64,000 nt of DNA from Verrucomicrobiia bacterium (GTDB taxonomy: Bacteria > Verrucomicrobiota > Verrucomicrobiia > Limisphaerales > UBA11358). Below, in pieces: positions 1 through 64,000 of this stretch. The DNA lies in NCBI GenBank assembly GCA_036509895.1, contig DATCEV010000030.1, positions 27,220 to 91,219 of the forward strand. The letters run 5' to 3'. How positions within the stretch are numbered: the stretch's first letter is position 1; each line of letters starts with the position of its first letter. The translations under genes and the position numbers were made by a program. The notes under the pieces were generated by a model. The model did not search any database. It was not told the DNA's origin and saw only the letters and a program-made list of their open reading frames with translations.

Positions 1-2
1 AA

Positions 3-551
3 CCCGTGCGATTTGCGATACGAATATGCCGCAATCGTCCGCACTTGCGAAATCAACTTGGCGATGATGCTGTCGAATTCCGCCGTCTTGCTCCACCGCC
101 AGCGCATGATATTTTCGTCAAAGCAACTCGCCGCGTTGATCATCGCCGAGAGAATCGCCATCGGATGCGCCCCCGTCGGAAATCCCTCGAAGTGATACTT
201 CATGTCCTCGTGCAGGAACTGATGTTCCGCCAGCAAATCGGAAAAAGATTTGAGCTGTTCCCGATTCGGCAGCGAACCATAAATGATCAGCCACGCCGTC
301 TCGATGAAATTCGATTTCTCCGCCAGTTCCTCAATCGCGATGCCGCGATAACGCAAAATCCCCTTGTCGCCGTCAATGAACGTGATTTTGCTCGCGCACG
401 AACCCGTGTTGCCGTAGCCGTCGTCGAGCGTGATATAGCCCGTCGTCGCGCGCAGCGAGGAAACGTCCACCGCTTTTTCGCCCTCGGTTCCTTCCACCGT
501 CGGCAACGTATAAGTTTTGCCGTCCAACTCCAGCTTCGCTTCTTTGCTCAT
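3..551 (-). CDS. gltA: citrate synthase, N-terminal ~183 codons (3' end lies beyond window start)
   Basis: Absent from the ORF track because it runs off the edge. My reverse translation from the ATG (complement of 549-551) gives MSKEAKLELDGKTYTLPTVEGTEGEKAVDVSSL...SCASKITFIDGDKGILRYRGIAIEELAEKSNFIETAWLIIYG. This resembles the type II citrate synthase N-terminus (E. coli SKITFIDGDEGILLHRG). Track ORF 6..629(+) is its antisense shadow. Confidence 0.85.
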   Translation of the reverse strand, partial: MSKEAKLELDGKTYTLPTVEGTEGEKAVDVSSLRATTGYITLDDGYGNTGSCASKITFIDGDKGILRYRGIAIEELAEKSNFIETAWLIIYGSLPNREQLKSFSDLLAEHQFLHEDMKYHFEGFPTGAHPMAILSAMINAASCFDENIMRWRWSKTAEFDSIIAKLISQVRTIAAYSYRKSHG

Positions 552-761
552 GCTCTTTTACAAACTGTGCCGTTGAAAATAAAAATTGGCAAGACGCGAA
601 AAAACTTTTTTGTAAAATTCATGCGTTGAATTAGCCAAACTCGTTCTGGACTTTTTTGGCCCGGATAAAAAACTGCGAAATATCGTTGATTTCACGATTT
701 GATTTTCATGCTCTTTCGCTTTTCTTTCCGCGCTTTGCCGATTAAATTTGCGCGCACCTAA

Positions 762-2186
762 ATGGCTTTGAAACTGTTCAACACACTCGCGCGCTCCGTT
801 CAGGAATTCACGCCGATGGATTCGGCTGGAAAAAAAGTCGGCATGTATTGTTGCGGGCCGACCGTTTATGACTTCGCGCACATCGGAAACTGGCGCACGT
901 TCGTTTTCGCCGATTTGGTCCGGCGCTATTTGGAATTCAAAAATTTTCAGGTCACGCATGTCATGAACATCACGGACATCGAAGACAAAATCATCAAACG
1001 CGTCTGCGAAAATAAAACTTCTTTGCGCGAATTCACCGGAAAATTTGAAGCCGCCTTTTTTGAGGATTTGAAAACGCTGAATTGCCTTTCGCCGCACCAA
1101 ACCCCGCGCGCCACCGAGCACATTCCAGAAATCATTTCACTCATCGAAAAACTAATTGCGCGCGGCATTGCTTACAAAGCCGGCGACGGCTCGGTTTATT
1201 TCTCAATCGAAAAATATCGCGGTTGCGGCTGCAATTACGGCCAGCTTTTGAAATTGAACTTCGATGAGATGCGCACCGGCGAGCGCGTCAAGAGCGACGA
1301 ATACGCGAAAGAATCCGTCGCCGACTTTGCACTTTGGAAAGCGCGCACGCCGGATGACGGCGATATTTTTTGGCCGAGTCCATTCGGCGAAGGCCGCCCC
1401 GGCTGGCACATTGAGTGCAGTGCGATGAGCATGAAAATTCTTGGGCCGAGTTTCGATCTGCATCTCGGCGGCGAGGATTTGATTTTCCCGCATCACGAGG
1501 ACGAAATCGCGCAAAGCGAAGGCGCGACGCAAAAACCGTTTGTGAAATACTGGCTGCACGGCGCGCATCTTTTGGTTGAAGGCAGAAAAATGAGCAAGTC
1601 GCTTGGAAATTATTTTACGCTGCGTGATCTTCAGGCGAAAGGTTTTTCTGGCCGCGAAGTGCGTTATCTTTTGCTGACCGCGCATTATCGCGAGACATTT
1701 AATTTCACGCTCGATGGCTTGGCCGGTGCTGGGACGGCTCTGGCGCGAATTGACGAGTGCATTGGCAAACTCCGCGAACGCGCGGCGGAAATGTTGTCGC
1801 TCGAAAAAAATCCCGGACAAAATTCCGTGGTCAGTTTGCTGCCGTCGTTCACGGCGGCGCTGGAAGAAGACTTGAACATTTCCGGCGCGTGGGGCGCGGT
1901 CTTTGAATGGATTCGCGAAATAAACCGCCGTCTCGCCGAACATTCCATGAGTCCGACCGCCGCCGAAACGGCGTTGCTGGAATGGAACAAAGTTGATTCC
2001 GTCCTCGGCATCGGCGCAAAATCTGAAACGGAAGTTCCGGCTGAAATTCTGGCGCTGGCCGAAGCGCGCATTGCCGCCAAGAAGGCGAAAGATTTCAAGC
2101 GCAGCGATCAAATCCGCGCCGAATTAAAAGCCAAAGGCTGGGTCGTCGAAGATTCGCCGAAGGGATTCAAATTGAAAAAATTGTGA
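762..2186 (+). CDS. cysS: cysteine--tRNA ligase
   Basis: 474 aa. Class I motifs FAHIGNWRT (HIGH-type) and KMSKSLGN; GWHIECSAMS zinc/Cys-binding region. Confidence 0.95.
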   Translation: MALKLFNTLARSVQEFTPMDSAGKKVGMYCCGPTVYDFAHIGNWRTFVFADLVRRYLEFKNFQVTHVMNITDIEDKIIKRVCENKTSLREFTGKFEAAFFEDLKTLNCLSPHQTPRATEHIPEIISLIEKLIARGIAYKAGDGSVYFSIEKYRGCGCNYGQLLKLNFDEMRTGERVKSDEYAKESVADFALWKARTPDDGDIFWPSPFGEGRPGWHIECSAMSMKILGPSFDLHLGGEDLIFPHHEDEIAQSEGATQKPFVKYWLHGAHLLVEGRKMSKSLGNYFTLRDLQAKGFSGREVRYLLLTAHYRETFNFTLDGLAGAGTALARIDECIGKLRERAAEMLSLEKNPGQNSVVSLLPSFTAALEEDLNISGAWGAVFEWIREINRRLAEHSMSPTAAETALLEWNKVDSVLGIGAKSETEVPAEILALAEARIAAKKAKDFKRSDQIRAELKAKGWVVEDSPKGFKLKKL

Positions 2187-2220
2187 GCAAGAGTCCGTCG
2201 AATTGCTCGATGAAATTACT

Positions 2221-2913
2221 TCAAACTGGATCGCCACCAAAAAGATTCATTGTGGCATTAACTTTTTTCTTTGCATTGCCTGGCGAATGAGCAATCCGTT
2301 CGGCATAAATCGCGGAGAATTGGCGGACGATTAAATTTGTTATTATAGCGGCTTCTTGACACGCATCAATCTTGAACAAATATGGCTTTTGAATGCTTAA
2401 GAAAATTTCACGAGCTTTTTTCAATGTGTCTGTCTTTTCAAAATGATTTGCTCTGTCACCGCGCGTTTTAATTCTTTTCAATCCGGTCTTTGGATCAATG
2501 TCGAGAACTACCAACAAATCTGGTTCGGGAGCAAATTGTTCGTTGAGGTGCATTATTTCTTCTGGACTCATCCCGCGTGCGCCTTGATAGGCCATACTGG
2601 AAAAATAATAACGGTCAACAATCACAATATGGCCAGCGGCCAATTCGGGGTTTATTTTATCTTCGACGTGTTCTTTCCTGTCTTTAACAAATGTTTCGAC
2701 TTCTTCCTCCAGCGAAAGCCTTCCGGTCACTGCCGAATCACGCAAAATCTGTCCCCATTGGCCTGTCGTTGGTTCTTTGGTTCGCATAACGGCGAGCTTT
2801 CGCGCTTGCAGGGCAGCTTGAACATGGTGCGCTTGCGTGGTTTTGCCTGAACCATCAATGCCTTCCATTGCAATTAAGAAACCGGGAAAATGATGTTTTC
2901 TATGCACGCGCAA
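2221..2913 (-). CDS. tmk: thymidylate (dTMP) kinase
   Basis: P-loop MEGIDGSGKTTQ, DRYYFSSMAYQG, length 230 aa. Visibly lower GC than its neighbours. Confidence 0.9.
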   Translation of the reverse strand: MRVHRKHHFPGFLIAMEGIDGSGKTTQAHHVQAALQARKLAVMRTKEPTTGQWGQILRDSAVTGRLSLEEEVETFVKDRKEHVEDKINPELAAGHIVIVDRYYFSSMAYQGARGMSPEEIMHLNEQFAPEPDLLVVLDIDPKTGLKRIKTRGDRANHFEKTDTLKKAREIFLSIQKPYLFKIDACQEAAIITNLIVRQFSAIYAERIAHSPGNAKKKVNATMNLFGGDPV

Positions 2914-3144
2914 AATCTCTCACAATTAACCCAAACCGGTCAATGAATTGGATGAAAATCTTACGATCAGTATTCACAAGCTCATTTAAAAATTGGCTGA
3001 AATAGTTATTCACTTTTTTATCCAACGACTTATTCGTGGCTTGTTCGCATGGTTATTCGCAGGCAGATTTAATCGAAATTTACACTGCATCGCTGCCTGA
3101 ATTTGTTTGGTTGAATTCAAGTGACAGAGTAAGTTTGCTTCAGC

Positions 3145-3477
3145 ATGATCGAAAACACCATCACCAAAATTGAAGCGAAGATTCGCGGCGCGAACGCTGT
3201 CACCGAAGAGCGCAAGCGCGAATTGCTCCAGCTCCTCGGCACGCTTAAATCCGAAATCGGCAAACTTTCCGAAACTCATGGCGAACAGGCGCAAAGCATC
3301 GCGGGCTTTGCAAACGTTTCGGCGCACGAAGCGACGCGCGTGGAAAAAAATCCGCAATCGCTGGAACATTCCGTGCGCGGCCTGCGCTCGTCCGTGGACG
3401 GTTTTGAGCAATCGCATCCCAAACTCGTCCAAATCGTCAACAGCATCAGCAACACGCTGTCGAATCTTGGAATTTGA
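3145..3477 (+). CDS. small helical protein, DUF4404-like
   Basis: 110 aa with a C-terminal ...HPKLVQIVNSISNTLSNLGI tail, which I recall as typical of DUF4404. Family assignment is from memory only. Confidence 0.55.
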   Translation: MIENTITKIEAKIRGANAVTEERKRELLQLLGTLKSEIGKLSETHGEQAQSIAGFANVSAHEATRVEKNPQSLEHSVRGLRSSVDGFEQSHPKLVQIVNSISNTLSNLGI

Positions 3478-3481
3478 CGGA

Positions 3482-3570
3482 ATTTATGATTGATGATTTA
3501 CAATCTATGATTGCTTCGCTGAACGGTTGCTGTTTTGAAAATCATAAATCATCAATCGTAAATCATAAAT
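3482..3570. repeat. ATGATT-unit inverted repeat downstream of plsC
   Basis: atttatgattgatgatttacaatctatgatt ... aatcataaatcatcaatcgtaaatcataaat. Confidence 0.7.
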
Positions 3571-4204
3571 CCTCGCGCGGTTCTAGCTTCGCAATCGCTG
3601 CCATGATTTCGTCCGCGACTTCCTGATAAATTTCTTTCAAGCGCGCTTTGGAACACGTTTTCGCCTCCGCGCGCAATTTTTCAAAACGCATCGGTTCGCC
3701 ATATTTCACCGCGAGCGGTTTCGGCAGATGAAATTTTATTTTGCGGTTGTAACATTCAAACGTTCCGAATGTCCGCACCGGAATCACCACCGCGTCGGAT
3801 TTGATGACCGTCAGGCCGATGCCTGAACGTGCCGGTTGCAACTGGCCGTCCTTCGTGCGCGTGCCTTCGGGAAATAAAATGATCGCGCCGCCTGCGAGCA
3901 GCCGGTCGAGAATCGCCTTCAATCCCGCCGCGCCGCCACCGGCGCGATCCACCGGCACGGAATTCCATTTTCGCAGCAGCCAGCCGACGCCGGGATAACG
4001 AAACAAACTTGCGCGCGCGAGATAATTGATCGGACGCCGCAACCCGGAACCGACCAGCGGTGGATCAAGAAAACTCGCGTGGTTCGACGCCAGAATGACG
4101 CCGCCCGTTTGTGGCACGCGCTCCGCGTTGAAAACGCGCCAGCGAAAATAAATCGTGTAAAGCGCGCGAAAAAAAATCCAGCCGCAGCGATAGAAAAAAT
4201 TCAT
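3563..4204 (-). CDS. plsC: 1-acyl-sn-glycerol-3-phosphate acyltransferase
   Basis: Acyltransferase motifs NHASFLDP and FPEGTRTKDG. Confidence 0.85.
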   Translation of the reverse strand: MNFFYRCGWIFFRALYTIYFRWRVFNAERVPQTGGVILASNHASFLDPPLVGSGLRRPINYLARASLFRYPGVGWLLRKWNSVPVDRAGGGAAGLKAILDRLLAGGAIILFPEGTRTKDGQLQPARSGIGLTVIKSDAVVIPVRTFGTFECYNRKIKFHLPKPLAVKYGEPMRFEKLRAEAKTCSKARLKEIYQEVADEIMAAIAKLEPREDL

Positions 4205-4209
4205 AAAAC

Positions 4210-4292
4210 GAGAATGGAGGATTGAGGATGGAAGATGAAAAAGATTCGGCGCGATTTGTAATTGCTATTCTCCATCTTCAATCCTCCATCAT
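4210..4292. repeat. GGAGGATTGAGGATGGAAG-unit inverted repeat between cmk and plsC
   Basis: gagaatggaggattgaggatggaagatg ... attctccatcttcaatcctccatcatc. Confidence 0.7.
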
Positions 4293-4951
4293 CGCTTTTC
4301 CGCGAGGCGCGAACGGATTTCCTTCAACAGCAACCCGCTCGTCTGCTCGGAAGTCAGGTCAGAATTATTGATGACCTTTGCGCCCAGCGAAATCATCAGC
4401 GGCGCGACGGCGCGCTGGCTGTCGCGCTGATCGCGCGCGGCGAGATTTTCGTCCACGCCATCGGCGGCGCGACGGCGCGAGCGCTCTTCCAATTGCGCGT
4501 CGAGGTAAAACTTGAAATCCGTTTCGGGAAAAACATTCGTGCCGATGTCACGGCCTTCCATCACCAGGTTGCCGAATTGAATGCAATCGCGCTGCGTTTT
4601 CTTCATCCAATCGCGCACCTTCGGAATCGCGGCGACGTGCGACACCGCCGCGCTGACTTCCGAAGTGCGGATTTCTTTTTCGGGAAAATAACCGTCCACG
4701 AGCAAATGCACCGTGCGCAAATTATTTTTCTCCACACATTCCAATTTCGTTTTCCATTTGCGGCAAAGCGCGGCGACGGCTTTCGCGTCATCCACGTCAA
4801 TTTTCTGTTTCAAGCAATGCCACGCCAGCGTGCGATACATCGCGCCCGTGTCCACGTAAACGTAGCCGAGCGCCTTTGCCACGAGCTTGGCGTTCGTGCT
4901 TTTGCCGCTCGCACTCGTGCCGTCAATCGCAATGACAATTGGATTTTTCAA
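4289..4951 (-). CDS. cmk: cytidylate kinase
   Basis: IAIDGTSASGKST P-loop, YVDTGAMYR, 220 aa. Confidence 0.9.
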   Translation of the reverse strand: MKNPIVIAIDGTSASGKSTNAKLVAKALGYVYVDTGAMYRTLAWHCLKQKIDVDDAKAVAALCRKWKTKLECVEKNNLRTVHLLVDGYFPEKEIRTSEVSAAVSHVAAIPKVRDWMKKTQRDCIQFGNLVMEGRDIGTNVFPETDFKFYLDAQLEERSRRRAADGVDENLAARDQRDSQRAVAPLMISLGAKVINNSDLTSEQTSGLLLKEIRSRLAEKR

Positions 4952-4964
4952 AGCAAAGAGTTTC

Positions 4965-5018
4965 GACAGAATGCACAGAATTTACAAAATTAAATTCTGA
5001 GAATTCTGTCATTCTGTC
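4965..5018. repeat. GACAGAAT-unit inverted repeat between aroA and cmk
   Basis: gacagaatgcacagaattt ... aaattctgagaattctgtcattctgtc. Same family as 50842-50903. Confidence 0.8.
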
Positions 5019-5022
5019 TAAA

Positions 5023-6546
5023 TCAATCCGCAAATAATTCCTCGTGCGTTAATTTCTTTCCAGTTTTCGCGTCCAAAATTGTCGCGCCCAAACCTTTTGG
5101 TGGTGGCGCGGCCAACTTCTGGAAAAAATTCGGGAACGTCTTCTTCACGCAGGCGGGATTTTTAATTTTTATGCCGGGAACTTTCAACCCCAGAATCGCA
5201 AAACACATCGCCATGCGATGGTCGTGGTAGGTTTCGATCTCCGCGTCGTGCAACGGCGACGGCCAGACCGTCAGCGTGTCGCCTTCCTCGACCACTTTCG
5301 CGCCGCACTTGGTCAACTCCGTCCGCAACGCGACGACGCGCTCGGTTTCTTGGACGCGCAGGCGGCCAAGGTCGGTAAAATTATAGCGTTGGCCACATAG
5401 CACTGCGATAATAACAGCAGTCATGATGCTATCGCCAAGATCGTCCGATCGCGACAGCGATTTTACCCCATACTTTTCATCAATCTGTTTTTGCCACGTT
5501 TCTTGCTCGTTCTCAACGCGCTGTCGCCAATCTGGTCCATAAGCCTCTCGCACTTCCTCTATAACTCTTGGAATATCTTCAGGATTCCAAGAGTGAAATG
5601 CAGTCAAGAATCCAAGATGTTTTGGAAACTCCGCATCAATCTGCCAGTCTGTGGTAGGCCATTCTCGAACAGTAACAGTTGGGATGCTAATACCTTTGGT
5701 CACAGCGAAACCACCAGTTACGCCAAGAGATAGAGTTGAAGCGACGCCTGCCGCCCAAAAATAACTCCCGCTGCTCGCATCCGGTTCAATTTGAAATTCG
5801 CAGCCGTTTTTCGGAAACACTTCCATCAATTTCAAAGTCATCGCCACATACGGCGATTCCTCCGCGTTCTCGCCAACGACTTCTACCTTCCAATTCCCAA
5901 CCTTTGCGCAAAGCAACAGTGCCGACGCAAATTGCGAACTTTCTTCGATGCTCACCCGACATTTCTTCGTAGGAGACGACGTGAGGAGTCTCTGATCAAT
6001 TCCCACTTTTTTAATTTGAGTCTCGTCACCTCGACTCCTACCGCCAAAAATTTTCACCGGCAACTTGTCATTTCCATTTTCCGATTCGACACGATAACCC
6101 AATTCCTGCAACGCCTGAAACAACGCCGCCTGCGGACGCTCGTGCATCCGCGCCACGCCGTGCAGCCGATAGACTCCGCTGCCCAAACACAAAAACGGCG
6201 CGAGAAAACGCGCCGCCGTCCCCGCATTGCCAACGAACAAATCGAGCGGTTGCGACTCCGTGCCGCCACTCGGAATCAGACCGCCTTCGCCGATGACCAT
6301 GATGGTGCGGTTGCACGCCTCATCCGGGTCGGGCGCGACGCTCACCAAAAATCCAAGCTGCCGCAAACACGCGACCATGATCTGCGTGTCCTCGCTCCAC
6401 AACGCGCCCTTGAGCGTCACCTCGCCGTCCGCGAGCGCGGCCAAGATCAGCGCGCGGTTCGTGATGCTTTTCGAGCCGGGCACGGTGATCTCCGCGCGCA
6501 CGGGCTGCGCGAGCGGCACAATTTCAATTAAATCTGGAAGCGCCAT
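5023..6546 (-). CDS. aroA: 3-phosphoshikimate 1-carboxyvinyltransferase (EPSP synthase) with two extra segments
   Basis: PGSKSITNRALILAALA, EESSQFASALLL, DASSGSYFW, RLRVQETERVVAL, YHDHRMAMCF, CVKKTFPNFF. I place the start at MALPDLIEI (6546) because the 15 upstream codons of the track ORF (to 6591) are encoded by an intergenic repeat element. Confidence 0.9.
   Translation of the reverse strand: MALPDLIEIVPLAQPVRAEITVPGSKSITNRALILAALADGEVTLKGALWSEDTQIMVACLRQLGFLVSVAPDPDEACNRTIMVIGEGGLIPSGGTESQPLDLFVGNAGTAARFLAPFLCLGSGVYRLHGVARMHERPQAALFQALQELGYRVESENGNDKLPVKIFGGRSRGDETQIKKVGIDQRLLTSSPTKKCRVSIEESSQFASALLLCAKVGNWKVEVVGENAEESPYVAMTLKLMEVFPKNGCEFQIEPDASSGSYFWAAGVASTLSLGVTGGFAVTKGISIPTVTVREWPTTDWQIDAEFPKHLGFLTAFHSWNPEDIPRVIEEVREAYGPDWRQRVENEQETWQKQIDEKYGVKSLSRSDDLGDSIMTAVIIAVLCGQRYNFTDLGRLRVQETERVVALRTELTKCGAKVVEEGDTLTVWPSPLHDAEIETYHDHRMAMCFAILGLKVPGIKIKNPACVKKTFPNFFQKLAAPPPKGLGATILDAKTGKKLTHEELFAD
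5969..6041. repeat. full GTAGGAG palindromic element inside the aroA reading frame
   Basis: GTAGGAGACGACGTGAGGAGTCTC - 25 nt - GAGTCTCGTCACCTCGACTCCTAC. Same arms as 59354-59421 but in inverted order. Translated as ~GRSRGDETQIKKVGIDQRLLTSSPT. Confidence 0.85.
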
Positions 6547-6555
6547 TTTATTTAG

Positions 6556-6699
6556 CCACGGATGAAACACGGATTGAACACGGAAAAGCATCCGCAGATT
6601 TCGCGGATTAACGCAGATGAATTTGCAGCAAGCCCAATCTGCGAAAATTTGCCAAATCTGCGGACAAAAATCCGCGTTTCATCCGTGTTCAATCTGTGG
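6556..6699. repeat. compound nested inverted repeat (CACGGAT and CTGCGGA/CTGCGAA units) between tyrA and aroA
   Basis: ccacggatgaaacacggattgaacacgg ... ccgcgtttcatccgtgttcaatctgtgg, with an inner pair atccgcagatttcgcggatt ... aatctgcggacaaaaatccgcg. Confidence 0.8.
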
Positions 6700-6706
6700 C
6701 TAAAAT

Positions 6707-7591
6707 TCATTCGGATGAAATTGCGGTGGCTTTCGCACACCAGTTGTCACGACTTTGCTTGGCCGTCGTAAAATATTTTTCCACGGCTTGTTCGTCGCCG
6801 CTCTTGAGCGCGCTTTGAAATTTTTTCAGTTCCGCCACAAACGCATCCACCGAACGCGAAATATTTTTGCGATTGGCGAGTGCGATGTCGCGCCACATTT
6901 CCGGCGAGCCGGACGCGATGCGCGTCGTGTCGCGAAAACCATTGGCGCAAAGTGTCGCCTGCTGTTTTGGATTGGCCGGATTCAAAACCAGATTTGCCAG
7001 CGTCGCCGCGACGACGTGCGGCAGATGACTCGTGCGGCTGACGAGCAAATCATGCTGCGCGGCGTCCATTTTCAAAACGCGCGCGCCGAGCGCTTTCCAA
7101 AATCGTTCCAATTTTTTCAGCGCGGCGGAATTTGTTTTTTTGGTTGGCGTCAAAACGCACACCGCATTTTCAAAAAGATTTTCGCGCGCGGCGGCCACGC
7201 CCGTTTTTTCCGCGCCCGCCATCGGATGACTGCCGACAAAATGCGCGCCGCTTTTTTCCACGAGCGCTTCTAACTCGCGCACAACATCCACTTTCACGCT
7301 GCCCACGTCCGTGACAATTGCGCCGCGCTTCAACGCGGGCAAAAATTGTTTCGCGAGCGCGGCCATTTGCGCGAGCGGCGTGCAAAGAATGATCAAATCA
7401 GAATTGGAAACGGCGGCGAGCAAATCGGTCGTGGCAAAATCCGTCGCGCCAAATTTTTCGCAGTCGCGCAGATTTTTTTCGCGACGAACGAATCCGGCAA
7501 TTTCTCCCGCGACGCGATTTTTCCGCGCGGCCAAGCCAATGGAACCACCGAGCAAACCAACGCCGATGATGGTGATTTTGCGAAATTGCAC
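6707..7591 (-). CDS. tyrA: prephenate/arogenate dehydrogenase
   Basis: N-terminal Rossmann ITIIGVGLLGGSIG, GSHPMAG motif, 294 aa. Adjacent to aroA. Confidence 0.85.
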   Translation of the reverse strand: MQFRKITIIGVGLLGGSIGLAARKNRVAGEIAGFVRREKNLRDCEKFGATDFATTDLLAAVSNSDLIILCTPLAQMAALAKQFLPALKRGAIVTDVGSVKVDVVRELEALVEKSGAHFVGSHPMAGAEKTGVAAARENLFENAVCVLTPTKKTNSAALKKLERFWKALGARVLKMDAAQHDLLVSRTSHLPHVVAATLANLVLNPANPKQQATLCANGFRDTTRIASGSPEMWRDIALANRKNISRSVDAFVAELKKFQSALKSGDEQAVEKYFTTAKQSRDNWCAKATAISSE

Positions 7592-7649
7592 GGGCGAAAG
7601 ATAATCGAAGAATTTTTTTTGTTAAACCACGAAATACACGAAAATGCTT

Positions 7650-7790
7650 TGTAGAAATCTTTTTTCTCATTAACACCGCGTTTCAACGCGGTGGCTTCAA
7701 ACGCCGAAAAGAAAAACCGTTTAAACGGTTTTCTTCGCGTATCGCCTCAACACCTCGCTAAAGCAAGGTGTTAATGAAAAGTTTTCTACA
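7650..7790 (-). repeat. 141-bp three-hairpin element with terminal inverted repeats, copy A (reverse orientation)
   Basis: tgtagaaatc...gttttctaca. Contains hairpins caccgcgtttcaacgcggtg, aaaaccgtttaaacggtttt and aacacctcgctaaagcaaggtgtt. Itself flanked by a CACGAAAT-unit inverted repeat. Confidence 0.85.
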
Positions 7791-7830
7791 GCGCACCACT
7801 AAAACAAATTTTATTTCGTGTATTTCGCGG

Positions 7831-8898
7831 TTAAGAACTTTTCGCGGCGGCCAAACATTCATCCAAAACTTTTTGCGTTTGCAGCGCCCACATCGGCCAA
7901 TCTTCATTCAACTTGCCGGAAAAAATCTGCTTCGCAAAGTTGCGAAACATAATGGTCTCTTGCGCCGTTGGATGTCCCATATCCATCGGGCCAGCAACAC
8001 GCTCGTGATTTTTTGCTCCGGGAATTTGAACGCGAATTTCAGATTGATTGATTTCAAACGCGGGCGCGCGGGTATTGAAAGGATGCACAAAATCAGGCAT
8101 CCACAAATTCCCTTTTTCGCCAATGACGGAAATCCATTGCTGGCGCTGGGCAAGAAATGAACAATAAAAATTGGCGGAAACACCGTCGTCGAAAAAAAGT
8201 TCGGCGGAAAATTCCGTGGGCGCGGACAAGCGTCCGCTGGTCGCAGCCGATTGCGATAGAATTTTTCCGGTCACGGCGCGCGGCAACTTCCCCTTCATGG
8301 CCCACAAAATAAATCGGAGGCAATACCAGCCCAGATCGCCAAGACATCCGGCAGGTTCGAGCGCGCCATCGGTGCGGATATTGTTGCGGGAAAAATTTCC
8401 ACCGCCCAAAAAACTGAAGGCGGAAGAAATGCGCCTGATTTCGCCGACACTTTTGCCATCGTCCAAAAGTTTGCGGATTTTTGGCAGGCGCGCATTGTGC
8501 ATGAACATCACGCCGTCCATGAATTGCACGCGATTTTTTGTGCAAGCCGAAATCATTATTTCAAGATCGGCGGAATTTACCGCGCACGGTTTTTCGCAGA
8601 TGACGTGTTTGCCCGCTCGCGCCGCGCGCACGACCCATTCCTTGCGCAAACCTGTCGGCAACGGAATGTAAACTGCGTCAACATTTTTGGAGCCGAACAA
8701 TTCTTCGTAACTGCCGAGCGCGTCGGGGATTTTTCCAAAAGGAATTTCGCGCTGGCAATCGCCAATGAATTTGCGGCTTTTTTGCAAGTTGCGGCTGGCA
8801 ACGGCGGAAACGACACAATTGCCGGAATTAAAAATGGCCTTCCAATTTTTTTTGCCGATTCCGGCGGTGCTTAAAATTCCAATGCGTAGATTTTTCAT
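7831..8898 (-). CDS. Gfo/Idh/MocA family oxidoreductase
   Basis: N-terminal LRIGILSTAGIGKKNW Rossmann fold, EKP motif (ICEKPCA), 355 aa. Confidence 0.8.
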   Translation of the reverse strand: MKNLRIGILSTAGIGKKNWKAIFNSGNCVVSAVASRNLQKSRKFIGDCQREIPFGKIPDALGSYEELFGSKNVDAVYIPLPTGLRKEWVVRAARAGKHVICEKPCAVNSADLEIMISACTKNRVQFMDGVMFMHNARLPKIRKLLDDGKSVGEIRRISSAFSFLGGGNFSRNNIRTDGALEPAGCLGDLGWYCLRFILWAMKGKLPRAVTGKILSQSAATSGRLSAPTEFSAELFFDDGVSANFYCSFLAQRQQWISVIGEKGNLWMPDFVHPFNTRAPAFEINQSEIRVQIPGAKNHERVAGPMDMGHPTAQETIMFRNFAKQIFSGKLNEDWPMWALQTQKVLDECLAAAKSS

Positions 8899-8902
8899 AA
8901 AT

Positions 8903-9730
8903 TTATTTCGCCGCTTCGCGCACCCGTTCCAAAATCACCTCCGCCATTTCCGGCGCGCTGCCGACGGCGGGCGAATACCAAACCAGTTTTCCATTTTTTT
9001 CCGTCGGATTACGCCACGATGGTTGATTCGCGGCGAGACGTTTTTCGACAACGCTTTTCGCTTCGCCGAACAAAACCGGAATGTCTTCCTGCGTGTGCAA
9101 ACCGTCGCTGATAAAAAACGGAACGATGACCAGATTTTTGGTTTGCGCAATGGAATAGCATTCCGAAATGCGCGGAGATTCTTCAAGAAAAATCGCGTGA
9201 ACGTCAGCATAAATTTTTTGCGCGCGGATCAGTTCTATTTGCCGCTCGATGGCTTTTCGCGAACCCTCATTTTTCTCCGTGCCATGACCGGCAATAAAAA
9301 GTGTTATTTCAGAATTTTTTGGAAGGCGTGGAAATGGAAATTTTTGAACGACTTCCTTTGCGCGCGACAAAATGACTTTGGTCATGCTTTCGTGCGAGCC
9401 GACGGGTTTGCAGTAAAATAATTCTGAATTTTGAATTTTGAGTTTTAAGTTTTCTGGAAAAGCAAAACCGAGTTCGCGCGGAATTTTTTCCGCCGCAAAA
9501 AAACCTTCGCTGATAAAAAGCGGCGCGATAAAAATTCTGGGCGCGGAAATTTCGGCCAGCACTTTTTTGATTTGCGGTTCCTGTTTCCAAAAGGCTGCGC
9601 GAACTTCGCGGAAGATTTTTCGATGGCGCAATTCCGCGACGTGTTGCAAAACGGGCGCGGCGGAATTTTCATTGAGCGTCGTGCCGTGACCGAACACAAC
9701 AAGCGCGGCATCGGAAAAATTTTCGTTCAC
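8903..9730 (-). CDS. CbiX-type (sirohydrochlorin) chelatase-like protein, two-domain
   Basis: Two repeats of the CbiX signature (VVFGHGTTLNENSAAP and LFIAGHGTEKNEGS). The inter-domain linker contains a translated short tandem repeat (KLKIQNSE). Confidence 0.65.
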   Translation of the reverse strand: MNENFSDAALVVFGHGTTLNENSAAPVLQHVAELRHRKIFREVRAAFWKQEPQIKKVLAEISAPRIFIAPLFISEGFFAAEKIPRELGFAFPENLKLKIQNSELFYCKPVGSHESMTKVILSRAKEVVQKFPFPRLPKNSEITLFIAGHGTEKNEGSRKAIERQIELIRAQKIYADVHAIFLEESPRISECYSIAQTKNLVIVPFFISDGLHTQEDIPVLFGEAKSVVEKRLAANQPSWRNPTEKNGKLVWYSPAVGSAPEMAEVILERVREAAK

Positions 9731-9861
9731 GCTGAAAATTTAACCATGAAATCCGTGAAATATACAAAATCATTTCCACCCGCGCCGGCGCGCGAAGTTT
9801 TTACTTGAAACTTTTAAGAGATTCAGGCGTCTTACTGTGAAATTCGGCAGGCAAATTTATT

Positions 9862-10260
9862 ATGAAAAAAATTATTTTGATCACCGTGACCACATTTGGG
9901 GCAGCGATTTTGGCTTCGGCGCAAGACGCGACAAAATTACCGCCTGATTCGACGAAAACCGGCGTGACTTTCGCGACCGACATCAAGCCGGTTTTTGACG
10001 CGGCGTGCGTGAAGTGTCACGATAGCACAAAAAAACCAAAAGCTCATCTCGCGCTTGATTCGCTCGACGGCGTGCTCAAAGGCAGCAAAGACGGCAAAGT
10101 CGTCAAACCGGGTGACAGCGCGCACAGCGATTTGGTTTTGAGCATCGCGCATGTCGGCAATGACCCGGACACGTTCATGCCCAAAGGCAAAGGCGCGCAT
10201 AAATTGTCCGACGACCAAATTGGTTTGATTCGCGCGTGGATTGATCAGGGCGCGAAATAA
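9862..10260 (+). CDS. secreted mono-haem cytochrome c domain protein (planctomycete cytochrome C-like)
   Basis: Signal peptide MKKIILITVTTFGAAILASA; single CxxCH (CVKCH); C-terminal LIRAWIDQGA, as I recall for PSCyt1-type domains. Confidence 0.7.
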   Translation: MKKIILITVTTFGAAILASAQDATKLPPDSTKTGVTFATDIKPVFDAACVKCHDSTKKPKAHLALDSLDGVLKGSKDGKVVKPGDSAHSDLVLSIAHVGNDPDTFMPKGKGAHKLSDDQIGLIRAWIDQGAK

Positions 10261-10277
10261 ACCGTGGATTTCGCGGA

Positions 10278-12137
10278 TTATTTTTTAAAAATGGGCGAAC
10301 GTTTTTGTTCGCGGAGTTTTTGTTGTTCGCGCATCAACTCAATTTTTCCCACGTCAGAAATTTCCGGCTGATGCGTGCGTTGCGCCAGCGTGGCAATTTG
10401 ACGATCCAAAAATTGATTGCGCAATTTCAAAATCACGTCGGTCAATTGCAATTCCGGATTGGGAATTTTGCGATCTTCGGCGGCGGCTTCGGTAATTAAA
10501 CTTTGCAGTTCCGGCAATTTGCACTCGTCCAAAAACGCGGCGAGATTTTTCCACGTTTGTTTTTTTTGCGCGGCAAAGCGAAGCTCGAAAATTTCTTTCG
10601 CGCGCGGATTTGAAATCCAGTTTGTGTCTAAATGGAACGCGGCCTGCGCGACCAATTCATCGTGGTGTAAAAGCAGTTTGAGCAGATGAAATTCGTGCGG
10701 AGATGGACGCTCCATTTCAATTTCGGTCGTGGCTGTTTCAAATTCATTTTCAACAGACGCGATTTTTGCCGTCGGAATTTTTTTGAATTCAGCGCGGACT
10801 GCTTCCGGCGAAACGCCCAGGCGCAGAGCGGTTTTTTGCGCGTAAGTGTCAATCAAAACGGAGTTGCCGGTTTTGTGGACGGCTTCGGTCATCGCGCGCA
10901 AAATCGAAACGCGGCCTTTGTCGGAATTGATTTCGTTCGTGACGCAAAGACGACTCAAAAAATAATCGAAAAATCCGTCGGCGTTTTGAATCAGTTCGCG
11001 GAATTTTTCGCCGCCGAATTGTTTTATGAAACTGTCCGGGTCGTGCGGCGCGGGCACGAGGGCGACGCGCACGGCCAGACCGGACGCGAGCAAGTGGTCG
11101 AGCGAACGAACGGCGGCGTTTTGTCCGGCGGCGTCGGAATCGAAACACAAAACAACTTCGTTGGCGTAACGTTTCAAAATGCGCGCGTGCGATTCGGTGA
11201 ACGCGGTGCCTTGCGGCGCGACAATGTTTTGAATTCCGTTGGTGAAACACGAAATCAAATCGAGTTGGCCTTCGCAAATAATTGCAAATCCGGCGTCGAG
11301 AATTGCGCGTTTGGATTTATCGAGGCCGAAGAAAACTTTGCTCTTGGTGAAAATTGGCGTTTCGGGCGAGTTGACATATTTGGCGATTTTTTCGTCGCCG
11401 GATAAAACGCGTCCGCTGAAACCAACCACCCTGCCCTGCTCGTCGCAAATCGGAAACATGAGCCGTCCGCGAAAACGGTCGTAAAAATGCGTTGAAGCGT
11501 TGAAGCGTTGAAGCGTTGAAGCGTCTTCCGCATCTTCAACGTCTGACGTCTGACTTCTGACGTCTGACTTCTGAATAATCAAACCGGCTTTTTCGACGAG
11601 TTCGAGTTCGTAATTTTTACTTTTCGCCCAATTCACGGTGTCGTCCCAAAGTTCGGGCGCGGCGCCGAGGCGAAATAATTTTATGGCGTCGGCGTTCACG
11701 CCGCGTTTTTGCAAATAGTCGCGCGCGATTTTTCCGGCGGCTTCGTTGAGCAGACAATTTTGCCAGCGCTGTGTGATTTTTTCGTGAATTTCCAGAAGTT
11801 GATCTTTGAGATGGCGGGTTTCCTGCGCGGCGGGATTGTTTTCAAATTCGAGCGGAATTTTTGCGCGTTCCGCCAGCCGGCGCACGGCGTCCACGAAGCC
11901 GATGTTTTCGTAATCTTTGACGAAGGTAAAAACGTCGCCGCCTTTGTGGCAGCCGAAGCAATGAAAGATTTGCTTGTGCGGATTGACGTTGAAGCTGGGC
12001 GATTTTTCCTTGTGAAACGGACAGAGCGCGGTGAAATTCGCGCCGGCTTTTTTTAGCGGCAGATACGCGCCGATGACGTCCACGATGTCGCTGGCGGCGC
12101 GGATGCGTTCGAGGGTTGCGGGAGAAATTCCGGCCAT
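10278..12137 (-). CDS. dnaG: DNA primase
   Basis: Zinc ribbon CPFHKEKSPSFNVNPHKQIFHCFGCHKGGD, RNA-polymerase core YDRFRGRLMFPI, TOPRIM ICEGQLD / CFDSDAAGQ. Carries a repeat-encoded insertion (see findings). Confidence 0.95.
   Translation of the reverse strand: MAGISPATLERIRAASDIVDVIGAYLPLKKAGANFTALCPFHKEKSPSFNVNPHKQIFHCFGCHKGGDVFTFVKDYENIGFVDAVRRLAERAKIPLEFENNPAAQETRHLKDQLLEIHEKITQRWQNCLLNEAAGKIARDYLQKRGVNADAIKLFRLGAAPELWDDTVNWAKSKNYELELVEKAGLIIQKSDVRSQTSDVEDAEDASTLQRFNASTHFYDRFRGRLMFPICDEQGRVVGFSGRVLSGDEKIAKYVNSPETPIFTKSKVFFGLDKSKRAILDAGFAIICEGQLDLISCFTNGIQNIVAPQGTAFTESHARILKRYANEVVLCFDSDAAGQNAAVRSLDHLLASGLAVRVALVPAPHDPDSFIKQFGGEKFRELIQNADGFFDYFLSRLCVTNEINSDKGRVSILRAMTEAVHKTGNSVLIDTYAQKTALRLGVSPEAVRAEFKKIPTAKIASVENEFETATTEIEMERPSPHEFHLLKLLLHHDELVAQAAFHLDTNWISNPRAKEIFELRFAAQKKQTWKNLAAFLDECKLPELQSLITEAAAEDRKIPNPELQLTDVILKLRNQFLDRQIATLAQRTHQPEISDVGKIELMREQQKLREQKRSPIFKK
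11489..11574. repeat. tandem octamer (GTTGAAGC x4) + hairpin + GTCTGAC-type heptamer array inside dnaG
   Basis: gcgttgaagcgttgaagcgttgaagcgttgaagcgtcttccgcatcttcaacgtctgacgtctgacttctgacgtctgacttctga. Translated as SDVRSQTSDVEDAEDASTLQRFNAST. Confidence 0.85.
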
Positions 12138-12164
12138 GCGCGTTTCAGCGGCACGAGGCGCCGG

Positions 12165-12845
12165 TCATTTGCCGATGTGGATGATCGGCTGTTTTTGCGG
12201 CGCCGGTTTTCCCTGATCTGCGGGCGAACCGGTATTGATCAAAATCGGGTCGAGATATTTTTTAATGAACGAGCCGGTGAAAGAATTCTCGAAAACGGAT
12301 TGTTGAATGCCCTGGATGGTCGGAAAATAATCGCCGCTATAACCTTTCTCGCCGCCGCCATACCAGCGCGCGACATAAGCCTGATGCGCGCGAATGTCCG
12401 CCAGCGAATAAAATGGCGCGTTCAAGAGGGCGAGCGCAAAAAGCAAAATGCACGCGTAACGAATCAGGCCGGAAATCATCCCCAGATAATATTCGGAATG
12501 GCCAAAAAAATTGCTGCCGGTCAATCGCGGCATCAAGGGTTTTTTTATCATGGTGAAAATAATCCACACGACAAGAGTCAGCGCCAGATAAGCCGTGAGG
12601 TAAGCGGGCAATTTTTCCCAGCCCGAAAGATTGATGATCTCATCTCCGACAATTTCATAAACCAGCCCGGCGACGACCACAATCGAGATCCATTGAAACA
12701 GCGGGATGACTTCTTTGGTCATGCCGTTTTTGCGTCCGCGAAAAAGTCCGAAAACGAGGATCACCACCAGCGCCAAATCAAACCAGCCGACAGGCAGGTT
12801 GTCGAGCGACAGGGAATTTTTTGCCTGGGTTGCCGCAGCAATCAT
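12165..12845 (-). CDS. cvpA: CvpA (colicin V production) family membrane protein
   Basis: WFDLALVVILVFGLFRGRKNGMTKEV is typical of CvpA; 4-5 TM helices. Start set at the internal MIAAATQ; the track ORF extends to 12944 and would overlap the grpE promoter region. Confidence 0.7.
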   Translation of the reverse strand: MIAAATQAKNSLSLDNLPVGWFDLALVVILVFGLFRGRKNGMTKEVIPLFQWISIVVVAGLVYEIVGDEIINLSGWEKLPAYLTAYLALTLVVWIIFTMIKKPLMPRLTGSNFFGHSEYYLGMISGLIRYACILLFALALLNAPFYSLADIRAHQAYVARWYGGGEKGYSGDYFPTIQGIQQSVFENSFTGSFIKKYLDPILINTGSPADQGKPAPQKQPIIHIGK

Positions 12846-12985
12846 GGGGACAAAATTATGGGTAAGGCCGCCGGAAAGCGAGCCAAATTTAATAAAAACG
12901 CGCGGCGGCGGAAAGTTGCGGGTTGCTGGATTTTGGCGAATCATTTAGACTGCGGGACTTGAAATCGTTTTATGCGGACTTATTC

Positions 12986-13543
12986 ATGAATAAAAAAGAA
13001 AAAAAAGAACCGGCGGAAACTGAAACGGCGGCGGCGGAAATGATGCCGGAACCATTGGCGGAACTTCAAAGCCAGGCGGCCAAAGCGGAGGAAAATTGGG
13101 AGCGCTTGTTGCGCGTGACCGCTGATTTTGAAAATTTCAAAAAACGCGCGGCGCGGGAAAAAACTGAATCCGCGCACAATGCTTCCGCCGCGTTGCTGCA
13201 TAAATTGCTGCCGATCCTGGACAATTTTGAGATGGCGCTGGCCGCCGCGCAAATGGCGCAAGGCGACAAGCTCGCGTCGTTGCAAACGGGCGTGGCGATG
13301 ATCCAGCAGCAACTCAAAGGCGTTCTGGCCGAAAGCGGCTTGGAGGAATTGGACGCGGATGGCAAGTTGTTCGACCCGACGTTTCACGAAGCGGTTTCAC
13401 AATTGGAAACGAGCGAAGCGCCCGAAGGCCATGTCGTCCAGCAATTGCGCAAGGGTTATAAATTGCGCGAGCGGTTGTTGCGCCCGGCCAGCGTCGTGGT
13501 CGCAAAAAAACCGGCGGAAAAATCCGACGGACAAGCGAATTGA
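12986..13543 (+). CDS. grpE: nucleotide exchange factor GrpE
   Basis: RVTADFENFKKRAAREK, LLPILDNFE, FDPTFHEAV. Start at MNKKEKK (ATG 12986). Confidence 0.9.
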   Translation: MNKKEKKEPAETETAAAEMMPEPLAELQSQAAKAEENWERLLRVTADFENFKKRAAREKTESAHNASAALLHKLLPILDNFEMALAAAQMAQGDKLASLQTGVAMIQQQLKGVLAESGLEELDADGKLFDPTFHEAVSQLETSEAPEGHVVQQLRKGYKLRERLLRPASVVVAKKPAEKSDGQAN

Positions 13544-13544
13544 A

Positions 13545-14702
13545 TCATATTTTCACGGCGCAGTTCTTTATGGCATGGAATTGGCGCAAGGCGATGTAAG
13601 GATCAATGTGCATGAGCAAAAAATGCGCCCAGCGATGCTCCCAACGCCGCCAGAAGGTCTGGGATTTTTGCCATTCGAGCAATTCGATCCGCCGGCTTTG
13701 TTTCAGCACGCATTGAAAAACGTTGCGCGCGTCCGCCGCCGTATCCGCATCATCAAGCCGCAACATCAGTTCGTAGTTCAGATTCAAGCTGCGCATGTCG
13801 AGATTGGAGGAGCCGACGTAAGTGATGCCGTCCACGATGATGAGTTTCGCGTGCAGAATCTGCGGCTGATATTCATAAATTTCCACGCCGGCTTTTAAAA
13901 GCCGGTGATAAAAACTGCGCGCGGCCAGTTGCGAAACCAGCACGTCGGTTTTGCCGGCGAGAATCAATTGCACGCGGGCACCGTGCCGCGCGGCATGAAT
14001 CAAAAGCCGCCGCAGTTTTCGCGTGGGCAAAAAATAGGCGATGATGATCCGCAGGTCGCGCGCTTTCGTCAAATCATGATACAATGCTTTTTGAAAGGGA
14101 CTGGCGCCGCGTCCCGGATGCGTGAGGAGCAATTCTCCCGCCGATTTTTTTTGCAATTTGCGGCGGCGTTTGTAGGCGCGCAATCGCAGGAGCGGTTTGC
14201 GCCGGAAATCCGCGAGCACAAATAATTCGTCAAAGGTCGCCGCCAAAGTCGCGAGCAGCGCGGGATTTTCGATCTTCACTCCCAGATCGCACCAGCCGCA
14301 AGTCACGCCGTCGCCGTCATATTCGTCGGAGATATTGAATCCACCGATGAAAGCCACGCGGTCGTCGCAAAGCAAAATTTTACGATGGTCGCGGACGCCG
14401 AAACGCCAGATGCGGAGCGGATTGAAGAGGCGCATTTCTCCGCCGGCCTGAACCAGTGGTTTGAAAAAATCGCCCGGCAACAGCCACGAACCCATCGCGT
14501 CCAGTAACACGCTGACGCGCACGCCGCGTCTGGCCGCCGCGAGCAGCGCCACAAAAAATTGACGGCCCAATTTGTCGTCGGAATAAATGTAAGTTTCCAG
14601 CCGGATGGATTTTTCGGCTTTATTGATGACTTCCAGCATCGCCGGAAAAATGTCGTGGCCGGTGCAAAGCCATTCCAGCTTTGAAAAGTTGGGTTCGGAC
14701 AT
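13545..14702 (-). CDS. phospholipase D / cardiolipin synthase family protein (ClsB-like)
   Basis: Two HKD motifs: DHRKILLCDD and LHAKLIIVDG...GSSNLD. Confidence 0.85.
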   Translation of the reverse strand: MSEPNFSKLEWLCTGHDIFPAMLEVINKAEKSIRLETYIYSDDKLGRQFFVALLAAARRGVRVSVLLDAMGSWLLPGDFFKPLVQAGGEMRLFNPLRIWRFGVRDHRKILLCDDRVAFIGGFNISDEYDGDGVTCGWCDLGVKIENPALLATLAATFDELFVLADFRRKPLLRLRAYKRRRKLQKKSAGELLLTHPGRGASPFQKALYHDLTKARDLRIIIAYFLPTRKLRRLLIHAARHGARVQLILAGKTDVLVSQLAARSFYHRLLKAGVEIYEYQPQILHAKLIIVDGITYVGSSNLDMRSLNLNYELMLRLDDADTAADARNVFQCVLKQSRRIELLEWQKSQTFWRRWEHRWAHFLLMHIDPYIALRQFHAIKNCAVKI

Positions 14703-14746
14703 GCTTTGAGCGTAGCCGGGAAATTTCCGGGTAGCAATCCGCGCCG

Positions 14747-16426
14747 TCAGTCATCTTTGTCCTCGTGTTTGTCCTTGTAATCTTTCCAAAGGATGACGAG
14801 CACGAGCCATGCGCTGCCGGCGAGGGCGATCAGGAAAAAAATCATGGCGATGCCGGGATAACCGAAAAGCTCGAACGAAGAACTGATTTGCATCATCAAC
14901 GCCGCGCCGACGATCAGCGCGGCGAGCAGAATGCCGGTGGTGACGCGATTGGCGATTTTTTCAAAGCCGTGGAGCAAATGTCGCGCGTCGGGAGTTTTGA
15001 CGTTTATTTCCAGATTGGAATTGCCGACGGTGTCCAAAATTTTATTCACGCGTCCGGGCAGTCCGCCGACAAAATCCTTCATTTCCAGAAAGGTTCCGAA
15101 CAAATGACCGGGCGAAGCGGATTTGCGCATCCGTGTCGTCATGATTTCGGCGACGTTCCGGCGCACGGAAGCGTTGGGATTGAAATCGGGACATAAAATT
15201 TTTCCGATTTCTTCGAGTTGCAGCAAAGTTTTTCCGAGCAACGTCAATTCAGTCGGGACGTGCAGGCCGGTGCGCGCGGCGGTGCGCGAAACTTCCATCA
15301 ACGTTTTGCCGACGTTTTCCCGGTTCAAAGTCTGGTCGCGTTGTTCGGAAACGAAGTCGTTTATTTTTTTGGTGAATTCCTCTTCGTCAAAATCCTTCGT
15401 GGTTTCACTGATGCGAAAAATAATTTTCACCGCTTCGTCGCCATTGCCTTCGCTGATGGCCAGCAGCAGGCGCAATAAATTCTCCTGCATGGCCGAACTC
15501 AAACGTCCGGTCATGCCCAAGTCCAGCAGCGCAATGCGGCCATCGTCCGTGAGAAAAATGTTGCCCGGATGCGGATCCGCGTGAAAAAAACCGTCAATCA
15601 AAACCTGTTTCAGATAAGCCTGGAACAATTCCTCGGCCAACGCCTCGCCGTTGATGTCCAGTTGCGCGATGGGACTTAACGCCGTGATTTTTGTGCCGCT
15701 GACATAATCCATCGTCAAAACGCTGCGCGAACTGTAATCCAAAACGGGCAGCGGAACGTGAATGTGCGGAAACTCTTTCAGGTTATTGGCAAGCGTGGTC
15801 AGGTTGGAAGCTTCGCGTTGATAATCGAGTTCCTGCAAAATGGAAGTTTTGAACTCGGCGAGCACTTTTCCAAAACGATAACGCCGGCCAATGTCCGTGT
15901 GTTCGTCAAAAAACGCCGCGATTTCCTCAAGCACTTCAAAATCTTCGGCGATTTGTTTGCGGATGTCCGGGCGCTGGACTTTCACGACGACCGGACGCCC
16001 GTCGCGCAACGCGGCGCGATGCACCTGGCCGAGCGACGCGGCGGCCATGTGCTTTTCTTCAAAATAAGCGAACGCCTTTGAAATGCGGATGCCCAATTCG
16101 CTGCTGATGATTTCTTCGACCTGCTCGTAAGGAAACGGTTTGACTTTGTCCTGCAAACGCGCGAGCGCTTTCAGATAAGGTTCGGGCAAAAGATCGGCGC
16201 GGCTGGAAAGCAACTGGCCGAATTTTACAAACGTCGGTCCCATTTTTTCCAGATCGTCGGCCAGTTCTTCCGGCGCGGGCTGGCCGGGTTGGACGGGCAA
16301 AATTTCTTTTTCATTCGCGTCATCCTGCGCGAATTCCTTTGCCAAATCCGACGCGCCATACTTCAAAAAAAGCATGGCGATGTCTTTGTAGCGTTTTAGA
16401 TGATGCGGTTTTAGAGATAATTTCAT
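14747..16426 (-). CDS. ABC1/UbiB family atypical kinase with C-terminal TM helices
   Basis: [27 protein letters not shown]; 559 aa. Confidence 0.85.
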
Positions 16427-16731
16427 TCGCTTGATTCAACTGATTTTTGGAAATGGCATTTTTACTTAATATACCTGTCGCTTTCCTTTAGCTTAACACT
16501 TGCCAAGCGATTTGGATTCAAAACGGCGCGACCACCCCCTAAATTTTCCAACGCTTCGCTTCTCACGCAGACAATTCAAGACGGGCACGGCTTTGGCAAT
16601 GAAATTAACTTTTATTTTGTTCAATGCGGTTTGCAGGAAATGTCCGGTTAAAAATGCAAATTGCACAAAGGTTATTGCCAGACTTTTCTAAAAGTTCAAA
16701 ACTTTTTTTCTATGTCCAGCCAACCTTCTCA

Positions 16732-16746
16732 TGGCACATTGATTGC
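16732..16746 (+). promoter_or_regulatory. candidate sigma-54 (-24/-12) promoter TGGCACattgaTTGC
   Basis: Exact GG-N10-GC spacing with TGGCAC and TTGC cores. Intergenic, 75 nt upstream of the ATG at 16822, correct orientation. Confidence 0.55.
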
Positions 16747-16821
16747 GAAGGAAAATCATTGAATGGAAAATCTGGAATTTTTATCCCGCCAAAATTTTAA
16801 TGAATCATCCCCAAGGCACCC

Positions 16822-19800
16822 ATGGAAAACTTGATGTTCCGGCTGCGAAATGAATGGAAGCGGCGGATCGTCCCGGCGGCTGCCGTCAATGAGCGGCCTT
16901 TGCGCGGCGAACTTTTAAGCAGCGACTTGCTCAAGCAGCACGCCAAAAATCTTGCGCGCGACCATAAAGTTTCCGACCGCACCGGTGCCAATTTCCTGCT
17001 CTCGCGGCTGGCGGACAATGAAAATATTTTGCGCGATTACAATGCGCAGACGTTGCGCGCGGAAAAAACGCGCCAGCTCACGCCCGCCGCCGAATGGCTC
17101 CTGGATAATTTCCATTTGATCGAGGAACAGATTCGCGCCGCGCGCCGCCATCTGCCGCGCCGGTTCAACCGGCAATTGCCGCATTTGACGAATGGCGCGC
17201 TCGCCGGTTTTCCGCGCGTTTATGAAATCGCGCTCGAACTTATTTCCCACAGCGACGGCCGCGTGGACGCGCCGCATTTGACCAATTTTGTCGCCGCTTA
17301 TCAGGAAATCGCCGATCTGAAACTCGGTGAACTTTGGGCCATTCCCATCATGCTGCGCCTCGCGCTCATCGAAAACTTGCGGCGCGTCGCGGTTTTGTCC
17401 GGCACCGAAAGATTGGAACGCAATCGCGCGGACGATTGGGCCGACCGCATTTCCGCCATCATGGAAAGCAATCCTTCGCGACTCATTGTCGTCATGGGAG
17501 AAATGGCGCAAAATTTGCCGGCCTTGAGCCGGCCCTTCGTCGCGGAATTTTGGCGGCGCATGCAGGAAAAATCTCCGCCGATAAAACTGGCCGTGAGCTG
17601 GATCGAAGAACGCGTCGCCGAAGAAGGTTTGACCGTCAGCCAATTGGTGCAAAGCGAAAGCCAGAACCAGGCGGCGACGCAAGTGTCCGTCGGCAATTGC
17701 ATCGGCAGCTTGCGTTTTCTCGACGCCATGGATTGGCAGGATTTCGTCGAGAACCAAAGCGTCGTGGAAAAAACCTTGCGCGGCGATCCGGCGGAAATTT
17801 ATCCGAAAATGGATTTTGCCACGCGCGATCTTTATCGCCACAGCGTCGAGCGCATCGCCCGCCACAGCAAAAAAACCGAACCGGAAGTCGCCGCCCTCGC
17901 AATCGAACTCGCGCAAAAAAATGCCGGCGACGCGCGCAAAGCGCACGTCGGTTTTTATTTGACGGGAAAAAATGTGGAAATTTTGGAGCGCGCCGTCGCC
18001 GTCAAACTTTCGCAATGGGATTTGCTTTTACGCGCCGCGCGCCGACGCCCACTTTTATTTTATTTGGGCGGCATTTTTGCGGCGACGCTTGCGTTCACGA
18101 TTCCTTTGATCTGTTTCGGCGCGGCGGCAGAAATGCCGTGGTGGACGCTGATTTTATTGGCAATGCTGGCGTTGCTGTGCGCGAGCCAGGCGGCGGTGGC
18201 CTTCATAAATTGGCTCGCCACAATTTTTGTGAAGCCATCGCCCTTGCCGCGCCTTGATTTTTCCAAGGGAATTTCTGCGGCGCAAACCACTCTGGTGGTC
18301 GTTCCCACTTTGCTCACCAACGCGCACGAAATCGAAAATCTTTTGGAAGCGCTGGAAATTCGTTACTTGGCCAATCGCGATGCCAATGTTTTTTTTGCGC
18401 TGCTCACGGATTTTTCCGACGCCGCGCAGGAACATTTGGCGAACGATGACGAATTAACGCGCCGCGCCGTCGAAGGCACCCAGCTTCTCAATGAAAAATA
18501 TAAAAGCGACCGGCCTTCGATTTTTTATTTGTTTCATCGCCCGCGCCGCTGGAACGCGCAGGAAAAAATCTGGATGGGTTACGAACGCAAGCGCGGCAAG
18601 CTCGCCGACTTGAATCGCGGTTTGCGCGGCGGCGATTGGCAATCTTTCTCGCAGATCGCCGGGGACATTTCGCGCCTGCCGCACATTCAATACGTCATCA
18701 CTTTAGACACGGACACGCAACTGCCGCGCGACACGGCCCGGCAATTGGCCGCAACAATGGCGCATCCGCTCAACCGTCCCCTTTACGATGAGCAACGCGG
18801 ATTGGTCGTCGAAGGTTACAGCATTTTGCAACCGCGCGTCGCCGTCAGTCTGCCCAGCGCGAGCCGTTCCCGCTTCGTAAAATTGTTTTCCGGCGATCCG
18901 GGAATTGATCCTTACACGCGCACCGTCTCGGACGTTTACCAGGATGTTTTTCAGGAAGGCTCGTTCATCGGCAAAGGAATTTACGACGTGGACGCCTTTG
19001 AAAAAGCAGTCGGCGGAAAATTTCCCGAAAATAAAATTCTGAGCCATGATTTGCTGGAAGGAAGTTATGCGCGCTCCGCCCTCGCCAGCGATGTTCAACT
19101 TTTTGAAGATTTTCCCGCGCGTTACAGCGCGGACGTTCGCCGGCGTCATCGCTGGATGCGCGGCGACTGGCAGATTTTGAGCTGGCTCTTGCCGCGTTTG
19201 GCGGTTGATGCCCGGCGCATTCCCAATCCGTTGACGCGCCTCTCGCGCTGGAAAATTTTCGACAACCTCCGGCGCAGCCTGGTTCCGTTGGGACTTTTGG
19301 CGGCGCTGATTTTGGGCTGGTCATTTTTTCCGCAAAATGCCGCCGTCTGGAGTTCGTTTGTGCTCGCCATCATCGGCCTGCCGTTTCTGCTGTCCGTCCT
19401 GATGGAATTTTTTTCCAGGCCGAAAGAACGGATTTTCATTCAACATTTCAACAATGTGGGCCGCACTTTTTTCCAGCAAAGCTGCCAGTTTTTTTTGACG
19501 GCCGCTTTTCTGCCGTATGACGCGGCCATCAGCCTCGACGCAATTTTGCGCACGCTCACCCGCCTGTTTTTCACCCGCCGCAATTTATTGCAATGGCAGA
19601 CTTCCGGCCAGGTCGAGCAGGAAAACGACGGTTCTCTGCGAAATTTTTTTGCGCAAATGTGGTGCGCGCCCGCGCTGGCTTTGGCCATGGCGCTCGCGCT
19701 CTTTTTTTTGAAGGGAGAAGGCTGGCCGGCGATTGCGCCACTCCTTTTTTTATGGTTCGTCTCGCCGGCGATTGCGTGGTGGATCAGCGCGCCGCTGAAA

Positions 19801-22800
19801 GAAGCACGCGCCGAACTCACCGCCGACTCGATCCGGCAGCTTCACAAACTGGCGCGCAAAACCTGGAATTTTTTTGAAACGTTTGTCGGGCCGGAAGATC
19901 ATTGGTTGCCGCCGGATAATTTTCAGGAATATCCGCATCCCGTTGTCGCCACGCGCACTTCACCCACCAACATCGGCTTCGCGCTGCTCGGCGGACTTTC
20001 CGCGTTTGATTTCGGTTATCTCACCTTGCGCGGTCTCGCCACCCGGACCTCCCGCGCTTTGGACACGCTGGGAATTCTGGAACGCTACGAAACTCATTTT
20101 TACAATTGGTATGACACGCGCACGCTCAAGCCGTTGCAACCGCTTTACGTTTCCACCGTGGATAACGGCAATCTCGCCGCGCTGCTTTTGACGCTGCAAT
20201 CGGGACTGCTCACCATCGGCGGACAAAACTGGGACGGCTTTCAAATTTTTTCGGGACTGCGCGACACATTCGCCGTTTTGAAAGAACAGATTCCTGTTGA
20301 TGAAACCAATTCAATTTTGGAACCCATTGAAAAAGAACTGGCGGAGATTCCGAACTCGTGGCCGGAAATTTTTCAAAAGCTCAATCGCTTGACGGACGCC
20401 GCGAAAAAATTGGCTCCGGCCAAAGAAATAAAAACCGGCGCGGATTTTGAATCGTGGCGTCGCCTTTTTGAACAAAGCTGTGGCGAACAACGCGCTGAAA
20501 TTGAACATTTTTTTCCGTGGGTCCATTTGCATGAGCCTTTGAAAACGCATTTGAACCACGAAGCCGCGCATGAATTAAAAAAATTCTGGGAAGAAATCAA
20601 CGCGCCGCAAAATTTGCGCCGCATGGCCGGGGAAATGGACGCGCGTCTGGCCGAGTTGGAGCGTTTGCTCGCGGCGGCAAATAAAATTTCTGAAGAGGGA
20701 GAACTGGCAAATCTCTTGACCGATTTGCGGACGCGCCTGGAATCCGCCGGTCAAAATGTCCAGAAATGCTTGACCGAATGCGAAGATTTGGCGCAACGTT
20801 GCGATGCGTTTGCGCGAATGGATTTTACCATCTTATACGAGCCGGCGCGCGAACTTTTCTCCGTCGGTTACAATGTCAACCAACATCGGCTCGACAGCAG
20901 TTGTTATGATTTGCTCGCCTCCGAAGCCCGGCTGGCGAGTTATGTCGCCATTGTTTTGGGACAAGTTCCGCAAAGCCATTGGTTCCGGCTCGGACGTTCG
21001 CTGACGACGACCATCGGCAAGCCAACGCTCATTTCGTGGAGCGGTTCGATGTTTGAATATCTCATGCCGCTGCTCGTCATGCCGACTTACGAAAATACGT
21101 TGCTCGACTTGTCCTGCAAATCCGCCATCGCGCGGCAAATCGCCTACGGAAAACAAATCCATTTGCCGTGGGGAATTTCCGAATCCGGTTACAACTTGCG
21201 CGACGCGAATGCAAATTACCAATATCGCGCGTTTGGCGTGCCGGGCCTGGGATTCAAACGCGGGCTGGCCGAGGAAAGGGTCATCGCGCCTTACGCCACC
21301 GTGATGGCGCTGATGGTTTCCCCGCAAGCGTCCTGGCAAAACTTAAAAGAATTGCGCCACGAAAACGGAGCGGGAAAATTCGGTTTTTATGAGGCGCTGG
21401 ATTACACCCCTGCGCGCGTTTCCAAAGGCCAGACGCACACGGTCGTCCAATCCTTCATGACGCATCATCAAGGCATGAGTTTGCTTTCGCTGGCGTATGC
21501 GCTTTTGGATCGTCCCATGCAACGGCGTTTCAATTCCAATCCGCTGCTCAAGTCCGGCGAACTGTTGCTTCACGAACGCGTGCCACGGGAAACTCCCGTG
21601 CTTTATCCGAATGAATTTGAAGCCGGCAATCTGCGCGAGCCGGCTGCCGCAGCGGAATCAAACCTGCGCATTTTCACGGACCCAAATGCCGGGCCGCCGG
21701 AAGTGCATCTGCTTTCCAATGGGCGTTATCACGTGATGATCACCAATTCGGGCGGCGGTTACAGCCGCTGGAATGAAACGGCCATGACGCGCTGGCGCGA
21801 AGACGCAACGCGCGATTGTTGGGGAACATTTTTTTACCTGCGCGATGTTGAAAGCGGAAAATTCTGGTCAACGGCCTGTCAACCGACGCTCCAAACCGCG
21901 CCGGGCTGCGAAGCCATTTTCAGCCAGGGCCGCGCGGAATTTCGCTCGCGTCTTTATGAGATTGACGCGCACACGGAAATCGCCGTCTCGCCGGAAAACG
22001 ACGTGGAAGTGCGCCGCGTCACGCTCACCAATCATTCCCACGAACCGCGCATCATTGAAATCACGAGTTACGCGGAAATTGTTTTGAACACGCAGGCAGC
22101 GGATTCGGCGCATCCGGCGTTCAGTAATTTATTTGTCCAGACCCAAATTCTGGCTTCGCAACGCGCGATTCTTTGCACGCGGCGTCCGCGCGCCTCGCAC
22201 GAAGAATTGCCTGCGATGTTTCATCTGCTGCTGACCAATGGCAAAGAAATGGGAACGGCTTCCTTTGAAACGGATCGGGCAAAATTTCTTGGGCGCGGCG
22301 GAAACACTTTTTCGCCAGCGGCATTGAACGGAATTTCAGAATTGTCAAATAGCGAAGGTTCCGTGCTCGATCCCATTGCCGCGATCCGCCGCACGGTTCG
22401 CCTCGCGCCCAAAGAAAGCGCGACGTTCACGCTCGTTTCCGGCATTGCCAAAACTCGCCCCGAAATCACCAGCTTGATTGAAAAATATCAGGATCAAGCC
22501 ATCGCCGACCGCTGTTTTGAACTGGCGTGGACGCATGGCTTGATTGTGCTGCGCCATTTGAATGCGAGCGAAGCCGACGCGCAACTTTATGGACGGCTCG
22601 CGGGCGCGCTGCTTTACAGCCAGTCCGCGCGCCGCGCCGCGCCCGCTGTCATTCTCCGGAATCAGCGCGGCCAACGCAATTTATGGAGCTTCGGAATTTC
22701 CGGCGATCTTCCCATCGTCGTCGTTTATAGCACCGGCGCGGAACGGATTGAGTTGGTCCGGCAAATGATTCAGGCCCATGCCTATTGGCGTCTCAAAGGT

Positions 22801-25527
22801 TTGCTCGTTGACCTCGTGATTTTGAACGAAGATGCTTCGGTTTATCGCCAATCGCTCAACGACCAAATTTTGAACATGATCGGTTCGGGCAATGCCGCGC
22901 AAATTCTTGACAAGTCCGGCGGAATTTTCATGCGCCGCGCCGATCAGCTTTCTTCCGAAGACCGCATTTTGCTCGAAGCTTCCGCGCGCCTCGTTTTGCG
23001 CGATGAAAAAGGAAATCTCGCCGACCAATTGCAAGTCCGTCGCGCGCGAACCGAGCCGGTGCCGCCGCCGCTTCGCGCCCGTCCGCGTCCGTCCGTTGTC
23101 ACTCTTTCGGAATTGCCCAAACGCGAAATGGTTTTTTTCAACGGCCTCGGCGGTTTTACGCGCGATGGCCGCGAATATGTCATCACGTTGCAACCAGGCC
23201 GGGCGACGCCCGCGCCCTGGATCAATGTTTTAGGCAATCCAAATTTCGGCACCATTATTTCCGAAAGCGGCGGCTCGTATAGTTGGAGCGAGAACTGCCA
23301 TGAGTTTCGTTTGACGCCCTGGAACAACGATGCCGTCACGGATGCCAGCGGCGAAGCTTTTTACATTCGCGACGAACAAACCGGCAAATTCTGGTCGCCC
23401 ACGCCCCTGCCCGCGCGCGGCCAAACGCCTTACGTCGCGCGCCACGGTTTTGGTTACAGCGTTTTTGAACATTTGGAAGATGAAATTTTTTCCGAGCTTT
23501 GGGTTTATGTGGCCGTGGAAGAACCAGTGAAATTCACGCTCCTAAAAATTCGGAACGATTCCAATCGCCGCCGCCAATTGTCCGTCACCGCCTATTGGGA
23601 ATGGGTGCTCGGCGAATTGCGCCAAAAAAATGCGATGCACATCGTCACGGAAATTGATCCCTTGACCGGCGCCTTGCTCGCGCGAAATTCCTACAACATT
23701 GATTTTGAAGGGCGCGTCGCCTTCGTCGCCGGGAGCGAACTGGCGCGCTCCTTCACCGCCGACCGAACCGATTTTTTGGGACGCAACGGCACGCTCGCCC
23801 AACCCGCCGCGCTGGGGCGCATCCGGCTTTCCGGCAAAATCGGCAGCGGCCTTGATCCTTGCGCCGCGTTGCAAACGATTTTGGAATTGGAACCGGGCGA
23901 AGAACGCGAAATCACTTTTATTCTTGGCGCCGGGCGCAATCTGGACGACGCGCGAAATTTAATTCAAAAATTTCGCGAAGTCGAATCCTGCCGCGCCGCG
24001 CGACAAAATGTCTGGGATTCCTGGAACAAAACTTTGGGGGCCGTTTATGTGGAAACGCCCGAACCGGCGCTGAACATTTTGGCAAACGGCTGGCTGCTTT
24101 ATCAAACCATTTCCTGCCGCCTTTGGGCGCGCACCGGCTTTTATCAATCCGGCGGCGCCTTCGGTTTTCGCGATCAACTTCAGGACGCCCTCGCGCTCGT
24201 TCATGCGCGCCCGGAATTGTTGCGCGAACAATTATTGCGCGCCGCCGCCCATCAATTTCGCGAAGGCGATGTGCAACATTGGTGGCATCCGCCCATCAAT
24301 CGCGGCGTGCGCACGCATTTTTCCGATGATTACTTATGGCTCCCTTTTGCGACGTGCCATTACGTTCAAACCATCGGCGACACCGGCGTGCTAGATGAAA
24401 ACATTTCTTTTTTGGAAGGCCGTCCCGTCAAACCGGAAGAAGAAGCCTACTACGACTTGGCCCAACGTTCGGCTGAATCCGCCACGCTTTACGAACATTG
24501 CGTGCGCGCCATAAAAAACGGCCTGAAATTTGGCGAACATGGCCTGCCCTTGATGGGTTGCGGCGATTGGAACGATGGAATGAACCTCGTCGGCGAACAC
24601 GGAAAAGGTGAAAGCGTCTGGCTCGCCTTTTTTCTTTACGACGTGCTCAAAAAGTTTTCCAGCTTGGCGGAAAGGCGCGGCGATAAATCTTTTGCGCAAT
24701 CATGCCAGGAGCAGGCCAAGTTATTGCAAGAAAACATCGAAAAAAATGCGTGGGACGGCCAATGGTATCGCCGCGCTTATTTTGACAATGGCGATCCGCT
24801 CGGCTCCGCCCTCAATCCTGAATGCCAGATTGATTCGTTACCACAAAGCTGGGCGGTCATTTCAGGCGCGGGAGATGCGGCGCGGTCGCGAACCGCCTTG
24901 GAAAATGTCGCGCAGCGGTTGGTCCGTCGCGACGCGCATTTGATTCAACTATTCGATCCACCGTTCGATAAGTCTGCGCTTGAACCAGGCTACATCAAAG
25001 GCTATGTGCCTGGCATCCGTGAAAACGGCGGCCAATATACTCACGCCGCCATTTGGGTAATCATCGCCTTCGCTTTGGCGGGCGAAACTGAACGCGCCTG
25101 GGAATTATTCCGGCTCATCAACCCGATTCTTCATGCCACTACTTTCAAAGAAATTCTTCGCTACAAAACTGAACCCTACATCATCGCCGCAGATGTTTAT
25201 AGCGTTTCTCCACATGCCGGTCGTGGTGGTTGGACCTGGTATACCGGCTCTGCCGGCTGGATGTATCGTCTCATCACCGAAACTTTTCTGGGATTGAATC
25301 TGGAAGGAGCTAAATTACAGCTCACGCCACGGCCGCCCGCCGGCTGGAAATCGTTCAAGGTGCATTACCGCTATCGGGAAACCTTTTATCATATAACATT
25401 ACTAACTACTTCCGGCAATTGGACTAGCCTGACAAAAATCATAATTGACGGAAATGAACATCCTGAAATGATCCTTAACTTAATAGATGACCGCCGTGAT
25501 CATTTCGCCGAAGCTCACTTTGCCTAG
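16822..25527 (+). CDS. cgs: cyclic beta-1,2-glucan synthase (Cgs/NdvB/ChvB-type: N-terminal TM + GT84 domain, central cyclase region, C-terminal GH94 phosphorylase-like domain)
   Basis: 2901 aa, the size class of NdvB/Cgs. GT motifs [12 protein letters not shown] and [12 protein letters not shown]-terminal GH94-like [41 protein letters not shown]. Confidence 0.85.
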
Positions 25528-25538
25528 AAGATAAAAAA

Positions 25539-25562
25539 GGAGACGCGATTTCTCGCGTCTCC
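25539..25562. terminator. perfect 10-bp GC-rich hairpin between convergent genes
   Basis: aaaaaaGGAGACGCGAtttcTCGCGTCTCC. On the minus strand the A-run gives a U-tract, so this is an intrinsic terminator for the BON gene and a likely hairpin stop for cgs. Confidence 0.75.
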
Positions 25563-25593
25563 CGAGATTAAACAGATAAAGTAATAATTCAAC

Positions 25594-25935
25594 TTATTGT
25601 TGCTGAGACTTCACCGTTATATTGTTCTGCACGTCCTTTACACCTTGAACCTGCTTCGCAATTTGACCTGCTTTATCCTTTTGGTCCGAGTTATCTACAA
25701 AGCCGCTAAGTTGAACCGTGCCGCGAAACGCTGTCACATTGACGTCACTGAATTTATATTCAGCATTATCATTCAAGGCATCATTGACCCGCGAAGTTAT
25801 TGATTTGTCATCAATATATTGCCCTGTGCTGCGATCATAGCGACTTCCGGCACAGCCGGTAAAAGTTGTCACGACCGTTGCTGTTGATAGTCCCAGGCAC
25901 AACGCCAGAAACAGTCCGCCTTTTTTTATGTTCAT
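25594..25935 (-). CDS. BON domain lipoprotein (OsmY-like)
   Basis: Lipobox ...TTFTGC; FRGTVQLSGFVDNSDQKDKAGQIAKQVQGVKDVQNNITV is a BON domain. Confidence 0.75.
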   Translation of the reverse strand: MNIKKGGLFLALCLGLSTATVVTTFTGCAGSRYDRSTGQYIDDKSITSRVNDALNDNAEYKFSDVNVTAFRGTVQLSGFVDNSDQKDKAGQIAKQVQGVKDVQNNITVKSQQQ

Positions 25936-26012
25936 AATTTTCCTATTTTGTTTATTGTTATTGTTGGTTTCACTAAAAAATTCCGCTGCCTTGCACGATT
26001 AACTCCATTAAC

Positions 26013-26237
26013 TCAACGTTTTGCCGGTCGGAACGTCATTACCGCGCCTACTATTGCCGCCGCAACACCACCCAGTAACAACCACAATGCTTTATTGGTC
26101 GGTGCTCCAGTGAAGATGCGGGACACATCCGAGCCGGCTGAATTGGAGGCGTTGATGCCATAAACGATCAATGCGATGCCGACAATTAATAATGCAATCC
26201 CTATTCCCTTATTCATATTGCCTTTCATGCCGAGCAA
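26013..26237 (-). CDS. DUF3185-like small membrane protein
   Basis: 74 aa, two TM helices flanking a short polar loop. Family call is from memory. Confidence 0.55.
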   Translation of the reverse strand: MLGMKGNMNKGIGIALLIVGIALIVYGINASNSAGSDVSRIFTGAPTNKALWLLLGGVAAAIVGAVMTFRPAKR

Positions 26238-26268
26238 TGCGCTCGACTTACTTTATTATTGGTTAAGT

Positions 26269-26763
26269 TCAAACTACGTTAATTACTGCGTTCGCCGTGC
26301 CGAAAGGATTGGGCGCGTGTTGCGGTGAATGAGGATCATCGCACCATCTCCCATCCACAATGAACCGATAAGTATATGTGCCGCAGGATAGCGGAACGAT
26401 GGTGAACCATACGCCGTCCTCGGACTTGATCATATCCAGTGGAAATTTGTCCCAATTAGTGAAATCGGCGGCAAGCTTCACTGATTCAGCCGTTGGCGCA
26501 GCCAGATGAAATTCTTTTAGCTTAAGTTCAGTGGCAGGATTGGCACGAACTTGGTTGCCTACCGATTTACTTTGCTTAATTGATTTAGAAGTTTGGTTAT
26601 CCCTATTTGTGCTGGCTCGCGAAAAATTTGGCGGAGAAGTATTCATAACGGATTTAATAGGAACATGAATCAGCAAACTGGAGACAAATCGAACCGCCAA
26701 TTTTGTTTTCGACGTTTTGACCTCATTCATTTCAAGCCAAACAGAGGAACAGCTAAAGTTCAT
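26269..26763 (-). CDS. stand-alone CBM48 / AMPK-beta glycogen-binding-domain protein (start uncertain)
   Basis: C-terminal FHLAAPTAESVKLAADFTNWDKFPLDMIKSEDGVWFTIVPLSCGTYTYRFIVDGRWCDDP is the CBM48 / isoamylase-N fold signature. Alternative starts at 26730 and 26646. Confidence 0.65.
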   Translation of the reverse strand: MNFSCSSVWLEMNEVKTSKTKLAVRFVSSLLIHVPIKSVMNTSPPNFSRASTNRDNQTSKSIKQSKSVGNQVRANPATELKLKEFHLAAPTAESVKLAADFTNWDKFPLDMIKSEDGVWFTIVPLSCGTYTYRFIVDGRWCDDPHSPQHAPNPFGTANAVINVV

Positions 26764-26989
26764 TTTGCCTTCCAGTTGGTGGTTGTTGACATGATTTTAA
26801 GTTCAAAGATTGAACAATTGCACGACGAATCCAATTTTTCTGTTCTTGTTTTCGCTTTTGGATGCGACCAAGAAGTTCGTCTTCTTTGCCTTTCACAAAT
26901 TGAAAATGATCATCGGTAAGCTGCGCAAATTTTTGCTTGAATTTGCCTTTGGCGATATTCCAATTTCCTTTTAATGCGAGAGTGTGCAT
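26753..26989 (-). CDS. CsbD family general stress protein
   Basis: LKGNWNIAKGKFKQKFAQLTDDHFQFVKGKEDELLGRIQKR. Confidence 0.8.
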   Translation of the reverse strand: MHTLALKGNWNIAKGKFKQKFAQLTDDHFQFVKGKEDELLGRIQKRKQEQKNWIRRAIVQSLNLKSCQQPPTGRQNEL

Positions 26990-27208
26990 AAAATTTTCAG
27001 TTAAGTCTTAATCCACTGGCGGCTCTCACCGCTCTTTTTCATTTGCAAGTCGCGTGCCGGGGTTTTGGAAATAAAAAATACGTGTGAAATCAAAGATTTC
27101 AGGGATTAAAAAAATTCACCGAATCAAAATTCTATGCAGGCTGCAAGTTTGTTAAAAATTACTTGCGGTCTGCAATTGGTTCCAATAACTGCACTTCTTA
27201 CTTGGCTT

Positions 27209-27350
27209 TGTAGAAAACTTATTATTAACACCTTGCTTTAGCGAGGTGTTAAACGCGCACGGGGGAGAAAAACCGTTGAAACGGTTTTTGTTTTCACCTC
27301 CGGCATTCACCGCGTTAAAACGCGGTGTTAATGAGAAAGATATTTCTACA
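27209..27350 (+). repeat. 142-bp three-hairpin element with terminal inverted repeats, copy B
   Basis: tgtagaaaac...tatttctaca. Hairpins at 27225-27252, 27268-27289 and 27308-27327. Track ORF 27152..27379(-) is a translation artefact of this element. Confidence 0.85.
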
Positions 27351-27557
27351 GAGCATTGGCAGTTCTTTGCAAATTGCAATTTAACCTGCGATTGCCTTGC
27401 AAATTGCTGATTGATATTTTTCCTATTTTGGAATTAAGACCCGATAATTTAAGGAAATGCTGAATAGTAGATTCGGCACAGTGGCAGCTTTAGAAAGAAA
27501 AGAGTTCAGCGTTCTTATAAATTTAAAAAGCAGTGAAAAAATGGAAATCGAATATGT

Positions 27558-27704
27558 ATGCTCTACACACTTGCTTTAATTTTAATTGTCGCCTGGTTGT
27601 TAGGTCTTTTGTCGTCCTACACCCTGGGCGGTTACATATACATATTATTGGTCGTGGCGATAATTTTAATTATTGTCCGCCTGATGCAAGGCAATAAAGT
27701 TTGA
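27558..27704 (+). CDS. lmo0937-like 48-aa membrane peptide
   Basis: Below the ORF-track size cutoff. My translation is MLYTLALILIVAWLLGLLSSYTLGGYIYILLVVAIILIIVRLMQGNKV, which resembles the small two-TM lmo0937/DUF5670-type peptides. Confidence 0.55.
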   Translation: MLYTLALILIVAWLLGLLSSYTLGGYIYILLVVAIILIIVRLMQGNKV

Positions 27705-27730
27705 ATACTTAACCAAAAACAAAAATTATT

Positions 27731-28030
27731 ATGAAACATACCACTCACAAAACCCATCAATCCGAACCTACGGTGCATCTGCTTGAAGATGCGAAGGAAT
27801 TATTGGCGGCCACCGCCGATGTCGCCGAAGAAAAAGTTGTCGAAGCGCGCAGACGCCTTGCTTCGGCCATTGAAAGAGGCAAGGAAACCTGGAATGCGAT
27901 CCAGGAAAAAACTGTCGCCGGCGCCAAGGCCACGGACGAAGTTATTCGCGCCAATCCTTATAGGTCCATCGGCATTGCCGTCGGCGTGGGCGCTTTGGTG
28001 GGTTATTTGTTAGGTCGTCGCCACAACTAA
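27731..28030 (+). CDS. DUF883 (YqjD/ElaB-type) membrane-anchored stress protein
   Basis: Helical N-terminus plus C-terminal anchor NPYRSIGIAVGVGALVGYLLGRR. Confidence 0.8.
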   Translation: MKHTTHKTHQSEPTVHLLEDAKELLAATADVAEEKVVEARRRLASAIERGKETWNAIQEKTVAGAKATDEVIRANPYRSIGIAVGVGALVGYLLGRRHN

Positions 28031-28039
28031 AAGTGCGCA

Positions 28040-28435
28040 ATGGAAACATCGTCGCCAGTTGAAGACGGCGCCAACTTGACGGATTCATCCAAACGTCTCG
28101 CGCGCCGGCTTTTGGTCATTTGCGAGAATCGCGTGCAACTGCTGCTCATTGAAGCACAGGAAGAACGTGAGCGGATTTTGCGCGCCATTTGGATGGCAAT
28201 CGTTGCGGCGGCCTTGGCCATGCTGGCTGGCATCACCGTCACGATCATTGTGGCGGTGGTTTTTTGGGGAAATCATCCGGTGGTGGCGCTCGGGATTTTG
28301 GCCGTGATTTATATTATTGCCGCCTTGGTGTTCTACATAAAATTGGACCAGTTGCAACGCGACTGGCAGACGCTGCCGGACACAATCGCACAATTGAGAA
28401 AGGATCACGAATGCCTGGAAAAACAACTCGGCTGA
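28040..28435 (+). CDS. YqjE-like / holin-X family membrane protein
   Basis: LLIEAQEERERILRAIWMAIVAAALAMLAGITV..., two TM helices, immediately downstream of the DUF883 gene as in yqjD-yqjE-yqjK. Confidence 0.65.
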   Translation: METSSPVEDGANLTDSSKRLARRLLVICENRVQLLLIEAQEERERILRAIWMAIVAAALAMLAGITVTIIVAVVFWGNHPVVALGILAVIYIIAALVFYIKLDQLQRDWQTLPDTIAQLRKDHECLEKQLG

Positions 28436-28737
28436 CGGCGCGGGAAACGCGCAAGCAATTGCTTCTGGTCGAAAGCGAATTGAACCGCGCGCACTTGCTC
28501 AACGATGTGCGCGATATTCAAAATGAACTTCATCGCCTGCAAACTCAAGTTCATGCCATTGGTTCCATGATTGCGTCAACGGCCAGGCTCGCGGCCACTT
28601 TTTTTTCGATTGGAAATATTTTCACCCATCCGGATGATGACCATGCCGATAAAAAAAAATCCTGGATTTCTAACTTGATGAAGGGAGCGCGCACCGGCGC
28701 CTCGGTGTGGATGAAACTTAAATCTTATTTGCGCTGA
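28411..28737 (+). CDS. YqjK-like protein
   Basis: Starts MPGKTTRLTARETRKQLLLVESELNRAHL inside track ORF 28189..28737. Overlaps the previous stop by 25 nt. Call rests on position and the RKQLLL..SE.NR motif. Confidence 0.5.
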   Translation: MPGKTTRLTARETRKQLLLVESELNRAHLLNDVRDIQNELHRLQTQVHAIGSMIASTARLAATFFSIGNIFTHPDDDHADKKKSWISNLMKGARTGASVWMKLKSYLR

Positions 28738-28791
28738 TTTTATGCCTTTGCCAGCGCCACCGGCTGGTTTGACCTTGTATGAAATCATTTT

Positions 28792-29913
28792 ATGAAGTCA
28801 CTTGCGCCAGATTCGAGCGAAAATCATTTGCGCCAACCGCTGGAATCTCAAAAAGCATCGGCCCGGTTGAACGCAAGTTTCATGCGCTCCCTGAAAACGA
28901 TCCAGTTTTTTTTCATGGTGCTGGGCGGAATTGTTTTCGCCTATTTTGCGCGCCTCGTGGTGCTTCCGTTTTTGCTGGCGTGGGTGGCGGCGATGACTTT
29001 GAAACCGCCGGTAAGCTGGCTGCGGAACTGGGGTTTGCCCACTCCGCTCGCAGCGGCGGCGGTGCTGATTTTCTTTTTATGCGTCGTCGGCTTCAGCGCG
29101 CTGTGGCTGGGTCATCCCGCCGTGGAATGGGCCAAATCCGCGCCCGAACAAGTGCCGCAATTGAAACACAAATTCAGAAAAATTCTTCAACCGGTCTTGC
29201 GCTTCAGCGACGCGGCCTCGCGCATGGGCAATCTGGATGTTTCGCAAACTTCCACCAATGCGCCGCCGCCGGTTTTGAAAGATAACCATGTGGTCGGCGC
29301 CATGTTCACCTGGACCAGCGCGCTGCTGGCGGGAATTGCCGAGGCAGTTGTTTTGACTTTTTTGCTGCTGGCTTCGGGCGACAAGTTCTCACAAAAGCTC
29401 GCGCATCTCGTGCCGAGGCGGCACAAAAGACGCGCGGTGGAAATCAGCCAGGAAATTCAACATAGCATTTCCCGTTATCTGTTCACGGTCACTTTGATCA
29501 ATGCCGGTTTGGGTTGCGGCATTGGTTTGGTTTTTTGGCTGGTGGGAATGCCGGATGCCGCCATGTGGGGCGGCGTGGCGGCGCTGTTGAATTTTTTGCC
29601 GTTTTTTGGGCCGACGATTGGGATGATCATGGTCGGTTTGGCAGGACTGCTGGATTTTAATACCATTGGCGGCGCGTTGTTGCCGGTGGGCATTTATTTG
29701 TTTTTCCATTTATTAGAAGGTTATTTGGTGACGCCTTTCGCGCTGGGACGACGTTTCAGTTTGAATCCAGTGATTATTTTTGTGGCCTTTATTTTTTTCG
29801 TATGGTTATGGGGAGTGATCGGAGCGCTGCTCGCGGTTCCTTTATTGGTGAGCCTCAAAGTAATGTGCGGACGAGTGCCGGCCTGGCGAGCGATGGCGGA
29901 ATTTCTGGCTTGA
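28792..29913 (+). CDS. AI-2E family transporter (PerM/YhhT, UPF0118)
   Basis: About 8 TM helices; LNFLPFFGPTIG and HLLEGYLVTPFALGRR motifs. Confidence 0.85.
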   Translation: MKSLAPDSSENHLRQPLESQKASARLNASFMRSLKTIQFFFMVLGGIVFAYFARLVVLPFLLAWVAAMTLKPPVSWLRNWGLPTPLAAAAVLIFFLCVVGFSALWLGHPAVEWAKSAPEQVPQLKHKFRKILQPVLRFSDAASRMGNLDVSQTSTNAPPPVLKDNHVVGAMFTWTSALLAGIAEAVVLTFLLLASGDKFSQKLAHLVPRRHKRRAVEISQEIQHSISRYLFTVTLINAGLGCGIGLVFWLVGMPDAAMWGGVAALLNFLPFFGPTIGMIMVGLAGLLDFNTIGGALLPVGIYLFFHLLEGYLVTPFALGRRFSLNPVIIFVAFIFFVWLWGVIGALLAVPLLVSLKVMCGRVPAWRAMAEFLA

Positions 29914-30009
29914 ATTGTGAACCAACCCATTCATACAACTGGACAGCGGGACCGGACGGGCGTAGCGTCTGCCACTATTTTTGAAACGGCGGCTTAAGAA
30001 TTTTTTCCG

Positions 30010-32169
30010 ATGAAAGTTAATGCTACATTGCGACAGCCCAACAACGGGATTTATAAAACCATTGTCATCTTGTGGCTGTCGCTTTCCGTCGGGAGCATCG
30101 TGCTCGCGGCCATTTCGTGGACGGAACTTTCCCGGCAAATGGCCAGTGCCCGGCAAATGGCCGAGAGCCAGCAAAAATTGGACGCGATTCTCAAATCGCT
30201 TTTGGACAGCGAAACCGGCGCACGCGGATACGTCATTACTGGCAATCCGGTATTTTTGCAACCCTACCAAATAGCGGTGACAAATCTGTCGGTTCAATTC
30301 GGTCAGTTGATTGAATTGGTTCAGCACGATCCTGCGCTGCTTCAACATATCGGCGACTTGCAAGCAGAAGCGGAATTATCCCTTGAAAGCCAACGGCTGA
30401 TTCTGGCCGCCCGGAATCAAAGCTTCACCAATGCCGCCGCCCTGGTTGCCAGCAGAGAAGCCAAACATATCATGGACAACGTTCGCCGTCAGGTGAATGC
30501 CATTTACAACCTTCAATCCAATTTGCGTTCGGATATTCGCGAGCAAGTCAGAGATCAACTCATGCGCGCGAGCCTGACCAGTTTGATCGCCGGAACTTTG
30601 GGATTGATCGCGGGAATTTTCGCCTTCTGGTTGTCGCGCCTCACGTTGCAACATCAAAAACGCGAACGCGATTTGATCGAAGCCAAATTAAAAGCCGAGC
30701 GCAGCAATCGCGAAAAAACCATGTTCCTTGCGAACATGAGCCACGAAATCCGCACGCCGATGAACGCCATTCTCGGTTTCAGCGAATTGCTCCAGGCGGA
30801 TTTGAAAACGCCCAAGCACCGGCAATATCTTCAATCCATCCGCACCAGCGCCGACTCGCTGATGCAATTGATCAACGACATTCTCGACATGTCAAAAATC
30901 GAGACCGGCATGATGGAATTGCGCCCGGAGCCGACCGATCTGCACGAGATTTGCGATTTTCTGCATATGTTATTTTCCGAGCCGACGGCAAAAAAAGGAT
31001 TGAAGCTAAAATGCCACGTCGCCGAAGATTTGCCGCACGCATTGTTGCTGGACCGAATCCGGTTGCGGCAGATTTTGATCAATCTGGTGGGCAACGCCAT
31101 TAAATTCACGGATTCCGGCGGCGTGGAGGTGCGCGTGCTTTGGGAAAAACCGCCGGCCAACAGCGGCCTCACTCTCATCATTGAAATTCAGGATACCGGC
31201 GTGGGCATTCCCAAAGACCGGCTGGATGCGATTTTCAAACCGTTCGTCCAGTCGGGCGCTCATTTGGAAAAAGAAAAGCAAGGAACCGGTCTGGGACTTT
31301 CCATCGTCAAGCGCCTGACCGAAATCATGGGCGGCACCGTGACCGTCGCGAGCGTGATCGGACAAGGCTCGGCCTTTCATTTGCGGTTCACCGACGTTTC
31401 AATTTCCGCGCGCCTGCCCGCTTCCGAAAAAAAGACCAGTCCGGCTGAAATTAATTTCAACACCTTGCGCCAGGCAACTTTGTTGATCGTGGATGACAAT
31501 CAAACCAATTGCCAGTTGATCGCCGGAATTTTTGAAGGCTCGCATCACCGGCTGGTTTTCGGTTTCAGCGGCGAAGAAGCCGTGGCCAAAGCCCGCGAAC
31601 TCAAGCCCGATATTCTTTTGCTCGACGTCAGAATGCCGGGCATGAGCGGAAATGAAGCGTTGCAACAAATCCGCAAAATTCCCGGCCTGGAATTTCTTCC
31701 GGTCATTGCCGTGACCGCTTCCAGTTTGATGGACGAAGAAAAAGTTTTGCGCGAACAATTCAGCGGTTACGTCCGCAAACCTTTTTCAAAGCGGGAATTG
31801 TTCAATGAACTCGCGGATTTTCTGCCGGAGAATTCGCAGGACGGAACCGACGGCCAGCCGAACGGCGCGGAACAAAATGACGTTTCTCCGGCGATGGATG
31901 GAGCCGTGCCGAAAGAATTGATCACGCAATTGCGCCAGTTGCTCGTCGAGCCGTGGCCGTCCATTCGCGACAGCGTGGCAGTCAACGAAAGCAAAATTTT
32001 TGCGCAAGGTCTGGAAGGCTTGGGATTACGCTGGCAATGCCGGCCGTTGATGGCTTACGCGCAAAAAATTTTGAACGACGCGGAAAATTATGCCGTCACG
32101 GATCTGGAAAAACATCTGGGCGAATTTTCCGTGCTGGTCGAACAACTTGAGCAAAACGTGAAAGCATGA
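30010..32169 (+). CDS. hybrid sensor histidine kinase: CHASE3 - HisKA - HATPase_c - REC - helical tail
   Basis: CHASE3 signature LLDSETGARGYVITGNPVFLQPY; H-box MSHEIRTPMNAI; N/G boxes NLVGNAIKFT, DTGVGI, GTGLGLSI; REC LLIVDDN...LLLDVRMPGMSG...KP. Confidence 0.85.
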   Translation: MKVNATLRQPNNGIYKTIVILWLSLSVGSIVLAAISWTELSRQMASARQMAESQQKLDAILKSLLDSETGARGYVITGNPVFLQPYQIAVTNLSVQFGQLIELVQHDPALLQHIGDLQAEAELSLESQRLILAARNQSFTNAAALVASREAKHIMDNVRRQVNAIYNLQSNLRSDIREQVRDQLMRASLTSLIAGTLGLIAGIFAFWLSRLTLQHQKRERDLIEAKLKAERSNREKTMFLANMSHEIRTPMNAILGFSELLQADLKTPKHRQYLQSIRTSADSLMQLINDILDMSKIETGMMELRPEPTDLHEICDFLHMLFSEPTAKKGLKLKCHVAEDLPHALLLDRIRLRQILINLVGNAIKFTDSGGVEVRVLWEKPPANSGLTLIIEIQDTGVGIPKDRLDAIFKPFVQSGAHLEKEKQGTGLGLSIVKRLTEIMGGTVTVASVIGQGSAFHLRFTDVSISARLPASEKKTSPAEINFNTLRQATLLIVDDNQTNCQLIAGIFEGSHHRLVFGFSGEEAVAKARELKPDILLLDVRMPGMSGNEALQQIRKIPGLEFLPVIAVTASSLMDEEKVLREQFSGYVRKPFSKRELFNELADFLPENSQDGTDGQPNGAEQNDVSPAMDGAVPKELITQLRQLLVEPWPSIRDSVAVNESKIFAQGLEGLGLRWQCRPLMAYAQKILNDAENYAVTDLEKHLGEFSVLVEQLEQNVKA

Positions 32170-33323
32170 AAACTGATTCTTCAACCGGCGTGCCGGAACA
32201 AACTAAAAACGGTTCCGCTTCCGCTCCGGAAATTGCGGCGGCGCGGATTTTGGTCGTGGATGACCAGGCGGTCAACATTCAGATCGTCGGCGCGGTGCTC
32301 GGCAATTTGGGCCACGAAATCATTCCCGCTTCCGACGGCGTGACGGCTTTGAAGCGCGTCGCCCTGCGGATGCCGGATTTGATCCTGCTGGATTTGCTGA
32401 TGCCCGGCATGAACGGCTGCGAAGTCTGCCTGCAATTGAAATTAAATCCTGATTGGAAAGAAATTCCCGTCATTTTTTTGTCCGCCGCCGATGACAAGGA
32501 TTTGATCGTGCGCGCGCTGGATTCCGGCGGCGTGGATTACATCACCAAACCGTTCAACCAAGCCGAACTGATTTCGCGCGTGCGGACGCAACTGGCTTTG
32601 AAAAGCGCGCGCGACCGGCTCAAACAATTGGCCGAGGACAAAGATGAATTGCTCGGCATTCTCGCGCATGACGTGAAAAATTATCTGGGCGGGATGAACA
32701 TGAGCGCCGAACTGCTGCGCGAGCGCGTGGGCCGTTTGAACGACGACCGCTTGAAACAATTGTCGGAAAATATTTTTCGTTCCAGCGCGCAGGCCCTCGC
32801 GTTCGTCAAAGAATTTCTCGCCAACTCGGCGGCGGATTACAATTTTACGCCGAATTTGAGCCGCGTGAATCTGGTGGAAATTGCCGACACCGTCATCCAG
32901 CAATATCAGGAAACCGCGCGCCGAAAAAATATCGAGCTCAAAACAGATTTTCCATCCGCGCCCGTCAACGCGCTGGCGGATGCTTCTGCGCTGGATCAAA
33001 TTCTGGACAATTTGCTTTCCAACGCGCTGAAATTTTCGCCGCCGGACAAAAAAGTTTTTGTTTCCGTCCGCGCCGACGGCGAAAAATTGGAATGCGTCAT
33101 CCGCGACGAAGGTCCGGGTTTCACGCCCGACGACAAGGAAAAAATGTTTCGCCGTTACGGCCGGCTTTCGGCGCGACCGACCGGCGGCGAACCGTCCACG
33201 GGATTGGGCTTGAGCATTGTCCATAAACTCGTGGAAGCCATGAACGGTGAATTATTGTGTGAAAGCAGCCCCGACCAGGGCGCGACTTTTACGATTCGCC
33301 TGCCGAAAACTGTTTCAGCTTAA
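32166..33323 (+). CDS. REC-HisKA-HATPase_c response-regulator/histidine-kinase fusion
   Basis: ILVVDDQ...ILLDLLMPGMNG...KPF, then LAHDVKNYLG H-box, SNALKFS, DEGPGF, STGLGLSI. ATGA overlap with the upstream gene. Confidence 0.85.
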   Translation: MKTDSSTGVPEQTKNGSASAPEIAAARILVVDDQAVNIQIVGAVLGNLGHEIIPASDGVTALKRVALRMPDLILLDLLMPGMNGCEVCLQLKLNPDWKEIPVIFLSAADDKDLIVRALDSGGVDYITKPFNQAELISRVRTQLALKSARDRLKQLAEDKDELLGILAHDVKNYLGGMNMSAELLRERVGRLNDDRLKQLSENIFRSSAQALAFVKEFLANSAADYNFTPNLSRVNLVEIADTVIQQYQETARRKNIELKTDFPSAPVNALADASALDQILDNLLSNALKFSPPDKKVFVSVRADGEKLECVIRDEGPGFTPDDKEKMFRRYGRLSARPTGGEPSTGLGLSIVHKLVEAMNGELLCESSPDQGATFTIRLPKTVSA

Positions 33324-33333
33324 TGGAGGATTT

Positions 33334-34698
33334 ATGGATTTTTTAGTCATTGATGATGATAAGACGTTTCGCGACGCCACTTGTTTTTTGATTGAAGAAG
33401 CCGGGCATTACGCGGAAGGCGTCGAGTCCGGCCGGCTTGGATTGTCGTGGTTGAAAGAAGACAAGTGGGACGCGGTTCTGCTGGACTTGAATCTTGGCGG
33501 CGAAAACGGTTTGGACGTGCTGCTGGAAATTCAAAAACAATTTCCGCAAATCCCGGTCGTCATGTTCACCGCGCAAGGCAGCGTCAAAGTCGCCGTCGAA
33601 GCCATGCGCCGGGGCGCCGCCGACTTTTTGGAAAAGCCGTTTCAACGCGAGCAATTCATGACGGTGCTGGCGCGCTTGCAACGGCTCAATCAAATGACGC
33701 GCCGCATCGCGCGGCTCGAACAGGAAGTCACCGAAATCAAAACGCAGGGACTCGAACCGATCTTTGATTTCACGACGCCTGTCATGTGCGAAGTGATGGA
33801 TATTTTGACGCGCGCCGCCAGGACGCCCGCTTCCATTTTGCTGCTCGGCGAAAGCGGCACGGGCAAAAGCGTGGCCGCGCGCGCGATCCACGAAAAAAGT
33901 CATCTCGCGGACAAGCCGTTTGTGACCGTGAGTTGTCCGAGTTTGTCGAAGGAACTTTTGGAAAGCGAATTGTTCGGCCATGTGCGCGGCTCGTTCACCG
34001 GCGCGATCAAAGATCATTGGGGCAAAGTAAAAACTGCCGAGGGCGGAACCCTTTTTCTCGACGAAATTGGCGATTTGCCGATGGAAATTCAGCCGAAATT
34101 ATTGCGCCTTTTGCAGGAGCGCGAATACGAACGGCTGGGCGAAAGTGTGACGCGGCGCGCCAATCTGCGCGTCATCGCCGCGACGAATCGCGATCTCAAA
34201 AAGCGCGTGGCCGACGGTTTGTTTCGCGAAGATTTATATTTCCGGCTCAACGTCATCACCGTGGAAATGCCGCCGTTGCGTTTGCGCGACGGCGATCTGA
34301 TCCGGTTCGTCGAACATTACGAAAAATTTTTTGCGGCGCAATGCGCGCGCAAACTCGAGGGGCTTTCGCCGGAAGCCGTCGGGTGCCTCCGCGCCTACCA
34401 TTGGCCGGGCAACTTGCGCGAATTGCGCAACGCGATTGAACGCGCCGTCATTCTGGCCAAGGGCGATAAACTTCAGCCGGAAGATTTTTCCAACGAAGTG
34501 CGCGGACAAAATGCGGCGGCAAATTCTGGCGCGGAAAATTTGCCGCTGCTCGGCTCATTGATCTCGCTGGAAAAATTGGAGGAATTGCATCTGCGAAAAA
34601 TTCTGGAACGCACGCCAAGTTTGACGGAAGCCGCGCAGGTTTTGGGCATTGACCAGGCGACCCTTTATCGCAAGCGCAAACGCATCGGATTGGAATGA
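33334..34698 (+). CDS. sigma-54-dependent response regulator (NtrC family enhancer-binding protein)
   Basis: REC (VIDDD...LLDLNLGG...KPF), AAA+ GESGTGKS, ESELFGHVRGSFTGA (GAFTGA-type loop), C-terminal HTH AAQVLGIDQATLYRKRKR. Start at MDFLVIDDD (33334). Confidence 0.9.
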   Translation: MDFLVIDDDKTFRDATCFLIEEAGHYAEGVESGRLGLSWLKEDKWDAVLLDLNLGGENGLDVLLEIQKQFPQIPVVMFTAQGSVKVAVEAMRRGAADFLEKPFQREQFMTVLARLQRLNQMTRRIARLEQEVTEIKTQGLEPIFDFTTPVMCEVMDILTRAARTPASILLLGESGTGKSVAARAIHEKSHLADKPFVTVSCPSLSKELLESELFGHVRGSFTGAIKDHWGKVKTAEGGTLFLDEIGDLPMEIQPKLLRLLQEREYERLGESVTRRANLRVIAATNRDLKKRVADGLFREDLYFRLNVITVEMPPLRLRDGDLIRFVEHYEKFFAAQCARKLEGLSPEAVGCLRAYHWPGNLRELRNAIERAVILAKGDKLQPEDFSNEVRGQNAAANSGAENLPLLGSLISLEKLEELHLRKILERTPSLTEAAQVLGIDQATLYRKRKRIGLE

Positions 34699-35414
34699 AG
34701 AACGAGCCGGAAAATAGCGGCCCGACGCGCGAAGAACTTCTGCGCGAAAATGCGCGGCTGCGCGGCGATTTGCTGACGATTGCGCGGCGCATCAGCCACG
34801 ATTTGCGGACGCCACTCGGCGGCATCGCGACCACGAGCGAAGTGATCCGGGAAATTTTGGAAGAAAGCAGCGCCGCGAACGCCGCGCTCATCGCGCCGAT
34901 TTTGGATTCGACGGACGGCATGGCCAAAATCATCGAGCGCGTCAGTTTTGTGCTGAAAGCCTCGGCAAAATCTTTTCCCGCCAGCCGCATAAAAATGGGC
35001 GACGCCGTTTTTGCGGCGCTGGAACGTTTGGAAAGCAAAATCCTAAAAAGCGGCGCAACGATTGTGCAGCCGGATTCGTGGCCGGAAATCAATGGCGTCG
35101 CCATTTGGCTTGAAGTCGTTTGGTGGAACTTGCTCGCAAACGCTTTGCAGCACGGAAAAAATCCGGCGCGCGTTGAGCTCGGCTGGCTGGCGGAAAAAAA
35201 TAAATTTCGCTTTTGGGCCAGCGACAGCGGCGGCGCGATCCCGCCGGAAAAAATCGCCAAACTTTTTCAACCGTTTCATTCATTGCACGAGGCGGACGCC
35301 GCGCACGGATTAGGTTTGCCGATTGTGCAACGGCTGATGGAATTGCAAGGCGGCGATTGCGGTTATGAGCGGGCGACCGGCGGCGGCAGGTTTTATTTTA
35401 CGCTTCCGGCTTGA
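34695..35414 (+). CDS. soluble histidine kinase (HisKA + HATPase_c)
   Basis: RISHDLRTPLGGI H-box, NLLANALQHG, DSGGAI, AHGLGLPIV. ATGA overlap with the EBP gene. Confidence 0.8.
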   Translation: MKNEPENSGPTREELLRENARLRGDLLTIARRISHDLRTPLGGIATTSEVIREILEESSAANAALIAPILDSTDGMAKIIERVSFVLKASAKSFPASRIKMGDAVFAALERLESKILKSGATIVQPDSWPEINGVAIWLEVVWWNLLANALQHGKNPARVELGWLAEKNKFRFWASDSGGAIPPEKIAKLFQPFHSLHEADAAHGLGLPIVQRLMELQGGDCGYERATGGGRFYFTLPA

Positions 35415-35606
35415 GCCGTCGCCGTGGGCAAGTTGACCCTTGTAAAGTAGTTGTCAGCGTTTCAGGTTTCGTTTAATTATCAGAAGTGGCGCGCATCATT
35501 TCATCGGACGAAAATTGGCGCTTGAACATCATGGAAGTTGAAAACTCTAAAAGCGCGCCGCCCTGGTTGCTGACTATCTTCAAAGAAATTAAACCCGATT
35601 TCAAAA

Positions 35607-37628
35607 ATGGAAATATCAATGTATCGCAATAAATGGCTGGGCTTGCTCCTCGGACTTTTCATCGCGCTCGCGCCGGGGATCAAAGCAGCGGATTTGACGT
35701 CTTCGCAAACGGCGCCTGCGCCCAGCGAACCGCCCAAAACCAATTCTGAAGTGCTTACGACTTACAAAAAAATGAGCCTTGAGGAATTGATGAATCAGGA
35801 TGTCACTTCCGTCTCAAAACAGCCGGAGCCATTGCGCGAAGCGTCGGCGGCGATCCAAGTGATCACCGGAGATGAAATCCGGCGTTCGGGCGCCTCCAGC
35901 ATTCCTGAAGCCCTGCGGCTGGCGGATAATCTGGACGTGGCGCAGGTGAATTCACATGACTGGGCGATCAGCGCGCGTGGTTTCAATGCGAATCTGGCGA
36001 ACAAACTTCTGGTTTTGATTGATGGTCGCGCAGTTTACACGCCGCTCTATGGCGGAGTGCTTTGGAACATGCAGGATTATTTGCTGGAAGACATTGATCG
36101 CATCGAAGTCATCAGCGGGCCGGGCGGAACGCTTTGGGGCGCGAATGCGGTCAATGGCGTCATCAACATCACCACCAAGAACGCCAAAGACACGCAAGGG
36201 CTTTACCTGGAAGCCGGCGGCGGAACCGAGTTGCAGGATTTTACCGGCGTGCGTTACGGCGGAATGTTGACCTCGAATGTTTATTATCGCGTCTATGGCA
36301 AATATTTTAATTTGGATGATGAAATTCTTACTGATGGAAAAAATGCCTCGGACGCCTCGGAAAAAGGCCAGGGCGGTTTTCGCATTGATACCGAGCCGTC
36401 CCTGCCGAATGTATTCACAGTGCAAGGCGATATTTATACCGGCAACGAAGACATTGCCGCTGGCGATGAAAGAATCGGCGGCGGAAATGTTTTAGGACGC
36501 TGGACTCATGCAATGTCTGGCGGTTCGGACATGAGCCTGCAAGCTTATTATGACCGCACGCATTTAACTTATCCTTATGGCGCGCCGCTTGGCACGTTGA
36601 CCGATGATTTATCCACTTACGATTTGGATTTTCAACACAACTTCAGTTTGGGCCAGCGCAATAACATTGTTTGGGGACTTGGCTATCGTTTCACCCAGGA
36701 AGTCGAGAACAACGCCCATCAAGTGCTGTTTTTGCCGGCCACGCTGAACCATAATTTATTCAGCGGCTTTGTGCAGGATGAAATCAAATTGTTCGAAAAT
36801 CTTTTTTTCACGCTCGGCTCCAAACTTGAACATAACGATTACACCGGTTTTGAAGTGGAACCCAGCGCGCGCTTGCAATGGAACGTCACTTCCAAACAAA
36901 TGCTTTGGACGGCGGTATCGCGCGCCGTGCGCACGCCCTCGCGTTTCGATCACGATCTGAACATCCCCACGTTCCTTCCGCCGCCCTATCAAACTTTTCA
37001 GTCCGGCAATCCTGATTTTGAATCCGAAACCGTCATCGCCTACGAACTCGGCTATCGCGCCCAGCTTGGCTCAAAAATTTCCAGTTCCATTTCAACTTTT
37101 TACAACGATTATGATGATTTGCGAAGTTTGAGTCCCGGATCCGCCGCCGATTTTTTTCTGCCTCATGAATTTGCCAATGGTCTTAAAGCCGATACTTATG
37201 GGGTTGAGATAAGCGCCGATTATCAAATCCTTCATTGGTGGCGGCTGCACGGCGGCTACGATTGGCTCAAAGAAGATATTTATGTGAAGTCCGGGCAAAC
37301 TGATATGAACAACGCGCTCGACGAAACGGCCGATCCGCAAAACCAGGTTTTCTTGCGCTCATCCATGGACTTGCCGTTCAATCTCGCGCTCGACTTGGAC
37401 TCGCGTTGGATTGACATCCTTCACAATGATAACAACGGTGTGCCGGGAACTGTGCCCTCCTATTTTGAACTGGGCGCGCGGCTCGCATGGCGCGCGACAA
37501 AAAATCTGGAATTTTCCATCGTCGGCCAAAATCTTTTGCAGGACCAGCATCCTGAATACGGTTTTCCCGGCCCGACCCGCGAAGAAATTCAGCGCAGCAT
37601 TTACGGAAAAGTCGCATGGAGATTTTAA
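35607..37628 (+). CDS. TonB-dependent outer-membrane receptor
   Basis: Signal peptide; plug VTSVSKQPEPLREASAAIQVITGDEIRRSGASSIPEALR; DRIEVISGPGGTLWGANAVNGVINI; terminal ...KVAWRF. Confidence 0.85.
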   Translation: MEISMYRNKWLGLLLGLFIALAPGIKAADLTSSQTAPAPSEPPKTNSEVLTTYKKMSLEELMNQDVTSVSKQPEPLREASAAIQVITGDEIRRSGASSIPEALRLADNLDVAQVNSHDWAISARGFNANLANKLLVLIDGRAVYTPLYGGVLWNMQDYLLEDIDRIEVISGPGGTLWGANAVNGVINITTKNAKDTQGLYLEAGGGTELQDFTGVRYGGMLTSNVYYRVYGKYFNLDDEILTDGKNASDASEKGQGGFRIDTEPSLPNVFTVQGDIYTGNEDIAAGDERIGGGNVLGRWTHAMSGGSDMSLQAYYDRTHLTYPYGAPLGTLTDDLSTYDLDFQHNFSLGQRNNIVWGLGYRFTQEVENNAHQVLFLPATLNHNLFSGFVQDEIKLFENLFFTLGSKLEHNDYTGFEVEPSARLQWNVTSKQMLWTAVSRAVRTPSRFDHDLNIPTFLPPPYQTFQSGNPDFESETVIAYELGYRAQLGSKISSSISTFYNDYDDLRSLSPGSAADFFLPHEFANGLKADTYGVEISADYQILHWWRLHGGYDWLKEDIYVKSGQTDMNNALDETADPQNQVFLRSSMDLPFNLALDLDSRWIDILHNDNNGVPGTVPSYFELGARLAWRATKNLEFSIVGQNLLQDQHPEYGFPGPTREEIQRSIYGKVAWRF

Positions 37629-38245
37629 GTTCACCAAATCAAAATCGCCCGGCGCGCGAGACGTTTAATCCCCTCTCAAATTTCCGAGAGCGGAGACCGG
37701 CGCGCTTTTTCATTTTTTGTTTGTGGCTCGCGCTGTTTTATTTGGGCTTGAATGAGGCGCGCAGCCAGAACTTTTCCCGCGAATATCCGCTCAAAGCCGT
37801 CTTTCTTTTTAATTTTGCGCAGTTCACCATCTGGCCGGCCAATGCGTTTGCATCGCCGGATTCGCCGATTGTCATTGGAATTTTGGGCGACGATCCTTTT
37901 GGCGATGTGCTGGAGGAGACAGTGGACAACGAACAAGTCAATGGCCGGAAATTTCGCGTGGAGCGTTACCCGCATTTGGAAGACATCAAAAACTGCCAGA
38001 TCCTTTTTATCAGCCACTCCGAAACGTCGCATCTGGACAAAATTATAAAGGCGTTGAAAGACAAACCTATTTTGACGGTCAGCGGTATTGAGAATGCGGC
38101 CAATCGCGGCGTGTGCATCAGCTTTATCACGGAAAATAATAAAATAAGACTTCGCATCAATACGGATTCTTTGAAGCTTGCGAATCTCACCGTGAGTTCC
38201 AAACTGTTGCGCGTGTCGGAAATTACGCCTTTGCCAGCGCCATGA
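37616..38245 (+). CDS. YfiR family (DUF4154) periplasmic protein
   Basis: YPLKAVFLFNFAQFTIWP, ILFISHSE, C-terminal LLRVSE. Overlaps both neighbours, which suggests translational coupling. Confidence 0.75.
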   Translation: MEILSSPNQNRPARETFNPLSNFRERRPARFFIFCLWLALFYLGLNEARSQNFSREYPLKAVFLFNFAQFTIWPANAFASPDSPIVIGILGDDPFGDVLEETVDNEQVNGRKFRVERYPHLEDIKNCQILFISHSETSHLDKIIKALKDKPILTVSGIENAANRGVCISFITENNKIRLRINTDSLKLANLTVSSKLLRVSEITPLPAP

Positions 38246-40476
38246 CGCAGCCGCATCAATCTTCGATCAAAAGCAAACTGATGACGGTCATCATGCTGGC
38301 CAGCATCACGGTGCTGTTGATGACGGTGGTGGCCTTCATGTTCTATGATTTGGTGACGTTCCGGCAAAACATGGAGCGCAATCTTAGCACCGAGGCGCGG
38401 ATAATCGCCGAGAACAGCACGGCGTCTCTGGCCTTCAAAAATGAAAATGATGCCGCGAGCATTCTCGCTTCGTTGCGGAACGAACCGCACATCATCGCCG
38501 CCGCCATTTATGACGCGCAGGGAAATCTTTTTGTGAAATATCCCGCGCACCTTTCCGCCGCCGCTTTGCCGCGCAAACCGCAAAATCCTGGTTATGAATT
38601 TCAAAAATCGCATCTGACTATTTTTGAGCCGGTCATCCAGGCCGGCGTGCCGCTGGGCACAATTTTCCTGCGTTCCGATTTGACGGCGCTGGCGCAGCGG
38701 CTCGAACTTTACGGCGCCATTTCTTTGCTCATCATGCTCGGTTCGCTGCTGGTCGCCTTCTGGCTTTCAAACACATTGCAACGGCGCATTTCCGATCCCA
38801 TCATTGTTCTGGCGGAAACTGCGAGAAAAATTTCCGAGCAACGGGATTATTCCCTGCGCGCGCCCAAATTGAGCGATGACGAACTGGGTTTGCTCACCGA
38901 TTCTTTCAACGAAATGCTCGAACGCATCCAGGCCAGCGACCAGGCTTTGCGCGCAAGCGAGGCGCAATTTCGTCTCGTGACCGATCAGGCGCCTGTTTTG
39001 CTGGCGCACATGGATCGAAATTATCACTACAAATTTGTCAACCAGACTTACGCCGAACGTTACGGTCTTAAACCTGAAAACATCGTCGGCAAACACGCTG
39101 CGGAAGTCGTCGGGTTGGAATTGTTCGAGCGGGCGCGTCCTTACATAGACAAAGCGCTCGCGGGATTCCAAATCCAATTTGAACTTGAAGTTCCCGATGC
39201 CCATCGTGAACGCCGCTGGAATCATGTGGAATACACGCCGGAAAAAAATTCCGAGGGCGAAGTCGTCGGTTTCGTGGCCGTGCATACGGACATCACCGCG
39301 CGCAAACGCACGGAATTGGAAATGGAACGCACCCGCGATCAAGCGCTCGCCGCTTCCCGCGCCAAAGACGATTTTCTCGCCGCGCTCTCGCACGAATTGC
39401 GCACACCGCTCAATCCCGTGCTGCTGGTCGCCAGCGATGCCGCCGAAGATCCGCAATTGCCCGCGCCAACGCGCGCAAATTTTGAAATGATCCGCCGCAA
39501 CGTAGAATTGGAAGCGCGGCTGATTGACGATTTGCTCGACCTGACCCGGATCACGCGCGGAAAATTGTCGCTCGAAAAACGTTCGCTCGATGTCCGGGAA
39601 GTTCTGCGCGAAGCCATCGCCACCGTGCGCGCCGACGCCGAAAAAAAACGAATCGTCCTGACGCAGGATGGCATGGACAAAGAATGTCTCATGGCCGGCG
39701 ACAGCGTGCGCCTCCAGCAAATTTTTTGGAACGTGTTGAAGAATGCCGTAAAATTCACGCCCGAAGGCGGCAAAATCTCCGTCGAAACGCGTGCGTCGGA
39801 AAACGGAAAAATCATCGTCCAAGTCACGGACACCGGCATCGGTTTGACGGCGGAAGAAATCAGCCACGTTTTCGACACGTTTGCGCAAGGCGATCACGCC
39901 GATCCCAACGGCTCGCATCGTTTTGGCGGACTCGGTTTGGGCCTGGCGATTTCGCGAATGCTCGTGGAACTTCATGCCGGCGTCATTCGCGCGGCCAGCG
40001 CCGGACGTGACCGGGGAGCAACCTTCACGATTGAATTGCCCTGCCTGCCAACAGCGGAAAAAAATAATCTTGCGTCATCCGTGCCGGAAAAAACCGGCGC
40101 CACCATTTCTCAAAAAAAGAATTTTGGCCTGCGCATTCTTTTGATTGAAGACCATGAACCGACTCGCACCACGCTGGCGCATTTGTTGACGCGCCGAAAT
40201 TACAAAGTTAAAACCGCGAATTCGGTCGCCGATGCCCGCGCCATTGCCCAAAAGGAAACTTTCGATCTGGTGGTCTCGGACATTGGATTGCCCGATGGCA
40301 ACGGCTATGAGTTGATGGCCGAATTAAGAGATCAATTCCACCTCAAAGGAATCGCGTTGACCGGTTACGGAATGGATCGCGATGTGGCGGCCGCCCAAAG
40401 CGCCGGTTTCGTCGCGCATCTCACAAAACCAATTCGCGTTGAGTCGTTGGAAAAAGCCTTGCTCGATGCGACTTGA
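38242..40476 (+). CDS. hybrid sensor histidine kinase: periplasmic CHASE8-like - HAMP - PAS - HisKA - HATPase_c - REC
   Basis: TM; AENSTASLAFKNENDAASILASLRNEPHIIAAAIYDAQGNLF (CHASE8-like, from memory); TM; HAMP; PAS; LSHELRTPLNPV; NVLKNAVKFT, DTGIGL, GLGLGLAISR; REC ILLIEDH...VVSDIGLPDGNG...KP. Confidence 0.85.
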   Translation: MTQPHQSSIKSKLMTVIMLASITVLLMTVVAFMFYDLVTFRQNMERNLSTEARIIAENSTASLAFKNENDAASILASLRNEPHIIAAAIYDAQGNLFVKYPAHLSAAALPRKPQNPGYEFQKSHLTIFEPVIQAGVPLGTIFLRSDLTALAQRLELYGAISLLIMLGSLLVAFWLSNTLQRRISDPIIVLAETARKISEQRDYSLRAPKLSDDELGLLTDSFNEMLERIQASDQALRASEAQFRLVTDQAPVLLAHMDRNYHYKFVNQTYAERYGLKPENIVGKHAAEVVGLELFERARPYIDKALAGFQIQFELEVPDAHRERRWNHVEYTPEKNSEGEVVGFVAVHTDITARKRTELEMERTRDQALAASRAKDDFLAALSHELRTPLNPVLLVASDAAEDPQLPAPTRANFEMIRRNVELEARLIDDLLDLTRITRGKLSLEKRSLDVREVLREAIATVRADAEKKRIVLTQDGMDKECLMAGDSVRLQQIFWNVLKNAVKFTPEGGKISVETRASENGKIIVQVTDTGIGLTAEEISHVFDTFAQGDHADPNGSHRFGGLGLGLAISRMLVELHAGVIRAASAGRDRGATFTIELPCLPTAEKNNLASSVPEKTGATISQKKNFGLRILLIEDHEPTRTTLAHLLTRRNYKVKTANSVADARAIAQKETFDLVVSDIGLPDGNGYELMAELRDQFHLKGIALTGYGMDRDVAAAQSAGFVAHLTKPIRVESLEKALLDAT

Positions 40477-40492
40477 AATTAGTTGCAAAAAA

Positions 40493-40518
40493 GCGCGCCT
40501 GATTCTATTCAGGCGCGC
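40493..40518. terminator. bidirectional intrinsic terminator hairpin
   Basis: aaaaaaGCGCGCCTGAttctatTCAGGCGCGCttt between a convergent kinase (+) and lipoprotein (-) gene. The U-tract is strongest on the minus strand. Confidence 0.8.
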
Positions 40519-40535
40519 TTTGGATTGCCGGATTC

Positions 40536-41207
40536 CTACTGGCTCATTTTATCGGCAAGCCAATCCCATGCTTGTTGAAGCGAATTCTTCACATCATCAT
40601 AGGATTGTTGGAATCCAGCTTTAGCATCATCCCACTGGTCCTCCGAGGCGTTCTTTACACTGGCAAGTTTTTGATCGAGATCGGCGCGTTTGTCGCGTAA
40701 ATCCTGAATTTTAGTTTGCGCATCGGCTTTCACCGACTCACTCGCATTGGCGGCCTTATCGGACAACTCAGTGATCTTCTGATCCATCGCGCTCAAATCA
40801 GACTGCGCCTGCGCCACAAACGCATCCTTCTGGGCATAAGTATAATTTGAATAATCATTGGTTCCGAACTCGTTGGTCGAACCATTGGATTCAAAAGTAT
40901 TTTTAACATCGCCCCAGGCATTCGTCGTGACGTTTTTTGTTTTCTCCCAGGCGTTTGAGGTTCCTTCTTTCACGCCGCCCCACGCGCTGACGCTGGCGTT
41001 TGAAGTATTTTGCCATGCATTCGTGACTCCTTCCGCCGCGTTTTCCATTTGCTGCGTTGAACCCATTTCATTGGTTTGAAATCCGTAGGCATTCGTTTCG
41101 GCGGAATTTGTTTCGGTAGAATATTCCGACGATGGTTCGTTTTTGTTGCAACCGGCCGCCACGGCGGCAATGGCCAGAACTGCGATTAATACATTTTGAT
41201 TTTTCAT
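40536..41207 (-). CDS. lipoprotein with NAW repeats and coiled-coil C-terminus (function unknown)
   Basis: Lipobox AVAAGC; four TNAW/SNAW/SAWG repeats (VTNAWQNT, VSAWGGV, TSNAWEKT, TTNAWGDV); helical C-terminal half. Confidence 0.6.
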   Translation of the reverse strand: MKNQNVLIAVLAIAAVAAGCNKNEPSSEYSTETNSAETNAYGFQTNEMGSTQQMENAAEGVTNAWQNTSNASVSAWGGVKEGTSNAWEKTKNVTTNAWGDVKNTFESNGSTNEFGTNDYSNYTYAQKDAFVAQAQSDLSAMDQKITELSDKAANASESVKADAQTKIQDLRDKRADLDQKLASVKNASEDQWDDAKAGFQQSYDDVKNSLQQAWDWLADKMSQ

Positions 41208-41248
41208 GTTGTTATTGTCTAATTGTGACGGTTGTTTGCCGTAAATTT

Positions 41249-41428
41249 TTAATCGCGCTTGCGACCGGAACCTTTTTTCTTGCCGCCGCCAGTCTGTTTA
41301 TTGACCGTCGCCCAAGCGCGCTTCTCGGAAGTTTTGGCGCTGACGCCGCGCTTCTCGTAACTTTTTTCAATATGCCCGGCCATCCGCTTTTGCTTTCCGG
41401 TATAACTTGATTTATCACCTTGAGGCAT
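41249..41428 (-). CDS. 59-aa basic protein (conserved small stress-type protein, unnamed)
   Basis: Below the track cutoff. My translation is MPQGDKSSYTGKQKRMAGHIEKSYEKRGVSAKTSEKRAWATVNKQTGGGKKKGSGRKRD. It replaces the implausible overlapping track ORF 41212..41418. The family resemblance (MPxGDKSxYTxKQKR...RAWATVNK) is from memory. Confidence 0.5.
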   Translation of the reverse strand: MPQGDKSSYTGKQKRMAGHIEKSYEKRGVSAKTSEKRAWATVNKQTGGGKKKGSGRKRD

Positions 41429-41851
41429 AAATTTTCATTTAATAAATCTGTCGCAACGCAAGACTCTCTTGCAAAATCAATGCCATCGCGCTTCCCGCAT
41501 CTGAAACCACCCGTTTCTCAAATTTTCAGCGAAAATAAAAAACCAGCAAATGCACAATGCGAGGTCTTGGGCACATATAAATTGCAAATCGCAATTGCAT
41601 TCCATTAAAAAAGCAGCGTAAAATTCTGAAGCTTCTTCAGAAAATTCCTTATGCCAGATTTAAATCTAAAAAACGGACCTCGTGATTTTTTAAAACAAAC
41701 TTTGCTTTTCAAAACCGCCTTGAATTGCAAAAGGCATTTTGAATTTTAGTTTCGGTTTGCAAAATGCTGAATCGAAAATGCCTCCGTGAAATCATGAGCT
41801 TTTTTTCTTCAAATTTTCGAGCAATATTGATTTTTATAAATCGCAATTTTC

Positions 41852-41866
41852 TGGCACGCCGCAAGC
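41852..41866 (+). promoter_or_regulatory. candidate sigma-54 promoter TGGCACgccgcAAGC
   Basis: Correct GG-N10-GC spacing, intergenic, about 110 nt upstream of ORF 41975. The -12 element is weaker (AAGC instead of TTGC). Confidence 0.35.
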
Positions 41867-42120
41867 TAAAATCATTTCAAGAACCGAGGCCGTTGCAAAA
41901 AAGTCCCTAAGTGACTGGACATTGGAAAACAAATGGCAGACAAATTTGCAACCCCTCGTTTCCCATAAACAAAAATGATTATGGCCAAACTAAACAAACC
42001 TGATACCTGGACGGAAGCGGTTTTTGGAAAATTCCAGACCGCCAGTTATTGGGCGCAACGTTTGCAGGAAAAAATTCCCGCATTGCCGGAAAGCCAAAAT
42101 CCCGTCAACGAATACGAAAT

Positions 42121-42408
42121 ATGGAAAAATGCATTACTTGTGGAAACATTCATGAAAAATCCTTCCAGGTGATCTTGGATGGAAAAACTTATACTTTCGA
42201 TTCGTTTGATTGCGCCATTCAAGCGCTCGCTGCCGTGTGTCCGCATTGCCACAGCAAAATCATTGGCCTTGGCCTCAAGGAAAATAATAAAATTTATTGT
42301 TCAGCCCAATGTGCGACGTTTGAGCGGCGATTGGAAAAATTGCTGCGAGGCGGATTTAACCCATTCCACACTCCGCTTAAAAATGAACGGGCCGCTGCCA
42401 CAGCTTAA
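42121..42408 (+). CDS. Cys-rich putative metal-binding protein
   Basis: MEKCITCGN...FDSFDCAIQALAAVCPHCHSKIIGLGLKENNKIYCSAQCA has a CxxC...C...CxxC...CxxxC pattern. Start chosen at the internal Met of track ORF 42049..42408. Confidence 0.45.
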   Translation: MEKCITCGNIHEKSFQVILDGKTYTFDSFDCAIQALAAVCPHCHSKIIGLGLKENNKIYCSAQCATFERRLEKLLRGGFNPFHTPLKNERAAATA

Positions 42409-42506
42409 CGTGACGGCCCTTTCGTTAATTTTTTCCCGCTTCATTCGGCGCGGAATTTTTTTTGACAGCGCTAGGAGAAATCCGGTGAGCGTGTTAAAAT
42501 AATTTT

Positions 42507-43553
42507 ATGTATAACGTCAAAGCTTTCGCCGCCGCATCCCAAACATCTTCGCTTGCTCCCTTTAATTTTCAGCGCCGCGATCTCGGCCCGAAAGATGTCC
42601 AAATCCAAATTCTATTTTGCGGTGTCTGTCATACCGATGTCCATATCGTGCGCAACGAGTGGCACGGCACGACTTATCCATGCGTGCCCGGCCATGAAAT
42701 CGTCGGGCGCGTCATAAAAGTCGGTGGGCAAGTAAAAAAATTCAAGGAAGGCGATGCCGTTGGCGTTGGTTGCATGGTGGATTCCTGCCGCGCGTGCGAA
42801 AATTGCCGCGACGGTTTGGAACAATTTTGTTCCGAAGGCGCGACCTTCACTTACAATGCGCCGGATAAAAAAAGCGGCGGCATGACTTACGGCGGTTATT
42901 CCGAGAGTGTGGTCGTGGACGAAGCGTTTGTGCTGCGCGTGCCGGAAAATCTGGATTTGGCCGCCGCCGCGCCGTTGCTTTGCGCCGGCATCACGACCTA
43001 CTCGCCGCTGCGCCACAATAAAATTGGCAAAGGCCATAAAACAGGCATCGTGGGACTCGGCGGTCTGGGTCACATGGGCGTAAAATTGGCCAAAGCTTTT
43101 GGCGCGCGGGTCGTGGTCTTTACAACTTCACCCGGCAAAGTTAAAGATGCCTTGCGACTTGGCGCCGACGAAGTGGTCATTTCAAAAAATGAAGAAGAGA
43201 TGAAAAAACATCTCAATACTTTTCATTTTATTTTGGATACGGTAGCCGCCAAACATGACATCAATCCCTACTTTGGCTTGTTGAAACGCGACGGCACACT
43301 TACTCAAGTTGGCGCGCCGCCCGACCCGTTGGAAGTGGATGTGAGCAATCTCATTTTTGGCCGGCGGAATTTCACCGGGTCGCTGATTGGCGGCATCAAG
43401 GAAACGCAGGAAATGCTCGATTTTTGCGGCAAGCATAAGATCACTTCCGACATCGAACTTACTCCGATCCAAAAAATCAATGAAGCCTATGATCGGATTG
43501 TGAAGAATGACGTTAAGTATCGTTTCGTCATTGACATGGCATCGTTGAAATAA
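42507..43553 (+). CDS. zinc-dependent NAD(P) alcohol dehydrogenase (cinnamyl-alcohol dehydrogenase / YahK-like)
   Basis: CGVCHTDVH, GHEIVGRV, structural-zinc cysteines CRACENCRDGLEQFC, GLGGLGHMGVK Rossmann fold. Confidence 0.9.
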   Translation: MYNVKAFAAASQTSSLAPFNFQRRDLGPKDVQIQILFCGVCHTDVHIVRNEWHGTTYPCVPGHEIVGRVIKVGGQVKKFKEGDAVGVGCMVDSCRACENCRDGLEQFCSEGATFTYNAPDKKSGGMTYGGYSESVVVDEAFVLRVPENLDLAAAAPLLCAGITTYSPLRHNKIGKGHKTGIVGLGGLGHMGVKLAKAFGARVVVFTTSPGKVKDALRLGADEVVISKNEEEMKKHLNTFHFILDTVAAKHDINPYFGLLKRDGTLTQVGAPPDPLEVDVSNLIFGRRNFTGSLIGGIKETQEMLDFCGKHKITSDIELTPIQKINEAYDRIVKNDVKYRFVIDMASLK

Positions 43554-43564
43554 AAGGTGGAATC

Positions 43565-44464
43565 CTAAATTCCGATCAACGCCGCGCCGAGAACTCCGGC
43601 GGAATCGCCCAGCCGGTTTTTTACGATAGGTGTTTCAAGCCGGTCATTCAAAACAAATTTTGCGACTTCGGCAATGCCTTCAGAATAAAGCGCCGCGAAA
43701 TTTGACACGCCGCCGCCCAGAACAATGGCGTCCGGGTCGAGAATATTTATGAGATTTGCCAGCGCGCGGCCAAGGTTGCGGAAGAAAATTTTAACAAATT
43801 CCACGGCGTTTGGGTCGCCGCGATAAAAATCATTTTCGATTTCCTTGAACGATTTTTTTATGCCGAACTGTTCGGTGTAACGCGCCTGCAATCCGCCGCC
43901 GCTGATGTAAGTTTCCACGCAGCCGCGCCGGCCACAAAAACAAAGTGGCCCTTCGGGATTGATGGACATGTGTCCCCATTCGCCGGCGATGCCCTGCGCG
44001 CCGGTGATGACTTCGCCGTGATGGACGATGCCGCCGCCGCAGCCCGTGCCCATGATGACGCCAAAAACCAGTTTTTTGCCCGCGCCCGCGCCGTGCAGCG
44101 CCTCGGCCATGGCAAAACAATTCGCGTCATTTTGAATTTCGATTTTTCGGCCCAGGATTTTTTCCAGGTCCGCTTTGAGCGGCTGGCCGTTCATGCAGAC
44201 GGTGTTGGAATTTTTCAGAAGGCCGGTGCGCGGAGAAATGGTTCCGGGCGTGCCGATGCCAAAAGTGTGCGACGAGCCGGAACAGTTTGCGGCAAGCTCA
44301 TCATGCAGCGACTTGATGCGGTTGAGAATGTGAAGGTAACCGGACGCCGACTGGGTCTCAATGCGTTTGCGAACAAGTTCGCGGCCGGTCGCGGCGAGAA
44401 CAATGCCTTCAATCTTCGTGCCGCCGAGGTCTATGCCAATGCGAAACATTTGAGGATAGAACAA
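43565..44464 (-). CDS. ROK family sugar kinase (fructokinase/GlcNAc kinase-like)
   Basis: IGIDLGGTKIEG, GTGCGGGIV, zinc motif GEWGH...CFCGRRGCVE. Confidence 0.85.
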   Translation of the reverse strand: MFYPQMFRIGIDLGGTKIEGIVLAATGRELVRKRIETQSASGYLHILNRIKSLHDELAANCSGSSHTFGIGTPGTISPRTGLLKNSNTVCMNGQPLKADLEKILGRKIEIQNDANCFAMAEALHGAGAGKKLVFGVIMGTGCGGGIVHHGEVITGAQGIAGEWGHMSINPEGPLCFCGRRGCVETYISGGGLQARYTEQFGIKKSFKEIENDFYRGDPNAVEFVKIFFRNLGRALANLINILDPDAIVLGGGVSNFAALYSEGIAEVAKFVLNDRLETPIVKNRLGDSAGVLGAALIGI

Positions 44465-44495
44465 AATCCAAATTCCAAGGCTGAAAAGAAGATTT

Positions 44496-44732
44496 TCAAA
44501 CTGCTGAAATTTTTTTCCGGACCAAAACCGCCTTGTTTTTTTTCAGGAATTTTTCCACGGTTGACTTGGAGCTGACTGAATTGGGAATCCGCACTGCCTC
44601 CGGTTTGGCGAGTTTGTAATGCACGAGCAATTTGCCGACCAGTCCCACTTCCAGGTTCAATTCCGCCATGCGCCATATCTGGCCGGTTTCAAGCGGTCGC
44701 GACCGGGGAACACGCACGGGCTTTTTTATCAT
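44496..44732 (-). CDS. hypothetical protein
   Basis: ORF only. I prefer the start at MIKKPVRV to avoid a 32-nt overlap with the upstream gene. No motif recognised. Confidence 0.3.
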   Translation of the reverse strand: MIKKPVRVPRSRPLETGQIWRMAELNLEVGLVGKLLVHYKLAKPEAVRIPNSVSSKSTVEKFLKKNKAVLVRKKISAV

Positions 44733-44772
44733 GCCCCAGCTTGCCAGTTGTCTTGGATTAAACCAGCAAAAT

Positions 44773-45231
44773 CTATTGACGACTTTCCTGGGAGCCTTTT
44801 TCAATCAGGCGCTTGGTCAGGAAAACCAGTCCGCCCATCTGCACCCATTCGGAAACAATGTTGCCGACGACTTGCCCCCACTTGCTGTTGGCGTCCATTT
44901 TCCAAAAAAGAACCGCCCAGCCGACGCCGGTCACGCCGATGAAAATCAACAGCGAATGCCGCCAAAGAAAATCCAGGAGCGGATTTTTCATCCGTCCTCT
45001 GACGCGGCGGCTTTCGGCGGATTGCGATTCCAGCAAAAATTTTGTGCCCAGAATGATGACGACCGACCCGCTCCAGTCGGCGATCGCATTGCCAAAGAAT
45101 GAGCCGAGGTGCGTGCTGGGATCAGAGTAACAGTAAAGAATAATCCAAAGTGTGAGCAGGGCGATGCTGGCAATGCTCAAGGAGTGCTTGTGAAAAAAAC
45201 TGCGCCGCTCGTGCTTTTTTATTTCAGCCAT
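44773..45231 (-). CDS. membrane protein, DUF6766-like
   Basis: Three to four TM helices; C-terminal NIVSEWVQMGGLVFLTKRLIEKGSQESR resembles the NW.SEFLQ...QRGS.ES tail that I associate with DUF6766. Confidence 0.5.
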   Translation of the reverse strand: MAEIKKHERRSFFHKHSLSIASIALLTLWIILYCYSDPSTHLGSFFGNAIADWSGSVVIILGTKFLLESQSAESRRVRGRMKNPLLDFLWRHSLLIFIGVTGVGWAVLFWKMDANSKWGQVVGNIVSEWVQMGGLVFLTKRLIEKGSQESRQ

Positions 45232-45306
45232 GCCAAAGAATTTGCCCGCAGATTCTGTTTTGGCAAGCGCGCGGAAAATTTCCGCGCTTGGGAAACCCGC
45301 ATCCGT

Positions 45307-48003
45307 TCAGACAATTTGCGGCTGGATTTTTTCAGGATCAACGCCGAGGTCTTTGATCGCCTGCGCCACGACTTCGCGCCCGATAAGATTTTTTTCCGCC
45401 AGGGCGTAAAGCGTGCCGATGACAACGGATTCCGCGTCCACTTCAAAAAATCTCCGCAATCGTCCGCGCGTGTCGCTGCGGCCAAAGCCGTCCGTGCCCA
45501 GCGTGAACAATCCGCCGGGAACCCACGACGCGATCTGATCGGGCACAGTGCGGATGTTGTCTGAAACAGCAACGAATGCCCCCTGCTCTTTCGCCAAAAG
45601 ATTTTCCACGTAAGATTTTTTTTGCGATTCGGTTGGATGCAACATGTTCCAACGCTGGCAACGGATCGCGTCCGTCCGCAAAAGTTTGTAACTCGTCGCG
45701 CTCCAAACGTCGGCGGAAACGTCATAGCGTTCGGCGAGAATCTCCTGCGCCTTTAACGCTGAATTGATAATCGGTCCGCTGCCAAAAATATGCGCCTTGA
45801 TTTTTTTGCCTTCCGCGCCGGGTTTGAATTTATACAAGCCTTTCAAAATTCCATCTTGAACGCCGTCCGGCATTGGCGGCATGGCGTGATTTTCATTGTA
45901 GAGGCAAAGGTAATAAAAAATTTCCTCGCCTTCGACATACATCCGGCGCATTCCATCGGCGATGATCACGGCCAGTTCGTAACCGAAAGCCGGATCGTAA
46001 GGCAGGCAGGTTGGAATCGTGCTGGCGTGCAGCAAACTGTGGCCGTCCTGATGTTGCAGACCTTCTCCGTTCAAAGTCGTGCGACCAGCGGTGGCGCCGA
46101 GCAAAAATCCTTTCGCCCGAATATCGCCCGCGAGCCAGAACAAATCGCCGACGCGTTGCGGGCCGAACATCGAGTAATAAATGTAAAATGGAATTGTCGG
46201 CACGCCGTGCGTCGCGTAGCTCGTGCCCGCCGCGATGAACGACGCCATCGAACCGGCTTCCGTGATGCCTTCTTCGAGAATCTGTCCGTCCTTCGCTTCG
46301 TGATAAAATGAGAGTGTGTTGCTGTCCACGGGTTCGTAAAGCTGTCCTTTCGACGAATAAATTCCAATCTCGCGGAACAACGTATCCAAACCAAACGTCC
46401 GCGCTTCGTCGGGAATGATCGGCACGAGATTTCTGCCGATGCCTTTATGTTGCAGCATCAGGCTGAGCAACCGGCCAAAGGCCATCGTGGTTGAAACTTC
46501 TCTAGTCGAACCCCGAATAAGCTCGGCGAAATAATCAAACTTCGGCACGTCCAGCGTCACCGGCTTGACATGGCGCGCGGGCAAAAATCCGCCGAGCGCC
46601 TTGCGCCGTTCGAGCAAATACTTCATTTCCGCGCTGTCAGCGGGCGGGCGATAAAAAGGCGTTTCCGCAATCACGTCGTCCGTGATCGGAATCTCGAAGC
46701 GTTCGCGAAATTCGCGCAGCTCCTTCTCGTTCATTTTTTTCTGCTGATGCGAAATGTTCCGGCCTTCGCCCGCTTCGCCGAGGCCGTAACCTTTCACCGT
46801 CTTCGCCAAAATCACCGTCGGCTGGCCTTTGTGTTCCACGGCGGCTTTGTAAGCGGCATAAACTTTCAACGTGTCGTGGCCGCCGCGCAGCAATTTGCGA
46901 ATCTGCTCGTCGCTCAAATGATTCACGAGTTCGAGCAGTTCGGGATATTTTCCAAAAAAATGTTTGCGCGTGTAGCTGCCCGGCTCGACGCAATACTTTT
47001 GGAAATCGCCGTCCACGCATTCTTCCATGCGCTTGTGCAACAAACCGTTTTTGTCGCGCTTGAGCAATTCGTCCCAGTCCGTTCCCCAGATTACCTTGAT
47101 GACATTCCAGCCCGCGCCGCGAAAAAGTCCTTCGAGTTCCTGAATAATTTTTCCGTTGCCGCGCACCGGGCCGTCGAGCCGTTGCAGATTGCAGTTGATG
47201 ACCCAGATCAAATTATCGAGATTTTCGCGCGCGCCGAGCGTGATTGCGCCGAGCGTTTCCGGTTCGTCCGATTCGCCGTCGCCGACGTAGCACCAGACCT
47301 TCGGTTCTTCGCCGCTGATAAGTCCGCGCGCTTTCAGATAACGATTAAATCGCGCTTGATACAACGACATGATCGGGCCAAGTCCCATCGAGACCGTGGG
47401 AAACTGCCAGAAATCCGGCATCAAATACGGATGCGGATATGACGACAATCCGCCGCCTTCCGCGAGTTCCTGCCGGAAATTTTGCAAATGTTTTTCGTCC
47501 AGCCGGCCTTCGAGAAAAGCGCGCGCATAAATTCCCGGCGACGCGTGGCCTTGAAAATAAATGATGTCACCGCTGAAATTTTCCGATGCGCCGCGAAAGA
47601 AATGGTTGAACCCGATTTCGTAAAGCGTCGCTGACGAAGCGTAACTTGAAATATGCCCGCCGACGTTCGTCGTCGAGTTGGCCTTCACGACCATCGCCAT
47701 CGCGTTCCAGCGCATGAGACTTTTGATGCGCCGTTCCACGCGCCAATCGCCCGGATAATTTGGCTGCTGTTCCGCCGGAATCGTGTTGACGTAAGGCGTG
47801 GTCAAACCCGCCGCCGGACGCGGCGCGGCGCGCAACTGGCTCGCGAGTTTTTCCAGCAATTGCGCCGTGCGTTCCGGGCCGTGGCTCTCCAGCGCCAGCT
47901 CAAAAACCGATTGCAAAGATTCATCCAGCTTCTCGCCATTTCCATTTCCATTGGAAAAAGCAGCCAGACGCGAACCGTAAATTTCTTTTGTATCCACTTT
48001 CAC
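45307..48003 (-). CDS. aceE: pyruvate dehydrogenase E1 component, homodimeric type
   Basis: 898 aa. ThDP motif VGDGESDEPE...NLDNLIWVINCNLQRLDG, HQQKKM, GTDGFGRSD. Confidence 0.95.
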   Translation of the reverse strand: MKVDTKEIYGSRLAAFSNGNGNGEKLDESLQSVFELALESHGPERTAQLLEKLASQLRAAPRPAAGLTTPYVNTIPAEQQPNYPGDWRVERRIKSLMRWNAMAMVVKANSTTNVGGHISSYASSATLYEIGFNHFFRGASENFSGDIIYFQGHASPGIYARAFLEGRLDEKHLQNFRQELAEGGGLSSYPHPYLMPDFWQFPTVSMGLGPIMSLYQARFNRYLKARGLISGEEPKVWCYVGDGESDEPETLGAITLGARENLDNLIWVINCNLQRLDGPVRGNGKIIQELEGLFRGAGWNVIKVIWGTDWDELLKRDKNGLLHKRMEECVDGDFQKYCVEPGSYTRKHFFGKYPELLELVNHLSDEQIRKLLRGGHDTLKVYAAYKAAVEHKGQPTVILAKTVKGYGLGEAGEGRNISHQQKKMNEKELREFRERFEIPITDDVIAETPFYRPPADSAEMKYLLERRKALGGFLPARHVKPVTLDVPKFDYFAELIRGSTREVSTTMAFGRLLSLMLQHKGIGRNLVPIIPDEARTFGLDTLFREIGIYSSKGQLYEPVDSNTLSFYHEAKDGQILEEGITEAGSMASFIAAGTSYATHGVPTIPFYIYYSMFGPQRVGDLFWLAGDIRAKGFLLGATAGRTTLNGEGLQHQDGHSLLHASTIPTCLPYDPAFGYELAVIIADGMRRMYVEGEEIFYYLCLYNENHAMPPMPDGVQDGILKGLYKFKPGAEGKKIKAHIFGSGPIINSALKAQEILAERYDVSADVWSATSYKLLRTDAIRCQRWNMLHPTESQKKSYVENLLAKEQGAFVAVSDNIRTVPDQIASWVPGGLFTLGTDGFGRSDTRGRLRRFFEVDAESVVIGTLYALAEKNLIGREVVAQAIKDLGVDPEKIQPQIV

Positions 48004-48082
48004 TATGATTCAATTTCCCACATCGCGGCAAATCCGCGAAATAAATTAGAACGAAATTTAACATTCAAAGCCAGCGAAATCA

Positions 48083-48841
48083 ATGCCGGTGAAATACCTT
48101 GACCTGACATTTCCCACACCCGCTGAAAATCTCGCGGGCGATGAGGCATTGCTCGACTGGCGCGAAGAAAATGGCGGCGAAGAAATTCTGCGCGTTTGGG
48201 AATCGCCGGAAATGTTTGTCGTCGTCGGCTATGCGAATAAAATTGCGGCGGAAGTGAACGTCGAAAATTGTCGCGTGAAACAAATTCCTATTCTTCGCCG
48301 CTGCTCCGGCGGCGGAACGGTTTTGCAGGGCCGGGGATGTTTGAATTACGCGCTCGTTTTGCGAATCGCCGAAAATTCTCCGCTCGCCGGCATTTCCAGC
48401 GCGAACAAATTTATCATGGAGCGAAATCGCGCGGCGATTGAGTCCAAAATCCAAAGCCCAAAGTCCAAAGTTGACGTGTGCGGACACACGGATTTGGCGC
48501 TCATCACTCATCACTCATCACTCATCACTTCCCGAAAATTTTCCGGCAATTCCCAACGTCGCCGGAAAAACTTTCTGCTTTTTCACGGAACATTTCTTTT
48601 GAATTTCGACCTCGCGCTCGTCGGCGAATTTTTGCGAATGCCGTCCAAGCAGCCGGATTATCGCAGCAGTCGCGAGCACAACGATTTTTTGACCAACCTG
48701 AATCTGCCGGTCGCAGAAATAAAAAGCGCGCTCAAAAAAATCTGGAACGCGGACGAAAAATTGGATGAGTTTCCAAAAGAAGAAATCCAAAAACTTGCCG
48801 CGCAAAAATATTCAACCGACGAATGGAATTGCAAATTATGA
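48083..48841 (+). CDS. biotin/lipoate A/B protein ligase family protein (LplA/LipB-like)
   Basis: LRVWESPEMFVVVGY, ILRRCSGGGTVLQG, KFSGNSQRR. Contains translated tandem repeats. Divergent from aceE. Confidence 0.7.
   Translation: MPVKYLDLTFPTPAENLAGDEALLDWREENGGEEILRVWESPEMFVVVGYANKIAAEVNVENCRVKQIPILRRCSGGGTVLQGRGCLNYALVLRIAENSPLAGISSANKFIMERNRAAIESKIQSPKSKVDVCGHTDLALITHHSSLITSRKFSGNSQRRRKNFLLFHGTFLLNFDLALVGEFLRMPSKQPDYRSSREHNDFLTNLNLPVAEIKSALKKIWNADEKLDEFPKEEIQKLAAQKYSTDEWNCKL
48443..48529. repeat. TCCAAAG heptamer array and CTCATCA heptamer array inside the lipoate-ligase-like gene
   Basis: tccaaaatccaaagcccaaagtccaaag ... ctcatcactcatcactcatcactcatcact. Translated as KIQSPKSKV and LITHHSSLITS. 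Confidence 0.85.
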
Positions 48842-49653
48842 AACGAAAAGTTGCCGTCATTTTGTTCGTCTGGATTTGTTTTGTTTTCCGCGTCTTTTGC
48901 GCCGATGCGGAATACAAACTTGTTCGCATCGAAACCTTGACCAATGCCGTGCGCGTCCGTTTGCCGTTGACCGACGTGACCGGCAAAGTTCGCGTGAAGG
49001 AAAAAACTTCGGATGGCTTTGGAATTCCGATTGCGCCGTCCAAAACTTCGCTCGGCGAAAAAGATTATCTTGAATGGCAGATCGGTTACGACCTTCCGAA
49101 CACTAACAGTCCCAGCGTCGTTCCTGAAATAAAATTCCAGCGTAATGGCGAGACGAAATACGGCCACGAACTTTCCAAAATCATTTTTGAAGCCGTTCGC
49201 ATCGGAATTCTTTCAACGAACGATTTGATTCGCGAACTGGAATCTCTGAAAAAAATTCCCGCGACTGAATTTGAGGAAAGTCAGACCGTGCAGGTTGAAG
49301 TTTCCACCAATGCCGCTGCGGACGGATTTCAAAGCGCCGTCGAGCGATTGCCGCAGTTCACCAAATCCACGCCGCATGGTTCGGTGCAAATTCAATTGAA
49401 ACAAAAGCAACGCGCCGTCGGTTATCAGGCGATGGTTTATGTCTGCCTGCCAATGAATCAGATTTTGGACGCAAATGGAAATTTAAGAAAATCCGGTCCG
49501 GCCAAATCCAAAGAAACGGTTTTTTACGATTTCAACCGCGCGAACGCCGCGTTCCTTCTCGACATCATCCACGCCTTCGGCATCGCCTCGCAACAGCACA
49601 ACGAAGACATCCGGCAGATTCTTGGAAAAATTTTGGAAACGGCTGGCAATTGA
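48838..49653 (+). CDS. secreted hypothetical protein
   Basis: Start MKRKVAVILFVWICFVFRVFCADA (signal peptide) in an ATGA overlap with the upstream stop. No recognisable domain. Confidence 0.5.
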   Translation: MKRKVAVILFVWICFVFRVFCADAEYKLVRIETLTNAVRVRLPLTDVTGKVRVKEKTSDGFGIPIAPSKTSLGEKDYLEWQIGYDLPNTNSPSVVPEIKFQRNGETKYGHELSKIIFEAVRIGILSTNDLIRELESLKKIPATEFEESQTVQVEVSTNAAADGFQSAVERLPQFTKSTPHGSVQIQLKQKQRAVGYQAMVYVCLPMNQILDANGNLRKSGPAKSKETVFYDFNRANAAFLLDIIHAFGIASQQHNEDIRQILGKILETAGN

Positions 49654-49709
49654 TACAACGCAAAAACTTTGACACGAATTCCATGAACTAACGCGAATTA
49701 AAAATTCCT

Positions 49710-49985
49710 TCAGCGAAACAAATCGCTGTGCGTGCCGGTGCGCTCAAAGCGGACGTGCGAACCGTTTTCCGCCAGCGTGTAAATCAAAACCCAATCCGGC
49801 TCGATGTGGCAGTCGCGGCTGCCGGCAAAATTTCCGCGCAAGGGATGGTCTTTGTATTCCGGCGGCAAAGGCTCGCCGTCAATCAGCAATTCCAGCACGG
49901 CCTTGAGCTGCGCCATGTCCTTGCCGCGCTTGTCCGCGCGCTTGACATCTTTTTTGAACTGGCTGGTGCGGCTGCGGCTCCTCAC
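49710..49985 (-). CDS. yafQ: type II toxin, YafQ/RelE family mRNA interferase
   Basis: FKKDVKRADKRGKDM..L..V...L..GEPLPPEYKDHPLRGNFAGSRDCHIEPDWVLIY...THSDLF. Confidence 0.85.
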   Translation of the reverse strand: MRSRSRTSQFKKDVKRADKRGKDMAQLKAVLELLIDGEPLPPEYKDHPLRGNFAGSRDCHIEPDWVLIYTLAENGSHVRFERTGTHSDLFR

Positions 49986-50242
49986 AAGCCCAGATCGGCG
50001 TAGAGTTCTTTTTTGCCGCCAAACCGTTTTACACTTTTTCCCGTCTTGCTGGCGTTGAGCGTGCGCGCGGTCAGCGCGTTTGGAATCCGCACGTCAAAGG
50101 GCAGACCGCGCTGCAGCTTGATCTGCCGGTAAAGCAGATGCACGGTTTCCGAAACGGTGAGTCCCAAGTCCGAAAGGATGTTTTCGACCTCGGTTTTCAG
50201 ACCCGGCTCGACGCGGGCGCGGATGTTGGCAGTCTTGCTCAT
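49982..50242 (-). CDS. dinJ: type II antitoxin, DinJ/RelB family
   Basis: ANIRARVEPGLKTEVENILSDLGLTVSETVHLLYRQIKLQRGLPF. 4-nt overlap with the toxin gene. Confidence 0.85.
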   Translation of the reverse strand: MSKTANIRARVEPGLKTEVENILSDLGLTVSETVHLLYRQIKLQRGLPFDVRIPNALTARTLNASKTGKSVKRFGGKKELYADLGL

Positions 50243-50314
50243 GCGCTGAATGTAGCCCTAATAGGGCTACATGGCAAGCTTCTTTTTTTAGGGAAACAAC
50301 CGCGAAAAATAACT

Positions 50315-50827
50315 TTACTCGCAAAAGCGTCGCAAAACGGCGTTCACGAATCCGAAGCGAGAAATGGAAACCGCTTTATCAAGTTCCTTTTGTTCTTCCA
50401 CGTCAATTTTCTGGAGAACTGAATCATATTTGTTCGCGTCCTGACCGAGATCCGCTTTCCAGCCATCAACGACCTCTTCAATTTTCGTCAATTCGTCTTT
50501 GTCCATCCAAATGCCGCCGCACGCGGTGCATTTGTGTAAAATGATTCCGCTCGTGTCGCCGTAATTGAAATGCTCCATCCGCACGTCGCCACACGCGGGG
50601 CAATTCAATTCGTCCACGTCGTCTTTTTCAGCAGTGAAAATTTCCTTGTTGACCGCATCCAGCGAAGCGATTTCTTCCGGCATGAAAACCTCGGCGTGAT
50701 GCTCGGCGATTTTTTGAAGCTCGCCGGCAAAAAGCCATTCGCCTTTGCAATCAGGACAGACTTCGACTTTTTGATTGTCGTATTCGACGGATTGAAGAAC
50801 AGAATTTTTGCAGCGGGGACAGTTCAT
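50315..50827 (-). CDS. double zinc-ribbon protein (zf-TFIIB-type domains)
   Basis: Two copies of CPxC...CxxCxG.W (MNCPRCKN...CPDCKGEWL; CPACGD...CTACGGIWM). Confidence 0.65.
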   Translation of the reverse strand: MNCPRCKNSVLQSVEYDNQKVEVCPDCKGEWLFAGELQKIAEHHAEVFMPEEIASLDAVNKEIFTAEKDDVDELNCPACGDVRMEHFNYGDTSGIILHKCTACGGIWMDKDELTKIEEVVDGWKADLGQDANKYDSVLQKIDVEEQKELDKAVSISRFGFVNAVLRRFCE

Positions 50828-50841
50828 AGTTTTAAGATTTA

Positions 50842-50903
50842 GACAGAATTTACAGAATTAACAAAAATTCCAAGAAATAATTTTGAAATTCTGTCATTCT
50901 GTC
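50842..50903. repeat. GACAGAAT-unit inverted repeat between acnA and the zinc-ribbon gene
   Basis: gacagaatttacagaatt ... gaaattctgtcattctgtc. Confidence 0.8.
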
Positions 50904-50904
50904 T

Positions 50905-53817
50905 TCAAGTTCTTGAAACCAGTTGCCGCAACACGAACGGCAAAATGCCGCCGTGCTGGTAGTAATCAATTTCAATCGGCGTATCTATGCGGCAAATCAC
51001 GGAAATATTTTCGGTTTGGCCGTTCGCGCGCGTGATTTTCAGGGTCAAATCCTGCTGCGGTTTCAGGTTCGCGCCGAGGCCGGCAATGTCGTAAGTCTCC
51101 GTGCCGTCGAGTTTCAAAGTCTGCGCCGTCACGCCGTCCTTGAATTGCAACGGCAATACGCCCATGCCGACCAAATTGCTGCGATGGATGCGCTCGAAGC
51201 TTTGCGCGACGACGGCTTTCACACCGAGCAGGTTCGTGCCTTTCGCCGCCCAATCGCGCGAGCTGCCCGTGCCGTATTCCTGTCCGGCCAGAACGACGAG
51301 CGGGATTTTTGCAGCCACATATTTCATGGCCGCGTCGTAAATGGACATTTCCTGACTTTGGACTTCGGACTTCGGACTTTGGACTTCAAGATATTTCGTC
51401 ACGCCGCCTTCGACGCCGGGCACCATCAAATTTTTGATGCGCACATTTGCAAAAGTGCCGCGCGTCATCACGCGGTCGTTGCCGCGCCGCGAGCCGTAGC
51501 TGTTGAAATCTTCCGCGCTCACGCCGTTCTCGATGAGATATTTTCCGGCGGGCGAAGATTTCTTGATCGAACCGGCGGGCGAAATGTGATCCGTCGTCAC
51601 GCTGTCGCCAAAAATCGCCAGCGCGCGCGCGTTTTTAATTTCATGGATTTCACCGGGCGTCATCGAAAAATTTTCAAAGAACGGCGGTTCCTGGATGTAA
51701 GTGGATTTTTTATCCCATTCATAAACGTTGCCGGTGGACGAAGGAATTTCATTCCACTTCGGATTTTGTTCCGCGAAATCCTTGTAAAGTTTTTTGAAAA
51801 CTTCCGGCTTCAGCGCGCTTTGCATCTGGTCGCGAATTTCCTGCAACGTCGGCCACAAATCTTTTAGAAAAACGTCCGCGCCATTTTTATCTTTGCCGAG
51901 CGGCTCGCTGTTCAAATCAATGTCCACGCGGCCCGCCAGCGCGAATGCGACGACGAGTGGCGGCGACATCAGAAAATTCGCCTTGATGTTTTGATGGATG
52001 CGCGCCTCGAAATTCCGGTTGCCGGACAAAACGGACGCGGCGATCAAATCATTTTTGGAAATCGCCTCGTCAATCGGCGCGGCGAGCGGGCCGGAATTGC
52101 CGATGCACGTCGTGCAGCCGTAACCGACGAGATTGAAGCCGAGCGCGTCGAGATATTTTTGCAAACCGGCCTTGTTCAAATAATCGCTGACGACGCGCGA
52201 GCCGGGCGCGAGCGACGTTTTTACGAGCGGGTTCACGGTCAGACCGCGCTCGACGGCTTTTTTCGCGAGCAAACCCGCCGCGAGCATCACGCTCGGGTTG
52301 CTCGTGTTCGTGCAACTCGTGATCGCTGCGATCAAAACCGAGCCGTGACGGATTTCGCCGCCGCAAATTTTTGCCGACGCGCCGTGAACCGCGTCGGGCG
52401 TCGGACGATTATTCGCCATTTCCAGTTCCGTCTGCGGATTGGTATTTCTCGCGAACGACTGTGTTTCCGAAACCGGCTCCTGGCTGCCGCCGCCGGAACT
52501 GTCGCCATCGTGACATTCAACGCGAAAGGTTTGGTTCAAGACGTCCGGCGATTTTCCAAAACCGCTTTCGGCCACCGGCTTGGAAAACGTGGAAATAAAT
52601 TCCTGCTTCATTTTCGGCAATTCAATCCGGTCCTGCGGACGTTTCGGACCGGCGACGCTCGGAACGACGCCGGCCAAATCCAGTTCCACTTCCTGCGAGT
52701 ATTGGATTTCGCCGCGCTTGGGCATTCCAAAAAGATTTTGCGCGCGATAATAATTTTCGTAGAGGCGGCAATGTTCCTCGCTGCGGCCGGTGGCGCGCAG
52801 ATAATTCACGCACTCGGCGTCAATCGGGAAAAAACCCATCGTCGCGCCATATTCCGGCGCCATGTTCGCGATGGTCGCGCGATCCACGACCGGCAACGCC
52901 GCCGCGCCGGGGCCGAAAAATTCCACGAATTTGCCGACGACTTTTGCTTTTCGCAACAGTTGCGTGACGGTCAAAGCCAAATCAGTCGCGGTGACGCCTT
53001 CGCGCAAACTGCCGGTCATGTGAACGCCCACAACGTCGGGAGTCAGAAAATAAACCGGCTGGCCGAGCATTCCGGCTTCCGCTTCGATGCCGCCGACGCC
53101 CCAGCCGACGATGCCCAAACCGTTAATCATCGTCGTGTGCGAATCCGTGCCGACGAGCGTGTCGGGATAAAATAGGAGCGCGGACGGCTCGTCCGCGTTT
53201 TTCGAATTCGCGGGCGAGCCGCCCGCGCTCCAAAGCACGCCCTTCGCGAGATATTCCAAATTCACTTGATGAACAATTCCGATTCCGGGCGGCACGACTT
53301 TGAACGTGTCGAACGCCTGCATTCCCCATTTCAAAAATTGGTAGCGCTCGCGGTTGCGTTGAAATTCAATTTCCAAATTTTTTTGCAGCGCGTCGGCGTT
53401 GCCAAAAAAATCCACCTGCACGGAATGATCCACGACCAAATCCACCGGCACGAGCGGTTCGATGATTTTTGGATTCTTGCCGAGCTTCGCAACCGCGCTG
53501 CGCATCGCCGCCAAATCCACGAGCAGCGGCACGCCGGTGAAATCCTGCAAAACAATTCGCGCAACGACGAACGGAATTTCCGCCGTGCGCGTTTCAACCG
53601 GCTTCCAATTCGCGAGTTCCTTGATGTTCGCCTCGGAAACTTTTTTGCCATCGCAATTTCTCAAAACTGATTCGAGCACGATGCGAATTGAAACCGGCAA
53701 TTTGGAAATGTTCCCGACGCCAGCTTTTTCCAACGCCGGCAGCGAATAAAAATTCCCTTTTTTCCCGTTGCCCAAATCGAAAGTTTGCAGTGAATCAAAT
53801 AAATTGTGTGCGCTCAT
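50905..53817 (-). CDS. acnA: aconitate hydratase A
   Basis: 970 aa. Fe-S ligand motifs [13 protein letters not shown] and [10 protein letters not shown]; SGNRNFEAR; [14 protein letters not shown]. Confidence 0.95.
51353..51387. repeat. five GACTTYG heptamers (TCCRAAG on the coding strand) inside acnA
   Basis: tgactttggacttcggacttcggactttggacttc. Translated as [12 protein letters not shown]. Confidence 0.85.
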
Positions 53818-53979
53818 TTTGTTTCCTCAAAAGAAAATGAAGCTGAAGCGCGAGCGTGTCAAGCGAAGCGCAGATAATTGCGCGCGAAATTTCAGGCGCA
53901 GATGAAAACCGCGTGATAAAATGGAAACGCAACTGGCAAAAAACTTGTTGGCCGCAGGCAATTCTGGCAGTTTTAGCAA

Positions 53980-54876
53980 ATGCCTACGCGACGAGGTTCC
54001 ATCCATTTATTCCGACTTTTCGGAATTGACGTGTATTTGCATTGGGCCTGGTTTCTGGCGGCGGCCTATTTTGTCAATCAGGCGCGCGGATATTCTTCGC
54101 CGGTGTGGAGCGTTCTGGAATGTCTTTCGCTTTTCCTCATCGTGTTGATCCACGAATTTGGCCATCAGCTCGCCTGCCGCTCGGTGGGCGGAAAAACCAA
54201 TCAAATCATTCTGTGGCCGCTCGGCGGCGTGGCGTTCGTCACGCCGCCGCAACGGCCCGGCGCACAACTGTGGAGCATCGCCGCCGGGCCGCTGGTCAAT
54301 GTGATTCTCTTTCCAATTTTCAGCGCGCTGCTTTGGGTCGGAAAACGATTCGTTCAAGACGACGCAATTCCCGACTGGTTTCGGTTCCTCAATAATCTCT
54401 GGCTCATCAATCTCGTGCTGCTGATTTTCAACATGCTGCCGATTTTTCCGCTCGATGGCGGGCAAATTTTGCGTTCGCTCCTCTGGTTTGTTTTTGGGCG
54501 CGCACGTAGTTTAATGATCGCCAGCAGCCTCGGTTTCGTCGGCGTCGCGGGATTGATTGCGTTGGCGCTTTGGGAACAATCCATCTGGCTCGGCATTTTG
54601 TGCGTGTTCATTGCGATGAATTGCTGGGCGGGATTTCAACAGGCGCGCGCGCTGGCAAAAGTGGCCAATGCGCCGCGCCGTGCCGGATTTTTTTGTCCCC
54701 ACTGCAAACTCGCGCCGCCGGTGGGAAATTTTTGGACCTGCGCAAAATGCGGAAATCCATTTGACATTTTTGAAACGCAAGGCGCCTGCCCCCATTGCGC
54801 CGTCCAATATGCCGCCACTTCGTGTCCCGAATGCGGAAGCGTGCGGCCAATCAGTGAATGGATGATTTCTGTCTGA
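53980..54876 (+). CDS. M50 (site-2 protease) family zinc metalloprotease with C-terminal Cys4 zinc ribbons
   Basis: HEFGHQLA (HExxH) in a TM helix, NMLPIFPLDGG, C-terminal CPHC...CAKC...CPHC...CPEC. Confidence 0.8.
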   Translation: MPTRRGSIHLFRLFGIDVYLHWAWFLAAAYFVNQARGYSSPVWSVLECLSLFLIVLIHEFGHQLACRSVGGKTNQIILWPLGGVAFVTPPQRPGAQLWSIAAGPLVNVILFPIFSALLWVGKRFVQDDAIPDWFRFLNNLWLINLVLLIFNMLPIFPLDGGQILRSLLWFVFGRARSLMIASSLGFVGVAGLIALALWEQSIWLGILCVFIAMNCWAGFQQARALAKVANAPRRAGFFCPHCKLAPPVGNFWTCAKCGNPFDIFETQGACPHCAVQYAATSCPECGSVRPISEWMISV

Positions 54877-54887
54877 AATTAATAAAT

Positions 54888-57422
54888 TTATTGCGCTGGA
54901 ACTTTGCCTCTTGCGAACGACATTTCGTCATCGGAATGAATACGATTGCCAGCCGGGTCAACTAAAGTGACAGTGACCAACACGAGCAATTCCTTTTTTT
55001 CCTGTTTCGGAAAATTTTTTACACCGACGGCCTCCGTGTTGAACTTGCCCAGCAACAAAGTTTGCCCGTCATATAATTTGGCGCGCGCGCTTGCTTTCTG
55101 AATACGAACACTGGGAGAAACTGCTGGCAAAGGAACATCTCCGTTAGGCGACTTCACAATTGCCGATGCGTTGGTGTTTTGTGCATAGCCAAAAAATTCG
55201 GTCAACGAAGCCGTTGTTCTCAAATTAATCATATAGCCATCAGGCAAGACTGTTGCGGTTGAATCCAAAACCGGCCCCGTTTCCAAAGGTTGTTCCTGGA
55301 AGCCAATTGAATTCACCTCATTGCTGGAAATACCCGGAACATGGTAATTTTTTTCAAACGATATCCCGCTAATGACTTTTATTTCTTTGGTCGCCCGGAA
55401 TTGAGTCTGTCGCCCGCTGATGGTAACTATTTCGGGTTCCCCCAAAATTTCAACATTGGTCCGGGCTTCCAATGTTCGCATCGCTACCTTCGCATTTTCA
55501 CTGGTCAAAATTCCGATGAGTTGATTGGTGCTGCCAATCATTTTTGTGAATCCATCCAACATTCCTTTCGGCACTTCAAAAAACCGCGCCTTGATGTGGA
55601 TTTGCGGCGCAGCCGAGGAGTTGAGCACGGAAATAGCGCGTTCAATCGTGTCCAAATCTTGTTCGGTTCCGCGCACAAATAATTCGCTCAAACCGTCATT
55701 ATAGAAAACTGACTTGCCCGGCAAATCCAAGTCCACGTTCAATGTGCTGAAAAAACTTCTAGCCATTGTTGAGACATCGTCGGTTTGCAAGCCCGGGATA
55801 TTTCGCAAGGCGGCAGCAAATGTGTTTGCGCCCACTTTGAAATGCCGACTGAAAAGATTCGTCATTATGGGAGTCGAAGCATCTTCAAACCGGATTTGTC
55901 CGAGCCCTTTGACAAATTCATCATAGTTGGCGTCAATTTCCTTTGTTGAATAGCCATTCAGGTTCAACACGACCCGATTCACCAACGCCAGTTGATCTAC
56001 AGAACCTCGCGCCAGCATCATGCCGTTGTCCCGGTAGAAGAAAACCGTTGGCGGAATTTTAACACCCGCCGCCAGCAATTTTTCCTTCAATTCGTTCTGA
56101 CGAATCGGTTGGTTCAACTTGAACGTCATCGCCATCTGATTGGACGATTCGGAAACAGCATTGGAAAGCAGCGTCGAAATGTTGTCCGTCCTGATCCGAT
56201 TGACGCCACGGCCGCTCGTCGTTACCACCTCTGGGGGTTTGGCCAATGTTTCGACTCCGGTGCGCTGTTCCAATATGCTCAACACCGCGCGGAAGTTCGG
56301 ATTGCTTAAGATGCCGGAGACAGTCACTGCGTCAACGTTCGTATTTTGCGCTGGTAAAGTCTGTTTTTCCGTCGGACTTGGCGCTCCGCCCATCGGCACG
56401 GCGATGGCGGTGAACACTGCAATTCCGAAAATTGAAACGAGCGTCAGCCCGGCTTTTTTCGGCGCGCGAAAATTTAATAGCCGCTCGATGCGTTGGCGCA
56501 ACGCGCTGCGCGATTCCAAAATTCCCACCAGACCGAGGCTCGCCAGCGGACGGTTCAGCGCGAGCTTCGCCACTTCCAGTAGCGTCGGCGCGTAAGTCTC
56601 CGCCGCGCCGCGCAACGCCAGCATCACCGCGTCGTCCACCGCTTCCTCGCGCGCGCGCCGGATGCGCGCGTTCGCCAGCCAGACCAGCGGCTGCCACCAG
56701 TAAAAAATCTGGAGCAACGACTGCAAAAAATTCACCCACACGTCGCGCCGCCGCAGATGAATCAATTCATGCAGCAACACCGCGCGCAATTGCTCGTCCG
56801 AGAAATTTTCCACAAGCGATTGCGGAATCAAAATCACCGGACGAAATAATCCGCAAACGGCGGGCGACATCGTGTTCGCCGTCAATTTCACCGGCGGATT
56901 CGATTTTATTCCGGCGAATTGTCGCGCTTCATTTGCCAGAGCCGTCAGGCGTTCGGAGATTTTTGCACATCGAACTTCAGTCGAAACTTTCCACCAACGA
57001 ATCAAAAGCCAGACAAACAGCACACCGCTGACAGAAACGGAAATCACCAATAACCACGCGAAAATTGTAAGCTTTTGTTTTGGCGGCGTGAAAGCCGGCA
57101 AATTTTTCGGAATTTCCGGCAACGATTGTGAATCGTAAGTGACGGTGTAATTTTGGAATCGTGGGTGGTCTTGAATTGTCGCCGGAGTTTTATACAACCA
57201 CCAGACCGGACTGGTTGGCAACGCCAACGTCGGCGGCAAAATCAATTTCAACAGCACGACCAGCCAAAGCGAATAACGAATTGAAGCGCGGATTTTGCGC
57301 CGGAACAGAAAATCCAGCGCGAACAAAATGACGATGAGCAGGCTTGATTGCCAGAACATCGGCCACGCGAAGTTCAAAAAATTTTCACCCCAATGATTCA
57401 AGGTTTCGATGAAAGAATTCAT
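54888..57422 (-). CDS. BlaR1-like M56 peptidase sensor fused to a large periplasmic secretin-N/short-domain-like region
   Basis: N-terminal 4 TM helices plus HELIHLRRRD (HExxH of M56). C-terminal ~480 aa with LEARTNVEILGEPEIVTISGRQTQF, which resembles the secretin short-domain consensus. Follows blaI. Confidence 0.75.
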   Translation of the reverse strand: MNSFIETLNHWGENFLNFAWPMFWQSSLLIVILFALDFLFRRKIRASIRYSLWLVVLLKLILPPTLALPTSPVWWLYKTPATIQDHPRFQNYTVTYDSQSLPEIPKNLPAFTPPKQKLTIFAWLLVISVSVSGVLFVWLLIRWWKVSTEVRCAKISERLTALANEARQFAGIKSNPPVKLTANTMSPAVCGLFRPVILIPQSLVENFSDEQLRAVLLHELIHLRRRDVWVNFLQSLLQIFYWWQPLVWLANARIRRAREEAVDDAVMLALRGAAETYAPTLLEVAKLALNRPLASLGLVGILESRSALRQRIERLLNFRAPKKAGLTLVSIFGIAVFTAIAVPMGGAPSPTEKQTLPAQNTNVDAVTVSGILSNPNFRAVLSILEQRTGVETLAKPPEVVTTSGRGVNRIRTDNISTLLSNAVSESSNQMAMTFKLNQPIRQNELKEKLLAAGVKIPPTVFFYRDNGMMLARGSVDQLALVNRVVLNLNGYSTKEIDANYDEFVKGLGQIRFEDASTPIMTNLFSRHFKVGANTFAAALRNIPGLQTDDVSTMARSFFSTLNVDLDLPGKSVFYNDGLSELFVRGTEQDLDTIERAISVLNSSAAPQIHIKARFFEVPKGMLDGFTKMIGSTNQLIGILTSENAKVAMRTLEARTNVEILGEPEIVTISGRQTQFRATKEIKVISGISFEKNYHVPGISSNEVNSIGFQEQPLETGPVLDSTATVLPDGYMINLRTTASLTEFFGYAQNTNASAIVKSPNGDVPLPAVSPSVRIQKASARAKLYDGQTLLLGKFNTEAVGVKNFPKQEKKELLVLVTVTLVDPAGNRIHSDDEMSFARGKVPAQ

Positions 57423-57449
57423 TTGCGCCTTTCTGATTTGAAATGTTGA

Positions 57450-57839
57450 TTATTTCTTCGCGGATTTTTTCCTGGCTTTGATCAAAGATTCCAACTGCGC
57501 CAATTCTTCCGCGTCCAAATCTTTGCTTTCCAAAAGGCATTGCACCATCGGCGTCAGCGCGCCGTTGAAAGCGTGCTTGAGCGCGTAAAAAAGTTCGCCA
57601 TGCTGCGCCTGCGCGCGCGTGACGGCGGACTGGTAAATGGTCAGTTTGCCTTCCTTCTTCGCCTTGAGCACGCCTTTGGCGACCATGCGATCCATCAAGG
57701 TGCGGACAGTCGAATAATGCCAGCCGGTCGGCTTGAAAAGTTTTTCCCGGATGGCGGGCGCGGTGCAGGGTTCGGCTTCCCACACGGCCTTGATGACGGA
57801 CCATTCGGACTCGGTGAGTTCCACGGTTGGCTTGGACAT
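57450..57839 (-). CDS. blaI: BlaI/MecI/CopY family transcriptional repressor
   Basis: LTESEWSVIKAVWE...REKL..TGWHYSTVRTLMDRMVAKGVL winged helix; 129 aa. Confidence 0.9.
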   Translation of the reverse strand: MSKPTVELTESEWSVIKAVWEAEPCTAPAIREKLFKPTGWHYSTVRTLMDRMVAKGVLKAKKEGKLTIYQSAVTRAQAQHGELFYALKHAFNGALTPMVQCLLESKDLDAEELAQLESLIKARKKSAKK

Positions 57840-57852
57840 GCGGCGATATTCT

Positions 57853-57864
57853 CTACAATTGTGG
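57853..57864. promoter_or_regulatory. candidate BlaI operator half (cTACAatTGTGg)
   Basis: TACA-N2-TGTg dyad 14 nt upstream of the blaI ATG. BlaI/MecI operators are built on TACA/TGTA dyads (established for S. aureus). Confidence 0.45.
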
Positions 57865-57883
57865 AGAATGTCAAGCGGATAAT

Positions 57884-57895
57884 TTACAAATGTAG
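57884..57895. promoter_or_regulatory. candidate BlaI operator (tTACAaaTGTAg)
   Basis: Perfect TACA-N2-TGTA dyad, 31 nt centre-to-centre from the first site (about three helical turns). Confidence 0.5.
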
Positions 57896-57953
57896 ATTAA
57901 AAAATTGTCGCGCGAAGAACGCGAAGGCGACGGCTCGCAGAAATCCAAAACGA

Positions 57954-58012
57954 GACACGAATTACACGAATTTTCACAAATTCAATCCGTGTTAATTCGT
58001 GAAATTCGTGTC
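57954..58012. repeat. CACGAAT-unit inverted repeat
   Basis: gacacgaattacacgaattttcac ... gtgttaattcgtgaaattcgtgtc. Same unit family as 63548-63642 and 7625-7640/7805-7826. Confidence 0.7.
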
Positions 58013-58023
58013 AAAGAATAAAA

Positions 58024-58049
58024 AAGGCGCGTTTGATTTCACGCGCCTT
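58024..58049 (-). terminator. intrinsic terminator of the peroxiredoxin gene
   Basis: AAGGCGCG-N10-CGCGCCTT followed on the minus strand by TTTTTT, 20 nt after the stop codon. Confidence 0.8.
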
Positions 58050-58069
58050 GAAAATTTTGTGGCTGAACT

Positions 58070-58549
58070 CTATTTTAATTTTGCCAGCACCGCCTTGACC
58101 GCCTCGAAGTTCGGCAAATCTTTCGGCGTCGGCGTTTGTTCGCTGTATTGCACCACGCCGTTTTTATCAATCACGAACGCCGCGCGCGCCGCCGTGTCGC
58201 CCACGCCCGCGAGCATCGGAAACACCACGTCGTATTTTTTGATGACTTCCTTGTTCAAATCGCTGGCGAGCGTGATGGAAATTTTTTCCTTTTGCGCCCA
58301 TGCTTCCTGCGCGAACGGCGTGTCAATGCTGACCGCGATGACTTCCGCGCCGAGGTTTTTGTAATCGTTCAAGCCGCCGCTGAGGCTGCACAGTTCGTTG
58401 GTGCAAACGCTCGTGAACGCCGCCGGAAAAAACAGCAGCACGGTGTTTTGTTTGCCGAAATTGTTACTCAACTTCACGTCCACCAGACCAGACGCGGTTT
58501 TGGATTTGAGCGTAAAATCGGGAGCTTTAGAGCCAACGGGAATGGGCAT
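58070..58549 (-). CDS. peroxiredoxin (AhpC/TSA-redoxin family)
   Basis: VGSKAPDFTL, LLFFPAAFTSVCTNELC peroxidatic Cys context; 159 aa. Confidence 0.85.
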   Translation of the reverse strand: MPIPVGSKAPDFTLKSKTASGLVDVKLSNNFGKQNTVLLFFPAAFTSVCTNELCSLSGGLNDYKNLGAEVIAVSIDTPFAQEAWAQKEKISITLASDLNKEVIKKYDVVFPMLAGVGDTAARAAFVIDKNGVVQYSEQTPTPKDLPNFEAVKAVLAKLK

Positions 58550-58676
58550 AATATTTTTTTGATTTTGGTTTGTTGTTAAAAATTCGCTGGCGCAATTGTG
58601 AAAATTCGTTTCCCCTTTGTCAATTGTTTGGCCAAAATGAATTGCGGATGCAATCTTTTCACGAATCTAATCCTTT

Positions 58677-59357
58677 ATGGCAAACAGCGTAACTGCTGCT
58701 CCCGTTTCCAACGCGCGGGATGAAGTGATTTTGCTGCATGGCCTGTGTCATACGAGCCGTTCGATGGCGAAAATTGAAGGTGCGCTGGCCGACGCCGGTT
58801 TCAAAACGCGGAACGTGGATTATCCTTCGCGCACTGCCTTGATTCAAAAACTTGCTGACGACGCGATTGGAAAAGCGTTGGCGGATTGCCATCAAAAAGG
58901 CGCCACAAAAATTCATTTTGTCACGCACTCGCTCGGCGGAATTTTGGTGCGCAGTTATCTCGCGCGACGCGCGATTCCAAATCTTGGCCGCGTGGTGATG
59001 CTCGCGCCGCCGAATCAAGGCAGCGAAGTCGTGGACTGGCTGGGTTCGCTCTGGTTCTTCAAAAAACTCAATGGTCCGGCGGGAAATGAATTGGGCACGG
59101 ACAAAAATTCTGTTCCGAACAAACTTGGCGCGGCGAATTTTCCGGTCGGCATCATCGCGGGCGACCGTTCCATCAATTGGATCAACAGCCTGTTATTTAT
59201 TTCGGGCCGCGACGATGGAAAAGTTTCCGTGGAGCGAACCAAACTCGCGGGCATGACCGATCACCTTGTGGTTCACGCCCCTCATCCGCTCATCGTGCGC
59301 CATCGCGAAGCCATCCGGCAGACGATTCAGTTTCTGCGAACAGGCAGTTTCTCGTAG
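58677..59357 (+). CDS. alpha/beta hydrolase (esterase/lipase-like)
   Basis: VILLHGL, nucleophile elbow VTHSLGG, ...DGKVSV..., HP; 226 aa. Confidence 0.75.
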   Translation: MANSVTAAPVSNARDEVILLHGLCHTSRSMAKIEGALADAGFKTRNVDYPSRTALIQKLADDAIGKALADCHQKGATKIHFVTHSLGGILVRSYLARRAIPNLGRVVMLAPPNQGSEVVDWLGSLWFFKKLNGPAGNELGTDKNSVPNKLGAANFPVGIIAGDRSINWINSLLFISGRDDGKVSVERTKLAGMTDHLVVHAPHPLIVRHREAIRQTIQFLRTGSFS

Positions 59358-59421
59358 GAGTCGAGGTAACGAGACTCATTATTTGCCGGTAAATTTAGAG
59401 TCTCCTTACGTCGTCTCCTAC
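59354..59421. repeat. full GTAGGAG palindromic element (two 24-nt arms)
   Basis: GTAGGAGTCGAGGTAACGAGACTC - 20 nt - GAGTCTCCTTACGTCGTCTCCTAC. Begins inside the stop codon of the hydrolase gene. Confidence 0.85.
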
Positions 59422-59431
59422 ATTTTTAGAA

Positions 59432-61088
59432 TCAGCCGCCAACTTTCATCCGCTGCAAACAATGCGTGAGATACGGCAGCAATTGTTTTTTCCGCGAAAC
59501 CACGTCGAGCAATTGAAATACGCCGGGCTGCGGTTCGGGATAATCAATGCGGTCAACGAACTTTTTTCGCTCGCGACGAGCATCAACGATTGCTGCCCGA
59601 CCACGTCCGTGACCATGAGCGCGGAAAAAAGAAAATTTTTTGCGCGCCGGAAATTTTCCAGCGCCGCGAGCAGTTCGTCTTTGCGTTTCCAAAATTGGTT
59701 GAACCCGACTTCCTCGATTTGCGCGACACTGAACCTCTCGCCGTTTTCGCGATACTCTTTGCAATCCGTCGTCACCGCTTGCGGCGCGGTTTGAGCGTGA
59801 GCAGCGAGCCGGACGCGAACAATTGGTCCGTGAATTCGCGCGCGTTGACGCCGGCGATTTTTTCCAGGCGCGCAAGAATTTCCGTGTCGCGCGCGGTGGT
59901 TGTTGGCGAAGTCAAATTCAACGTGTCGGAAACCAGGCCGGCCAAAAGCAAACCGGCAATGGGTTTGGGCAATTCGACATTTTGGCGAAAAAAACAATCC
60001 GCGACAATCGTGCTGGTCGAGCCGACCGGTTCGTTGCGGAACAAAATCGGCTGCGGCGTCGTCAGCGCGCCGAGGCGGTGGTGATCAATGATTTCAATGA
60101 TTTCAACCTCGTCCGCGCCTTGAACGGCCTGCGAAAGTTCGTTGTGATCCACGAGAATCAGTTTGCGCTCGACCGGCTTGAGAAAATCCGTTTTCGATAA
60201 AACGCCGGTGGTGCGGCCATTTTCGTCGGTGACGGGAAACGCGGCGAAACCGGACGAGGCGGCTTCCATTTTCACGGCATTCAAGGAAGCGTCTTCGCGG
60301 AATGAAAGAAATTCTTCGTTCAGCATGTGGCGAATCGCGACCGCCGAGCGGCAAAGCGACGCCGTGGTGGAAGTGTCGTGCGGCGATGAAATAACGCTCA
60401 CGCGATTTTCTTTTGCGACGGCAATTATTTTGGGTTCAATCGCCAGTCCGCCCGTGACGATCAAAAGACGAACGCCGTCGCGAATCGCCGCTTCCTGAAC
60501 ATTGGAACGGTCGCCGACCACCACTGCGAGTTTTTCCGGCTGCAATTTTTTGAGCCGCTGCTGAAACGATTCCAATTTCATCGCGCCGATCATCAGGATC
60601 AATTCTTCCTCGCGTTCCGCTTCGTGGCTGATCAACAATTTTTCGCCGAGGGTTTTTGACAGATTGTTCAGCGACGACAAAACGCGGCGCGAATCAATCA
60701 AACGGTTCGCCGCCGGAAAAAGAAATTTGCTCAACTTGAACAGCGAAAGCAGTCCGCGACATTTTTGCTGCGCGTCGAGCACGGGCAAAATGCGGATGTC
60801 GTGTTCATCCATCAAGCCGAGCGCCTCGGCGGCGGTCGCGTCGGGCGTCACGCTCAAGACGTGCGTTTGCATCACGTCGCGAACCTTGGGCGAAACATCG
60901 GCGACAAATCTTGGCGCGGGAACGCCGAACGTTTTGAGGACAAAATCAATGCGTTCGTTCGTGTCGCCGCAACGCGCGGCCATGGCCTCGGGCATTCCTG
61001 TGCGCCGTTTGAATTCCGCGTAGCCGATGGCCGAACAAATCGCGTCGGTGTCGGGATTGCGATGGCCGATGACAAAAATTTCGCTCAT
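59432..61088 (-). pseudogene. CBS-domain family II (DHH/DHHA2) inorganic pyrophosphatase, interrupted by two -1 frameshifts in the DHHA2 part
   Basis: MSEIFVIGHRNPDTDAICSAIGY (DHH), two CBS repeats, LVDHNE, IIDHHRLG. The C-terminal domain continues in two other frames: track ORF 59446..59997 gives AVTTDCKEYRENGERFSVAQIEEV...ALMVTDVV, and ORF 59432..59875 gives KKFVDRIDYPEPQPGVFQLLDVVSRKKQLLPYL. The true start is at 61088; upstream codons of the track ORF are repeat-derived. Confidence 0.7.
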
Positions 61089-61098
61089 TTTCTTTTTT

Positions 61099-61122
61099 GT
61101 AGGAGCCGAGGTGACGAGGCTC
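61099..61122. repeat. solo arm of the GTAGGAG element
   Basis: GTAGGAGCCGAGGTGACGAGGCTC, 10 nt upstream of the pyrophosphatase ATG. Confidence 0.75.
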
Positions 61123-61170
61123 AAATCAAAACAAAGTAAATCTTGGCGACGTCTTTTCTGAATCTGTGTT

Positions 61171-61782
61171 TCATCTGTGTCCATCTGTGGCTCCGTTTTT
61201 TGTCGGCGAGCTGGCTGGGTGCGCGCCGAGTTGTTTGATGCCATCGAAAACGTAGAGCAAACCGGAAACGCCCGTGCAAATCGCCGCCGCCAGCGCACCG
61301 TAAAAAAAGGCGCGCGCGCCGCCGCCGAAATCCCATTTCAATAAAACCCAAATGACCACGACCATTTGCAGAACGGTGGCGCATTTTCCCAAAAGGCGCG
61401 GATGCACGGTGACTTTGCCGACGGTAAATCGAATGACGCCGACGCCGACGAGAATCAATAGATCGCGCCCGATGATTGTGCCGGTGAGCCAGAGCGGAAT
61501 CTGCCGCAGCCACGGCGCGTTATCAAAGCTTAAGAGCACGACGCCGGAGACGAGCAGCAGTTTATCCGCGAGCGGATCGAGAATTTTTCCCAATTCGCTG
61601 ATTTGATTGTAATGGCGCGCGATGTAGCCGTCCACGCCGTCGCAAATCGCGGCCACGGCGAAGGAAATAATCGCGAGCAGCCGGTGAATTTCATTTCCAG
61701 TTTTGACGTAATACAAAACTTCGACGACAAAAAACGGCGTCAGGAGGATGCGCAGAATCGTGATTTTGTTGGCCGTCGTCAT
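61171..61782 (-). CDS. pgsA: CDP-diacylglycerol--glycerol-3-phosphate 3-phosphatidyltransferase
   Basis: CDP-alcohol phosphatidyltransferase motif DGVDGYIARHYNQISELGKILDPLADK. The last codons and the stop lie in an ATCTGTG-unit repeat. Confidence 0.85.
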   Translation of the reverse strand: MTTANKITILRILLTPFFVVEVLYYVKTGNEIHRLLAIISFAVAAICDGVDGYIARHYNQISELGKILDPLADKLLLVSGVVLLSFDNAPWLRQIPLWLTGTIIGRDLLILVGVGVIRFTVGKVTVHPRLLGKCATVLQMVVVIWVLLKWDFGGGARAFFYGALAAAICTGVSGLLYVFDGIKQLGAHPASSPTKNGATDGHR

Positions 61783-61989
61783 TATTCAATATCTTGGCAC
61801 AATTTATTTGACGGTTCCACCGGCGAATTGCCGACAATTTATTTGCACGATGTTATTGAAAAAAATCGGGCGTTCACGCTGACGCAAGTCCAGCGATGCT
61901 GCGAAACAACACGACCAGCATACATCCGGGAGTTGGCCGAGCGTCGGTTAAATGAACCGTTGCATTACAAGTTCCGCCCTTGAAAGGAA

Positions 61990-62883
61990 CTATTTTTGAA
62001 CCCGGAAAAACATTTTAGAACCGGAAATTGGCGCGGTGAAAGTGATCGCTCCCGCGTTTGACGTAGTCGTCGCCGTGACCGTTTTCCAAGCCGCCAGATT
62101 GGTTGAACTCTGCAATTGAGATTGGAGGGTGGCATTTTGCACCTTCAACACGGCATTATTGTTAGTCAACATGAATGAGTTGATGGAAAAAGGCGCAATA
62201 ACCAGCGAATTGGTGGCCACAATTTGTCCCTTCAAAATCAGGGTTGTGTCATTGGCTGAAAGCAGGCTGAAGACAAATGGCGTATTAAACTGGATCAACA
62301 GTTTTTGGGTTGCGCCATCGTCGCTTAAAGACGCGCCATTGGCCACGGTGTTGGTTGAATTGCCGACCAAAGGGGTGTAACCAGATCCAAAGGGGGTATT
62401 GTAATCAAATTCCGCGCCCGAATAAAGTGCGAATGAAAAAACCAGCGCGCTGGAATCAAAATTGGTTCCTGATAACGCCAAGGACGGGCTGGTCAAATCC
62501 AAAATAATATTCCGCGCCGCGCCATAACCAGTATATATGCCATAGATACTGATTTGCCCACCATAATTGGCCGCCGCACTGCCGTTGACGCCGCCCAGCG
62601 CCGGTTGCCAGGAGCCGTTGGTCGTGGCGGTTATTGCGCTGGAGCCGGTGAACTGAATCGTGGAACCAGAAACCAAAGCTTTAATGCTGCCAGTGTAACT
62701 ATTTGTCAAACTGCCGGAACCTTGCGGCCCCAGAGTAAATCCCGCAATCGTGCCCGACAGCGAAATTTGACTTTGGGAAGTATCAATGGTGAAAGTCTCG
62801 AACGCAGCAGCACGCGCCTGGCCGGCCAAAAGAATAGTCGCAGCGAACGTTAAAACACTGAACGTAAAATGGATTAGTTTCAT
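61990..62883 (-). CDS. secreted Ser/Thr/Gly-rich hypothetical protein
   Basis: Signal peptide ...LLAGQARAAA. Low-complexity beta-rich sequence ending in ...KMFFRVQK. No domain recognised. Confidence 0.5.
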   Translation of the reverse strand: MKLIHFTFSVLTFAATILLAGQARAAAFETFTIDTSQSQISLSGTIAGFTLGPQGSGSLTNSYTGSIKALVSGSTIQFTGSSAITATTNGSWQPALGGVNGSAAANYGGQISIYGIYTGYGAARNIILDLTSPSLALSGTNFDSSALVFSFALYSGAEFDYNTPFGSGYTPLVGNSTNTVANGASLSDDGATQKLLIQFNTPFVFSLLSANDTTLILKGQIVATNSLVIAPFSINSFMLTNNNAVLKVQNATLQSQLQSSTNLAAWKTVTATTTSNAGAITFTAPISGSKMFFRVQK

Positions 62884-63043
62884 AGAGGGTGTGACATTAT
62901 AGATGGATTCTCATTTGTAAAGCTAATTGATTTTTCGCAAAGCGCGAACGTGCAGCCTTCATCGCCAGCATTTTGTTGTAGAAAATTTTGCGACGCATTT
63001 TGCTGCTTGCCAAGCTCGCGATTTCTTCGCTCAATTTCCCCGC

Positions 63044-63541
63044 ATGAAAAATTCTAAAAATCCACTGGTTGGCATTTTAATGGGCAGCGATTCAGATTGG
63101 CCGACAATGAAACTCGCCGCCGATGCGCTGGCGGAATTTGGCGTCGCATCGGAGGCGAAAGTCATTTCCGCGCATCGCGATCCGCACGGGCTGGAAGAAT
63201 ATGTTTCCAGCGCGATCGCACGCGGATTGAAAGTCATCATCTGCGGCGCAGGCGGCGCGGCGCATCTGGCGGGCGTCACGGCGGCGTTCACGACGTTGCC
63301 GGTCATCGGCGTGCCGATTCTGGGAAAATCCACGGACGGTTTGGATTCGCTTTTATCCATGGTGCAAATGCCGCCGGGCGTGCCGGTGGCGACGGTCGCC
63401 ATCAACGGCGGTCGCAACGCGGGAATTCTCGCCGCGCAAATCATCGCGACGGGCGACGCGCGCTTGCAGGAGGAATTGAAAAAATTCAAAGTGCGATTGA
63501 TGGAAGAATCGCGCGCCAAAAATAAAACGCTCGCGCAATGA
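63044..63541 (+). CDS. purE: 5-(carboxyamino)imidazole ribonucleotide mutase
   Basis: [43 protein letters not shown]. Start at MKNSKNP (63044). Confidence 0.9.
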
Positions 63542-63547
63542 TTTTTT

Positions 63548-63642
63548 AACCACGAATGGACACGAATAAACACAAATCAAAAACGGAAATGGGAAACGTA
63601 TTGATTAAAATGATTCGTGTTCATTCGTGTTCATTCGTGGTT
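63548..63642. repeat. CACGAAT-unit inverted repeat between purE and the carbonic anhydrase gene
   Basis: aaccacgaatggacacgaataaacac ... gattcgtgttcattcgtgttcattcgtggtt. Confidence 0.8.
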
Positions 63643-63660
63643 TGAAATTGAATTAAACTC

Positions 63661-64000
63661 ATGGAACAACTCATCGCAGGCGTTCACAAGTTTCAGCGGG
63701 ACCAGTTTGGCAATTACCGCAAACTGTTCCGCAAACTTTCGGAGGAAGGCCAGAATCCGCACACGCTGTTCATCACCTGCTCGGATTCGCGCGTGCTGGC
63801 GGAACTCATCACGCAGAGCAAGCCGGGCGATCTGTTCGTCGTCAAAAACATCGGCAACATCGTTCCGCCCACGAGCGCGACGGGCAGCACCAATTCCACC
63901 GCCGCCGCGATCGAGTTCGCCGTCGAGACCTTGCGCGTGAGCGACATCGTCATCTGCGGCCATTCGCAATGCGGCGCAATGTCGGCGTTGCTCGGCGAAA
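63661..64000 (+). CDS. beta-class carbonic anhydrase (5' part; continues beyond window)
   Basis: Absent from the ORF track (open at the window end). My translation is MEQLIAGVHKFQRDQF...LFITCSDSRV...FVVKNIGNIVPP...IIICGHSQCGAM, which contains the CxDxR and HxxC zinc-ligand motifs. Confidence 0.85.
   Translation, partial: MEQLIAGVHKFQRDQFGNYRKLFRKLSEEGQNPHTLFITCSDSRVLAELITQSKPGDLFVVKNIGNIVPPTSATGSTNSTAAAIEFAVETLRVSDIVICGHSQCGAMSALLGE

Follow-up and report, generated by a model that had tools for sequence, protein, structure and literature searches.

A GTAG-type REPIN lies in frame within aroA of a Verrucomicrobiia bacterium and probably encodes a tolerated surface loop of EPSP synthase

Results

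Organization of the aroA locus

The window analysed here is the whole 64,000-nucleotide stretch of DNA from a Verrucomicrobiia bacterium, and it includes the gene aroA, encoding 3-phosphoshikimate 1-carboxyvinyltransferase (EPSP synthase). The coding sequence occupies positions 5023-6546 on the minus strand and specifies 507 amino acids from a start at MALPDL. The enclosing minus-strand open reading frame was called as 5023-6591; the start at 6591 is probably too far upstream, and the MALPDL start at 6546 is preferred. The Pfam family PF00275 was matched in all AroA homologues, identifying the open reading frame as EPSP synthase, and the catalytic motifs PGSKS, GNAGTAARF, SSQF, QETER, DHRMAM and KKTFP are conserved in the AroA alignment. 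Embedded in frame in this gene is a 73-nt element at 5969-6041 (minus strand), which corresponds to AroA residues 169-193, counted from the MALPDL start, and is read through as ..KLPVKIFGG RSRGDETQIKKVGIDQRLLTSSPT KKCRVSIEESSQFASALLL. Its coordinates and sequence had been given in a first-pass annotation made from the sequence alone, and our re-reading of the sequence agreed with both.

The element comprises two arms, GTAGGAGACGACGTGAGGAGTCTC (5969-5992) and GAGTCTCGTCACCTCGACTCCTAC (6018-6041), with a spacer of 25 nt between them. The first arm is a plus-strand REP unit in which a GTAG tag is followed by the imperfect palindrome GAGAC-GA-C-GTGA-G-GA-GTCTC, of the 'C..G' inner-pair type; the second is an inverted unit that reads GTAGGAGTCGAGGTGACGAGACTC on the minus strand and is of the 'G..C' inner-pair type. 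The spacer (5993-6017) is A/T-rich, reads TGATCAATTCCCACTTTTTTAATTT on the plus strand and encodes ..(Q)IKKVGID(Q).., and the two units stand head to head with their GTAG ends outside. A description of the arms as mere imperfect complements of each other was corrected, because the four mismatches between them fall at positions that pair within an arm (8/21 and 12/17), making each arm a small palindrome, or REP unit, of its own. Among 159 arms from MAGs these positions covary within the unit, with A-T in 66, C-G in 35 and T-A in 25 at positions 8/21, and C-G in 88 and G-C in 68 at positions 12/17. A GTAG start followed by a self-folding sequence was found in both aroA arms, in both arms of a copy at 59354-59421 and in a single unit at 61099-61122. 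When folded computationally, the 5969-6041 region formed a hairpin whichever strand was used (-33.5 and -29.9 kcal/mol, z about -4), the value of -33.5 kcal/mol being that of the mRNA-sense strand. On these features of its sequence, the aroA element is a REPIN, an inverted doublet of GTAG-type REP units with a 24-nt core each.

Such a REPIN unit contains no stop codon in four to five of its six reading frames. The length of the aroA element from GTAG to CTAC, 73 nt, is not a multiple of three, so the original insertion must have gained or lost a few bases. No target-site duplication or shared flank was found at the aroA junction, and the insertion junction is not reconstructable. The family as a whole has a pyrimidine preference 5' of GTAG, to which the aroA copy conforms on one side only.

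The insert site in the protein is a turn between two beta-strands, approximately 10 residues ahead of the substrate-binding SSQ motif. In the AlphaFold model of AroA, residues 171-191 have a pLDDT below 50 and lie between strands 164-168 and 194-199, and the insert residues form a gap in the alignment to the solved EPSP synthase 8umj. Model and alignment both put the insert in a turn, consistent with the surface-loop position proposed at first pass. We infer that the insert is transcribed and translated as a hydrophilic surface loop of ~24 residues, probably disordered and tolerated by the enzyme. Misassembly had also been raised as an alternative; against it, both aroA and its element are identical in a contig obtained independently from a second JGI sample (L206).

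The REP family and its transposase association

Two further loci in the window carry REP units of the same family. A second REPIN at 59354-59421, between convergent genes, has one to two mismatches per arm relative to the aroA arms and a 20-nt spacer unrelated to that of the aroA copy; the open reading frame at 58677-59357 terminates at this REPIN, with the TAG of GTAG as its stop codon. The single plus-strand unit at 61099-61122, GTAGGAGCCGAGGTGACGAGGCTC, shortly precedes the likely start of a DHH/CBS-type open reading frame. It has two mismatches, and the pair at positions 8/21, T-A in the aroA unit, is changed in a compensatory way to C-G. The window thus holds five REP units at three loci; the aroA copy is intragenic, and the other two are extragenic or overlap only a stop codon. 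These copies, already listed in the first-pass annotation, are real relatives: arm matches were absent from shuffles of the window, and the 12-nt core CGASGTNASGAG occurs five times against an expectation of 0.04.

The arm was found in at least 120 MAG stretches, nearly all from Verrucomicrobiota among the matches listed, with matches on multiple contigs in several MAGs; none of these listed arm-bearing loci is aroA or comes from the window's own genome. The family is common in Verrucomicrobiota of the Pedosphaerales/Limisphaerales type. In the data set, 26 exact doublets have spacers of 10-106 nt, and 22 of them combine one C..G unit with one G..C unit. By a crude test, 48 of 135 sampled copies lie inside long open reading frames, and in-frame copies were also seen in AcrB-type, Hsp70, ValS, GcvT-like, ArgJ, XseA and GlmS genes. 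The valS gene of another MAG (L104) contains the same 73-nt unit in frame between unrelated flanks, its spacer identical to the aroA spacer at 21 of 25 positions as counted by eye from the alignment. Because the same arms and nearly the same spacer recur there between unrelated flanks, the REP doublet appears to behave as one mobile unit.

REPINs are non-autonomous, and their mobilisation, as single-stranded DNA, is ascribed to a RAYT, which is a tyrosine transposase of the HUH/Y1 type. No RAYT was detected in the 64-kb window by a regular-expression search for the HUH/Y motifs or by tblastn with E. coli RayT. The only lead from the motif and tblastn search was L035. In L035 and L211/L212, a RAYT-like gene begins 13 nt past a REP of the aroA-element family and a full REPIN lies further upstream; in L211/L212 an inverted REP also lies 17 nt past the stop of this gene, and in L202/L203 a RAYT-like homologue has a sister REP subfamily with the same core on both sides. 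The RAYT-like proteins carry HUH and Y motifs, and their best NCBIfam match is NF047646 'REP-associated tyrosine transposase' (E 1e-9 to 1e-21), at 38-77 bits against a curated cutoff of 80. Pfam Y1_Tnp was passed by only one of them, and the truncated L035 open reading frame alone gave a non-significant Pfam match (E 0.21), so that full-length homologues were needed. The L211/L212 copy is probably dead, as a stop codon takes the place of the catalytic tyrosine codon found in homologues. These arrangements indicate that, in related MAGs, the REP family of the aroA element flanks RAYT-like genes.

The insertion site in AroA orthologues

The first-pass annotation expected the ~25 residues to be missing from orthologues. 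A REPIN-type peptide is instead present at the same AroA site in approximately 74 of the 120 best homologues, and in others the site is occupied by heptamer repeats, by GTAG-REPINs of a different kind or by what is likely a decayed derivative. Some ingroup orthologues have a short turn, as do the solved EPSP synthases at the insert site. Because the turn is without exception the short GxGPRPGxC in orthologues of less than ~73% identity, the long loop appears to be an insert and not an ancestral feature. All 28 enlarged loops for which DNA was examined are in frame and free of stops, at ten different lengths. In the L207 AroA the peptide is kept (RGGETQTE..QRRLTSSP), the third codon positions have drifted and the palindrome is gone; such a loop is likely a decayed REPIN descendant, and one whole sub-clade appears to retain the loop without the palindrome.

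The aroA spacer is nearly identical in L204, L208 and L209. Orthologues that share the loop have REP units of the aroA-element family elsewhere on their contigs, and so they are not the repeat-free relatives in which, as had been argued at first pass, a homologous loop would mark the likeness to the intergenic copies as coincidental. Nearby REP units numbered 10 in 181 kb for genomes with an intact REPIN versus 2 in 188 kb for genomes with a short turn, a trend in counts that are too small to be decisive. The neighbor-joining tree of AroA is star-like and confounded by recombination; changes of loop type on this tree (47 by Fitch parsimony versus 87 for shuffled labels) carry a phylogenetic signal that cannot count independent insertions.

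Recombination within aroA

Parentage switches within the window's aroA at a patch that carries the REPIN, at approximately 5823-6093 on the minus strand (codons ~152-242). The patch is 88-98% identical to the L204 (P0026) lineage, and the codons before it match the L205 (P0027) lineage. Within the patch, 76 of 85 informative sites are L204-like; in alignment columns 40-160, 79 of 88 are L205-like (Fisher p 4e-28). The identity of 88-98% to L204 aroA covers the arms, the spacer, ~45 nt upstream and ~130 nt downstream, and the genes flanking aroA are ~78% identical to both the L204 and L205 genomes. L208 and L209 have an almost identical aroA element with almost identical near flanks. By this distribution of sites the window's aroA is a mosaic whose REPIN patch was exchanged by homologous recombination, and the exchange probably moved a patch of ~270 bp into the window's genome from another lineage. 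The proposal of the first-pass annotation that a mobile hairpin had inserted and been tolerated is thus borne out in that the element is an in-frame GTAG REPIN, but its presence in this genome is attributable to the recombinant patch and to no fresh insertion.

Discussion

Taken together, we consider it probable that the aroA element is an in-frame REPIN translated as a tolerated loop, that the insertion is old, and that it reached this genome in a recombinant patch. The REPIN would have inserted long ago in aroA of a clade ancestor and would afterwards have been inherited, diversified and passed between lineages by recombination of aroA segments, eroding to an ordinary loop in some of them. 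In the window's genome it would have arrived with the ~270-bp recombinant patch, not by new transposition.

One alternative is that the hairpin itself is functional, in mRNA stabilisation, as a translational pause or as a gyrase/IHF-type DNA site, and has been kept in aroA for this reason. An intact palindrome persists in many lineages despite divergence to ~78% genome identity, and the heterodimeric units leave regular mismatches in the long stem, of a kind suggested to shield RNAs from double-strand-specific RNases (PMC3733652). However, inter-lineage recombination can explain the high identity without selection, and synonymous-site identity in the REPIN columns (0.80 and 0.63) is within the range for the rest of aroA (0.55-0.86); since these sites are no more conserved than the remainder of the gene, extra nucleotide-level selection on the hairpin was dropped. 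The loop is also retained in a sub-clade apparently without the palindrome, some ingroup orthologues have the short turn, and a search for a terminator-like site at the element found none, which leaves a function for the hairpin unlikely. A recent private insertion, in which a REPIN transposed de novo into this genome's aroA and was in frame by chance, would agree with the closeness of the aroA arms to the family consensus, with the two other copies in the same window and with the nearest relatives by the N-terminal half of AroA (the P0027 group), which are without an intact REPIN. It is made quite improbable by the 88-98% identity of the element and its flanks to L204 aroA in genomes that are ~78% identical elsewhere, the almost identical element and near flanks in L208 and L209, the sharp switch of informative sites around the patch, and the REPIN-type peptide at the same site in ~74 of 120 best homologues.

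The first-pass annotation had offered removal of the segment at the RNA or protein level as the alternative to tolerance. The routes considered were RNA processing, protein splicing and bypass of the hairpin during translation, any of which would leave the mature enzyme without the segment. Phage T4 gene 60 and yeast mitochondria provide cases of bypassing that depends on a hairpin, and the mRNA-sense hairpin of the element is stable (-33.5 kcal/mol). However, the proposal found no support and we regard it as very improbable: in-frame, stop-free loops at ten lengths in 28 of 28 cases are unexpected if the segment is skipped, the likely decayed version without a hairpin still has the peptide, and the element has neither an in-frame stop nor the matched take-off and landing codons of a T4 gene 60-type bypass. 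The ~24 residues, (G)RSRGDETQIKKVGIDQRLLTSSPT followed by K, have no Cys, Ser or Thr nucleophile at the start, no His-Asn end and no Cys, Ser or Thr next to that end. An intein, for which more than 100 residues are needed, was rejected on the length of the insert and the absence of splicing residues. A self-splicing intron or other described structured RNA was also rejected, as no Rfam family matched the whole window at the gathering threshold, and permissive E-values over the element gave only chance-level miRNA and snoRNA matches (E 4 or higher). It is extremely improbable that the loop is ancestral to AroA, with its likeness to the intergenic repeats coincidental or the repeats themselves derived from aroA. 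The loop is common to many orthologues, but outgroup orthologues and solved structures have the short turn, the repeats are associated with a transposase of their own and are found both between genes and inside many unrelated ones, and the matches of the aroA arms to the other copies in the window have a chance expectation of zero. Repeats do break and misjoin metagenome assemblies, and the RAYT-bearing contigs of this REP family are mostly short; nevertheless, the probability that an assembly artefact joined the repeat into aroA is negligible, given that gene and element recur unchanged in an independent contig of a second sample, that dozens of orthologues have the element at the same site and that the reading frame is intact on both sides.

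Beyond the old in-frame insertion, a broader reading is possible but doubtful at present, namely that GTAG-REPINs may long have used this EPSP synthase turn as a landing pad. Several unrelated GTAG-REPIN families would have been installed there repeatedly, their spacers grown by heptamer slippage, and the inserts swapped between ~78%-identical species by short-patch recombination, with some eroded to a loop. If this is true, REPINs would regularly supply essential enzymes of Verrucomicrobiota with new loop sequence and would perhaps promote recombination locally, and so be more than intergenic passengers.

To our knowledge, REPIN/RAYT biology has been worked out almost wholly in the intergenic space of Proteobacteria. 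The Verrucomicrobiota family described here has units that are open in most frames and lie in frame in many housekeeping genes. At a single site, AroA records the empty ancestral turn, intact REPINs of several families, expanded-spacer variants and a likely decayed loop, a natural series that can be used to follow how mobile hairpins turn into protein sequence. The sharp mosaic in aroA shows that quite divergent lineages exchange gene fragments with such elements in them. The series also provides a caution to gene callers and family curators that motifs such as SRGDETQ, LLTSSPT and ERVPT in these phyla derive from repeats. The host is a soil-type Verrucomicrobium.

Comparison with known systems

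GTAG-type REPs have been described as REPINs with RAYT transposases (Bertels & Rainey 2011, PMC3116915; Di Nocera et al. 2013, PMC3733652). The present family resembles them in having GTAG at the outer end of a ~24-nt imperfect palindrome, head-to-head pairs with a 10-106-nt spacer that form a hairpin, many dispersed copies, doublets that recur with their spacer at unrelated loci, and RAYT-like genes flanked by the same units in related genomes. It differs in that the aroA copy is intragenic and in frame, a large share of the sampled copies lies in long open reading frames (48 of 135), and the RAYT-like proteins are divergent and score below the NCBIfam cutoff. An extragenic location is usual for REPs and the source of their name, but is not defining, as many intragenic members have been listed (PMC3733652).

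Comparable elements include the Rickettsia palindromic elements (RPEs; Ogata et al. 2000, as cited in PMC3733652); of these, RPE-4 and RPE-6 are the counterparts of CGTC-type repeats found inside R. conorii genes (PMC3733652). As far as that secondary account describes them, RPEs are likewise palindromic repeats in frame in many protein genes, including essential ones, and are translated as tolerated extra segments. RPE-1, at about 100-150 bp, exceeds the 73 bp of the aroA element; RPE sequences are probably unrelated to it, and their host is an alphaproteobacterial intracellular parasite. We know of no established link between RPEs and RAYTs. E. coli BIMEs, in which REPs of the Y and Z types alternate, lie outside genes and are bound by IHF and gyrase. 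They share with the present family the use of two distinct inverted unit types (here C-GTNA-G with G-GTNA-C in 22 of 26 doublets) and differ from the intragenic aroA copy in their location.

The closest precedents are intragenic GTAG REPs of Opitutus terrae and other species (PMC3733652, Additional file 3). The Opitutus terrae set likewise has a verrucomicrobial host, with different REP families and a different host order. REP dimers in the 2013 collection encode 20-30 residues in housekeeping genes such as uvrA, helicases and ligase, and different REPs occupy about the same recB site in two Xanthomonas species (PMC3733652). Neither aroA nor peptides encoded by the REP family of the aroA element appear in that list of intragenic REPs (PMC3733652). 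As in-frame repeats of such a kind were reported in 2013 (PMC3733652), the aroA case is a well-documented new example and no new phenomenon; it extends the earlier set by following the same AroA site across ~200 orthologues, with several REP families, a likely decay series and recombinational exchange.

The element in aroA and its copies in the window

The element comprises the arm GTAGGAGACGACGTGAGGAGTCTC, a 25-nt spacer and the arm GAGTCTCGTCACCTCGACTCCTAC (window positions 5969-6041), and is enclosed by a minus-strand ORF (5023..6591) encoding EPSP synthase. PF00275 is found in all homologues, several of which are named 3-phosphoshikimate 1-carboxyvinyltransferase, and matching to these homologues places the true aroA start most likely at MALPDL (6546). 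Translation of the ORF bears out the in-frame read-through described in the first-pass annotation: the element encodes (G)RSRGDETQIKKVGIDQRLLTSSPT, flanked by ..KLPVKIFGG and KKCRVSIEESSQFASALLL. From GTAG to CTAC it spans 73 nt, a length not divisible by three. All catalytic motifs of AroA are conserved, and we infer that the insert is translated. Assembly artefact was ruled out, since another contig, obtained from a separate sample, carries an identical gene with an identical element.

Both arms recur at 59354-59421 with 1-2 mismatches, and one arm recurs at 61099-61122 with 2 mismatches. Shuffled sequence yielded no arm matches, and the 12-nt core CGASGTNASGAG occurs 5 times in the window versus 0.04 expected. 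A hairpin fold is predicted for the element region on either strand (z ~ -4). At the second doublet, the TAG of GTAG (59354-59357) is the stop codon of the plus-strand ORF 58677..59357, so that the repeat provides the stop for that gene. The single unit at 61099-61122 falls in the leader of a minus-strand DHH/CBS-type ORF, ~10 nt 5' of the start that this ORF likely uses (MSEIFVIGH..); the sequence past the unit, ..ACGTC.., may represent another arm that has decayed.

Anatomy and distribution of the repeat family

The two aroA arms differ at four positions (8, 12, 17 and 21). Within one arm, position 8 pairs with 21 and 12 pairs with 17, and each arm therefore consists of GTAG plus its own small palindrome (GAGNC-GA-S-GTNA-S-GA-GNCTC). 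In 159 arms from public genomes these positions covary, with A-T 66, C-G 35 and T-A 25 at 8/21, and C-G 88, G-C 68 and only 3 non-pairs at 12/17. By this pairing pattern, each arm is built like a GTAG-tagged REP unit. Two REP units in inverted orientation around a spacer make up a REPIN (Bertels and Rainey, PMC3116915), equivalent to the head-to-head dimer of Di Nocera et al. (PMC3733652). Among exact doublets, 22 of 26 are heterotypic, combining one C-GTNA-G unit with one G-GTNA-C unit, which accounts for the regular mismatches along the long stem.

With each species represented by one genome, an exact-pattern scan listed at least 120 stretches with the arm pattern. Nearly all of these lie in MAGs of Verrucomicrobiota under labels such as Pedosphaera, Limisphaerales and subdivision 3. 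Among 163 REP units (from the window and loci L001-L120), ~83% have pyrimidines at both positions immediately 5' of GTAG, and the 24-nt unit is followed by five bases fitting W-R-A-Y-Y; the conserved unit is therefore closer to 29-31 nt. The aroA copy carries G in place of pyrimidine on its coding-strand 5' side.

The doublet is also found inside other genes, where its recurrence supports movement as a single unit. The valS gene of L104, a related MAG, contains both aroA arms and a spacer identical to the aroA spacer at 21/25 positions, within unrelated flanks, and is read in the frame shared with the aroA copy (SRSRGDETQTEKTEINQRLLTSSPT). This valS also contains an RRDACPT segment adjoining a masked stretch. 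Further in-frame doublets were assigned by Pfam to an AcrB-type transporter, Hsp70, a GcvT-like protein, ArgJ, exonuclease VII large subunit and GlmS, and another lies inside a uvrA-like ORF. A crude test (open frame of at least 60 codons on either side) scored 48 of the 135 elements sampled as intragenic. Most frames of the REP unit are open: a stop in all arms comes only from the TAG of GTAG, in one reverse frame 27 of 163 arms contain a stop, and the remaining four frames are essentially stop-free.

Association with a transposase

No REP-associated tyrosine transposase (RAYT) was found within the 64-kb window, and the link between this REP family and a RAYT is direct in related MAGs. On contigs L035 and L211/L212, an ORF starts 13 nt past a REP unit of the aroA-element family, with a full REPIN farther upstream; in L211/L212 an inverted REP lies 17 nt 3' of the ORF stop. 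This ORF contains ..YYQGDAVVFWT.. and the HUH motif CLMPDH(I/L)HL, and its homologues contain the tyrosine motif CFYIAANPVRA. A homologue in L202/L203 has inverted units on either side, of a sister subfamily (GTAGCCACCGACGTGAGGAGGTGGC) with an identical core. Within NCBIfam, these proteins match NF047646 best (REP-associated tyrosine transposase; E 1e-9 to 1e-21), with scores of 38-77 bits that fall below the cutoff of 80, and one protein passes the Pfam Y1_Tnp threshold. By these matches the proteins are classed as divergent RAYT-like proteins and not certified equivalogs.

In L211 (1772-2400) and L212 (1684-2300), TAA replaces the catalytic tyrosine codon (VCF*IVANPV versus CFYIAANPV); the frame remains open past it, and the sequence is identical on six contigs. 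The REP/RAYT cluster of L211/L212, like that of L035, is located between lnt and lpxB, with a ~60-nt duplicate of the lpxB 5' end upstream.

Loop types at the aroA site

The ~25 residues had been expected to be absent from orthologues, and this did not hold: about 74 of the best 120 homologues carry a REPIN-type peptide at the site (xSRGDETQ..QxLLTSSPT, or the GTAGCAG-type variant xSSRGNEAQ..QSLLTSAAT). Unit variants read from the DNA are GTAGGAG.., GTAGCAGCC.., GTAGCCGCC.. and a fully paired GTAGCAGCCGACGTGAGTCGGCTC. A short turn, GxGPRPGxC, is present in every orthologue below ~73% identity and is scattered in the ingroup as well; an ancestral origin of the loop is contradicted by the outgroup orthologues. 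Unrelated GTAG-REPINs occupy the site in L137, L139, L158 and L150 (GTAGGGACGCGTTCCACCGCGTCCC.., peptide RDAFHRVP..ERVPT) and in L186 (GTAGTGGCACGGGCG.., GTGVLPV..RRDARAT).

Other lineages carry 7-nt tandem-repeat runs (L121, L124, L127, L128 and L140 from DNA; L165 similar by peptide) or, in L205 and relatives, a non-palindromic loop of equal length (AGTAGELPQSQTEFIVRKSAPAMP). The L207 loop (protein P0089, GRGGETQTEFNQRRLTSSPV) connects this last type to the REPIN; its DNA agrees with the REPIN mostly at codon positions 1 and 2 and has lost the palindrome, and it is likely a decayed REPIN. The rest of the L205-type sub-clade would have the same origin, as length, position and a shared QTEF motif suggest. 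Heptamer-only loops might speculatively descend from REPINs too, because some REPINs have heptamer-repeat spacers (P0031, L112) and P0041 combines a single arm with a heptamer run. A different repeat-derived peptide (GTGFQPVKGRQDACPT / GTGILPVNDRLEACPT) occupies another AroA loop (columns 124-138 of the homologue alignment) in P0017 and P0026.

Probable arrival of the element by recombination

At the DNA level, neighboring genes in the window share ~78% identity with L204 and likewise with L205. Within aroA, alignment columns 40-160 are 87-98% identical to L205 and 62-87% to L204 (79 of 88 informative sites L205-like), and columns 160-240/250, with the REPIN, are 40-82% identical to L205 and 88-98% to L204 (76 of 85 sites L204-like; Fisher p 4e-28 for the change of parentage). 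The REPIN and its spacer are near-identical among the window, L204, L208 and L209. Taken together, these mosaic identities identify the window aroA as a recombinant allele whose REPIN probably came within a ~270-bp patch. The C-terminal ~80 codons (5023-5300) are 92-98% identical in DNA among the window, L204 and L205, with synonymous/third-position identity of 76-86% across seven alleles (window, L204, L205 and L207-L210), which suggests frequent exchange (recombination sweeps) or strong nucleotide-level constraint over aroA as a whole.

Position in the enzyme and alternative explanations

The AlphaFold model of AroA (mean pLDDT 69.7, moderate overall) has strands at 164-168 and 194-199 followed by a helix starting at SSQF, with pLDDT <50 at residues 171-191. 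AroA residues RSRGDETQIKKVGIDQRLLTSS align to gaps in the solved plant-type EPSPS 8umj, which reads PVRVNGI..G..GLPGGKVKLSGSISSQY at this site. The insert is thus modeled as lengthening the turn between the two strands, ~10 residues N-terminal of the substrate-binding SSQ motif. From the known EPSPS fold, this turn would point away from the active-site cleft.

Removal of the segment at the RNA or protein level had been offered as an alternative to tolerance. Several observations argue against it: all 28 of 28 enlarged loops, of ten different lengths, are in-frame and without a stop; L207 retains a likely decayed derivative; the element sequence itself speaks against removal; and Rfam gave no match for the whole window or the element. 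A function of the hairpin within aroA is a minor possibility that nothing supports: synonymous-site identity of the REPIN columns is inside the range of the remaining gene and no terminator-like site was found at the element.

Other repeats in the window

The entire spacer from the upstream prephenate-dehydrogenase-like gene to the aroA start (6547-6710) is a ~155-nt near-perfect hairpin made of 7-8-nt motifs (CACAGAT, CACGGAT, CGCGGAT, CGCAGAT), with an RNA MFE of -82.5 kcal/mol (z = -10.1). Five more inverted repeats (3482-3570, 4205-4298, 48441-48471/51355-51385, 57954-58012 and 63543-63647) have arms that are runs of ~7-nt motifs, e.g. CACGAAT.. and AGTCCAAA..; such runs likewise occupy the aroA loop or REPIN spacers in other lineages. 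Two long inverted-repeat matches, 19.5 kb apart (7663-7790 versus 27209-27338), span 70 nt with 83% complementarity and 42 nt with 95%, the latter with CACCTCGCTAAAGCAAGGTGTTAATGAAAA, and appear to be another repeat family.

Comparison with known intragenic REPs

Intragenic, in-frame REPs are already known. GTAG and CGTC REPs within genes were catalogued in 2013, and were most numerous in Rickettsia conorii and in another verrucomicrobium, Opitutus terrae; dimers or groups encoding 20-30 residues made up more than half, and recB of two Xanthomonas species carries different REPs at about one site (PMC3733652). For Rickettsia palindromic elements, in-frame occurrence was already known in 2000 (cited in PMC3733652). 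Neither aroA nor the peptides of this REP family appear in the supplementary list of that work, and the aroA case is therefore a new example of a known phenomenon. Beyond the 2013 catalogue, the present analysis traces a single site over ~200 orthologues and adds several REPIN families at one aroA site, a probable decay series and a clear transfer of the insert through recombination.

Follow-up and report, generated by a model that had tools for sequence, protein, structure and literature searches.

Sigma-54 promoters with tandem enhancers are textbook elements. At glnAp2 of enteric bacteria two NtrC sites lie 32 bp apart, and the half-sites of the NtrC dyad begin and end with TGCA. The locus described here, upstream of a putative cyclic beta-1,2-glucan synthase gene (cgs), resembles glnAp2 in having a predicted -24/-12 promoter with two dyads about three helical turns apart and about 100-140 bp upstream of the likely start, and its candidate activator is likewise a response regulator of REC-AAA+-HTH_8 type, for which NtrC was the best NCBIfam match. 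It differs in that the dyad is 11 bp long (TGCAA-N-TTGCA) rather than 17 bp, in that the apparent targets are stress and envelope genes and not those of nitrogen assimilation, and in that the kinase input would be a CHASE3 hybrid-kinase relay instead of NtrB.

Periplasmic glucans act in osmoadaptation, as seen in OPG and cyclic-glucan biology, but to our knowledge little is known about the transcriptional control of cyclic beta-1,2-glucan synthases. The closest parallel to a sigma-54-controlled cgs gene is the cyclic glucan synthase gene ndvB of Pseudomonas aeruginosa, which is RpoS-dependent according to the citation of Hall et al. 2018 in PMC9322497. As that citation has it, a glucan-synthase gene there too answers to an alternative sigma factor of stress or stationary phase; RpoS, however, belongs to the sigma-70 family and uses neither enhancer nor ATPase, and no enrichment of sigma-54 sites was seen upstream of Pseudomonas or other distant cgs genes among the GTDB loci.

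The genes that share the dyad are similar in content to the sigma-S, sigma-B and EcfG regulons (CsbD, OsmY-like BON proteins, ElaB/YqjD-like DUF883 proteins, Dps/ferritin, DUF892 and small membrane proteins), but the output proposed here is a sigma-54 activator with its enhancer, and not partner-switching or an ECF sigma factor. RsbK of Bacillus cereus has a CHASE3 domain, and the pathway considered here would also be headed by a CHASE3-domain hybrid kinase. A precedent in general stress is given by RsbK-RsbY, described in PMC9912610 as controlling sigma-B.

Sigma-54 regulons are reported in Verrucomicrobiota in a recent survey of such regulons, where motility and ABC transport, both in Opitutia, are all that is named for the phylum (PMC12316311). 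A search of the literature yielded no report of a sigma-54-dependent cgs, ndvB or chvB, in line with what the preliminary description of this locus had stated for the alphaproteobacterial models, no general stress regulator for Verrucomicrobiota, and nothing comparable in that phylum to a general-stress regulon defined by a dyad. Sigma-54 control of a cgs/ndvB/chvB-type gene appears to be new, as does a dyad-defined regulon of general-stress genes in Verrucomicrobiota.

The cgs gene and its predicted promoter element

The stretch of DNA analysed, 64 kb in all and called the window here, has a G+C content of 51.8%. The source records of its closest protein relatives give the labels Limisphaerales, Verrucomicrobiae or Verrucomicrobiota; judged by these relatives the host is a Limisphaerales-like verrucomicrobium and not an alphaproteobacterium, and the alphaproteobacterial frame in which the gene had first been viewed is inapplicable. 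The features discussed below are collected in Table 1.

Table 1. Features of the window and promoter elements of related cgs genes
Feature	Position	Strand	Sequence	Remarks
Predicted sigma-54 -24/-12 element of cgs	16732..16746	+	TGGCACATTGATTGC (TGGCAC-ATTGA-TTGC)	only exact core match in window
Proximal enhancer-like dyad	16655..16665	.	TGCAAATTGCA	centre 72 bp upstream of T of TGGCAC
Distal degenerate second site	16625..16635	.	TGCGGTTTGCA	30 bp upstream of dyad; about -102
A/T-tract-rich spacer, enhancer sites to promoter	16666..16731	.	TTTTCTAAAAGTTCAAAACTTTTTTT	sequence not conserved among relatives
cgs, cyclic beta-1,2-glucan synthase-like	16822..25527	+		2901-aa ORF, ATG at 16822; putative target of sigma-54 promoter
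Second predicted sigma-54 promoter	27045..27059	-	CGGCACGCGACTTGC(A) / CGGCACGCGACTTGCA	14.6 bits, second best in window
Dyad pair	27368..27408	.	TGCAAATTGCA (27368-27378) and TGCAAATTGCT (27398-27408)	30 bp apart
Candidate sigma-54-like promoter	27474..27488	+	CGGCACAGTGGCAGC	non-canonical -12; GG-N10-GC spacing
CHASE3 hybrid histidine kinase	30010..32169	+		Pfam; upstream of activator
REC-histidine kinase	32166..33323	+		Pfam; upstream of activator
Candidate enhancer-binding protein	33334..34698	+		Pfam; REC, sigma-54-interaction AAA+ and HTH_8
Short sensor-less histidine kinase	34695..35414	+		Pfam; overlaps activator stop codon; kept in L169 and L170
Third predicted sigma-54 promoter	41471..41485	-	TGGCATTGATTTTGC(A) / TGGCATTGATTTTGCA	16.0 bits, best PWM match in window
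Dyad-like site	41583..41593	.	TGCGATTTGCA on - strand	103 bp upstream of 41485 promoter
cgs promoter element, L163			TGGCACGCAGATTGC	followed by AAA
cgs promoter element, L084			TGGCACGCTGAATGC	followed by AAA
cgs promoter element, L164			TGGCACAGCGATTGC	followed by AAA
cgs promoter element, L166 and L167			TGGCACGCCGATTGC	followed by AAA
cgs promoter element, L168			TGGCATGCTAAATGC	followed by AAA

The product of cgs is a putative enzyme, cyclic beta-1,2-glucan synthase-like, with Pfam matches to the GH94 supersandwich, GH94 catalytic and glucoamylase-like (Glycoamylase) domains. It fits the Cgs/NdvB/ChvB proteins in size (about 2800-2900 aa expected) and in its layout, a GH94 phosphorylase-like region at the C-terminus and a glucoamylase-like domain in the centre. 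Among the matches listed, best-segment identity to cgs-like genes of many phyla was 43-56% over nearly the full length; the best GTDB identity was 56%, again among the matches listed, which span many phyla. The N-terminal third, the expected place of a GT84 glycosyltransferase domain, matched no Pfam or NCBIfam model, and the sources of homologs of this region call them cyclic beta-1,2-glucan synthetase. No riboswitch or other RNA element is indicated for the cgs leader, in which Rfam gave no credible match, and a promoter scan found no sigma-70-like promoter on the plus strand of the cgs intergenic region. No rpoN was present among the genes and domains searched in the window; that the genome has one is indirectly supported by the conserved activator described below, with its intact sigma-54-interaction domain, and by the sigma-54 regulons reported for the phylum (PMC12316311).

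The preliminary description had proposed a canonical sigma-54 promoter here, with GG-N10-GC spacing and both conserved cores, 75 nt before the cgs ATG. These details were confirmed from the sequence: the GG lies at 16733-34 and the GC at 16745-46 with 10 nt between them, all 10 core bases match, and the distance from the GC to the ATG is exactly 75 nt. The exact motif TGGCAC-N5-TTGC was expected 0.29 times per shuffled window and occurs once. Beyond the 10 core bases the word canonical did not hold. A position weight matrix (PWM) was built from 51 validated sigma-54 promoters of E. coli, the Barrios compilation and B. subtilis (PMC12316311, S2 table; the S3 supplement of that paper contains protein motifs, not a DNA PSSM), for which the training sites have a minimum of 14.1 bits and a median of 19.6 bits. 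With this matrix the cgs site scored 11.5 bits, below every training promoter, and ranked sixth in the window, while shuffled windows average 2.4 sites of at least 11.5 bits; an earlier matrix of 41 sites had given 8.5 bits.

Two features lower the score, the unusual spacer ATTGA and a G directly after the GC. The latter is compatible with function, since the validated, DctD-dependent dctA promoter of R. leguminosarum has a G there too (TGGCACGGCGATTGCGAAGG, against TGGCACATTGATTGCGAAGG in the window; PMC12316311, S2 table). Its -24 element and -12 region (TTGCGAAGG) are the same as those of the cgs site, but organism, activator and function (C4-dicarboxylate transport) differ, and the likeness is confined to the promoter sequence. 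Two GG-N10-GC matches that had been pointed out within coding regions, at 1404 and 4112, do exist. The first (TGGCACATTGAGTGC) is explained by coding constraint, as it falls inside a Cys-tRNA synthetase gene and reads W-H-I-E-C; the second matches 8 of 10 core positions. By sequence alone the cgs site is not above chance, and the case therefore rests on conservation and on the link between the dyad and sigma-54 sites. The PWM was informative only once it was applied to orthologous sites.

Related loci, the dyad and the stress genes

Relatives were found by means of the cgs N-terminus in metagenome contigs, and among contigs of fragmentary cgs homologs; all are contigs of metagenomes, and several come from nanopore assemblies that contain frameshifts. 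L164 belongs to assembly GCA_037200185.1, and peat and soil samples such as JGI 3300001398 and 3300018042 hold contigs of this group. Six related Limisphaerales-like loci (L163, L084, L164, L166, L167 and L168), whose cgs N-termini show 63-71% identity, keep the -24/-12 element in the form TGGCA(C/T)-N5-(T/A)TGCAAA, 61-78 nt before the cgs ATG. Their sites score 16.4-20.3 bits, within the validated range, and are the top six PWM matches in 228 kb of clade DNA, the site of the window being the weakest ortholog. The dyad is found upstream of cgs in all six, as TGCAA(A/T)(T/A)TGC(A/C), 77-103 bp 5' of the -24 element. An alignment of the cgs upstream regions of the window and the six relatives (seven sequences) had a mean column identity of 55%, the DNA around the elements being otherwise diverged, and its invariant columns fell mainly in TGCnnTTTGC, the dyad TGCAAnnTGC, TGGCA...TGC.AA and the start codon. 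Both elements of the window are thus kept at matching positions in diverged relatives, which supports the proposal of a sigma-54 promoter for cgs.

Gene order around cgs is partly shared. L164, L166 and L167 have the synteny of the window on one side, with the divergent PLD and ABC1 kinase genes, and beyond cgs they also carry, as in the window, DUF3185, csbD, ferritin, DUF5670, DUF883 and a holin-X-like gene. ABC1 is kept upstream of cgs in L163. Orthologs of the divergent ABC1 kinase gene that are 85-87% identical (L172-L182) were uninformative, as they are not adjacent to cgs and have upstream of them neither a dyad nor a sigma-54 site of at least 8/10 core bases.

The promoter element is lineage-specific. 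It is absent from a sister clade of four loci (L081, L082, L086 and L162), where cgs is about 65% identical and has a different conserved leader. Among 70 GTDB cgs loci there were 10 sites with at least 8/10 core bases, against 8.0 expected, and none with at least 9; 80 metagenome cgs loci had 6 such sites where 9.8 were expected, and only that of L084 reached at least 9. Sigma-54 control as a general property of cgs genes was ruled out by this lack of enrichment across the 150 distant loci.

The dyad at 16655-16665 was present as first described; its centre is 72 bp upstream of the T of TGGCAC, and the distance from start to start is 77 bp. In most of the six relatives a weaker copy accompanies the dyad, some 30 bp farther from the promoter. 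Six of the seven aligned sequences share the distal block TGCnnTTTGC, from which L084 departs at several positions, and the paired sites lie between about -72/-102 and -84/-114 in the window, L164, L166, L167 and L168.

Exact copies of the dyad number 2 in the window (0.34 expected), and 16 in the 228 kb of clade DNA against 1 in 2.55 Mb of distant loci, a frequency about 180 times higher in the clade. Every one of these 16 faces an outward-pointing GG-N10-GC site of at least 7/10 core bases at a distance of 40-170 bp, where the random mean is 4.1 and none of 2000 permutations reached 16; at stricter thresholds the association held for 14 of 16 (8/10 core bases) and 10 of 16 (9/10). All 11 PWM sites of at least 14.6 bits in the clade DNA have a dyad-like site 77-124 bp upstream (defined as at least 8/10 core positions, but mostly 9-10 at those sites). 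In clade DNA the dyads are usually paired, 30-32 bp apart. Helically phased spacing was not seen, the dyad-to-promoter distances ranging from 72 to 124 bp with no phase, and 11 bp is short for the dimer of a Fis-type HTH. The dyad is a predicted enhancer site for a sigma-54 activator, a reading, also that of the preliminary description, which is supported by its conservation at cgs, its enrichment in the clade, its position facing GG-N10-GC sites in all 16 cases and its occurrence in pairs.

Other promoters of the window carry the same signature. Its two best PWM matches, 41485(-) and 27059(-), are both intergenic, correctly oriented and linked to a dyad. The promoter predicted at 27045-27059(-) stands 55 nt before the ATG (26989) of a csbD-like gene with a Pfam match to CsbD, and its orthologs (CGGCACGCCnnTTGCAAA) in three further relatives (L169, L170 and L171) are preceded, at 88-124 bp, by two perfect dyads. 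The predicted promoter at 41471-41485(-) is 42 nt before the ATG (41428) of a gene for a 59-aa basic protein, after which comes a lipoprotein gene (41207-40536), and L171 has an arrangement similar to that of this promoter and its dyad-like site.

On the other side of csbD, the dyads at 27368-27378 and 27398-27408 are 101 and 71 bp upstream of the element at 27474, which precedes an operon of lmo0937-family, DUF883 and holin-X-like genes leading towards the phosphorelay genes described below. This element, CGGCAC-N5-CAGCTAA, is kept in L166, L169, L170 and L171, 82-115 bp from dyads, but has a poor -12 region and PWM scores of 4.2-6.7 bits. In spite of its correct spacing it is treated as a candidate only, because of scores of 4-7 bits, and it is with low confidence that it is suggested to drive the DUF883/holin-X-like operon. 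L169, L170 and L171 each have a pair of perfect dyads, spaced by 32 bp and flanked by divergent promoters: that of csbD on one side and, on the other, a CGGCAC-N5-CAGCTAA element before a ferritin/DUF5670/DUF883/holin-X-like operon.

The genes at dyad-linked promoters specify CsbD, a BON protein, DUF883, ferritin/Dps, lmo0937-family peptides, BrkB and DJ-1/PfpI, a set that by its domain content is typical of general stress regulons. The retention of promoter and dyad in six relatives, and the marking of nearby stress genes by the dyad, suggest that the dyad-marked promoters form an undescribed sigma-54 stress regulon of Limisphaerales-like Verrucomicrobiota. If so, a part that normally falls to stress sigma factors of the sigma-70 family can be taken by a sigma factor that depends on enhancers. 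The 11-bp enhancer motif offers a means of mapping a sigma-54 regulon in which classical general-stress genes abound.

The candidate activator and alternative explanations

An NtrC-family protein had been noted within a phosphorelay about 8 kb downstream of cgs, and this was borne out. The gene at 33334-34698 begins 7.8 kb past the cgs stop codon, with three histidine-kinase genes around it, and its product has Pfam matches to Response_reg, Sigma54_activat (3.8e-64) and a C-terminal HTH_8, with the Walker A motif GESGTGKS and, as its GAFTGA-type loop, GSFTGA. Its orthologs form more than 120 clusters at 83-94% identity, in which the HTH is almost invariant and the GSFTGA loop is kept in 118 of 120, making the activator far more conserved than cgs. 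The best NCBIfam matches were NtrC (362 bits against a cut-off of 559) and AtoC (355 against 714), and no NCBIfam equivalog cut-off was reached. With 362 bits against 559 the protein is not an NtrC ortholog, and on these scores it is a member of an unnamed subfamily of the NtrC family. The orthologs carry the JGI label AlgB, a protein that is also of the NtrC family and REC-AAA+-HTH_8 architecture, but there are no alginate genes near the activator in the window or in L169-L171; with no NCBIfam cut-off reached, AlgB was rejected as an identity and is only a label of similarity.

The preliminary description had called the link between this activator and the cgs promoter pure inference. The evidence is still indirect, but it now includes a linkage to the dyad-controlled stress operon that is conserved between the window and all three of the relatives (L169, L170 and L171) that were picked by activator similarity alone. 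In the window and these three, csbD(-) and the stress operon(+) are followed by the genes for the CHASE3 hybrid kinase, the REC-kinase and the activator. All three relatives have a dyad pair 5.5-6 kb upstream of the activator gene, before an operon that runs into the phosphorelay genes, and L170 has an intact cgs (2903 aa) immediately upstream, as in the window. Because this linkage is conserved, the protein encoded at 33334-34698 is the best candidate for binding the dyad, if indirectly so, and it may regulate itself by way of the upstream stress operon.

The alternative that survives best accepts both promoter and dyad as real and assigns the dyad to a different activator, encoded elsewhere, with the protein of 33334-34698 serving other targets. 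Gene neighbourhood is the sole evidence for the assignment, sigma-54 bacteria often encode many activators, and in L162 another Sigma54_activat gene adjoins cgs. L084 and L168 keep the cgs promoter and dyad with other neighbours in the stretches covered (a KaiC-like and a PAS hybrid kinase gene in L084), and neither a dyad nor a strong sigma-54 site is found directly before the phosphorelay genes. This alternative nevertheless appears the less likely one, as loci chosen through the activator had, in three of three cases, two perfect dyads at the distance given above and before the phosphorelay-bound operon; the HTH is near-invariant in 120 orthologs, as is the dyad core across loci; and no other sigma-54 activator is encoded in the 64-kb window.

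It is improbable that the dyad is the operator of a repressor, or the site of some regulator that has nothing to do with sigma-54 and merely co-occurs with stress genes. Many dimeric regulators typically have a perfect palindrome such as this 11-bp one as their site, its half-site spacing is shorter than in classical NtrC sites, and the dyad-promoter distances are not phase-locked. Against this, the dyads are placed 70-125 bp before the -24 element and do not overlap it, they form pairs 30-32 bp apart, with a single such pair found between two divergent GG-N10-GC promoters, every exact copy faces a sigma-54-like site, and the enhancer geometry resembles that of glnAp2. A chance match, with cgs transcribed from an unrecognised housekeeping-type promoter and both the GG-N10-GC and the palindrome functionless, can be given very little weight: 11.5 bits are not above chance for a 64-kb window, multiple testing applies to a site found by scanning the whole of it, and distant cgs genes show no sigma-54 site enrichment, but both elements stand at the same positions in six diverged relatives with flanks about 55% identical, the orthologous sites are the best PWM matches in 228 kb, and dyad and sigma-54 site are associated in 16 of 16 cases.

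Proposed mechanism of control

The sequence comparisons make it probable that cgs has a genuine sigma-54 promoter, with enhancer sites in tandem, and that the gene is part of a sigma-54 regulon of stress type, the protein of 33334-34698 being the most likely activator. RNA polymerase with sigma-54 would form a closed complex on the -24/-12 element (16732-16746). Transcription is predicted to begin near 16758, which would make the 5' UTR about 64 nt long, and initiation would depend on an enhancer-binding protein that uses ATP. Once phosphorylated, the activator would assemble into oligomers on the dyad at 16655-16665 and on the second site at 16625-16635 (about -72 and -102 from TGGCAC), which are about 100 and 130 bp from the predicted start. 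It would presumably reach the polymerase by looping over the A/T-tract spacer, the bending of which may assist the looping, and open the promoter with ATP. The same dyad would control csbD, the ferritin/lmo0937/DUF883/holin-like operon, and the genes for the small basic protein and lipoprotein.

Phosphorylation of this most likely activator would come through the adjacent CHASE3 hybrid-kinase relay. A CHASE3 hybrid kinase together with a stress-type gene set suggests envelope, osmotic or desiccation stress, and the inducing signal may possibly be osmotic or envelope stress, which would fit the role of periplasmic glucans in osmoadaptation. These predictions provide a concrete promoter, enhancer and candidate activator for cgs in an abundant, uncultured lineage of soil and peat.

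A wider reading is offered tentatively, and with some doubt: in the Limisphaerales-like clade, sigma-54 and a conserved activator, fed by the CHASE3 relay and reading TGCAA-N-TTGCA, might form a master switch for general or osmotic stress, with cyclic-glucan synthesis as one output and possible autoregulation. Such a switch would correspond in function to sigma-S, sigma-B or EcfG, but with an enhancer-dependent sigma factor at its base.

Two minor points concern the surrounding DNA. An insertion at 27205-27354 had no significant Rfam match, and was not assigned to a known RNA or mobile element. The weaker candidate promoters of the window, 27474(+) and 16505(-), were recognised by their spacing and conservation.

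Both sides of the cgs enhancer

On the side of the divergent ABC1-kinase/PLD genes, a GG-N10-GC element lies 125-155 bp from the enhancer-like dyads (TGCAA-N-TTGCA) of the cyclic-glucan synthase gene (cgs), and it has counterparts at three related loci that keep the cgs promoter and dyad (Table). These elements scored low, at 3-7 bits, with the PWM derived from 51 validated sigma-54 promoters. As judged from sequence, the cgs enhancer may serve both directions, that is, cgs as well as the ABC1-kinase/PLD genes. A second GG-N10-GC site in the same intergenic region as the cgs element, upstream of the enhancer sites, showed no conservation among relatives, and probably reflects chance. The motif within the Cys-tRNA synthetase gene scored 12.9 bits, above the cgs site, and is translated there as W-H-I-E-C; it was rejected as a promoter, the motif being accounted for by coding constraint.

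Downstream of cgs, the strong hairpin is bordered by A-runs and T-runs and for that reason is a likely bidirectional terminator, predicted to stop transcription of cgs and of the csbD-CBM48-BON operon alike.

Table. Sequence features of the window and of related loci (L-numbers).
Feature	Position	Strand	Remarks
Motif TGGCACATTGAGTGC	1404-1418		Near-identical to cgs element; within Cys-tRNA synthetase gene (762-2186)
GG-N10-GC element TGGCAAGTGTTAAGC	16491-16505	-	Precedes divergent ABC1-kinase/PLD genes
Counterparts of 16491-16505	L164 9684; L166 9697; L163 4732	-	Conserved CGGTATG-N4-ATTGCT
Second GG-N10-GC site GGGCACGGCTTTGGC	16583-16597	+	PWM 10.3 bits
Strong G+C-rich hairpin GGAGACGCGAGAAATCGCGTCTCC	25538-25563		Between convergent cgs and BON-domain genes
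Structured segment, ~150 bp	27205-27354		Between csbD promoter and perfect dyads
Conserved CGGCAC-N5-(C/G)CAGCT(A/T)(A/T) element	27474-27488; L166 20057; L169 4406; L170 4111; L171 4593		
Candidate site TGGCACGCCGCAAGCTAA	41852-41866	+	PWM 12.0 bits; divergent from 41485 promoter
Sister-clade cgs leader regions	L081 5830-5950; L082 5860-5980; L086 2110-2230; L162 7955-8000		

Relatives of cgs and their leaders

The sigma-54 promoter before cgs was absent from the four sister-clade loci (L081, L082, L086 and L162). The first three have in common a conserved leader with the hairpin ATGGGG(T/G)(C/T)TTCACCCCAT, followed by AAGTCCTAAAC...CCATCGCAG, and the 45-bp intergenic gap of L162 retains only the start-proximal ...CCATCGCA... 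motif. The conserved leader could contain a promoter of another kind, or act as an RNA element within the 5' UTR.

Relatives of cgs in the GTDB scan are those among the matches listed. A protein search with the cgs N-terminus gave matches that were all below 900 aa, with no self-match of the window cgs. Since these matches represent partial genes or frameshifted fragments, sampling of intact 2900-aa cgs orthologs may be incomplete, and the cgs promoter could have closer relatives than those compared.

The csbD/ferritin-operon intergenic region

The structured segment, which had no counterpart in relatives and may represent either a MITE-like insertion or a small RNA, is bordered by the inverted repeats GCTTTGTAGAAA / TTTCTACAGAGC. 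Of its three internal hairpins, two have TTAACACC...GGTGTTAA in common. The csbD promoter retains degenerate dyads (TGCAGGCTGCA and TGCGGTCTGCA) at the ancestral location, 70-110 bp away. The dyad pairs are followed after 71-115 bp by the conserved CGGCAC-type element, which precedes the ferritin/DUF5670/DUF883 operon. It and its counterparts have the correct GG-N10-GC spacing, with CAGC rather than TTGC at -12 and PWM scores of only 4-7 bits, and may constitute a weak sigma-54 promoter specific to the lineage, or be of some other nature.

Kinases and a possible further regulon member

At the related locus L084 (1112-5663), the genes directly upstream of the cgs enhancer encode a KaiC-like ATPase together with a PAS hybrid kinase, whose receiver end is highly similar to that of the CHASE8-HAMP-PAS hybrid kinase of the window (38242-40476). 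At L169 and L170, the activator operon is followed by giant HAMP-repeat kinases of ~2100 aa. Together, these suggest that several kinases form a network around the regulon.

The candidate site at 41852-41866 is preceded, at distances of 89 and 121 bp, by weak dyad-like sites and followed by small ORFs, one specifying a Cys-rich 119-aa protein (42049-42408), and may mark an additional regulon member.
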